Assembly: GCA_965637545.1 (NCBI GenBank)
Contig: OZ281496.1
Location: 29,016,001-29,080,000, forward strand
Length of the DNA: 64,000 nt
Direction: 5' to 3'
From: Phallusia mammillata
Taxonomy: Eukaryota
Positions 1-64,000 of the stretch are shown here, piece after piece. Below the pieces are notes generated by a model, which was not told the origin of the DNA, searched no databases, and saw only the letters and a list, made by a program, of their open reading frames with translations. Position 1 is the first letter of the stretch; each line of letters begins with the position of its first letter. The translations under genes and the position numbers were made by a program.

Positions 1-54
1 TTGTAAAGTCAAACACAGTGATTGGTAGTGTTCCCTTAATAAACATGTTATGTA

Positions 55-1060
55 AAGTACAAACTGTCCTAAATCTCATGCAATTCAGATATTTTTATAA
101 GTTTGTTTGCCTAAATAGCGTGAAGCACTGACATCTCAAATGGCATATTATACAAACTGTCAAAATGTCATTTCACTCAAATATTGTTAAAAAATTCACC
201 CATTTTGAGGGGATAGTAGGGTAAATGTTAGGGCAGCAGGGTGAAACACAATAATCGACAGCTATAAATGCCAAATTCTACAAACTGTCAAAAAATCATC
301 CAATTCGGACAGGGTTTAAAAATTTCACCCATTTTAGGGGGCTAATGGAGTAAATATTGGGGCTACAGGGTGAAACACAACAATCAACGCCTTAAAATTG
401 CAAACTATACAAGCTATCCAAATTTTATCCAAATCAGACATTGTTTAAAATTTTACCCTTTTTCGGGGGCTAGTGGGGTAAATATTGGGACTACAGGGTG
501 AAACATAACAATCGACGCCCTAAAATGGAATAATAAACAAACTGTCCAAATTTCATCCAAATCGGACATTGTTTAAAATTTTACCCATTTTAGGGGGTTA
601 GTCGAGTAAATATTGGGGCTACAGGGTGAAACACAACAATCGACGCCCTTTAGTTGAACAATGAACAAACTGTCCAAATTTCATCCAAATCGGACATTGT
701 TTAAAATTTTACCCATTTTAGGGGGCTAGTGGGGTAAATATTGGGGCTACAGGGTAAAACACAACAATCGTCGCCCTAAAATGGAACAATGAACAAACTG
801 TCCAAATTTCATCCAAATCATTGTTTACAATTTACCCATTTTAGGGGGCGAGTGGGGTAAATACTGGGGCTACAGGGTAAAACACAACAAATGGCACATC
901 TACATAACTATATCTTTCATCTGTGAAAATTTCATCCAAATCCATCAAACATTTCAAGGCAAAACGAGGTGGACAAACTTTGGGAAGAAAAAGAAAAAGA
1001 AAAAAAAAGAAAACAAATCGAGTAAAATCAATATGTGTCACCTTCAGGGAAGGGGACCCA
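55..1060. repeat. Tandem array of about six to seven ~128-bp units, ending in a small hairpin; possibly a non-autonomous Helentron (HINE-like) element
   Basis: The anchor GGGGCTACAGGGTGAAACACAACAAT recurs near 229, 359, 488, 615, 743 and 866 (spacing 123-130), with AAATTTCATCCAAATCGGACATTG in most units. A hairpin GTC-A-CCTTC/AGG/GAAGG-G-GAC lies at 1037-1057. The repeat is seen directly; the HINE assignment is inference. Confidence 0.75.
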
Positions 1061-1260
1061 TAATTAGCCGGATAAAGTGAAAAATACTGCACAAATGAGG
1101 GAGACTGTAAAGTCAGGCCCTAATCAAGCAAGTTTTATTTAAATTTAAGTCCGAAACCCAGCCATACAGCCTGGCCCGACTTACTACTCTTTTTACATGA
1201 TATATCCTATGATTATGCGATGCAATTTTTGCTGGTGGATATAGAATGGTGTAGGCTTAC

Positions 1261-4200
1261 CCCATTTCCATTGCACGAGTCAGAACAGGTGAGAATAGGC
1301 ATTGCAGAGCAGGTTCCGTCAGAGCAAACCTAAAATTTTGGTAAAATTATTATAGTTATACGTTGTTTCTGGTATAAATTATATAATCACGAGGCAGGAG
1401 CGACTGAATATGAAAAATTGAGACATTAGTGTCATACAATAAGCAGAAATCACAGCACATGAGGTCCAATAAAGACGTTATACCGAGTCAAGCTGGTACA
1501 TCTACACTAAAATGTCATACAATATGCTGATTGAACTTTTGTTTGGGACGAGTTTTAACTATCTTTTAAAATTACCATTCCTCCAAGTAATCATTTGTAT
1601 TTAGTGTTCTTTGTATTTAGTATATAACAAACTTAGACGTCATTACGAACAAAACGTACCATTCCATTACCACATGTTGAACCATCCTTTACAAGACCTG
1701 GGTCGCTTACATCACTTGCATTGGCGTCAGAGTGCGTTGTTTTACATACAGTTTTAACACCATCGATCGTGATTGTGTTCTTATAAGCGTTGTAATTACG
1801 GTTCACAATAGGGTGAGTGTTGCCACCGGTGCACTGCAGTTTTCCACATTTTGCGTTCCTGAAATAGATGTGTTAGAATTCTAGCTGATACCAATGAAAC
1901 TGGAAAATGGGATAGGTTTGTTTAAAAAATCGGTTCAAAATGTCATGTATCCGGTATCAGGTTTCAACCGGTTTGGAGGTTCGGTAAGTGCCAGAAACCG
2001 GCTTTAATCAGTTTGAAACTCAAATATTCCGGCGAAAACCCACTCAAACCGTTTTTTTTCTCAAATTTTTGAGCCCCCCAAACCGAAAAATGAGAAAGAC
2101 TTTGGCTTTCAAAAAGGGTCAAAGTTTTCTTTTAAACAACAACTTACTCTTCCGAGCATTTGACAAACTTTCCATTGTCGTCTTTTCCACAATTTCCATT
2201 CTTAGTTCCTCGCTTGTTCACCAGTTGATAGCAGATATCAGCCCCGTTGACCGCGCCTAAAACCATAGGTAAAACTTTAGTGCAGAAATTCGCACCAAAA
2301 AATCATTTTGAAAAGTTTAACATATGGTTCATAGTCTGATAAAGTGGACGATTTTGCAAATGGGTAACATCAAACGCAAAAATGTCAAAATCAAGAAAAA
2401 GCCAATCGAAGATTGATGCTACAGTACACGCCTGAAACCCGGTCCTAACCCAACGTTTTTTTAAAAACTTGAAAGATAGATTTATTATCTGTAAAGTTAC
2501 TAATCAAATGATGCAGCGTGCACAGTCAGGGCTAAATACAGCCAGTTTCATTTAAACCCCAACCAGGTCCGACTACTCTATGGCAACCACATATGGGACG
2601 ACGAGCACATGGAATTCCAAAAACCAGCCTAGCCCATAGCGGGCTTCTCGCTTTGCCACAGTTGCCACGTCAAACAGCAACAAATACACGAGGCCTTACC
2701 TGGACCCCAAACGTTCTCGCATTGCAAATCAAGCGTAAGACAGATTCCTTCGAAACACATAGCAGTGTTTGACTGGCAACCCATACCGTTCTCCATGTAC
2801 ACGTTCCCAGGACACTGGATAAAACAAATAAATGTTGAGATCAAGGTCCAAGACAACAGTATTATAGAGTAATGTAATTGTTTAGTTTAGTCTCAATGTC
2901 ATGAGGTACTATACATATACATGCATATTATAGGGGTTTGAGCAGTTAAGTAACTATACTAGAGATGCTGCAGTATGGCTGTTTCATCATTTAACTACCA
3001 GAACCGCAAACATTTGTCAAAGGAACGCCACTGAACGTAAATTTAAGTTCAGAATTAATACTGTTATCACTTTAAACACTTGTTTCCTGTGACGAAATTA
3101 AGCCCTAAACGAACCAACACAATAAAACGACTCAAACCACTATGACTATATACTGCCGCGAAACGTAAATGAACGAACTATATCACTTATGGTCAAATTT
3201 ATACATACGTTATGACAAAACAAGCGGTGCATATAAAACATACAGGATGGATTGGTGCATCTTAACAGCACTTGGTGCACATATATCGATATATTAGACG
3301 CTTGGATGGATGTTAAGGTGCATAAAGTGGTAAGTATGCACCAGGCGGTATAATTGTGCCCAATTGGTGATTTTAATGCGATTCTGTATATTTTAAATGC
3401 ACCCTAAAAACCAAACCCTCAACCACTTAACAGCCTAACACAATAAAACAGAACACAAGTCATACGTTCTGTGAGTGACCGGTGCAGAATTCAGGCAAAT
3501 CACATTCGTTTCCATTCGTGTCTCTACACACTGTCCCTGCCCTCGTGTATTTGCATGACTCACAACAAATGCCAGAGTCGCATTCAGCATGTGACATCAG
3601 TTTGCACGTCGTTGAATTGCAGCATTGACTGCGGATAAAAACACAAAAATTAACCCTCACTTTTGGGAAACTTTTCTGAAAAAAAAAATTGAGATTAATA
3701 TGCCGGCATGGAGGCATTACAAAATATGTAAGCCGGAGACAGTGCACATTATGACTTCGCTAACCTATACGGCCAACTTTTGTCACCAGCTGCACTGTGC
3801 ACTCTATGCAACTTCAAAAATCTCTTTGAACCCTACAAACCAGGACTTCTACATCTTTTTACTTCGCCACCCACTTATGTATGCTAATTATAGAAGTAAA
3901 TGATCGTTTCACCCACAAACGTAACAGTATGAACAGAATGACTAATATGCGTGGCGCCTACCCAATTTACAAAGCGCCCACAATTTGGTTCTATCGATCA
4001 GGTTAGAAGGCCTAAAATGGAGTTAAATAGTTTGTCGAGTCAAATCAAAGTATTGTATGCATTACCATCTTATCAACTTTATTATTGATAAACGAATTCG
4101 TCAATCACCAGGGACGCCGAGACCCATTGAGGGGACTCATAGTATTATAATACTATACAACGTTAAGATGAACATAAATTCATAACTGGAATCAACACTG

Positions 4201-7200
4201 AAGCGTAAACAAGCGATCACGGCACATTCACATATAGACCCAGAAAGACTCCTGATGTGGGTTCGAATCCCACCGCAGGCTAGACTTTTCTAGCATATGG
4301 CTTGCCATATGGCAGTGGTTCTCAAACTTTTTTTGTTGCGACGCCTCTGGAAAAGTTTTCTGGACCTGCGACGCACCAGCAAATAAAATTTAAAGGGGAA
4401 ACTTATTTTTAAAGTTGCGTTTATTGATTCAACAACAAAAAGCCACGAAACCGAACTATTTTGCGATGCCCTTGGAAAATTGAAACGACGCACCAGGGCG
4501 TCGCGACGCACAGTTTGAAAACTACTGCCATATGGGAATGCTTGGTGAACGGCCGATTCGGTATAACGCCTCCAATGGACCTGACGTACTGTGATTTATG
4601 GATGAGTATGCCGTGATTGCTGGTCTGCATCGACGCTTCAGGGATGATCCCAGTATGAATGGACTCATCTTAGATAACGTTGTATAGCATTTGTTACTAT
4701 GGGTCGCCTTCCATAAAGGGAACATAAGTTTTTGTCTGCATTTTTTTTCTTTGTCTAAAGCTGGTTTGTTCCAAGCGTTTGGTCAAAAACGATTTCCTAT
4801 TCAAATTTATTTCTGATTCTTTATTACGCCTTTAATGGGTCTGCCTTGCTATGATGTACTATACAGCGTTTAACACAATTTTGGCCCATGTTAATCATCC
4901 CAAGTACGACTTTTCATAAAAATATACAGACTGAGAATATAGACCTACCTTGTGCAGTCCTCTGGCAATCCACAATCACATTCTTCTCCAGTTTCAACAA
5001 TGTCATTCCCACATTTAGGTCCTCCATACAAACGATCAGGTTCGGGGACATTTAGGAGGCAATTGCCAAGTCCGAGTTTTAAACTTTGTTGGAGATAAGT
5101 TTCACTACATGATGACCAGGCTTTAGACGATGAAAACCTAGAGATAAAAATTGCAAGACTTTGAGACTGCTGTATACTAACTGCACAAACCACGTAGCTT
5201 AGTAAGGTGTTGAAAAAAGAATTCACATTTTCTACAACATGGCCTTGACGGTATCGTTTATTATTATGTTAACGATATTTCTAAATTGAATTATTACCAA
5301 GAAGTATATTTTACAGAGGTGGAGTTGCACTAATTCCTAATCTAAAGTAACATCAAGGGAAAAAAAAACGTTTTTCTGGAGTTGACCATCTTCATGTGAC
5401 AAACAACGAACACAGAAAACGCATACTCAACAAATTGGCAACAAGGAACTAGGCCGACTAAACGAAAATTTCAACCAAGTTTTTGTTTTTGAAAAAAGAA
5501 AATGTATCACACCGAAATCGAGCTACATGTAAAAAAATATCCACCTTCTCTAAAACAACATTTAAAGCGTAGATGGTTTGTAAAAACGTAATTATTTCGA
5601 CCCTGGTGAGATAAAAATTCCACAGGTAACACCAATAACAGGTAAGACCTAGCCTAAATCTGAGTTAATCCCGCAAAGGTGTGTATAAACATGTGTACTT
5701 ATTTGTGAAGTTTTAAGGCAGACAACAATGATCCGATTATTCTTGTATATAAATCGTGCGATTTGGTTCGTAGAAAACCAATCTAGGAAGTTACCAAATG
5801 CTACGTATTAAGTAGATTGTATAAAAGCAATGAGCTTTATTATAAAGGTAAGTGAGCAAAACCTGTTGGTTGCACTAGTCTTCACGGCCAATCGCTTGTC
5901 ACCGGCTGGATAGATATGACCTTACAAGATGATACAGTGTGTATATCTATAGCAGGCTTAAAAAGTCATTTATTATTCTGTTTAAGTAATTTGACACCAT
6001 CAATGTATTTTTCAAATATAATGTGATTTAGGAGAGGTATAGTAATAATACAGTAGCAAAGCCTATTGGTTACACTAGTCTTCACGGCTAATGGCTTGTC
6101 AACAGTTGGATATGACCTTACAAGTCGAAACTCTGTGTACATCTACAGCAGGGTAAATTGCAACCGTTAAAAAGTCATTCATTATTTTTCTGAATTAATT
6201 TGGCATCATCAATGTGTTTTTCACATATAATGTGATTCAGGAGAGCCATTACCACCAAATGCTACTCATTAAGTACATTTCATAAAAACAGTAAGGCATT
6301 ATTATAAAGATAAGTTAGTGTAGCCTGGATACACTAGTCTTTTCGGCCAATGTTGTATCACCAGCTTTGTGATATGCCCTTAGAGATCGACACACATACA
6401 CTGTCTGCAATTAACCAGACCGCAACCTAAAAGTGTAATATAATACGTTTGAATCTTTTTGTATAATTTGGCATCACCATTACCTTATTCAAATAGAATC
6501 TATTTGTCTTTATATTAAAGTAGAATCGAATGACGTTCTCCGTTGTGATAATACACGCTAATCCATTGTCAGTTCGGCGGAGAGAGTAAAGCAGTTTTGA
6601 AGCATGTAATTTGTCCTTAATTACAGAACCAAATAACAACGTGCAGAATGAAAATTTGACATTCGTACAAGTATTATTATTAACGATCTTCGTTCTATCG
6701 CTCATAACTTAATACTAAAGAAAGATCATGTTTGAAAACTGTTCTCAAGATTGAATGATTCGCGTTGATTCAAGTGGTTCAAAACGCAATAATCTAAGAG
6801 AGATTTTGTTAAAATGGAACTTGAGCGTCAAAGTATACAACTCGGTAATAGCATCAGCGATTTGTCAAAATTTTAGATAAACAGTTCTTAGCTTTTTGAA
6901 CAAGCATATCTAAACCTGAAATGTAGAACAAACAACACAAGGCTTTGCGAAAGTAAAATGTGACCCCTTGTTAATTGATGGACATTTCGTATTGAATAAC
7001 GACCCTTGTTGCCGGGACGAAACCAAAAAACCGGTAAAAACAATTGGCGCAAGAAAAGAATGATTTTGTGAAATTAAAACTGCTTGAGAACGCCCGAAAA
7101 CGAAAAACGAACTGCTTTCAGGTTTTTGAGAATAATACAGTAGAAGGATATACTAAGAGCTTCGTTTTAAACGTTGTTTACAGCAACTTACCAATAAACA

Positions 7201-10200
7201 ATTTGAACACATATGGCTCCCTTGGGCAACGATAAAAAACATGATTTTAGCGAATTTAACAACTAGACACTGGATGCTTTACGAGCGCCAGTTAAATAAA
7301 TTGCTACAGACAAAAAAACATATTTTAACTAAACAGGTTTTTTTTTGCTACACAAGTTCTATGCCACCACTTTTTAAATAATAAGTTACATCATTACACA
7401 TATTTTATCACCCCGTTGGTGCCGGTTTGTAGCCGCGCAAGCTTGTCATACTGTTTTTTTATGCGTTTGTCGCTTTAAATGAAATTGTTCTTTCAATATA
7501 TGCCATTATCCTGATCGAAATGTCGATTTATTTATTATAAAACTGCTGGAAAAGCATTACTCGCTTTTACAGTATTACACCTTCAACAAATCAGCCCTAT
7601 TGTCCAATAAAAAAATACTTCGACACTTTAAAGTACAATGTGTGTATTTTCGGAGGCAGAATACGAAGCTAAAATCGCCTAAAATGGCCAAAGTATAACA
7701 GCCTCTGATCTAGTCATCTGCAACAATGCCGTGTAAAAAGCACCTGGTGAGAATAAATGGAAATGGCGTTACACTGCTAGCTAGGAACCAGTATCGGTTA
7801 CGACCTCTTCAGGTTCCAAGAAACAAAAGCGCCAAATTTGAGTCAAAACCCAAATTCCAGCTGAATTAAAACCTTGAAAAATTGGTTTGTTTAAAAAAAC
7901 ACTGTTGGGTAAAAATTCATGACGAAAGAATATATAAATGTACAATTATTGAGGAAACAAATCAAACATCAGCTAATACAAATCATAGGTAAAGAAATTC
8001 AAACTAGATTATAATCTTTGAAACAATTTGAACACAATTAAGCACCCAACGATATTTTAAACACGGTAGGACAAGAATAATGGACGAAAAATGTACAACT
8101 TTAACATTGACTATTAAAATTTATAAGTAAAGAAAACTTAATTCAGACAGAAACATATACTTGCAAAACAATTAAACTCCATGGGCAATATAAGAAGAAT
8201 TTAAAAACAAAGCGTTTAATTTCTGCACCGACATTTTAAGTTTATCAATGTAGGGGACATTTGATTTCAAGTTTTTACCTTGTACGTGACTTTCATTGAT
8301 CACGATGGGAGAAACTGGCTTATGAGCGCACGTGATCAGCCAGTCATGATGAGTCGAAGTCAGCTGATTAATTAATTAATCGCAATGCACCGTTGTCACC
8401 TGGGCTGTGCAATTCAGCTTTACTATGTGGTCATATATGGTGCTTAACGCCATTTGATTGCAGACTATTTATGGAAATTTAATTGACGCTAAAACGAAGG
8501 TAAATGTGAAGAAGCCATCAATTTCACAAGTAATTAAACTATATACAGAATCCGTTACTGTAAATTGCCTTACACCAAGTAACGCTTTGAATAGGGGTGG
8601 CAATTTATTATTTTGTCTTATATTGTTACGATAAAAGTGTTTCAATTTGGCAATATCTAAACCTCGAACAATGTTAAAGGATTGTTGTCTCTAATACAAT
8701 AATTTTGTAACAACGACAAAGGGCAAAGCATTGAAAAAAAAGTCAAGTTAAAAACACAAAACTAAAAAGCATTTTGTTTAAATCAACATGAATTTTATGT
8801 ATTTTTATGTTAGTCCTAACTATGTCTGTTTGCATTATACTGTGGTTTGTTAATTTAGTTTTTAATATTTGACATTTTGTATGTTGTTTTTACAATTATT
8901 CTTTTCAAACAGTGATTTGAAATACTGCTGGATTTCCAGTTGCTTGAACATGTCAGAATTTCAAAGGTGTAGCTGTAATGTGTTTTTTTTACTCAGAATT
9001 TGGCACTGTAGTTCCCTGGAATATGACCTCATGGTCACTCTCACTCATACAGGGTTCTTGCTAGTAGAAGGAAGTAATACGTAATTTCCGTTCGTTTTCA
9101 TAGGTAGTTTTTACAGGGCATTGTTATAATAGATGACCATTGGCTACTATCTCACATTTTTTATATTAAGCGAAACAAAAATAAGGAAGAATTTGCAGCA
9201 AAACTACCAAACCTTTTTAAAAACACAATATCATATAAGCACAAATTTATTTACTTATTTCATGAACGAATTACGTCATGTAACAGCTGTGTAACAAACA
9301 AGGTGATATCCCGAATGTAAACGGATAATTATCGATTTGCTAATTGTTAACAAACCGCATGTTGACCAAAATTCGACACCAATGACTTGAACCACTAACA
9401 ACCCGGCAAAATACTTTTCAATTGGCTTGTCAACAACCGCGTTTATGCGCAAAACGTGACTGAAAAACCATTCTCATTCAATGGTGCAAGTATGGAAGGA
9501 GAAACATCGGTCGTTTAAAAGTCTTGTAGAAAACGTGATGACTCATCAAATGGGTCGATTTATCGGATTGTACAAGACGGCCTAAAACGTCTGTTTTATG
9601 AAATTCCCTTACGAAGGATTGAAAACAGATGCGAGCTAGTGTTTGCGTTGAGTTGTGGCGTGCTTGCGTTTATTTTTCCACTTCGTTTATCGCGCACTGT
9701 ACTACGCGCATTCAGTGTTATTTACCCTGATGCAGGCGACTGGTATAGGACGTCGAAAATTCGAAAAAAATATAAATACTCTGGAACCTTGATAGCTTAA
9801 ATATAGATGTGAACCACATGTTTTAAGTTTCAATTTACGGTTTTCCTTCCTCAGGACACTTCGACTCACCCAAATTTTGCATAACATATTATACCTATTT
9901 GTAATAAAGATATAGAACACATTAGAGAGGCGGGATAAAGGTTGTATGGAGCCTTGGCTCTGACTTGAAAACGGGGCCCAGTCATACATAAGAGTACATA
10001 TAAAACTGTATCTAATTGGGCAAAAACAGTAAAACATTTGGCGGACCCAACTGTAAACCAGTCAGTGCCATTATTCTGTGTTAACAATTCAAGTGGGTGT
10101 CATGAAAACCCAAACTACTTGTTTTCCAAACAACACGTTTCAGCACAAATTGACTCATTTCAAAGTTTTGACGCGCATTCCTTACTACAGGTCGAGTGAT

Positions 10201-13200
10201 GCCGCTGTTAGGCGAAAAATAAACAAGAGAAGCTTGTTGATTATGTAAATGATGAATTGCTGGACGCGTTAGCTAGGATTGGCAGACGTGGAATGCGGAA
10301 AAGCCAGACGGATGCATTTCCTTAAAACCGACATCTGGCTTGGCTACATGTTAACCGAAAGCATATGATTGACAACACTTAAGAAGCGCAAAATTACGGG
10401 TTTGTATGGCGAGATATAACTAAAGATTTAGTGTTATCAAAATTGTTCAGCTTGCAACACACCAACATACAATCCTATTCACACTTATATTGTTCACACT
10501 TTACAGGCAAAACATAGTTATTTTACGAAAACTTGCTTAGATGTGATAGATAGGACTGCTTTTGGTAACAAAACAGAATAAAGTCCAGGTATTGTTATGC
10601 ACGCTCGCATTTCATCATGACCTAACATGCGCGACTTTACAAAAGCAAATCTTTTGGCAGATACAGTTTTAAGGTATTTAATCCAAGTCAAGGTTGCGAA
10701 ACACTGATTAGGCAGACCATGACTTTTGCCACGTTACACCATATTCTTGACAAAGTGCTAACAGAGCCGATTTTAAATGTATATTGCTATTCAATATTAC
10801 GACATTTTTTGTTGTTGCACCAGGTCATGCGACATATGGTTGTTGGGCAAGACGGCAATGATTTATGCGGTGCTTATAAAATGTGATTACTTCAGCTGTT
10901 TACTTGCAAGTTTTCTGTGCCCGCAGGCTAACCATGGCCCGTGAACTCACTCATTGCAGGCAAAACAACATGCTTGCGCTTGTGGGTGTTTAATACGGAA
11001 GTAGTATTGGCGTGTTTATGTCAATGTGTAAGGGTCAAATTACAGCTAAAAACATCTGGAAAAGAGTCATCAATGTAGTCACCAAAGAACCTCTCTACTT
11101 TTTTTTAAATGTCCAAAACATGTTCTTAAGTTCAGAAAATCAATTACTAAGACTGTGAGTAATAATGCGCACAATGTATCAATTTTGTGCTGCTTGTGAT
11201 TACAATTATTAACAGCAAGCTTAAACAACGATTATATAAGCCCCTGTTGTCGACTGTTATAGCACAACGATTATGTATGCCTCTGTTGTCAAAATCATAA
11301 GTTCGGTGCCTGGTGGTATTATTTTTAAATCCAACCAATTGACCAACCCTATTTTGACGGCAAAATTAATCAGTATATGCGGTACGTGCGTTATCCTGAG
11401 CATTGCTCCAACCCCGTGAAATCTGATGTGTTAAACTAAATTGAAGTCACCAAAAAACGATACATTAAATTTCAAGCTAAGCAATCCCTAAGCCCTGACA
11501 ATGAACCAAAATGTCAGCATGTCAAAAAAATACAAGTATGTGTCAACACGTTTGGACTTAACTGTGTCAACGACAAGCATTTTTCCAGATCCCGAACAGA
11601 CCCTTTAATTACAGCGGAAATCAATGGCCATTACAGAGTGACGTAAGGCTGGAGGTTGGGAGACCGGCCTTCAACGAAAATTCACCGAAATAGCCTTAAC
11701 GTGATGTAAGATCACATGATTTGCTCAACTGCTAATTGGGAATTTATCCTTGGTTGAGCGTTTTGAGTCATAAACGATTTGAAAGAACAAGACAAAATTA
11801 AGTTTAAGACCAAATTTCAGCACAGAAATGTGTAGATAAACTATAATAAAAGCAATAAAGAGAAAATCGAATCAATTGTCACAATTATGTTCAGAATTTA
11901 AGACCAATATTCAACTGAGAAATGTAAAAAAAAAAAATTTGAACAGTAATGACAAAAACGCAATAAAGACTGCTGTTACTCCTGTACTTAAAATTAACAG
12001 ATTTGGGAATCCCCTGACATTTTAAATAGAGTTGCTACATTTACAAATATAGTATGAGCAACCAGCCAGGAAGGAAAGACACAACCTTCACCACTGCTAA
12101 ATTTGTAAACCAATGTTTTCGCCAAAAACCACAGTCCATATTCAGTAACCTGCCCTTGCCTGAAATTTACATTTTGGTGGACGAAACATCAGCACAATTA
12201 CAAGTTCCTACAAAACAACTAGTAATTTGTTTAGCATCACACCACAAATTTGTTAAACTAACTTTACTGTTTACAACAGATAGTTGGACTGCCCTACAGA
12301 ATGGCTGTGTTTTACAGAAAACTAAAGTATTTGGTAATTAAAAAGCAATAAACGTCCACAAGAAGTGTTGAAACCAAAGCAAACCACTATAAAACTGACA
12401 TAACTAAGAATAAGACAATCAAGTAGATTTAAACTTGCTTATCATACCACTAACTCTTAAATTCCTTTTAATGGCTTAACAAATTTATGCCAAAAGGTAT
12501 TTTTTGAGTTACACGGGGTCATGCTTCTGCAAATTTTGTTTAAAAAACAAATATAATTTAGTTGTTCTTACCCTGATGAAGGAGCCATGAGGCAATCGAC
12601 ATCCCTTGGGCATGAGCAGTCAGGCGTATCGTGGTTCATCCCAAAATTATGTCCCATCTCATGAGCTATCGTTGCGGCAACCTTCACTGTAGCGCTCTTG
12701 TCCTAAAACCAAGTAATAACTTCAAGAACTATTCAAGGAGGCTAACATATTCCATTTAAAGGACAAACAAGGTACTAGATTTTAGTGTTGGACTAGTTTT
12801 GACACCATTTGGAGTTTGGATTAAAAAATATTTTTGTAAAGGGTCACAGACTATGTGGTTTTAGATGGTAGAAAATTCAACAAATCTTTTACAGACTCAT
12901 ATATATCTGACTTAAGAGCATTAAAAACACTGGTCTACATCAAATATATATACTTAGACTTCATTAGCATGTAAACCCCTGTAAACCAAGTTTCGATAAT
13001 TGAAAGGTCCACCAATTAACTACACATACTGAAATTGTTACAAATTGTGTTTCTTTACACAAGAAACATTGATATACAAGTTCTGAAAGTAGTGCAGAAA
13101 ACAGTAATGTAAAATCACAGCAGCAGTGCATACCTCATTGACACCTCCTGATCTTGTTCCGCACATTGTTCCAACTGTTGCCATGCCAATTGTGGCCCCG

Positions 13201-16200
13201 TCAAAATTGTTGCCGTATAATAACTGAACATTGTCAACAAAAACCCATGGAGAATCTGGTGGATCCGACTTGATTTTCTTTTGTCGATAACTCAAGAACT
13301 CATTCAGCACCTACATTGTAATGTTAAGCAAAAGCCTTGTACATAGTGTTTATAGCAGTGGTTCCTAACTCCCAGTAAAAATAATATCGTGGACCATTTC
13401 TTTTTGGAGCAAGAATAAAGTACACATACGAAACAACCATTTCAGCTTGAAACATAATTCTTTGAAATCGATTTTCAAGAAGTGAGATACAATTATTCTT
13501 TTAACGTGTAATATTAGTTTATCACCAAATATAGTGGACACCTTGTGGACCCTCCAAAAAGTCAGCATGGACCACCAGTTGTGAACCACTGGTTTATGGT
13601 TTTGCCTACCTATATTAAAAAACTATGAAACCTATTATAACAGTAAAACCTATTATGATCTAATACAAAACTTTATATTAGATCATAATAGGTTCTACTG
13701 TTATGTAATATGTTGACAAAAAAATGGAAAAGTTTTATTCACTGCCTTAATAACATTAAAGTTCATTTGTTACTCTTTTTTTTACTTCACACAGCAACAA
13801 AAATGTAAGGCTTTTTGCAAAGATTACTATGATCTTTGCTTATGTGGTTAATTACAAAAAAATCTCATGTTTGTCAACGTTGGTTAAGTTGAATCATGCA
13901 GAAAATTGCCTGTGGCAAGTGCACCTACCTCTTGTGCGTTGGTCTTGAACGGAATTTTGTCAGTCTTTGTCCAAGCCTCAATGTTGGAAAGGGCCACTCT
14001 GACGCCCAACAAACGATAATATGAATCAAGAATATTTGCAATTTCCTTAATCCTATGATCGAGGTCAAGGCGATCATATTTCTTGGTCTGTATATGAGAT
14101 AAGTTGTTTTGCAGACCAAATAAATGAAGCTTTCACTGAACAATGTACATAATAAGCAACAGTACATTGTTTGCACAATGCCAGTGTTTTTACATATACT
14201 ATTCTTGATTCATTTGTTAAAATGTTATGTGATTACTGTACATGTGTATATTTACACAGCATATGTCAGTGTTTCCCAACCAATGGGTCGCGACCCAAAG
14301 TTGGGTCGCCTGAAAATTCTGTTGGGTTGCCTGTTTTTGTGACAAGAACATCTACTATTTGACTTCATTTCGTAGCGTTATTATTTTATTTCACATGACT
14401 TTAAATTGTTGCCTAATAATCACATGCATATTTTTATTTTGGCAATAACTCACCACTGCATTATCAGCCACCACCATAAGCTCAACAAATTTTTTCTCCG
14501 ATGACACAGCTCGCTTGCTTCTTGAATGCATAGTTTTATCTGTGAAACAACACATATACAACCAGTTAAAATATGTTTTAGCAAAAGCATAGAAATCTGT
14601 TTAGATGCAAGTTACCATAGGCCAATATGTTAAGTCGTTAACCAACTACATTATTATCATAAACATAAAACTTACACATAATATTTTAAACAAAACCAAA
14701 TATTAACTTGTGAAAAACAATAACTATTGGAACAGCAGCATTGCATTGATAAACACTAAGGTAAAATAATTATATACTTGATGACATCCATGCTTTGTTC
14801 AGCATTGTCACAAAGTCATGTGCATCATGAGTTCCACATGAACCACCAAGTTCATTTTTGTCATTGAGATGATATGCAGTATGTATGTCATTGTTAAAAT
14901 ATGATGAATTTGATCCCTTTCTGACTGGTTCAAAGACTATTGTTTTGCCATCCATAAAAATTGCACCACTGTCAAAAAAAAATTATTAAATGAAGGTTTG
15001 AAAGGTGTAAATGATGTCGCACTGGTACTACTAACAAATATCAATACCACAATTTATATTTGTAATAAAACACTTTTTTTCTTATCATCCCAATTAGGAT
15101 CATATATGCAGACTACACACTAAAGACAAGCAAAAAGTAATTCCATTCCTGAATGAAGAAATAACCATAATGCCCATGTTTAAATGCATTATTTAAAAAA
15201 AACTGCTTGGAATTGTTATGTACACTTAGCAACAAAATACATCTTTTGAAAGCATACCTTAGTCCATAACAAGTGCTCATTACAACAAGACTGTTTTTAA
15301 TCCCCTTAACCGATCCTTGATAATAACAATGGTTTCTCTCCTAAAAGCAACAATTTGAAGTTGACGAAACATAGAAACTTAAAAATACTGTTGCTGCCAG
15401 GCATAATGTATCAACAAAATTTCAGCTCTTCCGGCAGTTTTTTTTTTTTTTGTGTGTGTTTCGCCGCCCTTTTCGCTTTACAAATACTTGTGTTTGCAAT
15501 TTATGTCATTACCCTGATGAAGTTGTTTCGTATGGGACATCGAAAAGTTGGCATATTAGAATAAAAAAAAACTGCCGGAAGAGCTGAAATTTTGTTGATA
15601 GAAACTTAAAGTTGTTGAGATCTTGGAAGGCCAAAGATAATAAGACACACAGACTAATAGGCACAGTAAAAATATGAATTGTTATTTGCATTTCTCGCCC
15701 CTTTTTTGTTTTGGGAATTTTGGGTTAACTTGGAGTGTTATCACCATGATGAAGGTGACTGTTGAATAGGCTATTGAAACATCAGTTAAAACACTGCATT
15801 AGCCAGAAGATAGTTATTTAGTATATATTTAGATGTTGTTAGCAGCAAGTAAAATCAAGCAGTCACTGTTGTTGTTAGTTAAATACTGACCTTAGTAGAA
15901 GGTCTATGCATTTGCAAGACATCGTCATCATCAAAAGTTGTTGTTGAAAATGTGCGAGGTAGAAGTTCTTCATTTATTGACATATCTAATTCATACCGAC
16001 TACCATTGACTTCGAACACAAAGAATGTGTCATGATGGTGAAGTCCAGTGGTCTGCAAATAAAAACCACTCAGATACACCATACACACTGTTTAAACATT
16101 TGCACACTCAAAATGTTTAATGTCAAACTGTTGTTACTTTTGTGTGATTTAAGTTTTCTACTTTTGAAACTGATTTTTGTGGTTTATAAAATCTACTGTA

Positions 16201-16554
16201 TTTAGGAATGTTTCTCTACCTTAGAGCTAGTAAGAAACTTCTTTTCACTGACAAAAACACATAAAATCTTCTTACATTATCAAACAAAGTACTTAGTCCA
16301 GATTTTCTTCTGGTATATTTTCCATCATGAAATTGTAATGGCTTAAAAAGGTGATATCCTGGTTGGTAATTGTCAACTGTAAAGAATACATGACAAATTT
16401 AATAAAACTGAAATTTTATAAACAAAAACAATCCAACCAAAATCCAATTTACTGGTTTACCTGACAAACTGGAATGTGCATCAATTTCAATTTCTTCATA
16501 TGCGAACGTGATGCTTAGCAAGAATGAAATACAAATACATATGGATAGTTTCAT
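1261..16554 (-). CDS. ADAM family zinc metalloprotease-disintegrin (ADAM12/19-like), 3' end outside the window
   Basis: 15 phase-consistent GT-AG exons: 16554-16461, 16376-16276, 16052-15891, 15340-15258, 14968-14778, 14539-14454, 14087-13929, 13310-13134, 12702-12572, 5137-4949, 3628-3466, 2814-2700, 2256-2148, 1858-1660, 1329-1261. Motifs in order: signal peptide [18 protein letters not shown], prodomain CYYQG and Cys-switch GSCGT, furin site RSKR, zinc motif [12 protein letters not shown], Met-turn CLMAP, disintegrin [15 protein letters not shown] and NECDLPEFC, Cys-rich [12 protein letters not shown], and the start of the EGF-like domain. Confidence 0.95.
4235..4580 (+). mobile_element. 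tRNA-derived SINE-like element interrupted by a hAT MITE
   Basis: Contains the T-arm/B-box GTGGGTTCGAATCCCAC, then CGCAGGCTAGACTTTTCTAGC and GAATGCTTGGTGAACGGCCGATTCGGTAT, matching the body of the element at 54720-54936 (opposite strand). A degenerate third copy lies at ~55280-55370. Confidence 0.7.
4313..4527. mobile_element. Non-autonomous hAT-type MITE
   Basis: TIRs CAGTGGTTCTCAAAC / GTTTGAAAACTACTG and a perfect 8-bp TSD CCATATGG (4305-4312 and 4528-4535). Confidence 0.85.
5791..6430. repeat. Degenerate tandem triplication of a ~240-bp unit in ADAM intron 9
   Basis: CACTAGTCTT(C/T)(A/T)CGGC and GATATG(A/C)CCTTA recur near 5872, 6072 and 6331. CCAAATGCTAC occurs at ~5794 and ~6256. Confidence 0.7.
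13356..13591. mobile_element. Non-autonomous hAT-type MITE
   Basis: TIRs CAGTGGTTC / GAACCACTG; 8-bp TSD GTTTATAG / GTTTATGG (7/8 match). Confidence 0.75.
15409..15600. repeat. Perfect 38-bp inverted repeat enclosing a degenerate hammerhead-like motif
   Basis: 15409-15446 (TATCAACAAAATTTCAGCTCTTCCGGCAG plus T-run) is the reverse complement of 15563-15600. The enclosed segment has CTGATGA-A-GTTGTTTC-GTAT-GGGACATC-GAAA at 15514-15545. Confidence 0.8.
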
Positions 16555-17367
16555 ATTCAGGACAAATAAACATTTACCTAACGTTAATCTGAAACAAAGG
16601 TAACAAACAAATTTAACAAGAATGCAACATAACAAATGCAACTATTGAATTGCCCATTATAGTATATTTCGCGTAATAATACACCTCTACATTTATACAT
16701 TAGCTAAGGATTAGAAAATGCCTCGTGCTTAACTTAATGTACACAAAATATTTAACAATTTGCACAACAACCTCTTATGGGCTGAACAGACTCAAGAATG
16801 ATGTTGTGAAAAAAGTAGTTATCGCCTGAATGGTTTTGGTTCCGGTTCACGAACACGAAAGAAAATCCCCCTAATCTAGCCGTGTGGGAAAACAATTTTT
16901 TTCTTGTCCATGGAAAAGGGATGACATTGGTGGCTTTATTTATTTTTATTGTTGGATAGAATGATCAGAAAAATTATAAAATGAGAGTCATTTCATTCTT
17001 CTCTCGGGCCAACATGTCCTAAATTTTGAGTAAACTCAGAAAACCCGGCAATTTGGTGAGCTGGTAGTCAGTTTAGGAAACCATGCAATGTGCACCACAT
17101 TCGGAAATTCTAACCTGCCTTTTTCTGACAAATTTATTTTCCATTGCCAAGTTCGATTTGCTACTTTAACAGTGAAAATGTGACACCATTTTGTTTGAAC
17201 ACGAATCAAAATAACAACACTTTTACGAATGGCCATCTTTCATTAGGACTTTCATACTAAAAAGTTTAGATCTACAGCATTTGTGACAAGGCCAAAATTA
17301 TGCACATGGGTCAAACAACCTAATTTGTAAAAAGTCACCATGCATTTAAATCGAAATAAACCTAAAA

Positions 17368-18209
17368 TCATAGGTTGAGGTTGGACACAAGCATTATGAA
17401 CATATCCTCTTCTCCACGAATCAGAACGTCAGAATCTGGGATCTCCTCCACTTTCCAAGGAGCTTTTACTTCGCTACGAAATCTCCCACTCAAATCAAAT
17501 GGCTTCAGTAGTTCTTCAGTAACCTCAACACCAAGCTTCTCAAACTCCTTGGTTTTTTGAATCAGCAAGTTTTGCACACTGTCGATGGACTTTAAATGAT
17601 CGACAACTTCTTCTAGTCCACTAGAAATGCAATGTCAAACCTTCATTGTATTCTTTTATTTGACGCAATTGCCTCATAGATATCTTTGTACTTGCTAAAA
17701 AAATGGTTGTATGTAACTACATCGCAAATGCCTTCCAATACACATTTCATAAACAATTCAGGAGCAAGCTTTCCCACTTCATATTCATTTCCACCCGGCA
17801 ACTTCAGTGGTTCAATAACTTGAGGAAAACTAAAACTCATCAGCGCCAAACAGCCGTCGTGTTTTAAAACCCGTCGAGCTTCTTGAAGAAATTTGGGCAG
17901 ATCAAACCAATGTCCCGATTCAGCGTTTGTAATTAAGTCAGCGCTATTATTATGCTGCCCTTGCTTCAGCATTTCAGCACTCACATCAATCCCATCAACT
18001 CGTTTGAAGAACGGCGCAAAAAGTGTAGTTGCTTGGCCCGTACCACAGGCAATATCTATGAGTTGATCAAACACGACTGGTGTTTCTTCAGCTATTCCAC
18101 GTTTTCGTTTCAAGTAATTTACCACGACATTTGCCACTTCTTTAGAATACGTCGGTCTGTATTTTACGTAGAAATCAGCAATGGTTTGAGATTCGTAAAA
18201 ACGCAGCAT
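17368..18209 (-). pseudogene. SAM methyltransferase copy M1, disrupted
   Basis: Starts MLRFYE and has DIACGTGQAT. An in-frame deletion of about 19 codons (VFSHVTYKEGAAEKIPASD) gives KQGQHNNSADL. An indel near 17630-17645 splits the C-terminus into ORF 17368-17577. Confidence 0.85.
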
Positions 18210-18867
18210 TTCGAATTGCTCTTGTTGTTTGTACTCAGCCTTTATTATTGAGTAAGCAAATGCACTGAGCGATAAAACAGCTGTCGCTTTGTTTTGATAA
18301 TGTGTTGCGGAAATATACAAAAATTACGTCCTGTTTTGTTCCTCGAAACATTTAGTCAGGATGATAATAGAACGCATAGCCTGATAGATCAAATGCATTG
18401 AATTGATCCAATCATTGCAATAAAATTTAAACTTTGCGCAAACACAAACAATTTAAATGTACAATTTGGAAACAAAGCAACATTAAGCAAGATGCGACAA
18501 GAATTTTGTGAAACTGTGTCAGTGATCAAGTATGGCCGGTTAATCAAGAAAAGACACAAATTGGACAACAAAAGCCCACGCTAAACATCCTCGTCTGGAT
18601 TCTAAAAATAATAGCCTTCCACGTCCAATATTTTAGGCTGTGTGCAATCACGACATGCATTCTATTTCACTTATGAACTTTACGGCCACATCCGGGATAT
18701 CTTTAACATTCCACTCAATTTAACTTCACTTTAAAATATTTTACAACGGTCAACAGACGGGACAAAAAGTAGGCCAAGATAATGCAAACAGGCCTCTTAA
18801 TATTATTTGTGGAAAATCGCAAGACATTATAATTGTTAAGCGCCTAAATGCTAAAGTATATAGGATA

Positions 18868-19773
18868 TCATTCGTTGAAGTTGGACATAAGTATTATGAA
18901 CATTTCATGCTCTCCATGGATCAGAACCTCAGATTCGGGAATGTCCTCGACCTTCCAAGCAGCTTTTACTTCGCCACGAAATCTCTCACCCAGATCATAT
19001 GGTTTCAGTAGTTCTTCAGTAACCTCAACACCAAGCTCCTCAAACTCCTTGGTTTTTTGAATCAGCAAGTTTTGCACACTTTCGACGGACTTTATATGAC
19101 CGACTACTTCCTCAAGTGTCCACTGGAAATGCAATGTCAAATCGTCGTTGTATTCTTTTGTGTTCGACGGAATTGCCTTGAAGATGTCTTTGTACTTGTT
19201 GAAAACATGATTGTATGCAACAACATCGTACTTGCCTTCCAATAAACATTTTATGAACAGATCACTGGCAAATTTTCCCATTTCATATTCATTTCCACCC
19301 GGCAACTTCAGTGGTTCAATAACTTTAGGAAAACTCGAACCCATTATCGCCAAACAGCCGTCGTGTTTTAAAACCCTTCTTGCTTCGTGAAGAAATTTGG
19401 GCAGATCAAACCAATGGACCGATTCAGCGCTTGTCACCAAGTCAGCGCTATGATCAGAAGCTGGTATCTTTTCTGCAGCACCCTCTTTGTAAGTTACGTG
19501 ACTGAAGACGTTCTGTTGCTGCGCTTGCTTTAGCATTTCAGTACTGATATCGACCCCATCAACTCGTTTAAAGAACGGCGCAAACAGTGCAGTTGCTTGA
19601 CCCGTACCACAGGCAATGTCTATGAGTTGATCAAACACCACTGGCGTTTCTTCAGCTATTCCACGTTTTCGTTTCAAGTAATTAACCACGACATTTGCCA
19701 CTTCTTTAGAATACGTCGGTCTATATTTTACGTAGAAATCAGCAATGGTTTGAGATTCGTAAAAACGCAGCAT
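18868..19773 (-). CDS. Class I SAM-dependent methyltransferase (Methyltransf_11-type, Tmt1/Crg1-like small-molecule family), copy M2, 301 aa
   Basis: 906-nt intron-free ORF from the conserved ATG. Motifs: YRPTY, motif I LIDIACGTGQAT, VDISTEM, GAAE, AESVHWFD, EARRVLKHDGCLA. Confidence 0.9.
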   Translation of the reverse strand: MLRFYESQTIADFYVKYRPTYSKEVANVVVNYLKRKRGIAEETPVVFDQLIDIACGTGQATALFAPFFKRVDGVDISTEMLKQAQQQNVFSHVTYKEGAAEKIPASDHSADLVTSAESVHWFDLPKFLHEARRVLKHDGCLAIMGSSFPKVIEPLKLPGGNEYEMGKFASDLFIKCLLEGKYDVVAYNHVFNKYKDIFKAIPSNTKEYNDDLTLHFQWTLEEVVGHIKSVESVQNLLIQKTKEFEELGVEVTEELLKPYDLGERFRGEVKAAWKVEDIPESEVLIHGEHEMFIILMSNFNE

Positions 19774-20628
19774 TTTGAATTGCTCTTGTTGTTTGTACTC
19801 AGCCTCTGTAGTTAAATAAGCAAATGCACTGAGCGATAAAACAGCTGTCGCTTTGTTTTGATAACTTGATGCGGAAATTATGACATGTTTTGTAATTCGA
19901 AACAATTAGGAATATTCAAAGAGCTGTCAAATCAAATGAATACATTGAATTTAACAAACAGTGCAGAAGAATTTTAAACTCTGCGCCAAAACAAACATTA
20001 AGTGTCGCATTCTGACTTGCTGTAACAGCCTTCAGAGTTACACAAATAAAATGCACTCACCGAAAAGAGCTGTCGCTTTGTTTTGATAATCTGCTGCGGA
20101 AATATTCTAAAACTACGAACATTTTTGCTCTTCTAAACATATGCGCAGCCTGATATAAATAAATGCATTGTATTGAACAATCAGTACCGTCATATGTTAA
20201 ACACCAACATATTATGGGCTTATTTTGGAAACTAAGCATCAGCAACATTAACCAGAGTACGAAAAAATAGTGCAAAACTGGGGAGGTGGTAAAGTAAAGA
20301 TGGTTGATCAAGTAACGACTCAAATTGGACAACAAAAACCCAAGTAAACCTTCTTCATATGGGTTCTGATGATAATATCCTTTAACGGCCAACATTTTAG
20401 GCTGTGTGCAAACATGACTTTCTTTCTATTTTACATTTGGCTTTCCTCCTCATCCGAGACATCTTAAATATACAAAGCGGATTTAATTTGGCTTCAAATA
20501 TTTCTACTAAGGTCAACAGACTTGACGAGTGTAGGGCAAAAACATGTACACAGGCCTAATAGTATTGTTTGTGAAAAGTCGCAAGACATCAAATTGTTAA
20601 GCACCACAATGCTAAAGTAAATAGGATA

Positions 20629-21534
20629 TCATTGGTTGAAGTTGGACACAAGTATTATGAACGTTTCGTGCTCTACTCGTATCAAAACCTCAGATTCAGG
20701 GATGTCCTCGACGTTCCAAGCAGCTTTTACTTCGCTACGAAATCTCTCACTCAAATCAAATGGCTTCAGTAGTTCTTCAGTAATCTCAACACCAAGCTCC
20801 TTAAACTCCCTGGCTTTTTGCATTAGCAAGTTTTGCACACTTTCGACGGACTTAATATAACCGACTACTTCCTCAAGTGTCCACTGGAAATGCAATGTCA
20901 AATCGTCATAGTATTCTTTAGCATTTGATGGAATTGCCTCATAGATATCTTTGTATTTGTTTAGACAATTGTTGTATGCAACATCATCGTAAATGCCTCC
21001 CAATACACATTTCATGAATAGATCACTGGCAAATTGTCCCATTTCATATTCATTTCCATCGGGCAACTTCAGTGGTTCAACAACTTGAGGAAAAGTCATA
21101 CCCATTATCGCCAAACAGCCGTCGTGTTTTAAAACCCTTCTCGCTTCTTCAAGAAAAATTGGCACATCAAACCAATGGACCGATTCAGCGCTTGTAATTA
21201 AGTCAGCGCTATGGTCAGAAGCTGGCATCTTTTCTGCAGCACCCTCTTTGTAAATTACGTGACTAAAAGCGTTATGGTGCTGCGCTTGCTTTAGCATTTC
21301 AGGACTTACATCAATTCCATCAACTCGTTGAAAGAACGGCGCAAAAAGTGAAGTTGCTTGACCCGTACCACAGGCAATGTCTATGAGTTGATCAAACACG
21401 ACTGGTGTTTCTTCAGATATTCCACGTTTTCGTTTCAAGTAATTAACCACGACATTTGCCACTTCTTGAGAAAACGTCGGTCTATATTTTACGTAGAAAT
21501 CAGCAATGGTTTTAGTTTCGTAAAAACGCAACAT
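20629..21534 (-). CDS. SAM methyltransferase copy M3, 301 aa
   Basis: 906-nt intact ORF with the same motifs; variant segments MGMTFP and YDDVAYNNCLN. Confidence 0.9.
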   Translation of the reverse strand: MLRFYETKTIADFYVKYRPTFSQEVANVVVNYLKRKRGISEETPVVFDQLIDIACGTGQATSLFAPFFQRVDGIDVSPEMLKQAQHHNAFSHVIYKEGAAEKMPASDHSADLITSAESVHWFDVPIFLEEARRVLKHDGCLAIMGMTFPQVVEPLKLPDGNEYEMGQFASDLFMKCVLGGIYDDVAYNNCLNKYKDIYEAIPSNAKEYYDDLTLHFQWTLEEVVGYIKSVESVQNLLMQKAREFKELGVEITEELLKPFDLSERFRSEVKAAWNVEDIPESEVLIRVEHETFIILVSNFNQ

Positions 21535-21855
21535 TCTGACTTGCTTCAACAGCCTTCAGAGTTACACAAATAAAATGCACTGTCTGAAAACAGCTGTCGC
21601 TTTGTTTAGATAATGTATTGCGGAAATGTTTTAAAACTATGGATTTTTTTTCTTCTTCGAAACATTTAGGATGACAATAGAACACGCAGCCTGATAATAT
21701 GATAAAAACAACGACTTATTATGGGTGCATTTTTGAAACAAAGCAACAGCAACATTAACCAGTGTGCGACAGGCAAAGAGTGAAACTGGGGCGGTGGTAT
21801 AAAGTAATGCTGGTTAATCAAGAAACAACAGAATCGGATAACAAAAACCCAAATA

Positions 21856-21945
21856 AAACTTCTTCATCTGGGTTCTGATTATAATATCCTTCAGCGTGTT
21901 TGGACGTTGAAGGATGTTATAATCAGAATCCAGATGAAGAAGTTT
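21856..21945. repeat. Fold-back (inverted) junction at the centre of the methyltransferase array
   Basis: AAACTTCTTCATCTGGGTTCTGATTATAATATCCTTCAGCGT (ends 21897) is the near-perfect reverse complement of ACGTTGAAGGATGTTATAATCAGAATCCAGATGAAGAAGTTT (starts 21904), with a 6-nt spacer GTTTGG. Genes on the left are on the minus strand and genes on the right are on the plus strand. Confidence 0.9.
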
Positions 21946-22201
21946 AGCGTGGGCATTTGTTGTCCGATTTGAGTCTTTCCTTCATTAACCAGTTTTCCTT
22001 TCCCTTCGCCCCAATTTCCCAATATTTTTGTCGCACTTTGGTTAATGTTGCTTTGTTTGCAAAATGAACCTATATAATATTTGTTCTTGCGCAGAGTTTC
22101 AATTTCTTTGCAGTGATTGTTAAATTCAATCTATTCATTTGATTTGACTGCTCTTTCAATAAACGTAAATGTTATTAATTTCAAAACATGTCATAATTTC
22201 C

Positions 22202-22351
22202 GAAGAACTACTGAAACCATTTGATCTGAGTGAGAGATTTCGTAGCGAAGTAAAAGCTGCTTGGAAGGTCGAGGAGATCCCCGATATAGAGGTTGTGATC
22301 CGTGGAGAGCATAAAACGTTGACAATACTTGTGTCCAACTTCAACGAATGA
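22202..22351 (+). pseudogene. Methyltransferase copy M4: C-terminal fragment fused directly to an upstream region
   Basis: The upstream-unit sequence ending CATGTCATAATTTCC joins directly to EELLKPFDLSERFRSEVKAAWKVEE...SNFNE*; the first ~250 codons are deleted. Confidence 0.85.
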
Positions 22352-23009
22352 TATCCTATATACTTTAGCATTTAGGCGCTTAACAATTTTAATGTCTTGC
22401 GATTTTCCACAAATAATATTAAGAGGCCTGTTTGCATTATCTTGGCCTACTTTTTGTCCCGTCTGTTGACCGTTGTAAAATATTTTAAAGTGAAGTTAAA
22501 TTGAGTGGAATGTTAAAGATATCCCGGATGTGGCCGTAAAGTTCATAAGTGAAATAGAATGCATGTCGTGATTGCACACAGCCTAAAATATTGGACGTGG
22601 AAGGCTATTATTTTTAGAATCCAGACGAGGATGTTTAGCGTGGGCTTTTGTTGTCCAATTTGTGTCTTTTCTTGATTAACCGGCCATACTTGATCACTGA
22701 CACAGTTTCACACAATTCTTGTCGCATCTTGCTTAATGTTGCTTTGTTTCCAAATTGTACATTTAAATTGTTTGTGTTTGCACAAAGTTTAAATTTTATT
22801 GCAGTGATTGGATAAATTCAATGCATTTGATCTATCAGGCTATGCGTTCTATTATCATCCTGACTAAATGTTTCGAGGAACAAAACAGGACGTAATTTTT
22901 GTATATTTCCGCAACACATTATCAAAACAAAGCGACAGCTGTTTTATCGCTCAGTGCATTTGCTTACTCAATAATAAAGGCTGAGTACAAACAACAAGAG
23001 CAATTCGAA

Positions 23010-23915
23010 ATGCTGCGTTTTTACGAATCTCAAACCATTGCTGATTTCTACGTAAAATACAGACCGACGTATTCTAAAGAAGTGGCAAATGTCGTGGTAA
23101 ATTACTTGAAACGAAAACGTGGAATAGCTGAAGAAACACAAGTCGTGTTTGATCAACTCATAGACGTTGCCTGTGGTGCGGGTCAAGCAACCTCACTTTT
23201 TGCGCCGTTCTTTCAACGAGTTGATGGGATTGATGTGAGTCCTGAAATGCTGAAGCAAGCGCAGCAACAGAACGTCTTCAGTCACGTAATTTACAAAGAG
23301 GGTGCTGCAGAAAAGATACCAGCTTCTGATCATAGCGCTGACTTGGTGACAAGCGCCGAATCGGTTCATTGGTTTGATCTGCCCAAATTTCTTCAAGAAG
23401 CAAGAAGGGTTTTGAAACACGACGGCTGTTTGGCGATAATGGGTTCGAGTTTTCCTCAAGTCATTGAACCATTGAAGTTACCGGGTGGAAATGAATATGA
23501 AATGGGAAAGCTTGCTACTAAACTGTTTACGAAATATGCACTGGAAGGCATTTACGATGTAGTTGCATACAACCATGTTTTCAACAAGTACAAAGATATC
23601 TTCAAGGCAATTCCGTCGAACACAAAAGAATACAACGACGATTTGACATTGCATTTCCAGTGGACACTTGAGGAAGTAGTCGGTTATTTGAAGTCCATCG
23701 ACAGTGTGCACAACGTGCTGATTCAAAAAGCCAAGGAGTTTGAGGAGCTTGGTGTTGAGGTTACTGAAGAACTACTGAAGCCATTTGATCTGAGTGAGAG
23801 ATTTCGTAGCGAAGTAAAAGCTGCTTGGAAGGTCGAGGAGATCCCCGATACAGAGGTTGTGATCCGTGGAGAGCATAAAATGTTCATAATACTTGTGTCC
23901 AACTTCAACGAATAA
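23010..23915 (+). CDS. SAM methyltransferase copy M5, 301 aa
   Basis: 906-nt intact ORF; motif I reads DVACGAGQAT. Confidence 0.9.
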   Translation: MLRFYESQTIADFYVKYRPTYSKEVANVVVNYLKRKRGIAEETQVVFDQLIDVACGAGQATSLFAPFFQRVDGIDVSPEMLKQAQQQNVFSHVIYKEGAAEKIPASDHSADLVTSAESVHWFDLPKFLQEARRVLKHDGCLAIMGSSFPQVIEPLKLPGGNEYEMGKLATKLFTKYALEGIYDVVAYNHVFNKYKDIFKAIPSNTKEYNDDLTLHFQWTLEEVVGYLKSIDSVHNVLIQKAKEFEELGVEVTEELLKPFDLSERFRSEVKAAWKVEEIPDTEVVIRGEHKMFIILVSNFNE

Positions 23916-24189
23916 TACCCGATATACTTTATTATTTAGGCGCGTAACAATTTTGAGGTCCTACTATTTCACTCAAATACTATTAATGTGCCCGTCCTGT
24001 ACACTATTTAGCCCTGAACTCCTTCTCAAATCTGTTGACCTCAGTAAAATATTTCAAAGCAAAGTTAAATTGAGTTGGAAATTGAAGGAATCGTGGATGT
24101 GAATGCTAATGTCCCTTAGTATATGTCTTGTTTGCACTCAGCCAGAAATATTGGACGTTGAAGGATATTATGTTATCAGAACCCAGAAG

Positions 24190-27100
24190 TGTAATGTATA
24201 TTGCGCCACCTTGTGACGCATTAAGTATATTGCCCCGCCTTGTGACGACCTTGCCACATGCCCATATAAAAGCGTGAGTTTCACCTTTACGGGCATTCGA
24301 AGTGTCTTGTAGCTGTGGGCTTGTTGTGTCGCTGTTTCATTCAATACATGGTGTCAGAAGTGCGTTCACGCCTCTAATTAAGATGGACAAATCAGCAGTT
24401 TCTCTACCCCCGGCAATGCAGTGGAATGGCAATATGGCCGAGAACTGGAAAAGGTTTATCCAGAGATTCAAGCTCTATCTGACGGCGATTGGTGGTGACA
24501 GCAAGTCCGACAAAAGTAAGTCTGCGTTGCTTCTTCATGTTATGGAAGGTGATGGCATTCAGATTTACAATTCTTTTAAGTTCGAAACTGGAAATGACAT
24601 GAAATTTGATGTCATAGTGAATGAATTTCAACTGTATTTCTGCCCAAAAAAGAACGTAACATTTGAACGTTATAAATTTAAAAACCGAAACCAACAGGAT
24701 GGTGAAAATATTGATCAATATGCCACCGAGCTAAAAAATCTTTCTGCACATTGTGAGTTTGAGAATCTTAGTGACTCATTAATCCGGGATAGAGTGGTTT
24801 GTGGAATTTCTGACGACAAGGTTCGTGAAGTTCTTTTAAAAGAAGTTGACCTGACTCTAGAAAAATGTCTTTCTATTTGTCGTTCAAATGAAGTAGTTAA
24901 ACTACAAGCTGATGTAATTAGGAGCCAAGAGAATAACGTGTGGGTTGTCAATAATCAACAATTAACCCCGGGGACAAGTCGTTTCAGGTCCAACAAAAGG
25001 AACCTGCGGTGCGAAGGATGTGCTTTAATTCACGCTTCAGGTGCATGTTCAGCCCGGGGGAAACCTTGTTTCCATTGTGGAAAACTTGGCCACTACTCAA
25101 GATGTTGTAGCAACCGAAGAGTCAATGAAGTGAAGGAAACTTCTTTTCACGTTAATACAGTGAGTACCGTTGTCACTTCAAAAGATTGGTTAGTTCCAAT
25201 GAGATTAAATGGAAAACAGTTTACCTGTAAAATTGACACTGGTGCCCAGGTGAACCTAATTTCGCCATCAGATGTTAAAGCTATTTCCAGTACACCTCGT
25301 ATCGAAAGTACCAATATTGTGCTAACTGCGTTTGCCAATCACAAGATACTTGTGTATGGTGTTTGCACTTTAAATGTCACATTCCGAAACCATGCGCACG
25401 TGATGAAGTTCTTTGTTGTCCAAGCTAAAACTCAACCACTTATCGGTCTTTTTGGTGCAGAGGCGTTAATGCTTATCAATCGTGTACATGCAGTGGAGTC
25501 TAAAGAGCAGTGTGGTAATCTTGTCCGCGAATACGAGGATATTTTTAATGGTCTCCGTTGTCTTCCAGATACATACTCAATAAGGTTGAACTCCAATGCC
25601 ACTCCAGTCATCCATCCGAGTCGAAAAGTTCCGTATCTGCTGAAACCAAAGTTAAAAGAAGAACTTCAGAGAATGAAAGGATTAGGTGTTATAACAGAAG
25701 TGACTGAACCAACCAGATGGGTAAACTCCTTAGTAATTGTGAACAAAAAGAACGGAAAACTTCGTGTTTGTCTTGAACCCCGTGACCTCAATAAATCAAT
25801 CATGCGTGAACATTACATGTTACCCACTCGGGAGGAATTAATGTCACAATTTAGTAATGCAAAGTTTTTTAGCAAGTTGGATGCTGTGAGTGGTTTTTGG
25901 CAAATAAAAAATTGACGAAGAAAGTTCGAAGCTGTGTACATTTAATACTCCCTTCGGAAGGTACAGGTTTTTGCGTTTACCGTTTGGTATCTCGTCCGCC
26001 CCAGAAGTATTTCATCGTGCTGTACATTCCTTGTTTGAGCACATGGATGGTGTTGACACGTCAATGGACGATATTATTGTGTGGGGCAGTTCCAAAGAAG
26101 AACATGACAGGCGACTCCACATGGTTTTGAAACAAGCTAGGAAGTCAAATTTACGATTGAATCGTGAAAAATGCGTTTTTTGTGTCAATCGTTTAACGTT
26201 CATGGGAGATGTTTTAAGTGCAGGTGGTTTGCAACCAGATCCAAAGAAGGTTCGAGCCATTGAGACGATGTCTCGACCAGCAAACAAGCGTGATGTTCAA
26301 CGCTTTCTGGGCATGGTGAACTATCTTGCACGGTATATGCCCGATGTGTCAGAAAAAACTGCACAACTTCGCTCACTGGTGCATAAAGATAGTGAATGGA
26401 ACTGGACCAGTAACGAAGAAAAAGCGTGGATGGAATTAAAGAGGGTAATTTCTAGCCAACCCATTCTTAAACATTTTAATCCTGTACTTCCAATAAAGGT
26501 ATCCGCAGACGCCTCAAAAGAAGCTCTTGGTGCGGTATTGCTTCAGATGCATGACAAAGAGTGGTATCCTGTGTCCTACGCCTCTAGAGCAATGATTGAT
26601 ACTGAAACGCGCTACGCACAAATTGAAAAGGAACTCCTTGCGGTAACATTTGCGTGTGAGCGGTTTCATCAGTTCATATATGGTCAACACATATGCATAG
26701 AAACTGATCACAAGCCATTAGTTCCGTTGTTTAAAAAAAAACTTAAACAATTGTCCAATAAGGGTACAACGTCTGATGATACGTCTGCATTCGTATGACT
26801 TTAGTGTAATCTATACTCCAGGAAAGTTCATGCACACAGCCGATGCTTTGTCGAGAAATGTTTCCCAAGAAACCGAAGATTTGCAATCACATGCTGATGT
26901 GGAACGTTATGTTCATTTGGTTGTGTCATCACTTCCAATCTCCTCCAATGCTATGGCGCAACTTCGTGAAGAAACTGAACGAGATCCCCAGTCAATAGAC
27001 ATCGTGCATTACGTTTACAATGGTTGGCCGGAACGTTCCGCAAATTGCACACCAGACTCCCAGGTATTTTGGAAAGTCCGTGATGAACTGTCCGTAAATG

Positions 27101-28440
27101 AAGGTGTCCTGTTTAAAGGAAGCAAAATAGTCATTCCCCGGAAAATGAGACGGTCAATTCTAGCTAAGCTGCATGAAGGTCATATGGGGGAAGTTAAATG
27201 CAAAGGTCGTGCCCACGAATTAGTGTATTGGCCTGGAATTAACAAGGACATATCAAATTTGGTGTCCGCATGTTCAACATGTATGCGTTACAGACCGCGT
27301 TTGCAAAAAGAACCCTTGAATCCACATGAAATTACCAAGTTTCCCTTTGAAAAAATAGGTGTTGATTTATGTTCGTATAATGGTCGGTCGTATTTAGTAG
27401 TTGTTGATTATTATTCAGGTTATCCCGATGTTTATTGTATTAACAACACTTCTAGCGATGCAGTTATTACCTGTCTTAAGCAAACGTTTTCTCGCTTTGG
27501 TGTGCCGCTTAAACTATTTAGCGACAACGGGCCACAATTTTCCTCCCGTGAATTTAGATGTTTTTCGCAATCTTGGGACTTCTGTCATTTAACATCAAGT
27601 CCCCATTTTCCGCAATCTAATGGACTTGCGGAAAGGACGGTACAAACCGTTAAAAATCTGTTAAAAAAATCTGTTGCCAGTGGCCAGGACTTTGATTTGA
27701 ATTTGTTAATTTATCGTAGTTCGCCTTTACAGTGTGGTTTATCGCCGTCACAGTTGCTCATGGGAAGGCAAACCAGAAGTAATTTGCCTATTTGTGAAGA
27801 AAAGCTTAAGTGTCATAATTTGCCCAAATGCCCTTTTTATGCCGAAAAAACAGTACAAAAACGTTATTTTGATGTAGGTTCAAAACCATTAAATGTTTTA
27901 AAGCCTGGTACCCCTGTAAAACTGTTTGATTTTCTTCGCCGCACATGGACAGAGGACGGAGTTATTGACAAGGTTTTGTCACCGCGCTCCTATATCGTTC
28001 GTACTCCTGACAATGTACTTTATCGTCGTAATCGTATACATATTCGCCGCAACATTGAATCCTCATCTCAAAGGTCTTCTCTGTTGCAAACGTTACCTTT
28101 ATCGCCGCATCATGTTTCTGATAATTGTGAAATTGTTCGCAACTTTAATGTTCCGTGTCGTTCCAAAAGAAAACGTAAACCGACGAGACGACTAATTGAA
28201 GAAATGTAGACTTGTGTATTTTTCGTTTTCATACTGATGTTAGTTTTCTCCTTTTGTTTCTTCTTTTTCGTGAAGGGAAGATGTAATGTATATTGCGCCA
28301 CCTTGTGACGCATTAAGTATATTGCCCCGCCTTGTGACGACCTTGCCGCATGCCCATATAAAAGCGTGAGTTTCACCTTTACGGGCATTCGAAGTGTCTT
28401 GTAGCTGTGGGCTTGTTGTGTCGCTGTTTCATTCAATACA
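24190..28440 (+). mobile_element. Full-length Ty3/gypsy LTR retrotransposon (Mag-like)
   Basis: 159-bp TG...CA LTRs at 24190-24348 and 28282-28440, differing at one base (A24256 vs G28348). 5-bp TSD AGAAG (24185-24189, 28441-28445). PBS TGGTGTCAGAAGTG (24349-24362) is complementary to the 3' end of tRNA-Leu(CAA) type tRNAs. PPT GAAGGGAAGA (28272-28281). Confidence 0.97.
24383..28209 (+). CDS. Gag-Pol polyprotein of the LTR element, split by two +1 frameshifts
   Basis: Gag with two Cys/His knuckles (CEGCALIHASGAC, CFHCGKLGHYSRC), protease DTGA, RT (LDAVSGFWQI, RLPFG, SMDD), RNase H (ADAS, EKELLA, TDHKPL) and integrase (HHCC; DLCS, SDNG, NGLAER). Removing one A from the A6 run (~25906-25911) and one from the A9 run (~26733-26741) joins the three ORFs. 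Confidence 0.9.
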
Positions 28441-28808
28441 AGAAGAGGATGTTTAGCTTGGGCTTTTGTTTTCCGATTTGTGCATTTTCTTGATCAACAA
28501 GCTTTACTTTTCTATCGCCCCAGTTTCACACTTTCTTTGTCGCACTTTGATTAATGTTGCTTTGTTTTTCAAATAAAGCTATAATGTTTGTGTTTGCGCA
28601 GGGTTAAAATTTCTTTGCAGTGATTGTTAAATTCAGTGCATTCATTTGATTTGACTGTTTTTTTGCATCATCCTAAATGCTTTGAATTACAAATCATGTC
28701 ATAATTTCCGCATCAAGTTATCAAAACAAAGCGACAGATGTTTTATCGCTCAGTGCATTTGCTTACTGAATAATAAAGGCTGAGTACAAACAACAAGAGC
28801 AATTCGAA

Positions 28809-29718
28809 ATGCTGCGTTTTTACGAAACTAAAACCATTGCTGATTTCTACGTAAAATATAGACCGACGTATTCTAAAGAAGTGGCAAATGTCGTGGTAAA
28901 TTACTTGAAACGAAAACGTGGAATAGCTGAAGAAACACCAGTCGTGTTTGATCAACTCATAGACATTGCCTGTGGTACGGGTCAAGCAACTGCACTTTTT
29001 GCGCCGTTCTTTAAACGAGTTGTTGGGGTCGATATCAGTACTGAAATGCTAAAGCAAGCGCAGCAACACAACGTCTTCAGTCCCGTAACTTACAATGAGG
29101 GTGCAGCAGAAAAGGTACCATGCAGCTTCTGATAATAGCGCTGACTTGATTACGTGTGCCGATGCGGTCCATTGGTTTGATGTGCCCAAATTTCTTCAGG
29201 AAGCGAGAAGGGTTTTAAAACACGACGGCTGTTTGGCGCTGATCAGTTTTAGTTTTCCTCAAGTTATTGAACCACTGAAGTTGCCGGGTGGAAATGAACA
29301 TGAAATGGGAAAGCTTGCTACTACACTGTTTATGAAACATGTATTGGGAGGCATTTACGATGTAGTTGCATACAACCATGTTCTAAACAAGTACAAAGAT
29401 ATGTGCAGGGCAATTCCTTTAAAAACAAAAGAATACAATGACGATTTGAAACTACATTTCCAGTGGACTCTTGAAGAAGTAGTTGGTCACTTGAAATCAC
29501 ACGACAGTGTGCAAAACTTGCTGATTCAAAAAGCCAAGGAGTTTAAGGAGCTTGGTGTTGAGATTACTGAAGAACTACTGAAGCCATTTGATTTGAGTGA
29601 GAGATTTCGTAGCGAAGTAAAAGCTGCTTGGAACGTCGACGAGATCCCTGATTCTGAGGTTCTGATCCGTGGAGAGCAGGAAATGTACATATTACTTGTG
29701 TCCAATCTCAACCAATAA
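28809..29718 (+). pseudogene. Methyltransferase copy M6, frameshifted
   Basis: 910 nt versus 906 in intact copies. A 4-nt insertion near 29120 (CCATGCAGC vs CCAGC) shifts the frame; both halves are otherwise open. Confidence 0.85.
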
Positions 29719-30525
29719 CATTCTGTATACTTTAGCATTTTGGCGCTTAACAATTTTGATGTCTTCTAATTTTCCACTAATAATATTAATATGCCTGTGT
29801 ACAGGTTTTTTTAAGGTTTGGGTGACTGCTAAGTAGTTTTAAGAGACCGCAAGTGTTTCATTTAAATACCAAAAAATAGCCATATTCCAAATTTTGGGAA
29901 ACCGCTGGAGAAATTTGGGGGAACATTTCGGTCCCCCAAAACACCTTAAAGAAAAACACTGCCTGTGTACACTTTTTAGGCCTAAACTCCTTCTCAAATC
30001 GGTTGACATGATCGAAATATTTTAAAGTAAAGTTAAACATGCTTGAAACGTTGAAGATGTCCCGTATGTGGACGTAACGGTTAAGTGTAAAATAAAATCT
30101 ATGTCCTTATTGCACACACCCTGAAATGGTGGACGTTGAAGGATGTTATAATCAGAATCCAGATGAAGAAGTTTAGCGTGGGCATTTGTTGTCCGATTTG
30201 AGTCTTTCCTTGATTAACCAGTTTTCCTTTACCACCGCCCCAGTTTCACAATATTTTTGTCGCACTTTGGTTAATGTTGCTTTGTTTGCAAAATGAACCT
30301 ATATAATATTTGTTCTTGCGCAGAGTTTAAATTTCTTTGCAGTGATTGTTAAATTCAATGTATTCATTTGAATTGACTGCTCTTTAAATAAACGTAACTG
30401 TTTTTAATTTCAAAACATGTCATAATTTCCGCAATAAATTATCAAAACAAAGCGACAGTTTTTTATCGCCCAGTGTATTTGCTTATTTAACTATAGAGGC
30501 TGAATAAAAACAAGGGCAATATAAA

Positions 30526-31423
30526 ATGGTGCGTTGATACGAATCTCAAACCAATGCAGATTTATATGTAAAATATAGACCGGCGTATTTGAAAGAAGTG
30601 GCAAATTACTTGAAACGAAAACGTGGAATAGCTGAAGAAACACCAGTCGTGTTTGATCAACTCATAGACATTGCCTGTGGTACGGGTCAAGCAATCTCAC
30701 TTTTTGCGCCGTTCTTTAAACGAGCTGTTGGGATTGATGTAAGTACTGAAATGCTAAAGCAAGCCAAGCAACACAACGTTTTTAGTCACGTAACTTACAA
30801 AGAGGGTGCAGCAGAAAAGATACCAGCTTCTGGTAATAGCGCTGACTTGATTACGTGCGGGGAAGCGGTGCATTGGTTTGATCTGCCCAAATTTCTTCAA
30901 GAAGCAAGAAGGGTTTTAAAACACGACGGCTGTTTGGCGATAATATGTTCAAGTTTTCCTCAAGTTATTGAACCACTGAAGTTGCCGGGTGGAAATTGAT
31001 ATGAAAGGCGAAAGCTTGCTACTGAACTGTTTATGAAATCTGCATTGGGAGGCATTTACGATGTAGTTGCATACAACCATGTTCTGAACAATTAAGTACA
31101 AATATATCTACAAGGCAATTCCGTCGAACACAAAAGAATGCAATGGCGATTTTAAACTGCAGTTACAGCGGATAATTGAGGAAGTAGTTGGTCAACTGAA
31201 ATCCTACGACAGTGTGCAAAACATGCTGATGCAAAAAAGCCAAGAATTTGAGGCGCTTGGTGTTGAGATTACTAAAGAACTACTGAAGCCATTTGATTTA
31301 AGTGAGAGATTTTGTAGCGAAGTAAAAGCTGCTTGGAACGTCGAGGACATTCCTGATTCTGAAGTACTGATCCCAGGAGAGCAGGAAATGTACATAATAC
31401 TTGTGTCCAACTTCAATCAATGA
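30526..31423 (+). pseudogene. Methyltransferase copy M7, multiply disrupted
   Basis: Starts ATG GTG CGT TGA, has a short deletion in the NVVVN segment, a stop at 30997-30999, and further stops or indels before the conserved C-terminus. Confidence 0.9.
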
Positions 31424-31939
31424 TATTCTGTATGTTTTAGCATTTAGTCGCTTAACAACTTTGAGGGCTTGCGATTTTCCACAAATAGTATTAATAAGCC
31501 TGTTTGCATTATCTTACCCTACTTTTTGTCAAGTCTGTTGACCGTAGTAAAATATTTTAAAGTAAAGTTAAATGGGGTTGAAAGTTAAAGTTATCCCGGA
31601 TGTGTCAAAAGGAAATATAAAGTTAGTCGTGTTTGCACATAGCCTGAAATGTTGGACGTTGAAGGATCAGAACGCAGATGAGGATGTTTAGCGTGGGCTT
31701 TTGTTGACCGATTAGTGTCTTCTCTTGATTAATATGCTTTACTTTACCACCGCCCCAGTTTCACCCTTTGCTTGTCGCACTTTGGTTAATCTTGATGTAG
31801 TTTGAAAAATGTTGTGATGTTAAAATACTTTCGTAACACGTCATCAAAACAAACCGACCGTTATTTTATCACTCAGCGCATTTTTTACGTAACCCTATAT
31901 GGGCTGTTTTTTGTGTACAAACAACAAGAGCAATTCGAA

Positions 31940-32845
31940 ATGCTGCGTTTTTACGAATCTGAAACCATTGCTGATTTCTACCTACAACATCGACCGACGT
32001 ATTCTCAAGAAGTGGCAAATGTTGTGGTAAATTACTTGAAACGAAAACGTGGAATAGCTGAAGAAACACCAGTCGTGTTTGATCAACTCATAGATATTGC
32101 CTGTGGTACGGGTCAAGCAACTGCACTTTTTGCGCCGTTCTTTCAACGAGCTGTTGGGATTGATGTGAGTGCTGAAATGCTAAAGCAAGCTCTGCAACAT
32201 AACGTCTTTAGTCACGTAACTTACAAAGATGGTGCAGCAGAAAAGATACCAGCTTCTGATCATAGCGCTGACTTAATTACAAGCGCCGAATCGGTTCATT
32301 GGTTTGATCTGCCAACATTTCTTCAAGAAGCAAGAAGGGTTTTGAAACACGACGGCTGTTTGGCGATAATGGGTTCGAGTTTTCCTCAAGTCATTGAACC
32401 ACTGAAGTTACCGGGTGGAAATGAATATGAAATGGGAAAGCTTGCTACTAAACTGTTTACGAAATATGCACTGGAAGGGATTTACGATGTAGTTGCATAC
32501 AATCATGTTCTAAACAAGTACAAAGATATCTACAAGGCAATTCCGTCGAACACAAAAGAATACAACGACGATTTGACACTGCATTTCCAGTGGACACTTA
32601 AGGAAGTAATTGGTAACTTGAAATCCTACGACAGTGTGCAAAACATGCTGATGCAAAAAGCCAAGGAGTTTGAGGAGCTTGGTGTTGAGGCTACTGAAGA
32701 ACTACTGAAGCCATTTGATCTGAGTGAGAGTTTTCGTAGCGAAGTAAAAGCTGCTTGGAAGGTCGAGGAGATCCCCGATACAGAGGTTGTGATCCGTGGA
32801 GAGCATAAAACGTTCATAATACTTGTGTCCAACTTCAACGAATAA
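31940..32845 (+). CDS. SAM methyltransferase copy M8, 301 aa
   Basis: 906-nt intact ORF; the N-terminal variant reads FYLQHRPTY. Confidence 0.9.
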   Translation: MLRFYESETIADFYLQHRPTYSQEVANVVVNYLKRKRGIAEETPVVFDQLIDIACGTGQATALFAPFFQRAVGIDVSAEMLKQALQHNVFSHVTYKDGAAEKIPASDHSADLITSAESVHWFDLPTFLQEARRVLKHDGCLAIMGSSFPQVIEPLKLPGGNEYEMGKLATKLFTKYALEGIYDVVAYNHVLNKYKDIYKAIPSNTKEYNDDLTLHFQWTLKEVIGNLKSYDSVQNMLMQKAKEFEELGVEATEELLKPFDLSESFRSEVKAAWKVEEIPDTEVVIRGEHKTFIILVSNFNE

Positions 32846-33452
32846 TACCCGATATACTTTGTCATTTAGGCGCGTAACAATTTTGACGTCCTGCTACTTC
32901 TCTCAAATACTATTAATGTGCCCGTCCTGTACACTATTTAGCCCTTAACTCCTTCTCAAAGCTGTTGACCTTATTGAAATGTTTCAAAGTGAACTTAAAT
33001 TGAGTTGAAAATTGAAGATATCCCGAATGTGGGTGCGAATGTAAATTAATATGTGTGTCTTGTTTGCACACAGCCTGAAATGTTGGGCGTTGAGGGATGT
33101 TTTAATCAGAACCCAGATGAAGAAGATTAACTAGGGTTTTTGTTATCCCATTTGTGAATTTTCTTGATTAACCAGCATTACTTTTCCACCGGTCCATTGT
33201 TGCTTTGTTTACAAAATGGACTTATAAAATGTTTGATTTTGCGCAGTGTTTAAATTTCTTTGCAGTGATTGTTAATTTCCGTGCATTCATTTGATGTGAC
33301 TGTTTTTTACATCATCCTAAATGTTTTGAATTACAAATCATGTCATAATTTCCGCAACAAATTATCAAAACAAACCGACAGATGTTCTATCGCTTAGTGT
33401 ATTTGCTTGTTCAATTATAAAGGTTAAGTACAAACATCAAGAGCAATTCGAA

Positions 33453-34352
33453 ATGCTGCGTTTTTACGAATCTAAAGCCATTGCTGATTTTTACGTAAAA
33501 TATAGACCGACGTTTTCTCAAGAAGTGGCAAAGGTCGTGGTTAATTACTTGAAACGAAAACGTGGAATAGCTGAAGAAACACAAGTCGTGTTTGATCAAC
33601 TCATAGACGTTGCCTGTGGTACGGGTCAAGCAACTGGACTGTTTGCGCCGTTCTTTCAACGAGCTGTTGGGATTGATGTGAGTGCTGAAATGCTAAAGCA
33701 AGCACAGCAACAGAACGTATTTAGTCACGTAATTTACAAAGAGGGTGTTGCAGAAACGATACCAGCTTCTGATCATAGCGCTGACTTAATTACAAGCGCC
33801 GAATCGGTCCATTGGTTTGATCTGCCCAAATTTTTTCAAGAAGCAAGAAGGGTTTTAAAACACGACGGCTGTTTGGCGATAATGGGTTCGAGTTTACCTC
33901 AGGTTATTGAACCACTGAAGTTGCCGGGTGGAAATGAATATGAAATGGGAAAATTTGCCAGTAATCTGTTCACAAAATGTTTATTGGAAGGTAATTACGA
34001 TGTTCTTGCATACAACCATGTTCTGAACAAGTACAAAGACATTTTCAAGGCAATTCCTTCAAATACAAAAGAATACAACGACGATTTGACACTGCGTTTC
34101 CAGTGAACACTTGAGGAAGTAGTCGGTAATTTGAAATACTACGACAGTGTGCAAAACTTGCTAATTCAAAAAGCCAAGGAATTTGAAGAGCTTGGTGTTG
34201 AGGTTACTGAAGAACTACTGTAGCCATATGATTTGAGTGAGAGATTTCGTAGCGAAGTAAAAGCTGCTTGGAAGGTTGAGGATATTCCTGAATCTGAGGT
34301 TCTGATCCGTGGAGAGCATGAAATGTTCATAATACTCGTGTCCAACCGATAG
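33453..34352 (+). pseudogene. Methyltransferase copy M9, two nonsense codons
   Basis: TGA at 34104-34106 (conserved W) and TAG at 34221-34223 (conserved K). The 900-nt frame ends VSNR*. Confidence 0.85.
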
Positions 34353-34554
34353 ATGTCACGTGCTTTAGAGTCATCATTTTGTCTGATCGGTTTTGCTAAG
34401 CATAAAGTAATAACAAATTTTAACTTTGCAAGTATGACTTTTCGTTCCCATCGAAAATCATAAGTTGTTTGCAACTTTGATCGGTGTTACTTTACGGTAC
34501 CATGTGTTTTTGTAAGTTAATTCGTTAACTACTAGAGGTGTATAATCAGTGTCG

Positions 34555-35000
34555 TTAACCATTCTCTCTTGCACGTTTAGCTGGTTCTTTGATGTCATCA
34601 TTAGAATTGCTGTCAGTAATTACTGACATTGCCTTTGGTACTTTAGGCCATCTCGCCCCAACTTGAATTGAGTAAAACTGATCCAAGGCATGTTGAATTG
34701 CTGCTCCTGTATTTACCAAACTACCCAACGAACTTTCTAATACAAGGTTTAACAACGGGGTCGTCGGTTCAATGCATGAAATTTTTTTATAAACAAGCCC
34801 TCCTAATTGATCATCATAAAATGGTTTTATTATTTTGTCGCTGACATTGTAAGCTGGAGTCTACTGTATAAAGCTAACAAAACTGAAGCCGTCAGAAACA
34901 TATGGAATATGTCGTTGTGGCTAAACTAATCAAAGTTATGAATTAAAACGCTGACGTTTTTTCTGTACATGTCTCCAGTTTCCCGTGTTTGCGCGGAAAG
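34555..35000 (-). pseudogene. Collapsed remnant of a LU-sushi-vWA paralog
   Basis: A vWA exon (NTGAAIQHALDQFYSIQ...ITDSNSNDDIKEPAKRARENG*) is homologous to exon 37795-37620. The segment 34800-35000 is homologous to 40280-40445 (LU exon 2 end KHGKLETCT plus intron 2). Confidence 0.8.
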
Positions 35001-35129
35001 CACATCGTATTGTTAGAACATTTCCGCAATTTGCCTAGAGCAAAGCGACAGCTGTTTTCTCGCTCTGTGCAGAGTCATGTGTAAGTTATAACACAAAAGG
35101 CTGAACACAAACAACAAGAGGAATTCAAG

Positions 35130-36029
35130 ATGCTGCGTTTTTACGAATCTAAAAAAATTGCTGATGTCTATGTAAAATATAGACCGACGTATTCTAAAGA
35201 AGTGGCAAATGTCGTGGTAAATTTCTTGAAACGAAATCGTGGAATAGCTGAAGAAACAGCAGTCGTGTTTGATCGACTCATAGATGTTGCCAGCGGTACG
35301 GGTCAAGCAACTGGACTGTTTGCGCCGTTCTTTAAACGAGCTGTTGGGATTGATGTGAGTGCTGAAATGCTAAAGCAAGCGCAGCAACAGAACGTATTTA
35401 GGCACGTAACTTACAAACAAGGTGCTGCAGAAAAGATACCAGCTTCTGATAATAGCGCTGACTTGATTACAAGCGCCGAATCGGGGCATTGGTTTGATCT
35501 GCCCAAATTTCTTCAAGAAGCAAGAAGGGTTTTGAAACACGACGGTTGTTTGGCGATAATTTGTTCAACTTTTCCTACGGTTATTGAACCACTGGAGCTG
35601 CCCGGTGGAAATGAATATGTAATGGGAAAATATGCCAGTGATCTGTTCACAAAATGTTTATTGGAAGGCAAGTACGATGTTGTTGCATACAATCATGTTT
35701 TCAACAAGTACAAAGATATCTACAAGGCAATTCCGTCGAACACAAAAGAATACAACGACGATTTGACACTGCATTTCCAGTGGACACTTGAGGAAGTAGT
35801 CGGTCATTTGAAGTCCGTCGACAGTGTGCACAACGTGCTGATTCAAAAAGCCAAGGAGTTTGAGGAGCTTGGTGTTGAGGTTACTGAAGAACTACTGAAG
35901 CCATTTGATCTGAGTGAGAGATTTCGTGGCGAAGTAAAAGCTGCTTGGAATGTCGAGGAAATCCCTGATTCTGAGGTTCTGATCCGAGGAGAGGCTGATA
36001 TGTTCATAATACTTGTGTCTAACCTATAG
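35130..36029 (+). CDS. SAM methyltransferase copy M10, 299 aa
   Basis: 900-nt intact ORF with variants DVASGTG, AESGHW and ICSTFP; ends VSNL*. Confidence 0.88.
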   Translation: MLRFYESKKIADVYVKYRPTYSKEVANVVVNFLKRNRGIAEETAVVFDRLIDVASGTGQATGLFAPFFKRAVGIDVSAEMLKQAQQQNVFRHVTYKQGAAEKIPASDNSADLITSAESGHWFDLPKFLQEARRVLKHDGCLAIICSTFPTVIEPLELPGGNEYVMGKYASDLFTKCLLEGKYDVVAYNHVFNKYKDIYKAIPSNTKEYNDDLTLHFQWTLEEVVGHLKSVDSVHNVLIQKAKEFEELGVEVTEELLKPFDLSERFRGEVKAAWNVEEIPDSEVLIRGEADMFIILVSNL

Positions 36030-36954
36030 CGGTAAAGTGCTTTTAAACCATCATTTTGACACATCAGTTTTGTTATTTTGCTCTTAAGCAAGAAATGAAA
36101 AATTTAACTTCGAAAGCATGACTTTTTGTTCCAACGATGTTGTTTGTGACATATGGCATTAATCGGAGTTACTTTACGGTAGCATGTTTTCTCATGAGTT
36201 ATTACTGAAAATCCATATTAAGTGTAAATCCATACTAGTTAATGTTCCTGGTATGTTGTTGTGTTTACATAGCCTAATCATAAGATTAAATGTTGCGTAA
36301 ACCGCTTATTACGAAAAATTTATTTGTTCAAATACTTTTCCAGCAGATATTTTTTTGTATCATATTTGTTAGATTTTGACTTAATTAATGCAAGTTAAAA
36401 AAGATTATGTTTCGCAATGATCGCAAAAAAACCAATGATTTATCGTTGATCTTCCTTTTTCGTTTCCCTGTTCAATTACCTTGAGAAAAATGAGACCTTG
36501 TGCGTGTTGTGTAACCAGAAGAAATAAACAGAATCGTTTGTGAATCATTGGGCTTTATGCAGCAAACTTCAAGAATTGTGATAATGAACTTACTCGCCAG
36601 TGAAGGCCACCGATATGAACCACTAGAAGCAGAAGAAACGAGTAGCTTTCAAGTAAGGAATAACATAGCGGTCACTCATAGGTTCTCTTTGCCAACGCAA
36701 TGTGTTGTGGTAGTGTTTAAAATAAGCTAAACATTGCCTGCGCCTACTTTTCTTTCCCATTCTCTTCCACTAAAATGTATTATAACAAACGGTTGTGCAT
36801 CAGCTTTTTATAGTTGTTTACAAAGTTGTGTTCTGTGACGCTCATGTAAAAGTATGTTTAGTTACAATGAAGGGATCAGACATCTTAAATAAACGTAACA
36901 CGTTGAGGTATTATGTTGGTTAAGTGAAAAAAAAATGATTCAAGAGAAAACAAA

Positions 36955-39900
36955 CTAACAAGGTGGTTTGCAAAACTGTTTTTCAGCTTGTTTGAAGTAA
37001 CCTTCGATGTCAGGATTTTCGACGTCAATCATAAATAATCTGTCGTCATCACCCGTGATGTCTCGGAACTCCTCCATGACAAGTTGCTTGCTGCGTGACG
37101 TCAGTGCTATGACGTTGGTCTGTAAAAAGGATAAATAAAAAACTGACTTACGTTGTCAACAACAAGTTTTTTTTTCTGATGATTTGGTTTGGGGAGTAGT
37201 TTATCTTCTCATCAATTACAAATTGGTTGACTTAGTTTCGTTCGTCTGTAGCTAAATTTGTGTTAATTTAGAACAGCTAAACATGGAAGTTTTTGTAAAA
37301 AACTGCTGAAGTTTTTGTAAAAATGAAATCCCAACTAAACATGGACGCTGCTGGTTAAGTTAAAATGTAAGACGAAAGTTAAGTTTATTTTTTGGGATTG
37401 GTTCGGGGTGACGTCACACTCGGTCTCATTTGTGCAGCTATTCACCAAAGTTCGGGCCTGAAACGGGCTTGGTTAGAAAATCAGCTTTGGTCTGGATTTC
37501 GGGCTTATAATGTCAGGTTAGTTTCCAGTTTCGGGCTATGTTGTTTCGAGTGTCATGTCTTCCTTCATAAATTAGACACATTTTTGGATATAAATGCCAT
37601 GGTATGTTCCTGTACTTACAGAGTAACCAAGCTCTCTTGCTCGTTTAGCTGGTTCTTTGACGTCGTCATTAGAATTGCTATCAGTAATTACTGTCAAAGC
37701 TTTTGGTACTTCCAGCCCTCTAGCTCCAGCTTGAATTGAGTAAAAATGATTCAAGGCGTGTTGAATTGCTGCTCCCGTATTCACCAAGCCATCCTCTGTC
37801 GATTTGAAGAAGGATTATTTAAAAATATTTACACTTCGTATCTGTCATTATGCACCAATTGTCCCCTCCACTTTGTAGTTGCCGACTTGGTGGTTATTTT
37901 AGTGCAATTATGTTGCTATGCTTTCTTTTACCGAAATAAAACTATAATAAAACTAACAAAAAGGGAAATAAAACTAACTTAACTCCAAAAATGGGAGATA
38001 TTTTCTCGCAAAATACATCTTGAATCAAAGTTGTAAGTCGGGCCGGCCTTACGCCACTATTCGTGTCCGTAATGTTTTTTAAATATAAATCCTTGAAGTA
38101 GTTAATTGTTGGACTTAACCTAATGCCTTATAGCGCTAAAACGTCATGTTTAAACGACTGTCTATTCGTTTCCATTGTGTATGTTTTTTTTAATTATAGG
38201 CCTGTCAAAACGAGTCGGGTTCGGACTCGTATATCGGGCCTGCTTACAACTCTGCTTAAAATGTTACCAGTGTTCATCGGCACCAGCCTTGTCGTTAGTA
38301 ACCCAGTTAAAACGGCCACGTCTCCCTGGTATTCGTTAAAGAAATGCTGGGATGATAACAGAGGGCTTCCACTATAGTAAAATCCGGCGAACAAAGCGGA
38401 GTCAAGTCCAATTGCTACGCGTCTGAAACAGTAACTTAATTAAGGCTAAACAATAGGACAGTTACAAAGTCCTGCATGAGCTAATTTATACACAAAACAA
38501 AACAAATGTAACAAACTATTTAGACAAAACCTATAGTTTGAGCTTGAGACAAAATAACAAACCGGAGATATACAGATTTATAACTTGGTTTTTGCTTAAA
38601 AATTTGTACCTTTCTAAGATTGCACAAAAACGGTTTTACATTCTTTAAAATTTAAATCATTGCACATTTTTTGGGCTGGTGTAAAAGTATTTTTGTTGGA
38701 AATTGAATGTATTTTTACCTTGCAGATTGTGCAATGAGATACATAACAGTTCGGAAGCTTTCGTTGTTGGAAGTGTGATAAAGAAGCACTGAGTCGTAGA
38801 CAAAGTATGGTGGACAGGGTTCTGTGTGAATAAATGTACAGAAATTTTAAACCGGAGTTCTAAACCTGGGTCTGGCAATCGCGTAACAGAAGGGAAGCAT
38901 TGACATGAATATAAGCATTTGCTTCTTAATTAATCATTGACGTTAAATGAACATTTGTTTATCTGGTAAATTATAAGATCCACTGAATAGGTATGTTCAT
39001 TTTACTACATAAAGCACTGGAGATTCAGCGCAAATACAATGGTGCCTAAACTGTATTAATTATAACTACAAGATCCGAAATACTTAGAAAATCAGTGAGA
39101 AAGTATTTAATTTCCATGTACTAAATTAACCCAAGTTGAAAACCTCTAGTCTGTTTCTGGTATAGCTTAGTTTGCGTAACAAGCTAAGACAAACCACTTT
39201 AGCCAACAAACACAGCTTAGGGGGCATTGTCTAACATTTGTCCTGTATCATCTGAACTGAACTTGTTTGAAACATTTTTTCTTTTCTGGTATCTTACTTG
39301 CGCAACAGGGTAAAGGCCTCGACCATGATCCAGTTTTCAAACATGTTGTGGTGTCGAAATCAGCAGGGTAAACTTGGTATGGCTCTTCGTCACACGTTAC
39401 TTTGCAAACAGAACCAGCCCTATGATCGTCACTGCATGATAAAGAGACGTGGGGAGTTGTTGGAATTGCAGGGCAACCTGACCAAGAGAAATTAAGTGTC
39501 AAGTAATGACATACAATTGAGTAAAAAGTTTTAAAGTGTAATGCCCTAACTAAGTATGTATAAGTATAAATGAATGACATTCAGGTAAGGTACGAATAAA
39601 TATCGAGTCACTATTTAAGTTATAAACTGAAAAGATTAAGTTCACGTACGATTTCTGCATTAAGTAAACTATACTGTACATGATTTACAGTTTCTAGTAT
39701 TTGAAATGGAAACAAGTCGAGGCATTTGGAAAAACTTCAGGATATTCGTAAACAAGGATGCATAACCAACTAAAATAACAAACTACAGTGTACGAATTTG
39801 AATGATAGATCAATGTATTGGCTGAAGTTAGCATCAAAACAAGGCCCAAACCTTGCGTCCTTATGCAAGTCTGTGTGGCAGTGTTGCAGGCGTCACCATG

Positions 39901-40920
39901 ACAACAACACGTACATCGTGAGTTGGGTTGATCATCGTTACAAGCAGATGAATACTCGTCCTGTGCTGAGTTCTGGTAAACAAGTAAATTGGCGATTTAT
40001 GAGTTTAGGCGGTTGGATTGGAATCTAAACACATGTGCACGTTTTTGACCTGATTTTCATTTCTCTTGCATGTAACATCTTCCTTGCAGCCTTTTACGAC
40101 GAAAACGTTTTTGTCCACACGTCTTACTATCGTTTGACATACGTCCTGTTTTCGAAATGACAAAGATTAGTTATATTTTTCACCAAAAGCGACATGCTTA
40201 TACCCAACAAACTCCAAAACATAAAAGTTTGGCGTCATCTGCGATAAAAATTAATGCAGAAATGCAATTATATAAGCTACGGATGATCATCATACGTTTT
40301 ATTTTGTTTTGATTATACAGTTGCAACGAAAAGACCGTAGAAACAAACAGATAACGTCGTTGTCGCTAAACTAACAAACTTATGAATGTGAAACACTGAC
40401 GTTATTTCCTGTACACGTTGCCAGTTTTCCGTGTTTTGCACAATCTTCGGGGCTGTCCATTTCAGTGCAGGTCCAACACTCCAAACCTTAAAACATCAAT
40501 AAGAAAACATTGTAGCAGGCCTTATTTTGACACGACATAGAACTATTTCAACAGGTAATTAAGTAGAAGTTCTATTTGAGTTAGAAAGTGAATTAGGCAA
40601 TGGAGTCCTTTTTTACCATCAAGTGTTTTATTGTGAAAAGTTTTTTTTGGTTTGAAGTTGGTAAAACAGCTATAAGAGTTTGTGTCAGTCAATGTTTTGA
40701 AACTACCTCGTACCGCATAGCATCTTTGTTCTGTTGTTTAACCGTGATGTGACTGTTGTTCGTTATTAGTGGTAGTTAATATTAATGAATATAAGCTTGC
40801 ATTGAATATACACAACAATAATACTACTTAAGTTGTCTTGTACCTATGAAGCATGTCAACCTTCTTACCTGCAACTTGCCAGATCATCAACAAGGCAACA
40901 AGAACTCTGCACAATTCCAT
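36955..40920 (-). CDS. Secreted protein, 377 aa: signal peptide, Cys-rich LU/three-finger-like domain, sushi (CCP), vWA
   Basis: Nine phase-consistent exons (40920-40869, 40486-40401, 40145-40050, 39972-39852, 39477-39298, 38821-38719, 38422-38268, 37795-37620, 37119-36955) total 1134 nt. Segments: MELCRVLVALLMIWQVAG; LECWTC...KGC...CCHGDACN; GCPAIP...C...C...GSWSRPLPCC; vWA NTGAAI and ITDS; ends FCKPPC*. Confidence 0.85.
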
Positions 40921-41814
40921 AGTTGACAATTTAACTCCTACTGTATACTGTAAACAGATGTGCTCGCCTTTAAGTAGTCTCGACTTGTATGAAAGACACG
41001 TTTTCGGTGTAAATCGGAAGCGTTTTGCGACTGGAACGTGTTTCACTTTACAACGTGATTTGCAAAATTAACCTCGTTTCAAGGAACAGTAACAAACTGA
41101 CCTGATCATGTCGGGTTTTCGTGCTCTTTCGCATAAACATCGGACAAACGAACAGCAAATGGCCGGGATTTTTCTCTGCTTTACGAGGGATTTTCGTGCA
41201 TTCGAGTCGATGGACCGATAATTTAATCAGTCTAAAAATACTTAAGGGATTTTGTTCAGTGGCCGGTAATCTATTTTGGGCTCTGAAAACTTTTATTGAA
41301 TCATCAGTTTCCTTTTATAAATCAGATTTAACAGAAACATGAAATGGTTAACTTTCTGTTTTTTGTTGTTGATTAATTTGTCTGTCATATTTTACTTGTT
41401 TCTTGGCCCCAACTTATTATATTTTTCTCCGTCTATATATAGAATTTTAACAGGTCAGATTTGACATAGGCTGTAACGTCAATCTTGTTCTTAGAAGTTG
41501 CTTTAAAGAGGTTCGTGTACAAATCAGTGATGAAAGGAACCACTGACTTATTAACCCCTTAGTTTAGAGTTTATTTGCGTGTGGTAATTGAGGATTAGTT
41601 TTCATGCCGACCTACAAATATATACAATTTGCAAACTTGTAGCGACAGTAAAAACGAAGAATACACTGTCAGTTGATGACTTTATGAATCAATGATATAT
41701 TGCTTACATACATGGTTAATTTGCTGTTGGATTAATTGGTTAAAATATGAAACAAAATTTATCATTACATCCTTTAAGCGTTTGAAAAAACATGTTTAAA
41801 TGTTCAAAACCAGT

Positions 41815-42658
41815 TTAGTCACATCTGAGTTTCATGTTCACAGCTTTCAAGGCTTCATCCGACCCTTTCCACGGGTCCCAGACAATTTTATCCCACGACT
41901 TTGTGCTGCGGCCCCACGGAGCGTTCAGACTAGCGCGAAAACAGGATTTGTACCAAAAAGCCCCAGAGTTGTGCCGAAAGACACAATGATCATCAGCCCT
42001 GCGTTTTTTTGTTTTTTTTTCATTTGAAGCTTTTGCAGAGCGATTGGGCCTTAATCTAAAGCAAACTCTTTTAAACCTAATCTTTTTTGTTGCTAAAAGG
42101 CTTGAAACGGGCCCTATTCAGGTAGAGCACTGGCCCTTATTAAATAAAATAGTGAAGACTTTTTTGCGCTATTAGAACACAGCAGGGGTTTTGCCCACAT
42201 ACTTGTGTAGCTTGTCAATTTACTAGATACGAAAGGAACTGTTTAAAGCGTTTTTCTGTCCAGGTACTGGCCTAGAAGGTAGACGACACGCTTTTTTGAT
42301 ACGCACCACTAAGAACTTCGAAACCTAAACGCCTTGAAACAGGCCCCTTGTTAAGGTAGAACACTTGCTGTCATTGAAAGAAACCATTTTACGCTTTAAG
42401 AACACACCAAAGCTTACTTCTGTATTTGATCAGCAATATAACTTAATTCTCAGTCCCTCCTTTGACACCCTTTTCCCCCTTCAAACCAATTGGACCCATT
42501 TTTCCCGGCTGACCAGCGCCCCCCTTCTCACCTCTTTGACCCCCGAGCTGACCTGGCGTGACTGTTACGTCATCGCCACAAACAGGAACGGTGACGTAAC
42601 TGCAACTTTGGCCCTTTACTGTCAAAGGTTGCAACAGGCAAAGTAATATAAACCACAT
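41815..42658 (-). pseudogene. Ficolin-like gene copy A with exons 2-5 deleted
   Basis: Exon 1 (signal peptide plus Gly-X-Y repeats) stops at GGTEN* (42443), fused to intron-5-like sequence. The last FReD exon remains at 41998-41815. About 2.85 kb present in copy B is missing. Confidence 0.88.
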
Positions 42659-44775
42659 CTCTTCTGGTTTTGTTTCAAAGTGTAAAAACAATTACACAAT
42701 CAACTAATATATGACTACTGTTTTGTAATACTAACAGGCAACAAGTCAAAGCGTTTCGTTCTCAGCTTTCGCCAAACTATCGATTTACTTCATTTAACCA
42801 CGTTCTTTATCTTATATATTTCATACAACAAGGAAGTCGATACAAAAGCATCAAGCCAATAAATGATATGTAAGCTGTCGACAGTGCACACTGCTTCGAA
42901 GGACTATAATAGACTCATCAGTGCAGGAAGCCAAAAAAGTGCCTTACACACACAGCGTGGATTTTGACTGTCAGAATTAAAAAGAGAATTTCTTTACTTA
43001 ACCGCGACATGCTGTTTTGACGAACACCAGAGCAAATAAAATACCATGGTGCTTCTGGCGCTGCAAACATTAACACACAATTAAGAAAATAAAAAAGACA
43101 CACGACAATGAACCTGCCATTGAAACAAAATGCCTTTTAGGTACTCATATGTGTAAATCAACTCCTTCCAATGGTTTTCAATTACTTTGTTTACCAACGT
43201 TTAAGTGGTGCAGTGAGATACAGATTGTCAAATTGAAGTGTTTGCAATTCTATCAAGTTGTTTTTCTGAGGATTGCAGAACAAAAGGCATTGCATGATCA
43301 TTCATGTACAAAGTAATGCATGGCTGCTAGTACGACTTTGGCCACGTAGGACTCCTCTTTTTCGTGAGCAAGAAACGAAAATTATATAAAACGTTGGAAC
43401 GTTCAAATTACAACGGCAGTGACCTCAGCGTGCGTTTGGCCATTCCTAAACCTGTACTGATCATTAGGGTGGAATATGGTTCCAAAGTTCACAATGTCAG
43501 TATTATATTATATTTAACAACTTAACTTTGGCAGCGCTGGACCAAAGTGGTTTTGCAGAAGTAGCACAGAATCAACACCAACGATGTTATCATCAGGTTC
43601 AGTGACGCCTGAAAGTCTTATGAGTTCTCTGTTTGTGTGCAAAAGTGTGATGTTCTTTGTATGAAAAGTTGCACTGGCCGAGATCTGTTTAATGTTCAAC
43701 TACGGTCGTACACTCAGACAGGATAGGCGGTTTTGACTTACACGAAATAGTTGCTTTTTAACAAAGTCGTAAGGCCATCCGAATGACATGAATGAATAAA
43801 GCTTCACCGCGTCAATTAACGGCAGAAAACAAGCTGTGAAACGACTGATGAATGAACACAGTGGTATCAATTAGGGCCACATGTTGTTGAAATTAAGAAG
43901 TATTTGGCTTAGGTCCACTTATATTTGAGCTGTACGTTTTAGGTTGTTTAATAATGTTTTGATAAACAACGCTGTTTTTAACACAAAGGCGTATCGAAGG
44001 AATGTCGAAGATGGTAAATAAACTAATTTTTTTAGTGAGTTTACTTGTGTTAACAGAATGTAAAAGTGAAAAACGTGATGTTCTCAAAATTGTAAACTTT
44101 ACACGTTTTGGAGGGGAAAAGGTTATTGCAAAAAATGTTGTATGTAAGATAAGTGTTAAAGAAACTGGTATAAAATTGGATGTGTATACACAAAAAAACA
44201 AGTTGTATTTGGTAACATTGATGATTCCCTGAGTATCCTTCCAAATGTTTTGTTCGGTTACAACGCTTAAAATGATGACGCGTGATCTTTTGAAAAAGTG
44301 TTCACACACGGTTCAAATAACGTATCAGTTCGAGTCCCATTCATCGTGACGACACTGAATAGGCGTAGAACAATGGGGTTTGTGTTAATGGAAAATATAG
44401 TTGTGTTGGTGTAATAAAAGTAGAGTAAAGTTAGGTCCTGTACAGAGGGTAATTGTGATTTATTACAGTAGAAATGAAAACCTGCTTTAAAATGTAACGC
44501 AAACTATTGATAACCCAAGTTGTACTTTATTCTGGTCGCACAGCGCCGTACTTTGCCTTAGTTGATATGCAACTAAAAAAATCATTTTTGGTTAAAAGGT
44601 AACTAGAAAACCGTCACATTTTCGAACAGTTTCTTTAGGTTTTTAACATACAAAAAAACGGGTTACTCACGTCGTTGTTGTGTAAGTTCAGGGTTTCGAC
44701 TTTCAGCTAGCTAATAACATTTGCATGTACGTCAATATAGGTGTAGTATAGGAAGTAATTTGTAACGGAAACGCC

Positions 44776-47700
44776 ATGGGTGATGTCTCTACCCCAGAGG
44801 AAAAGACTTTAATAAAAGGATCCAAATCCAAAAGAGAGAGCTGGAATAAATCATGGGACTTTGTACTTGCACTTCTCGGTGGTTCAATAGGACTCGGTAA
44901 TGTGTGGAGATTTCCATATCTCTGCTTCAAGAATGGTGGGGGTAAGTGGGAGTTTGCACAGTTCATGAGTTTCTGTCGACTTGTAATGTAATAAGTTTCA
45001 ATTTTTTTATGTTGAATGAAGCATGCTTTCCAAAAAATAAACAAGGTGAAACCATTTGAGTTCTAGCACATCTGACATTTTAACCAAGTCGACCAAATTA
45101 AGGTACACTGGCGTTGAAGCCTAAAGCATACTGACATAATGCTGTTTATGTGAGAATGGTGACCCTGTAGCAGACTTGGGAAAGGAAAAATATCTGATAC
45201 TTTTTAGTCTTTATTTATCTATCAATGCAAAAATAAAGTGGTGTTTAAAATACGAGAATAGCCTCGCATTATATTTAGTACATAGAAATGCAAGTGTTGT
45301 TTTATGGATTTATAGGAGCTTTTCTGTTTCCTTACCTTTTCTTTGTCATGGTGTTGGGGGTTCCCATGGTGATGATGGAGACTTCAATCGGACAAAGAGT
45401 CAGACGTGGAATTGTGCAAAGCTGGGAGATCGTGCCTGTATTCAAAGGTAAAACATAAATGTGATCAAATGATCAAAGCCATTACTAGTGGGTTTATAGA
45501 TCCTATTATAGCCTCACGATTTATCGCAAGGTGGCTGTCTTAAATAAGTTTTGCCATAACATTCCATTTTGGCCTGGTGTGATTTGATAATTAGATAATT
45601 CCAGTTTGTTTAAATCCGACCACAGAACTGATTAAAATGGTATGTGGAAGAACGGCATTCAATAAGATCAGGTAGCACTTCAAGTAAGCCCTTTAACCGT
45701 CTCTTCACGTTTGTGTATATACTGTTGGTAGGTTTTGTTATAAGCTGGGCAGGCCCTTTGTCGCAATGGCGCTTCTTTTAGCAGTCGTGCTGGTTTCAAA
45801 CATTTGTCTGATGTGTCGAAAACCTGAGTTGCGTCGCTCGCGAGTGAAACATCGGAAGCGTCAACGAATCAACAGAAACCAATAACCTGTGTGTAGTAAA
45901 ATTGTTTAGCAACCAATTAAGAGCGGTCGGATTTAGATTACAAGATGTGCAAAAATCTACAGGTCTGGCGGTCGCCCAAATTGTGGTCAATTTTCATTGC
46001 AATGTTTGCTACGCGGTGATCATGGCGTGGTGTTTCAAGTATTTTCAAGTCAGCTTTATGTCTCCACTGCCCTGGTCGACTTGTGAAAACCCGTGGAACA
46101 CAGACCGCTGCGTTACGGCCAAAGCTTCGACCAATTCTACCCCAACTGAGAATTTTGATACCGGTGCGATCTCACACATGGTAAACGGTTTCCATAATGC
46201 GACAACTGCCTTAGAAGTGACCTCGTCAGCCACGGAGTATTGGTTGTGAGTAAAATCTGGTATAATAGTTTTTCACTCTATGTGACACCGGTAAGGAAAG
46301 ATTATCCTAATCCACAAATGGTAAGCCCACCTACCAACTATTAAAGTCTATGGCTATCTATTTCAAGCGAAACACGATCCTTTGATTTTTAATCAATTTG
46401 GACTTTTGACTCTTACTTATTCACACATACTGACAAAAATGAAACTTTACCAGATTATAGTGGGTATTCATATACGTTTGGCAACATACTGTGATGACAA
46501 AACAACAGTAAATCATAGTAAAATAACCAAAGGGCCAAAACTTTGGTAGTCCATGGTAGCCTTATAGCAAATCTCCACAGCTTTAAGTGTGTTTATTTCC
46601 AGCCGTGGAATATTAGACGTGTCGCCAGCAATCGAGGTTTCTGGCAGTTTTCGTCCAGATCTCGTAATTTGCCTCATAGCGGTTTGGATCCTGGCTTATT
46701 TGGCAACGTTTAAGGGCATCAAGTGGACGGCTAAGGTGCTCTAATTCACAAGTTTTTATTTTGCGTAATAACTTGTCTTGATCTAACAAAGACTGATATA
46801 GTAATGTTTTTTTTCCTCATTAGATTGTATACGTGACAGCCACCTTGCCTTTGCTGCTTATTTTGGTGATCCTGGTTCGTGGCCTAACACTTGAGGGCGC
46901 AACACTCGGCCTTAGATATTATGTCATCCCTGACGTGACAAAAATCATGAAACCAGAGGTAAACAGGTTGTTGAAGTTGTTGTAGAAATATGAATAAAGC
47001 GGAAAAAATAGCAAAATCAAGAGAGCTTTTGCCCTTTTTTTTCTACGCGAGGTTTCCGTGCTCGCTGAGTTCACCTTAGGACATCGGTGTTACGTAACTA
47101 CGGCTACTGTCAAATTCCACGACTCTTATATCGACAGTTTAAAAGGGTTGGCTTAAGAAGTACAGTATTATTACAAACTTCAAAATCCTAAATGCGTATA
47201 TCCGTTTCGTGGTATTACTCCCATGGTTAATTACTGTTGACGCTTCAAAATAACTGCAACCAGACAAACAACGACATACCATTCCAAAACGCACAGCGTT
47301 AGTTGTAAAAACAACAGTTTTGTATCACAATTTCAACAAAAAAATGATTTCTACAAAACAGCAATTTCTCAACTTATTATTCACTACACAGGTATGGGTT
47401 GCGGCTGCAACGCAAGTTCTTTATTCTTTTACCGTGGGTTTCGGGACTTTGACAACTTTGGGAAGCTACAACAGTTACCACCACAACTTCTGGAGGTTTG
47501 TAAAGCAGTACTCCATCATTGTTAGTGTGTGTTTTGCATTGAAAGCAACTGGGGGTAAATGTAAGATACTTGGCGGGACATAAGATGCTTAATTTAGCAG
47601 GATTAGTATTTAAACTTAAAAATTGGCCAAACTTTACCAGTACGATTTCTGAACGTTGATAAAGCGAAATTTCAGTGTTAATTGGTATATTTGTTTGTTT

Positions 47701-50700
47701 GCATTCAAGCATAGGTTACCAAACTGAAGTAAAAGACATGTTTGGCGGCAATAAAATGTTCATTATGGCAGAATCAGTATCTTAAAGAAGTTTGGCACGG
47801 GATGTTAATCCTTCGAAAGCTGGGGTGTACATAAAAGTAAGGGATAGAAAACTTTTGATTTAACCTACGGCTCGTGGTGGCGACAGCATACTATTTTCTT
47901 CCGGCACAACAAGACAGACGCAGTTCAAAAGGCCATATTAGGTTACTATGTAAGGCAGTGTTTGCGGCTCAACTCATAATAGTGAAAACCTTTTAACACT
48001 TAAGATTGTTCTGACACATTCGTAGTGAGTCATTCCAATAGATACTTCAGTGCAAAACTTTGGAAACGAGGACTTTAACGTTTTCCCCAGCTCCGTGGCT
48101 TTTTTGAAAAGCAGTGGTGTAAAAAAAACCACAGGAAAGCACGTTCCAACTTTAGCAGGCGTGTGCAAAATCCCTGTAAGTAGAATAACAGCTGAATTGC
48201 TAACCGCCACACGATAAAGTCAGCTAAACAAACATCCTCGAGGAAGTCCTCATTGCAGCTGTTGTTTTGCATACACTACACAGCATGTTTTTGCGTTTTT
48301 AACATGCAAATATCCAAAAGGATATTGGTAATGCATAAAGGGGTTGTCCTTTAAAGTAATATGCTTTACTGTGAAACGTATTGACATGAGCCAATTCATC
48401 ACCAATGGTACCACAAATACTGATTTCTAATGTAACTATACAAGTTTAAGAACAAACAAACAACTACTGCAGTTATTGTTTCAGAGATGCAACCGTTTTC
48501 TCAATATTCAACGCCATGACGAGTTTTGTTAGTGGTTTAGCTGTATTCTCTACACTTGGATTTATGGCAAACTATCAGGTATTTAGGTCAAAAACACAAA
48601 AGTTAGACTTAAACATTGTTCTGTTCGAAAAAAAAACGTTAAAATGGTGTGTAAGATCTTTTAGACTACCGTTCTTATTGCTGACTGACTCCTGCAAGGA
48701 AATCACCATGGAAAATTTTCACAAAACTGTCACAAAAAATCAGCTTTGTGGTCGCTACACATTTCAGTTTTAAAATACCCTAAATTGTATGTCGCAAAAT
48801 ATATACAGTATTGCCAATAAAATATTTACAGAACACCACAGTGGAGAAGGTTGCAAGTTCAGGGCCAGGGCTTGTTTTCATTGCCTACCCAGAAGCATTG
48901 TCACTCTTACCACTACCACAACTGTGGAGCACCGTGTTCTTTCTCATGATTATTTTTATCGGTTTCGACTCAATGGTAAGGACTTTGGCAAACGTGTTAT
49001 TGAGAAAAACATTACGAAAAGCACAAACATCAGAAAACCGAAGCAATGTTTTCCAAATACAAAAAAAAAACTAGGCGCTGAAACAACCATCTTTTTAGTT
49101 TATCGCGCAAGAAGTCATAACGGCAATCTTGTTTGACAACGTTCCAGCTTTACGAAAGAGAAAGGAACTCTACCATGCCATTGTGTGCTTCATATTCGGA
49201 TGTGCTGGACTCTCAATGGTCACACAGGTAAGATAGCCTACACCCATTTTTGAGGTGAAATACATAGCTAATGTTTCAGCAGACTTAACCCAAAAGACCA
49301 ATGGCGTTAGCGGATACAATGGCACAAGGGAAGAGACAAAAATATGATGGCATGTTTAATTTTAAAAGCAGTAAAAATTCAAGATATGACATTTTTTTCT
49401 GATGAAGGCGTCTTGTATGGGACGTCGAAACGTCGATTTTAGTTAAGTCAAGTAAAATTTTCTCTGCAGCATAGTCACTTTCTCATCACAGTTCCATTGT
49501 TAAACATTACGTAAATAGCAAGGACACATAGGTTACATAGTCAACTGTCCTGACAAAAATTCTATGATGGCATGTTTAACTTGACAAGAGATTGCATAAT
49601 CCAGTGGTTCCTAACCAGGGGGAATTCCCCACTAGGGGAGAATTTCGTAATTTGTAGGGGGGATTTGCGTCACAATATTAATCTTTTACTGGTTGTCTGT
49701 GCTATGTAGTTTGTTGCATTTGCCATATATGAGCTGAGAAAAAGAAATTTCTCATATAATCGACATCAGAGTTTAAATTCTGTTTTAAGAATTACATTAA
49801 AATGTTAATGTAAACGATATTTTAGCAAACTAAATTTGTAGGGGGAGGGGGGAATTATATTTAAATATCGACAAAAAGGGGTGCACAGGACAAAAAAGGT
49901 GGGGAATCACTAGCCTAATCATTGAATTTCTTTGTTACACACTCTAAATAAAAACATATACATAACTATATGCGTTAGTAATTGTTTAGTTTCACTTTCT
50001 TTTATCATAGGGTGGAGTATACGTGTTTGAGATATACAACAATTACGGAACAGCGGGCTGGTGTATGTTCCTTATTGCTGGAACCGAATGTGTGGCAATT
50101 GCTTGGGTGTTCGGCTTCGAGCGTTACTGGGTGGAAATAAAGAATATGATCGGGAAACAAAGAGGGAAATATTGGCTGCTGGTGTCTTGGAAATTTGTAG
50201 CGCCTATTATATGCATTGTAAGTAATGTGGTTTTGGTAGGGGATGCGTACTAGTCATAAACAGATGAATTCGGTTAATCGCGTATTCCGTTTAGTTGCTT
50301 ATTAATTGTGAAACCGTAGACTATTACTTGTTAAGAAAGTCGTCTGGTAATAAACTAAGGAAGTTGACAATGCGATTAACCGGATTCGCCTGCAGTATAT
50401 TATAATATTTATCTGAAGAAAAAGTTTGAGATGTCAATAATGTATCACTTTAAAGAGGGGTAAAATGTTAAGAATCTCTGGTTGCAGAGAATTAATCCAA
50501 AACATACCCACATTTTTAATAGAACAAGTTTGTCGAGTACATATTGTTTCAGGACTTGCATTTACCAATTAAATCAACGCTTCTGTTTATAGATAATAGC
50601 GGGATACTACGTGACAATGCATAAACCACTACGTTATCGGGACTATGTATATCCACCATGGGCACAAACTATCGCCCATCTAATGAGCTTCAGTTCAGTT

Positions 50701-51162
50701 ATAATGATCCCGGCATATGCGATCTACAGCACTTACACCACGTGGAAGAACGGAGGAAGTTTTCGAAAGGTAAGACAAGGTTTCGATGTCTTAATGCTTT
50801 GAATTACAAGTCACTCGATTGAAAACAATCACAAGGTTTTGGATAAATACGTTTTAAGTTCAATAAGAAAACATCCTTAAAATCATATATGTGCATAATT
50901 AGTATTACGTTTCTTCTACAAACACTTTATGTGCAACATTCATTTACCGTTTTGACAAACAATTTACGCATCAAGCAACTAACCCCGCTAGTCGTGAGAA
51001 CAAGTTCAGTCACGAACGATTTTCACGAAATGAAACACTCAAGCGTTGTTGTTGGATAAAATATAAATAAACTTTAATTTTGTGTTGCAGTTGCTGGGAC
51101 AACCACCTACGGAAATTGTCAAGGAAGGGGAGCCTATGGTCGACATATCTACGTCTGTGTAA
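44776..51162 (+). CDS. SLC6 sodium/chloride-dependent neurotransmitter or amino-acid symporter, 591 aa
   Basis: Twelve phase-consistent exons (44776-44941, 45316-45447, 45963-46245, 46603-46735, 46824-46958, 47392-47495, 48485-48578, 48832-48975, 49099-49227, 50011-50217, 50593-50769, 51091-51162) total 1776 nt. Signatures: [56 protein letters not shown]. There is no TM1 Asp, so it is not a monoamine-type transporter. Confidence 0.95.
49399..49434 (+). ncRNA. Minimal hammerhead-like motif (Penelope-associated type)
   Basis: CTGATGA-A-GGCGTC-TTGTATGG-GACGTC-GAAAC-GTC, with a paired helix II and palindromic ACGT in place of helix III. Helix I is weak. Decayed relatives lie at 9727-9763 and 15514-15552. 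Confidence 0.5.
49602..49912. mobile_element. Non-autonomous hAT-type MITE in SLC6 intron 9
   Basis: Ends CAGTGGTTCC / GGGAATCACTA; 8-bp TSD GCATAATC / GCCTAATC (7/8 match). Confidence 0.7.
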
Positions 51163-52027
51163 TATTTCATTCTATGAAAAGAAGCAAGTGTATATTTTTA
51201 ATTGCTCTTGCGCCGCACTGTGTGTGTGTGTTTTGGAGCGGGCCATTTGTTAGTTCCGAAAATTGTTATTGCATTGGGTAGATTTTACTGTAATGTAGCA
51301 AATTGTAGTAACATGTGTTTTCTTACATTAAGAAAATACGTTTGGCACATTGTCCTTTTTTACTAGGATCAAATTTTATTGCACCAAGTAATAACTTCCA
51401 TGAAGCACAAAGTCAAGTTTAAAATTGTTCATGTGACATTTTTGTGAACAAAATGTACACGACTTTTAATAGAGACCATCAAGTGAAAAAAATTTCATAT
51501 CTACGGTTGTGGACGCAGCACGTTTTGTTTCGTATTTCTAACCATATTTTATTCCCAGCGCAGAATTTGAGAGCTTTTTTTGAGCTCTGGCATTATTACT
51601 AACCAAAGTAAATACTGTTGCACGTCTATGTTAGCTGCATTACGAGATAAATACTGGCTGAAACAAAATGTGTAAAATAAAAAAGAAGTCAATTGCGTCA
51701 CATCCTGGCAGCAACCGGAAATATTTTTTTGCCCTACTTACCATATTGTGTCAGGGCTGGCGTTTGTTTATTTCGCTTAATTCATTTTACTGCGGCTTAA
51801 AGCGGATGCATGGGGCCATTAATTAAAAACTCGTTAGAAACACTGTGCACGGAATTGAAAGAAGTTTAATCCAAAAAATAAATGCCAGAGAGATTGTGTA
51901 TACAGAATACAGCTTTGTGCGGACGTTTCAATAAGCGATGTTATGATCAACTGTGCAGGTTGTCGGTTGGACAAAAACTGGCAAATCTTATGTACTCGTG
52001 TAAGAGCATCAAGTCAATAGATGATAA

Positions 52028-52077
52028 GCTGCAGACAGTGCACGCTGTTTCGACCAACAAGGTCTCATCAGTATAGC
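52028..52077 (-). ncRNA. Type I hammerhead ribozyme
   Basis: Minus strand reads GCTATA-CTGATGA-GACC-TTGTT-GGTC-GAAA-CAG-CGTGCA-CTG-TC^-TGCAGC. The catalytic core is complete, helix II has 4 bp, helix III has 3 bp with palindromic GTGCAC, the triplet is GUC, and helix I pairs at 5 of 6 positions (one is G-U). Confidence 0.78.
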
Positions 52078-52254
52078 TGGTAACGAGAAGTAGTCCGTAT
52101 TGGCTAATGTAGCCATCCAACGGGACTCCAGTTTGTTGGGAGTAACATGCTAGAAAGCAATGTCTCACCTATTCTGTTTGATGCCACAACTTATGTATTC
52201 GAACCACTGATTAACCAAAACATTGGAATCTAAACACATGTGCACGTTTTTGAC

Positions 52255-53113
52255 CTGATTTTCGTTTTTCTTGCATGTAACATCTTCCTTGCAGCCTTTT
52301 ACGACGAAAACGTTTTTGTCCACACGTCTTACTATCGATTGACATACGTCCTGTTTTCGAAATGACAAAGATTAGTTATATTTTTCACCAAAAGCGACAT
52401 GCTTATACCCAACAAACTCCAAAACATAAAAGTTTGGCGTCATCTGTGATAAAAATTATTGCAGAAATGCAATTATATAAGCTACGGATGATCATCATAC
52501 GTTTTATTTTGTTTTGATTATACAGTTGCAACGAAAAGACCGTAGAAACAAACAGATAACGTCGTTGTTGCTAAACTAACAAACTTATGAATGTGAAACA
52601 CTGACGTTATTTGCTGTACACGTTGCCAGTTTTCCGTGCCTTGCACAATCTTCGGGGCTATCCATTTCAGTGCAGGTCCAACACTCCAAACCTTAAAACA
52701 TCAATGAGAAAACATTGTAGCAGGGCTTATTTTGACACGACGTAGAACTCTTTCAACAGAGTTCTATTTGAGTTAGAAAGTCATCAATGAGATGGAGTCC
52801 TTTTTTTACCATCAAGTGTTTTATTGTGAAAAGTTTTTTTTGGTTTAAAGTTGGTAAAACAGCTAGAAGAGTTTGTGTCAGTCAATGTTTTGAAACTACC
52901 TCGTACCGCATAGCATCTTTGTTCTGTTGTTTAACCGTGATGTGACTGTTGTTCGTTATTAGTGGTAGTTAATATTAATGAATACAAGCTTGTATTAAAG
53001 ACACACAACAACATGACTACTTAAGTTGTCTTGTACCTATGAAGCATGGAAACCTTCTCACCTGCAACTTGCCAAATCACCAACAAAGCAACAAGGACTC
53101 TGCACAGTTCCAT
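52255..53113 (-). pseudogene. 5'-only copy (exons 1-3) of the LU-sushi-vWA gene
   Basis: The signal exon (53113-53062) and the next two exons are nearly identical to 40920-40050. Homology ends inside intron 3 at ~52222. Confidence 0.85.
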
Positions 53114-54039
53114 AATTGACAATATAACTCCTACTACTGTATACTGTAAACAGATGTGCTCGCCTTTAAGTGGTGCCTGACTTGTATGAAAGACACGTTT
53201 TCGGTGTAAATCGGAAGTGTTTAGCGACTGGAACGTGTTTCACTTTACAACGTGATTTGCAAAATTAACTTCGTTTCAAGGAACAGTAACAAACTGACCT
53301 CATCATGTCGAGTTTTCGTGCTCTTTCGCATAAACATCGGACAAACGAACAGCAAATGGCCGGGATTTTTCTCTGCTTTACCAGGGATTTTCGTGCATTC
53401 GAGTCGATGGACCGATAATTTAATCAGTCTAAAAATACTTAAGGGATTTTGTTCAGTGACCGGTCATCTATTTTGGGCTCTGAAAACTTTTATTGAATCA
53501 TCAGTTTCTTTTTATAGATTACCTTTAAGTGAAACATGAAATGGTTAACTTTCTGTTTTTTTTTGATTAATTTGTCCGTCATATTTTACTTGTTTCTTGG
53601 CCCCAACTTATTATATTTTTCTCCGTCTATATATAGAATTTTAACAGGTCAGATTTGACATAGGCTGTAACGTCAATCAGGTTTTAGAAGTTGCTTCAAT
53701 GGGGTTCGTGTACAAATCAGTAATGAAAGAAACCCTTGACTTATATCCTTCTATAGCCAACCTTCTTACCTAAACTCATGGTTAGTTTAAGTTTATTTGC
53801 GTGTGGTAATTGATGATTAGTTTTCATGCCGACCCACAAATATGTACAATTTTCAATTTGTAGCGACAATAAAAGCGAAGGATACTGAACTGTCCCTTTG
53901 GTGACTTTAAGAATGAATGATATATTGGTTATATTAATGGTTGATTTGCTGTTGGATTAAATGGTTAAAATATAAAACAAAATTTTATCATTACACCCTT
54001 TAAACATTTAAAAAACATGTTTAAATGTTCAAAACCAAT

Positions 54040-57000
54040 TTAGTCACATCTGAGTTTCATGTTCACCGCTTTCAAGGCTTCATCGGACCCTTTCCATTGG
54101 TACCAGACAATTTTGTCCCAGGACTTTGTGCTGCGGCCCCACGGAGCGTTCAGGCTGGCATAAAAACAGGTTTTGTACCAAAAAGCCCCAGAGTTGTGCC
54201 GAAAGACACAATGATCATCAGCCCTACGCAGAAAACAACACATTAGTGCTCTATTTTTCATTTTTAGCTTTTGCAGTTCATGGGTCCTAAGCTAAAGCAA
54301 ACATTTTTAAACCTAATCTTTTTTGTTTGTAAACGGCCTAAAAATGGCCCTTTGTAAGGTAGAACACTTGCTGTCATTAAAAGAAATAATTTTACGATTT
54401 GGTGACAACACACCAAAGTTTACTTGTGTTGCTTATTGATTAGTAATATACGCAGTGGTGGGATTCAAATTTTTTGTCTTCCGATTCTATCAGAAGAGTC
54501 ATATTTTTCAGTCTATTGACAGTAACCAGTTATGCTAACCGGTTCGCTGATCTCATAAAAGCTCGTGAGACGGTTCTATAGAACCGGTGCGAACCGGCTG
54601 AATCCCACCACTGAATATACGACTGGAACGGTTTGGGGTGTTGTTTGCCTAGGTACTTACCTAGAGAGTGAGACTGCCCGTTTTGTTTTCGATAAACGCC
54701 ACTAAACACTTAAATCACAGGTAAAATCCCACCGCAGGCTAGATTTTTCTAGCCTACGCCAGGCCCAAGGCGCCATACCGAATCAGCCGGTCACCAAGCA
54801 TTCACCACCATATCGCAAGGCGTAGGCTAGAAAAATCTAGCCTGCGGTGGGATTCTAACCCACGACAGGAGTCTTTCCGGGACTCGCGCTTTACCAACTG
54901 AGCTACGCAGGATCAGTGGAGAATCCGCCGAAAGTCAAATCACAAGCACCGTTGCCTGCCTCGTTAGCTGCACATGTCAGCTTCCTAGTAGGGGATCGCC
55001 AGATTGACCAGTATCAGTTAAGAACTAAACACTTAAGGGCTAAGTTTAAATCCATGGCTGGGTTTGGTTTAGTGATAAGGTGCATCAGAAAAAGACAATA
55101 ACACTGCAAACTTACAAATCGTTATCGCGATCTGAAGAAGAGAACGCCATACCATCGTGATAACCCATAGCATCACCAGCCGTGCCATCATAACCACTAA
55201 CATGCAAACGGTAGTTGTCACTTTCGCTTTCAATGAAAAACAAGCTGAAAACGGAAAACGAGTAGCAATAAATACCGCATTTCATTATCATTAGCCGGTC
55301 ATCAAGCATTACCACATATGACAATGCACAGGCTAGAAAAAATAGTCTGTGGTGGGAATGGAACCCACAAATACACAGGTGACTTTTATCTCAACCAAAT
55401 ACCCTACTTGTGAGATTTTGTATTTCTTGTTGACATTGTATACGTTCTGATCAGCATTACTCATTTGCCACACTAACAATTACTAGCAAATAGGTTTATT
55501 ATGTAACAACGGATAGGCTTATTAAGAAACGATTAACGTCACACCGAGCGGCTTGCAATCGTTCAAATAGTTTTATGCCTAACTACATTTCCTTCTAAAA
55601 CTTATAAATCACAAGTTTGGAAACGTTTGTTTCAAGGCTGAAAATCAGTTAGCTTTAGTACAAAGAACAAATATATTTCGCTCAAGCAAGTATCTTCAGA
55701 GATTAATTCCTCAAAAGCTTGTTCATTTTCGCCAAAACTGGCATCATTCTCAGCGTATTAAAATAAAATTTAGTTTAGTCTCAAACTTCTGTTAAAAGGC
55801 TCAATCTATCACAGAGAAATGGTGATTTTTTTGAAATACCTGTAATCTGCATAAGCGTAGTTTTCACTGAAATCCCACAGATCAACACGAAGCCTACAAC
55901 TCCTTCTAAATGTAAGCTGATGAAGCTTATTAAGACCTAATAAGAAAACATGAGGTATATGTAGGCTAAACAAATTGAAATTGTGTCCTTGAGATAGCGA
56001 AAAAACTTGTCACACAAAAGTAGACCGTTATGGACACAAAGATAAATAGTAAAACCGATCCCCATGTAACTTTGGACAGGAGACAAATTTTATCCCAGTA
56101 TTGCCAGAATGGCGATTTTTATTACTTCATAAGTGAACTCGTTTTTAATTTACTTCGGATTGGCGGTTTTGGGGCTTGTTTTGACAAGAAGAGTGGCGAT
56201 TTTTAAGAACGTGACTTTCCAACACTGTTGCACACAACTCTAACTTTTACAACATTCCATTAGTTGTAAGGCACAAAAAATGAATACACAACTACGTATG
56301 TTACAGCATTTTAAAGTAACCACAAGTCACAAACTACAACAAATTGGCGTTTTTTTATACACATCGATAGAATGGAGAGTTACTTATGTCTTACCCAGCC
56401 AAAACTCGCCAGATAGGTTCCCAAACCCGCTGGAATAGTTTGCCCAGTTTAACAGAAAGTCAACAGAGCCATCAAATCGACGTTGAAAGACCTACAAAAG
56501 TGGAAATATCGCGTGTTACCCACATACTTGACAACTTTAAGTACAGCGAAATCACTTACCGTCCATCCGTTGTCACAAAATGCTTCGTCTCCATTACGCA
56601 ATGTCTGCCGCCCGTAAACAGATGACGTCATGCAGCTTGCAGGGCGCATAGAGTTTTCCAAATCTAGAAAAGCGTTTTCTATTTCAATGGCGTTGGTGGA
56701 TGGTAAACGCATTGACACGTTGGCGACAAAAAACTACTTTGCATAACATTAACACAGTGGTTCGTAACCTGGGTTCGATCGAACCCCAGGGGTTCGGCAA
56801 CGTTAAATCAGGGGTTCGACGAAGGTCTTTTGATGTACAAATACTTTTTATTTGCTGGATGGCAAAATATAGGAACGTTGCAACTATAGGTTATATTTGA
56901 CGTAACAAAGAACACTGTGCGCATTGTTCGTAACCAGCAAAACAACAAATCTTTGTTGGCAGCAAAAACGTATGGTCAAAACCACAAAATGAGTTAGAAA

Positions 57001-57516
57001 CCTAATTGTTGGGGTTCGACCAAAGGCTGAAGAATATCATATGGGTTCGGCCGTGGTGAAAAGGTTAAGAACCACTGCATTAACATATCTGGTGTTTAAC
57101 CTAATTGAAACGATTTCATGAATAAAGTTTTAAAATTTTGAATACACAATCGGTTTTTGGTAAAGTGTTGCCAGAATTTCTAAATTCAAATCATTTCTAG
57201 ACGTCTATGACCTCCTACCGAATTTCTAATAGATTTGAAACAACAAAATAAAATTCACAATACTTCGTAGGCGGCATCTGACTTCTTCTTTAAACTCTTC
57301 GTAATTTTCAGTCCCACCTATGACACCCTTTTCTCCCTTCGAACCAATTGGACCCATTTTTCCCGGCTGACCAGGGTCCCCCTTCTCACCTCTTTGACCC
57401 CCGATCTGACCCGGCGTCACTATGACGTCATCGCCACAAACAGGAACGGTGACGTAACTGCAACTTTGGCCGTTTATTATCAAAGGTTGCAACAGGCAAA
57501 GTAATATAAACCACAT
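54040..57516 (-). CDS. Ficolin-like lectin, 287 aa: signal peptide, Cys-containing N-terminus, 10 Gly-X-Y triplets, neck, fibrinogen C-terminal (FReD) domain
   Basis: Six phase-consistent exons (57516-57264, 56663-56560, 56491-56395, 55936-55840, 55244-55116, 54223-54040) total 864 nt. Motifs: [67 protein letters not shown]...MKLR. Confidence 0.92.
54453..54613. mobile_element. Non-autonomous hAT-type MITE in ficolin intron 5
   Basis: 15-bp TIRs CAGTGGTGGGATTCA / TGAATCCCACCACTG; perfect 8-bp TSD AATATACG. Confidence 0.88.
54720..54936 (-). mobile_element. tRNA-derived SINE-like element with a 36-bp internal fold-back
   Basis: A cloverleaf-like head lies at 54912-54840 (D-arm TAGCTCAGTTGGTAAAGC, stem GAGTC/GACTC, T-arm GTGGG-TTAGAAT-CCCAC). 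54725-54760 is the perfect reverse complement of 54819-54854. The element is flanked by the direct repeat AAATCACA (54712-54719, 54937-54944). Confidence 0.75.
56755..57077. mobile_element. Non-autonomous hAT-type MITE in ficolin intron 1
   Basis: TIRs CAGTGGTTC / GAACCACTG; perfect 8-bp TSD CATTAACA. Confidence 0.88.
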
Positions 57517-59371
57517 CTCTTCTGGTTTTGTTCCAAAGTCTAAAAACAATTACACACTCAACTAATATATGACTACTGTTTTGTAACACTAACAGGCAAC
57601 AAGTCAAAGCGTTTCGTTCTCAGCTTTCGCCAAACTATCGATTTACTTCTTTTAACCACGTTCTTTATCTAATATAATTCATACAACAAGGAAGTCGATA
57701 CAAAAGCATCAAGCCAATAAATGACAAGTAAGCTGTCGACAGTGCACACTGCTTCGAAGGACTATAATAGACTCATCAGTGCAGGAAGCCAAAAAAGTGC
57801 CTTACACACACAGCGTGGATTTTGACTGTCAGAATTCAAAAGAGAATTTCTTTACTTAACCTCGACATGCTGTATTGACGAACACCAAAGCACATACAAT
57901 ATCATGGTGCTTCTGGCGCTGCAAACATTAACAAACATAGGTTCAATTAAAGAAAATAAAAAAAGACACACGACAATGAACCTGCCATTAAAAAAAAGAA
58001 AAATGGTTGTTGGGCACTCATATGTATCAATCAATTACTTTCCAATGGATTTCAATTACTTTGTTTACCAACGTTTAAGTGGTGTAGTGAGATACAGATT
58101 GCCAAGCTCAAGTAATTACATGATCATCCATGTGCAAAGCAATGTATGGCTGCCAGATCACAAATGTCGTATGAAACTTTTTTCCAACTATAACACAAAC
58201 TGAGGCATATGTTATAAATTGACACAAAAAAACCTTAAAAATAAGACCACGATAACAAGTCGTTGCGAAAATCGACAGACTTGAGCCGTTTTCCTCGCTA
58301 ATTGGTTGACGTTCCCTATCCTCAACTTGCGAGCGTTGTAATACGTTTTACGACACATCAGACAAATGATTGAAAGCACCATGATTGATAAAAAGCGACA
58401 TTGCGACAATCAGCCTGCCTAGCTTACCTACCAGCAGTGTTTAACATAAACCTGGGGAGAACGGTTAATGGGCTTACGAACATTGTTTACTCTATCGCAT
58501 ACAGTTTAAGTACCCTCTGACTTTAGAAGATCGTTTTGCTAAAATTATAGCTGAAAATGCGTGTAAGTTCGCTGTGAACCAGGCAGTTCGACGTTGGGCG
58601 CGTAGAACTCCTCTTTATCGTGAGCAAGAAAATGAAAATTTTATGAAACGTTAGAACGTTCAAAATTCAAATTACAACGGCAGTGAACTCAGCGTGCGTT
58701 CGGGGATTCCTACACCTGAACAATTCTTGATTAAATCATATGTTTCTTCAAAGCTTAATGTACATGAAAGACATCAGTACGAGTCTAACTAGTTAGCTAG
58801 AAAACATCATTCAATGTTTCGTACGACTTTCGTCAATAAACCGTTACTGATCATTAAGGTCGAATAAGGTTTCAATGTTAACAATATCAGTGTTACACTC
58901 TATTTGACAACTTAATTTTAACGACAAGCTCAGCTGGTACAGTTTACTGTATAACTATAGTTGAGGTGCTGTTGAGCGAAGCATTTGGTTTTAACTTTGA
59001 GGGCTTGGACACGACCAAAGCGGTTTCGCAGAAGTATCACAGGATCAACATCACCAACAACATCTCCAGGTTCTGATAGCCAGAAAGTCTTGCTAGTTCT
59101 TTGTTTGTGAGCAAAAGTGTAATGTTCTATGCATAGAAAGCACCGGCGGAGATCTGTATAATGTTCAACTGCGGTCGTACACTCAGACAGGATGGGCGGT
59201 TTTGACTTACACGAAATAGTTGGATATTTATCAAAGTCGTAAGGCCATCCGTATGTCATGAATAAATAGAGCTACACCGCGTCCATTAACGGAAGAAACC
59301 AACCTGTGAAACGACAGCTGAATGAACACACTGCTAATACTTTAGGCCACATAACGTTGAAATGAAGTAAG

Positions 59372-59720
59372 AACTTATACCACGTGGGAGAACGGAGGAA
59401 GCTTTCGAAAGGTAAGACAAGGAATTATTAGCACTACAAGCAACAAACCCATAGTCTTAAGAACAAATTCAGCCACGAATGATTTTTACGTAAATCAATA
59501 CTTGCAAGCCGGTTTTGTTGGATAAAATATAAATATACTTTAATTTTGTGTTCAGTTGCTGGGATAACCATCTACGGAAGTTGTAAAGGAAGGAAGCCTA
59601 TACTAGACATATCAGTATAATATTTCATTCTGTGAAAGGAAGCAATTGTATCTTTTTAATTGCCGTTGCGCCGCACTGTGTGTTATTACATCGCGCGCCA
59701 TTTGTTGAATAAAACAAATT
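59372..59720 (+). pseudogene. Orphan 3' end of an SLC6 paralog
   Basis: Matches the end of exon 11 (ACCACGTGG...TTTCGAAAG|GTAAGA), a shortened intron, the last exon (with premature TAA) and the 3' UTR of the 44776-51162 gene. Confidence 0.85.
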
Positions 59721-60283
59721 GTCATTTAATTGGATAGATTTTACTGTTATGTAACAAACTGTATACAGTTATTTAAGGGGTATCACGGAGGGCAAGTCAC
59801 AATTGTTTTATCTTGTGGAAATGTCCACGGCAAGTTAGCGCCTTTTACCCCAATCATGCTTGCACAACCTTTATAATAACCCCTTCTCATGATTTGAGTT
59901 TAGAGATACGTCCGAAGTAGCGCCGGACATGAATTTGTTGTTTTGATTATGTGTGGATAAAGTTGTTGGACGTGAATAAACGTGAACAGAAAGGTTGGTT
60001 GCCGATCAGACTACACGTGCGTTAGCTGTTAAGGAATTTCCGATAGTCAGTCCCATCCTTAGCTTAACCGCGAAGACGGAACGTGACACCAATAGAACCA
60101 TTTTCGGCTGAAAGGTAACCAGAAAAAACATCACATTTTCTGACAGATGTAATTAGTTTCGGTTTTTAACATACAAAAACGGGTCACTTGTGTTATCAGG
60201 GTTTTGATTTTCAGGTAGTTTTCAACATTTCCATGTACGTCAGTATAGGTGTAGTGTAGGAAATAATTTGTAACGCAAACGCC

Positions 60284-63200
60284 ATGGGTGACGCTGTTAC
60301 TACAGAGGAACAGACTTCGACGAAAAGCTCCAAAACCAAAAGAGAGAGCTGGAATAAATCATGGGATTTTGTACTTGCTCTTCTCGGTGGTTCAATAGGA
60401 CTAGGTAATGTGTGGAGATTTCCATATCTCTGCTTCAAGAACGGCGGGGGTAAGTGGGAAAATTTGCACACTGTATGGGTTGGTGTTTATGTGGTAATCT
60501 TTCAGCCGGCTTATAAGCGAGTAAATTCTATTTTTCAGTGATGAACAACAAATACTTAAAAAAAATTAAATAAGGTAAAAATGTAAGAAAATAAAACCAT
60601 TACCGATAAAAATAAGGGGCCAAATTGACGTGTAACGCGACATGCTTTTGTTGTTACGCGACGCAATAATGTGGCCCTTCATATCACTGATGATGGAATG
60701 ACCATTGGCCGAAAGGTTTGAACAATAAAGCATGTCGAATTTTTTTCTCTTTTATTATCATCATTAAACTTATGAAAAATTCCGCATGTAGTGTTCGAAG
60801 GTTACACCAAATTCAACGAATTTAAGCTTTTGGAAATGTTACATTTCAACCATGTAAGTCAATTGAGGTATACTTTAACTGCGCTTAAACATGAAGCACA
60901 CCTCAATATTACTCAAGCTGTTTATGTGAGAAGGGTGCCCAGAGCTCGGAAAAGTAGAAAAAAATGACTCTTTGAGGCTTATTATTTATTATTATCTATA
61001 CGCTGAAATTATACTGGGGTGTGAATTACGACAGCAGTGTCATGGAATTGCATCGCATTTTTAGCAAAGATATATGGAAGTGTTGTTTATGGATTTGTAG
61101 GAGCTTTTCTGTTCCCTTACCTTTTCTTCGTCATGGTGTTGGGGGTTCCCATGGTGATGATGGAGACTTCAATCGGACAAAGAGTCAGACGGGGAATATT
61201 GCAAAGCTGGGAGATCGTGCCTGTATTTAAAGGTAAAACATCAATGTGATTAAACGATAAGATCCATTAATAGTGGGTTCATAGATAATACTGTAGCCTC
61301 ACGACTTATCGCAAGGTGACTGTCTTAAATAAGTTTTGCCACAACATTCCATTTTGGCCTGGTGTGATTTGATAATTAGATAATTCCAGTTTGTTTAAAT
61401 CCGACCACAGAACTGATTAAAAGGGTATGTAGAAGAACGGCATTCAATAAGATCAGGTAGCACTTCAAGTAAGCCCTTTAACCGTCTCTTCACGTTTGTG
61501 TATATACTGTTGGTAGGTTTTGTTATAAGCTGGGCAGGCCCTCTGTCGCAATGGCGCTTCTTTTAGCAGTCGTGCTGGTTTCAAACATTTGTCTGGTGTG
61601 TCGAAAACCTGAGTTGCGTCGCTCGCGAGTGAAACATCGGAAGCGTCAACGAATCAACAGAAACCAATAACCTGTGTGTAGTAAAATTGTTTAGCAACCA
61701 ATTAAGAGCGGTCGGATTTAGATTACAAGATGTGCAAAAATCTACAGGTCTGGCGGTCGCCCAAATTGTGGTCAATTTTCATTGCAATGTTTGCTACGCG
61801 GTGATCATGGCGTGGTGTTTCAAGTATTTTCAAGTCAGCTTTATGTCTCCACTGTCCTGGTCGACTTGTGAAAACCCGTGGAACACAGACCGCTGCGTTA
61901 CGGCCAAAGCTTCGACCAATTCTACCCCAACTGAGAATTTTGATACCGGTGCGATCTCACACATGGTAAACGGTTTCCATAATGCGACAACTGCCTTAGA
62001 AGTGACCTCGTCAGCCACGGAGTATTGGTTGTGAGTAAAATCTGGTATAATAGTTTTTCACTTTGTGTGACACCGGTAAGGAAGGATTATCCTAATCCAC
62101 AAATGGTAAGCCCACCTACCAACTATTAAAGTCTATGGCTATATACTTCAAGCGAAACACGATCCTTTGATTTTTAATCAATTTGGACTTTTGACTCTTA
62201 CTTATTCACACATGCTGACAAAAATGAAACTTTACCAGATTATAGTGGGTTTGGCAACATACCGTGATGACAAAACAACAGTAGGCCTAAATCACAGTAA
62301 AATAACCGAAGGGCCAAAACTTTGGTAGTCCATGGTAGCCTTATAGCAAATCTCCACAGCTTTAAGTGTGTTTATTTCCAGCCGTGGAATATTAGACGTG
62401 TCGCCAGCAATCGAGGTTTCTGGCAGTTTTCGTCCAGATCTCGTAATTTGCCTCATAGCGGTTTGGATCCTGGCTTATTTGGCAACATTTAAGGGCATCA
62501 AGTGGACGGCTAAGGTGCTCTAATTCACAAGTTTTTATTTTGCGTGATAACTTGTCTTGATCTAGAAATAATTTCAATCATACGTTCTGCTTAAAATCAT
62601 TTAAGTTCAGTAATGAATAAATAAACAAGTAGCAACAACGATCTTTTCGTTTGTAATAAAACATAAGCCCCATCACAAAAAACAACCTTCATCAACATGA
62701 AATAATCAACTGGAACAAATAACAAGTATTGCTTCCAGCGGACATATATTGAAAAGCAAGTTTTTGTTTTAAAGTTTCAGATGTAAAGAAATTGATTTAT
62801 ATCATATAATATACCATCTCTTGACGCCCCAAATGCCCAGATTAATTTCCAACTTGATGCATAGTTAGTCTTAACTGCTTAAGATGTCATTCTCTAAATA
62901 GTGACGCTTGTGGTAACTGTTTTTAGCATTATTTGCACGCAATAGTCGTTTCTATTAGTATCGTTTCTATCTACGACACATGATTTTTTTTGTTTATAAA
63001 ATTTTCTGTTTCTGTAAATATGTATTTAAATGATAGCTTTCACTTTGAAAAGTAAGAAAAAGTTGTTATGATTAGATATAAATCTGACAAAACACCACAA
63101 TTGTTGTTGAGTGTTCGTTGGCCGCATTGGAGGGCCGCGAGTTTGACACCCCTGTTCTAAGTGAAACAATAGTGGAGACGCAGTTCAAAAGGCCTTCTTA

Positions 63201-64000
63201 GGTTACTATGTAAGGCAGTGTTTTACACCTAAATCATAATAGGGGAAAGTTTTTCACAATTTTAAGATTTTTGTAGCACCTTTTATTATCTTTCATTTTT
63301 AAGCGACTCTTGATTCGCATCTTTTTATCAATCTTTCACGTAATTTAAGTGGGTACATGCGGGTGTAACTGATGTGGCCCTTCATATTACTGATGATGGC
63401 ATGAGTATTTGCCGAAACGTTTGAACAATAAAGTATTACGTCTATTTACGTCTATTTGGGCTGTTATTTCACTCATTAAACCTTAAAAACTGTTCTGAGA
63501 CAGATTTTTCTTCAGTGTGAAACTTGCTGAAAATTAAACTCAGTCAAATAGATCTCTAAAAACATCAAGCATGATTGATCGAGAACCAGGATTTTAACGT
63601 TTTCCCCTAGCTCCGTGGCCTATTTTAGAAGCATCGGTGTAGAAAACTCACATGAATGCACAATTCGACATTGGCAGGCTTGTGCAAAATACCGATAAGT
63701 AGAACATTAGCTGAATTTCAAAACGCCACACGATGAGACCAGCTAAACAAACATCCTCGAGGAAGTCCTCATTCCAGCTGTTATGCATACATTACACAGC
63801 ATGTTTTTGCGTTTTTAACATGCAAATATCAAAGAAAATATTGGTAATGCATATAGGGGTTGTCCTTTGTATACTGCCCTTTAAAGTAATATGCTTAATT
63901 GTGTAAAAGTCATACCATCATCAATGATATCACAAACACGGATTTCGAATGTAAAAATTAAACAAGCTTGAGAACAAATAAATAAAAACTGCAATTATTG
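60284..64000 (+). pseudogene. SLC6 copy B lacking exons 5-6; continues past the window edge
   Basis: Exons 1-4 are open (60284-60449, 61101-61232, 61748-62030, 62382-62514). 62565-63175 replaces the segment carrying exons 5-6 (239 nt, frame-breaking). Intron-6 homology resumes and the window ends just before exon 7. Confidence 0.75.
63387..63432 (+). ncRNA. Minimal hammerhead-like motif followed by AATAAA (Penelope-type end)
   Basis: TTA-CTGATGA-T-GGCA-TGAGTATT-TGCC-GAAAC-GTT-TGA then CAATAAAG. A decayed relative with the same GTGGCCCTTCATAT leader lies at 60684-60730. Confidence 0.5.

What the first reader, a model, noticed from the sequence alone, without database searches (positions are those of the whole stretch)
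17368..36029. Ten-copy array of intron-free small-molecule methyltransferases that differ mainly in predicted substrate-pocket segments
Seen: ten copies (five intact, five broken) of a ~301-aa ORF without coding introns, among intron-rich neighbours. The SAM-binding motifs are nearly invariant. Substitutions cluster in four places: after strand 4 (AESVHW, ADAVHW, GEAVHW, AESGHW), after strand 5 (MGSSFP, MGMTFP, ISFSFP, ICSTFP), in a lid-like stretch (GKFASDLFIKCLLEGKYD, GQFASDLFMKCVLGGIYD, GKLATKLFTKYALEGIYD, GKLATTLFMKHVLGGIYD) and in the N-terminal helix. Known: the YRPxY / DxxCGTGQAT / HWFD / E..RVL signature fits the family of yeast Tmt1 (trans-aconitate) and Crg1 (cantharidin), which methylate small carboxylate-type compounds. 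Inference: this is a fast-turning-over enzyme repertoire for detoxifying or making small molecules, possibly an undescribed chemical-defence system.
Basis: partly seen in the sequence, partly recalled or inferred. Interest (0 to 1): 0.75.

Follow-up and report, generated by a model that had tools for sequence, protein, structure and literature searches.

The report
Tandem Tmt1/Crg1-like methyltransferase gene array
A sea-squirt (Phallusia mammillata) chromosome carries ten tandem copies, five intact and five broken, of an intronless small-molecule methyltransferase gene; they evolve by duplication, decay and copy-to-copy sequence exchange, with no detectable selection for new substrate pockets.

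Summary
The array is real: nine full-length copies plus one 3' fragment, five intact and five broken, at 17377-36029. An inverted junction near 21900 and a young LTR retrotransposon interrupt it. A paralog elsewhere in the genome is 100% identical to a Phallusia mammillata protein, so the host is that ascidian.

The family assignment holds. The Pfam hit is Methyltransf_11. Yeast Tmt1 (3g5t) is the best structural match and, with 4hg2, one of the two best PDB profile matches. Named relatives are the animal 'putative methyltransferase DDB_G0268948' / CRG1 / TMT1 group. About 56 mostly intronless loci exist in this genome. The window array is one young clade.

The central claim, that copies differ mainly in pocket segments, is not supported.
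- Of the 92 variable residues, 78% lie outside the four named segments.
- The SAM core is as variable as the average.
- dN/dS is 0.34-0.47 overall, and 0.24-0.75 (four together 0.49) across the named segments.
- M2a versus M1a on the intact copies gives p=0.88.
- Gene conversion is pervasive, and the 'lid' comes as two shuffled haplotypes.

M10, and weakly M8, appear transcribed. This is an ordinary birth-and-death expansion of a known family with unknown substrates. The same scan reported a different methyltransferase array elsewhere in this genome.

The parts
17377..18209 (-). M1, pseudogene copy at the array's left end
   Evidence: tblastn gives three HSPs in three frames. It has a 60-nt in-frame deletion of codons ~86-105, 2-nt deletions at codons ~204 and ~219, and a TAG at codon 217.
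18871..19773 (-). M2, intact 301-codon copy; used for the structure model
   Evidence: 85% identity to M10 over residues 1-299 in one frame. AlphaFold2 mean pLDDT is 94.4. All 26 family-conserved residues are kept.
20632..21534 (-). M3, intact 301-codon copy; the most divergent intact member
   Evidence: 78% identity to M10. Methyltransf_11 E=1.6e-21.
21832..21969 (.). Inverted junction where the three minus-strand copies meet the seven plus-strand copies head to head
   Evidence: Inverted repeat I3: 66-nt arms, 85% complementary, 6 nt apart. The 5' end of M3 is 92-95% complementary to the 5' ends of M5 and M6.
22196..22339 (+). M4, 3' fragment covering codons ~251-298 only
   Evidence: tblastn HSP covers query 251-298 at 77% identity. 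The upstream-region repeats D1 and D7 show the rest of the coding sequence was deleted.
23010..23912 (+). M5, intact 301-codon copy
   Evidence: 86% identity to M10. Motif I carries T57A.
24190..28440 (+). LTR retrotransposon inserted between M5 and M6; not part of the enzyme family
   Evidence: Direct repeats of 159 nt, 99% identical, at 24190-24348 and 28282-28440. Gag, aspartyl protease, RT, RNase H and integrase domains lie in three ORFs.
28809..29709 (+). M6, pseudogene with one frameshift
   Evidence: 4-nt insertion at 29119-29122 after codon 103. tblastn gives two HSPs in frames 3 and 1.
30526..31414 (+). M7, pseudogene
   Evidence: TGA at codons 4 and 162, a 12-nt deletion at codon 27, and a 4-nt insertion at 31090-31093. 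No RNA-run contigs lie on it.
31940..32842 (+). M8, intact 301-codon copy; weakly covered by putative RNA contigs
   Evidence: 83% identity to M10. X1 contigs lie at 31928-32309 and 32501-32882 at low depth.
33453..34346 (+). M9, pseudogene with in-frame stops
   Evidence: TGA at codon 218 (34104) and TAG at codon 257 (34221).
35130..36029 (+). M10, intact 299-codon copy; the best-supported transcribed member
   Evidence: Contigs from three putative RNA runs in two studies tile 35039-36085 with no mismatches. They are absent from the flanking intergenic DNA, which a DNA run does cover. Methyltransf_11 E=5.3e-23. Motif I carries C55S.

Best explanation
This is a young, lineage-specific tandem and inverted duplication array in the ascidian Phallusia mammillata. 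The gene is an intronless class I SAM-dependent methyltransferase of the Tmt1/Crg1 family, annotated in animals as 'DDB_G0268948-like'.

The array evolves by birth and death. Units of about 1.5-1.7 kb were duplicated. Half have decayed into pseudogenes. The copies repeatedly exchange segments by gene conversion, so each is a mosaic. The intact copies are under relaxed purifying selection: roughly half the codons are constrained and half nearly neutral.

The intact copies keep every family-conserved residue. At least M10 appears to be transcribed as an unspliced mRNA of about 1 kb.

By homology, the intact copies probably transfer the methyl group of SAM to a small metabolite or xenobiotic, most plausibly a carboxylate, forming a methyl ester as Tmt1 and Crg1 do. 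That last step is inference only. The extra amino-acid variation in the lid helix comes mainly from two old haplotypes shuffled among copies, not from repeated adaptive substitution.
For: Array anatomy.

Organism: paralog L015 is 100% identical to P. mammillata CAB3262782.1.

Family:
- Pfam Methyltransf_11.
- Profile against PDB: 4hg2 1e-24 and Tmt1 3g5t 1.8e-24 over positions 11-242.
- AlphaFold2 pLDDT 94.4, and Foldseek ranks 3g5t first at TM 0.73.
- Named homologs are DDB_G0268948 / CRG1 / TMT1 across Metazoa, the closest in the tunicates Clavelina and Ciona.

Lineage-specific expansion:
- About 56 loci on 8 chromosomes, most as single open frames.
- In the quick tree the window copies form a clade (support 100) sister to the copy at C7:8.69 Mb. 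All tunicate sequences fall together on one side of a branch with support 96.

Gene conversion:
- 48% of informative site pairs fail the four-gamete test, and a PHI-like permutation gives p<0.001.
- Segment trees disagree.

Selection:
- Pairwise dN/dS is 0.34-0.47 and dS 0.11-0.28.
- M1a fits with about 51% of codons at omega 0 and 49% at omega 1. M2a is no better, p=0.88 and p=1 when partitioned.
- In the lid, piS is doubled along with piN.

Conserved residues are kept. Transcription of M10. Tmt1 and Crg1 chemistry: PMC3197675.
Against: - No biochemical evidence for any animal member turned up in my searches, so the substrate class is inferred from about 18% identical yeast enzymes.
- The strict four segments are modestly enriched for variable residues (odds ratio 2.6). 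Post-beta5 shows the highest local ratio, 0.75. Some functional divergence therefore cannot be excluded.
- With all nine copies, M2a is favoured: p=0.002 on a single tree and p=0.019 partitioned. This rests on one site, codon 230.
- Five sequences give low power to detect site-specific selection.
- The RNA nature of runs X1, X2 and X5 is the tool's guess. It is supported only by their gene-limited coverage.
- Expression of M2, M3 and M5 was not examined.
Confidence: 0.67

Rival explanations
1. The array is a diversifying enzyme repertoire in which positive selection remodels the substrate pocket (post-beta4, post-beta5, lid, N-terminal helix), so that each copy handles a different small molecule as a chemical defence.
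For: - The variable segments sit at the topological positions that usually line the substrate site in class I methyltransferases (general knowledge).
- Variable residues are modestly enriched there (odds ratio 2.6).
- The lid region is also the most variable part of the whole family: entropy 2.89 against 1.5-1.6 in the core.
- Yeast Tmt1 and Crg1 have divergent substrates.
Against: - piN/piS in the segments is 0.24-0.75 and never exceeds 1. Synonymous diversity rises together with nonsynonymous diversity.
- M2a versus M1a on the intact copies gives p=0.88 and p=1.
- 78% of variable positions lie outside the segments, and the SAM core is equally variable.
- The lid variation is two haplotypes shuffled by conversion.
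- Half the copies are dead.
Confidence: 0.12
2. Dosage or redundancy. The intact copies are functionally equivalent. The array exists because extra copies raise enzyme output, or it is simply a neutral by-product of an unstable, recombination-prone locus.
For: - All conserved residues are kept.
- Conversion partly homogenises the copies.
- Half the codons are nearly neutral.
- Pseudogenisation is frequent.
- Only one copy is clearly expressed in the available runs.
Against: - The intact copies differ at 10-22% of residues, which is a lot for pure dosage copies.
- If dosage mattered, several copies should be expressed.
- The available runs sample few conditions.
Confidence: 0.15
3. The proteins are not small-molecule enzymes but methylate a protein or an RNA.
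For: Methyltransf_11 is a generic domain. Weak PDB sequence hits include an rRNA and a tRNA methyltransferase.
Against: The best profile and fold matches with an assigned function are small-molecule methyltransferases: Tmt1, HvrF and GtmA/TmtA. 4hg2 and TTHA0223, also near the top, are uncharacterised. The RNA enzymes score 15 or more orders of magnitude worse.
Confidence: 0.04
4. The intronless genes entered the tunicate genome by horizontal transfer from bacteria.
For: The genes are intronless among intron-rich neighbours. The first word search returned mostly bacterial proteins of about 249 aa.
Against: - Those bacterial hits are at most 30% identical and lack the C-terminal part.
- The profile search finds full-length relatives across deuterostomes and protostomes.
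- The tunicate sequences group together, apart from the other animals sampled; no bacterial sequences were in the tree.
Confidence: 0.02

Closest known systems
Yeast Tmt1 (trans-aconitate 3-methyltransferase, PDB 3g5t)
   Same: It is the best structural match (Foldseek E=4e-18, TM 0.73). Its profile match covers the N-terminal helix, the Rossmann core and part of the lid (1.8e-24, positions 11-242). It is a class I SAM enzyme that makes methyl esters of small carboxylates.
   Different: Only about 18% identical. Tmt1 is a single-copy fungal gene, not an array. The substrates of the tunicate proteins are unknown.
Yeast Crg1 (cantharidin resistance methyltransferase)
   Same: It is a close sequence homolog of Tmt1. 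It detoxifies a xenobiotic by methylation and is stress-induced (PMC3197675). Bird homologs of the window protein are annotated 'CRG1 methyltransferase'.
   Different: No direct comparison was run here. There is no evidence that the tunicate genes respond to toxins.
Animal 'putative methyltransferase DDB_G0268948' family (for example zebrafish zgc:162780; Clavelina and Ciona paralogs)
   Same: Homologs along most or all of the length, at roughly 28-38% identity where the alignment covers three quarters or more of the query, with E down to 1e-98 for named members. The window copies group with the other tunicate members of this family.
   Different: Most non-tunicate proteins listed are shorter, about 270 aa. 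Here there are about 56 loci, and this particular clade of ten is species-specific.
OvoM-like methyltransferase array in the same genome (earlier scan finding s1-355920)
   Same: Another tandem array of small methyltransferase genes in P. mammillata.
   Different: It is reported as a different family (OvoA-derived). It was not examined here.
Plant SABATH carboxyl methyltransferase families (analogy only)
   Same: Multi-copy, tandemly expanded small-molecule carboxyl methyltransferases.
   Different: A different fold subfamily, with no homology beyond class I. Recalled from general knowledge and from a title seen, not tested.

Membership tests
Tmt1/Crg1-like (animal DDB_G0268948-like) class I SAM methyltransferases | Class I Rossmann-type methyltransferase core, with a glycine-rich motif I and an acidic residue at the end of beta2 | tested here: met
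   Methyltransf_11 E=5e-23. G56, Q59 and D75 are invariant in the 50-sequence family alignment and present in all copies. The model has seven core strands in class I order.
Tmt1/Crg1-like (animal DDB_G0268948-like) class I SAM methyltransferases | Closest solved relative is Tmt1 over core plus accessory elements, not only the generic SAM core | tested here: met
   Profile hit to 3g5t at 1.8e-24 covers positions 11-242. Foldseek ranks it first with TM 0.73 in both directions.
Tmt1/Crg1-like (animal DDB_G0268948-like) class I SAM methyltransferases | N-terminal Y-x-x-x-R-P motif and H-W-F after beta4 | tested here: inconclusive
   Y14, R18, H120 and F122 are at least 90% conserved among 50 animal family members and kept in all window copies. 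I did not inspect the residue-level alignment to yeast Tmt1.
Tmt1/Crg1-like (animal DDB_G0268948-like) class I SAM methyltransferases | Nearest named homologs carry the family's names | tested here: met
   'Putative methyltransferase DDB_G0268948', 'CRG1 methyltransferase' and 'TMT1 methyltransferase'. These are automatic annotations, not tested functions.
Tmt1/Crg1-like (animal DDB_G0268948-like) class I SAM methyltransferases | Methyl-ester formation on small carboxylate substrates | not testable with these tools
   Needs an enzyme assay.
Diversifying (positively selected) enzyme repertoire | dN/dS above 1 at sites clustered in the substrate pocket | tested here: not met
   Segment piN/piS is 0.24-0.75. 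M2a versus M1a gives p=0.88 on the intact copies and p=1 partitioned. The only candidate site is codon 230, outside the named segments.
Diversifying (positively selected) enzyme repertoire | Rapid gene turnover (birth and death) | tested here: met
   Five of ten copies are broken. dS among copies is 0.11-0.28. The clade is species-specific.
Diversifying (positively selected) enzyme repertoire | Several members expressed | tested here: inconclusive
   M10 is clearly covered and M8 weakly in putative RNA runs. M7 and M9 are not covered. M2, M3 and M5 were not examined.

The most novel reading that the evidence does not exclude
The whole family may be an undescribed carboxyl-methylation ('phase II'-like) repertoire for dietary or environmental small molecules, or for endogenous specialised metabolites, in filter-feeding tunicates. 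It has about 56 mostly intronless loci in P. mammillata. Clavelina forms its own clade, as do unnamed ENA sequences that may come from other tunicates. The window array would be its youngest, still-diverging branch.
Probability: 0.25. Interest if true: 0.55.

Novelty: new member of a known kind. Interest (0 to 1): 0.3.

Why it matters
No animal member of the Tmt1/Crg1 ('DDB_G0268948-like') family turned up as biochemically characterised in my literature searches. A genome with about 56 copies, including a young array of five intact natural variants, is a convenient panel for finding the family's substrates in animals. As an evolutionary object it is an ordinary birth-and-death array with gene conversion. 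It also shows why apparent clustering of substitutions should be checked against synonymous diversity and recombination before selection is inferred.

Tried and rejected
The genomic context and species of the unnamed ENA homologs (P0001, P0024 and others) could not be examined.
- Horizontal transfer was considered because of intronlessness and the bacterial hits. It was rejected after the profile search and tree.
It was replaced by a version with fixed relative branch lengths and one scale per partition.
- The careful treekit search did not finish in 300 s, so the quick tree (SH-aLRT support only) was used.
- Three-dimensional mapping of variable residues relative to SAM was not possible, because model coordinates are not exposed to scripts. 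Only secondary-structure placement was used.
- Literature searches for the family in tunicates found nothing relevant.
- The codon models are my own Python implementation (GY94-type, F3x4), not PAML or HyPhy.
- The window has no N stretches.
- The LTR retrotransposon was only described.


Full report
**Observation**

ORF listing and tblastn with the 299-aa M10 protein show nine full-length copies and one 3' fragment of a gene of about 300 codons between 17377 and 36029.
- Three copies (M1-M3) lie on the minus strand and seven (M4-M10) on the plus strand.
- They diverge head to head from an inverted repeat at 21832-21897 / 21904-21969, with a 6-nt spacer.
- M2, M3, M5, M8 and M10 have uninterrupted frames.
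- M1, M4, M6, M7 and M9 are broken by deletions, frameshifts or stops.
- A 4.25-kb LTR retrotransposon with 99% identical 159-nt LTRs sits between M5 and M6.
- Neighbouring genes appear only as exon-sized ORFs matching parts of ADAM/disintegrin, Sushi and SLC6 profiles. The contrast 'intron-free among intron-rich neighbours' therefore holds.
- A DNA run covers the laid stretch (30400-36100, M7-M10) with long unique contigs at an even depth of about 92-100. This argues against a collapsed or mis-assembled array there.

**Organism**

The window is at C3:29.02-29.08 Mb of a 240-Mb genome. A paralog on C5 (L015) is 100% identical over 278 aa to Phallusia mammillata protein CAB3262782.1. The genome is therefore that ascidian or something extremely close. 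An earlier agent of this scan reached the same name on other DNA.

**Family**

- Pfam gives only the generic Methyltransf_11 domain.
- I aligned 50 sequences (A2): the five intact copies, 16 own-genome paralogs and 29 database homologs. As a profile against PDB, A2 hits 4hg2 (1e-24) and yeast Tmt1 3g5t (1.8e-24). The Tmt1 match extends over positions 11-242, well beyond the SAM core.
- The AlphaFold2 model of M2 is confident (pLDDT 94.4).
- Foldseek ranks Tmt1 first (TM 0.73). Next come 4hg2, HvrF, TTHA0223 and GtmA/TmtA. Those with an assigned function are small-molecule enzymes; 4hg2 and TTHA0223 are uncharacterised.
- The profile word search returns named full-length relatives across Metazoa. 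They are annotated 'putative methyltransferase DDB_G0268948', 'CRG1 methyltransferase' or 'TMT1 methyltransferase'. The closest are in the tunicates Clavelina lepadiformis and Ciona intestinalis.
- Tmt1 makes methyl esters of trans-aconitate and isopropylmalate, and Crg1 methylates cantharidin (PMC3197675).

Horizontal transfer is not needed to explain the genes.

**Size and shape of the family**

- The genome holds 65 matches, which merge into about 56 loci on eight chromosomes. Most are single uninterrupted frames. Other tandem arrays lie at C1 28.75-28.78 Mb (about 11 loci), C6 18.29-18.31 Mb (6) and C2 26.81 Mb (6), among others. Intronlessness is a trait of the whole family here, not of this array.
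- In a quick maximum-likelihood tree, the tunicate sequences fall together on one side of a branch with support 96. The P. mammillata paralogs group together (support 89). Clavelina forms its own clade.
- The five intact window copies form a clade with support 100, sister to a copy at C7:8.69 Mb with 49% identity.
- The 50%-clustered library of 1.8 billion proteins contains no relative above 42% identity.

**Are the differences concentrated in pocket segments?**

The quantitative claim fails.
- Among the intact copies 92 of 298 positions vary. Twenty of them lie in the 40 named codons (odds ratio 2.6, p=0.009, with segments chosen after seeing the data).
- AESVHW has a single variable position.
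- The SAM core varies as much as the rest, 29% against 31%.
- By structural region the variable fraction ranges only from 0.23 to 0.47, apart from beta6 at 0.08.

**Selection**

- Pairwise Nei-Gojobori dN/dS among intact copies is 0.34-0.47, with dS 0.11-0.28.
Synonymous diversity is also higher (0.222 against 0.161). The ratios are 0.49 against 0.42.
- The lid has a ratio of 0.50 and post-beta5 0.75. No window inside the segments exceeds 1.
- Codon site models that I implemented (GY94/F3x4) give, for the five intact copies, M1a with 51% of codons at omega 0 and 49% at omega 1. M2a does not improve the fit (LRT 0.25, p=0.88; LRT 0 with four segment-specific trees).
- Adding the four pseudogenes favours M2a: p=0.002 on a single tree and p=0.019 partitioned. 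This rests on one site, codon 230, in the loop between helices 220-228 and 231-246. That is outside all four named segments.

**Gene conversion**

- Of 89 informative biallelic sites, 48% of pairs fail the four-gamete test.
- Neighbouring sites are more compatible than shuffled ones (p<0.001).
- Trees from four segments disagree.
- In the lid (codons 167-184) there are two haplotypes: M2/M3/M9/M10 against M1/M5/M6/M7/M8. They differ at both synonymous and nonsynonymous sites. The lid 'cluster' is therefore largely one old block shuffled among copies, not many independent adaptive changes.

**Function and expression**

- All 26 family-conserved residues are kept in every intact copy, except C55S in M10. 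The intact copies therefore look catalytically competent.
- Contigs from three runs that the tool guesses to be RNA, from two studies, tile M10 from 35039 to 36085 without mismatch.
- Those runs cover M8 weakly. They are essentially absent from intergenic DNA and from M7 and M9, which the DNA run does cover.
- This pattern supports transcription of M10 as an unspliced mRNA of about 1 kb. M2, M3 and M5 could not be examined.

**Verdict**

This is a real but ordinary birth-and-death tandem array of a known small-molecule methyltransferase family in an ascidian. The copies are mosaic through gene conversion and evolve under relaxed purifying selection. The idea that the pocket is being diversified is not supported. 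The idea of a chemical-defence role is untested. The scale of the family in tunicates, and the lack of any characterised animal member in my searches, give it modest interest.

Noticed in passing
window 24190-28440: Young LTR retrotransposon with 159-nt LTRs 99% identical. Gag/protease, RT/RNase H and integrase lie in three separate ORFs, inserted between M5 and M6. Described only.
   Followed up: partly
window 21832-21969: Inverted repeat with 66-nt arms (85% complementary) and a 6-nt spacer at the head-to-head junction of the array. The 5' end of M3 is 92-95% complementary to the 5' ends of M5 and M6, which suggests conversion between inverted copies.
   Followed up: partly
window 45902-46249 and 61687-62034: Two 115-aa ORFs differing at one residue (P56S), both matching SLC6/SNF transporter profile positions 82-159. 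This suggests a recent segmental duplication with a spacing of about 15.8 kb.
   Followed up: no
window 52028-52077 and 54839-54912: A whole-window Rfam search at gathering thresholds found only a tRNA at 54839-54912 (-). The hammerhead ribozyme another reader noted at 52028-52077 did not reach any family's threshold in that search.
   Followed up: partly
window 3460-13310 (-): Exon-sized ORFs matching Disintegrin and Reprolysin profiles: a multi-exon ADAM-type metalloprotease gene upstream of the array.
   Followed up: no
window copies, codon 230 of the M2 frame (e.g. 35817-35819 in M10): The single codon with four to five different residues (V/I/H/Y) across copies. It is the only site with a high posterior for omega above 1 when the pseudogenes are included. 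It lies in a loop of the C-terminal helical insertion.
   Followed up: partly
G000 C1:28752940-28775949; C6:18286609-18305671; C2:26809371-26827560; C5:18020777-18028524: Other tandem arrays of the same intronless methyltransferase family in this genome, about 56 loci in all, several also containing pseudogenes.
   Followed up: partly
P0023 (Strigamia maritima T1J608, 3763 aa): A centipede 'SRCR domain-containing protein' contains three matches to this methyltransferase. It is probably an annotation that fuses tandem copies, or a real fusion.
   Followed up: no
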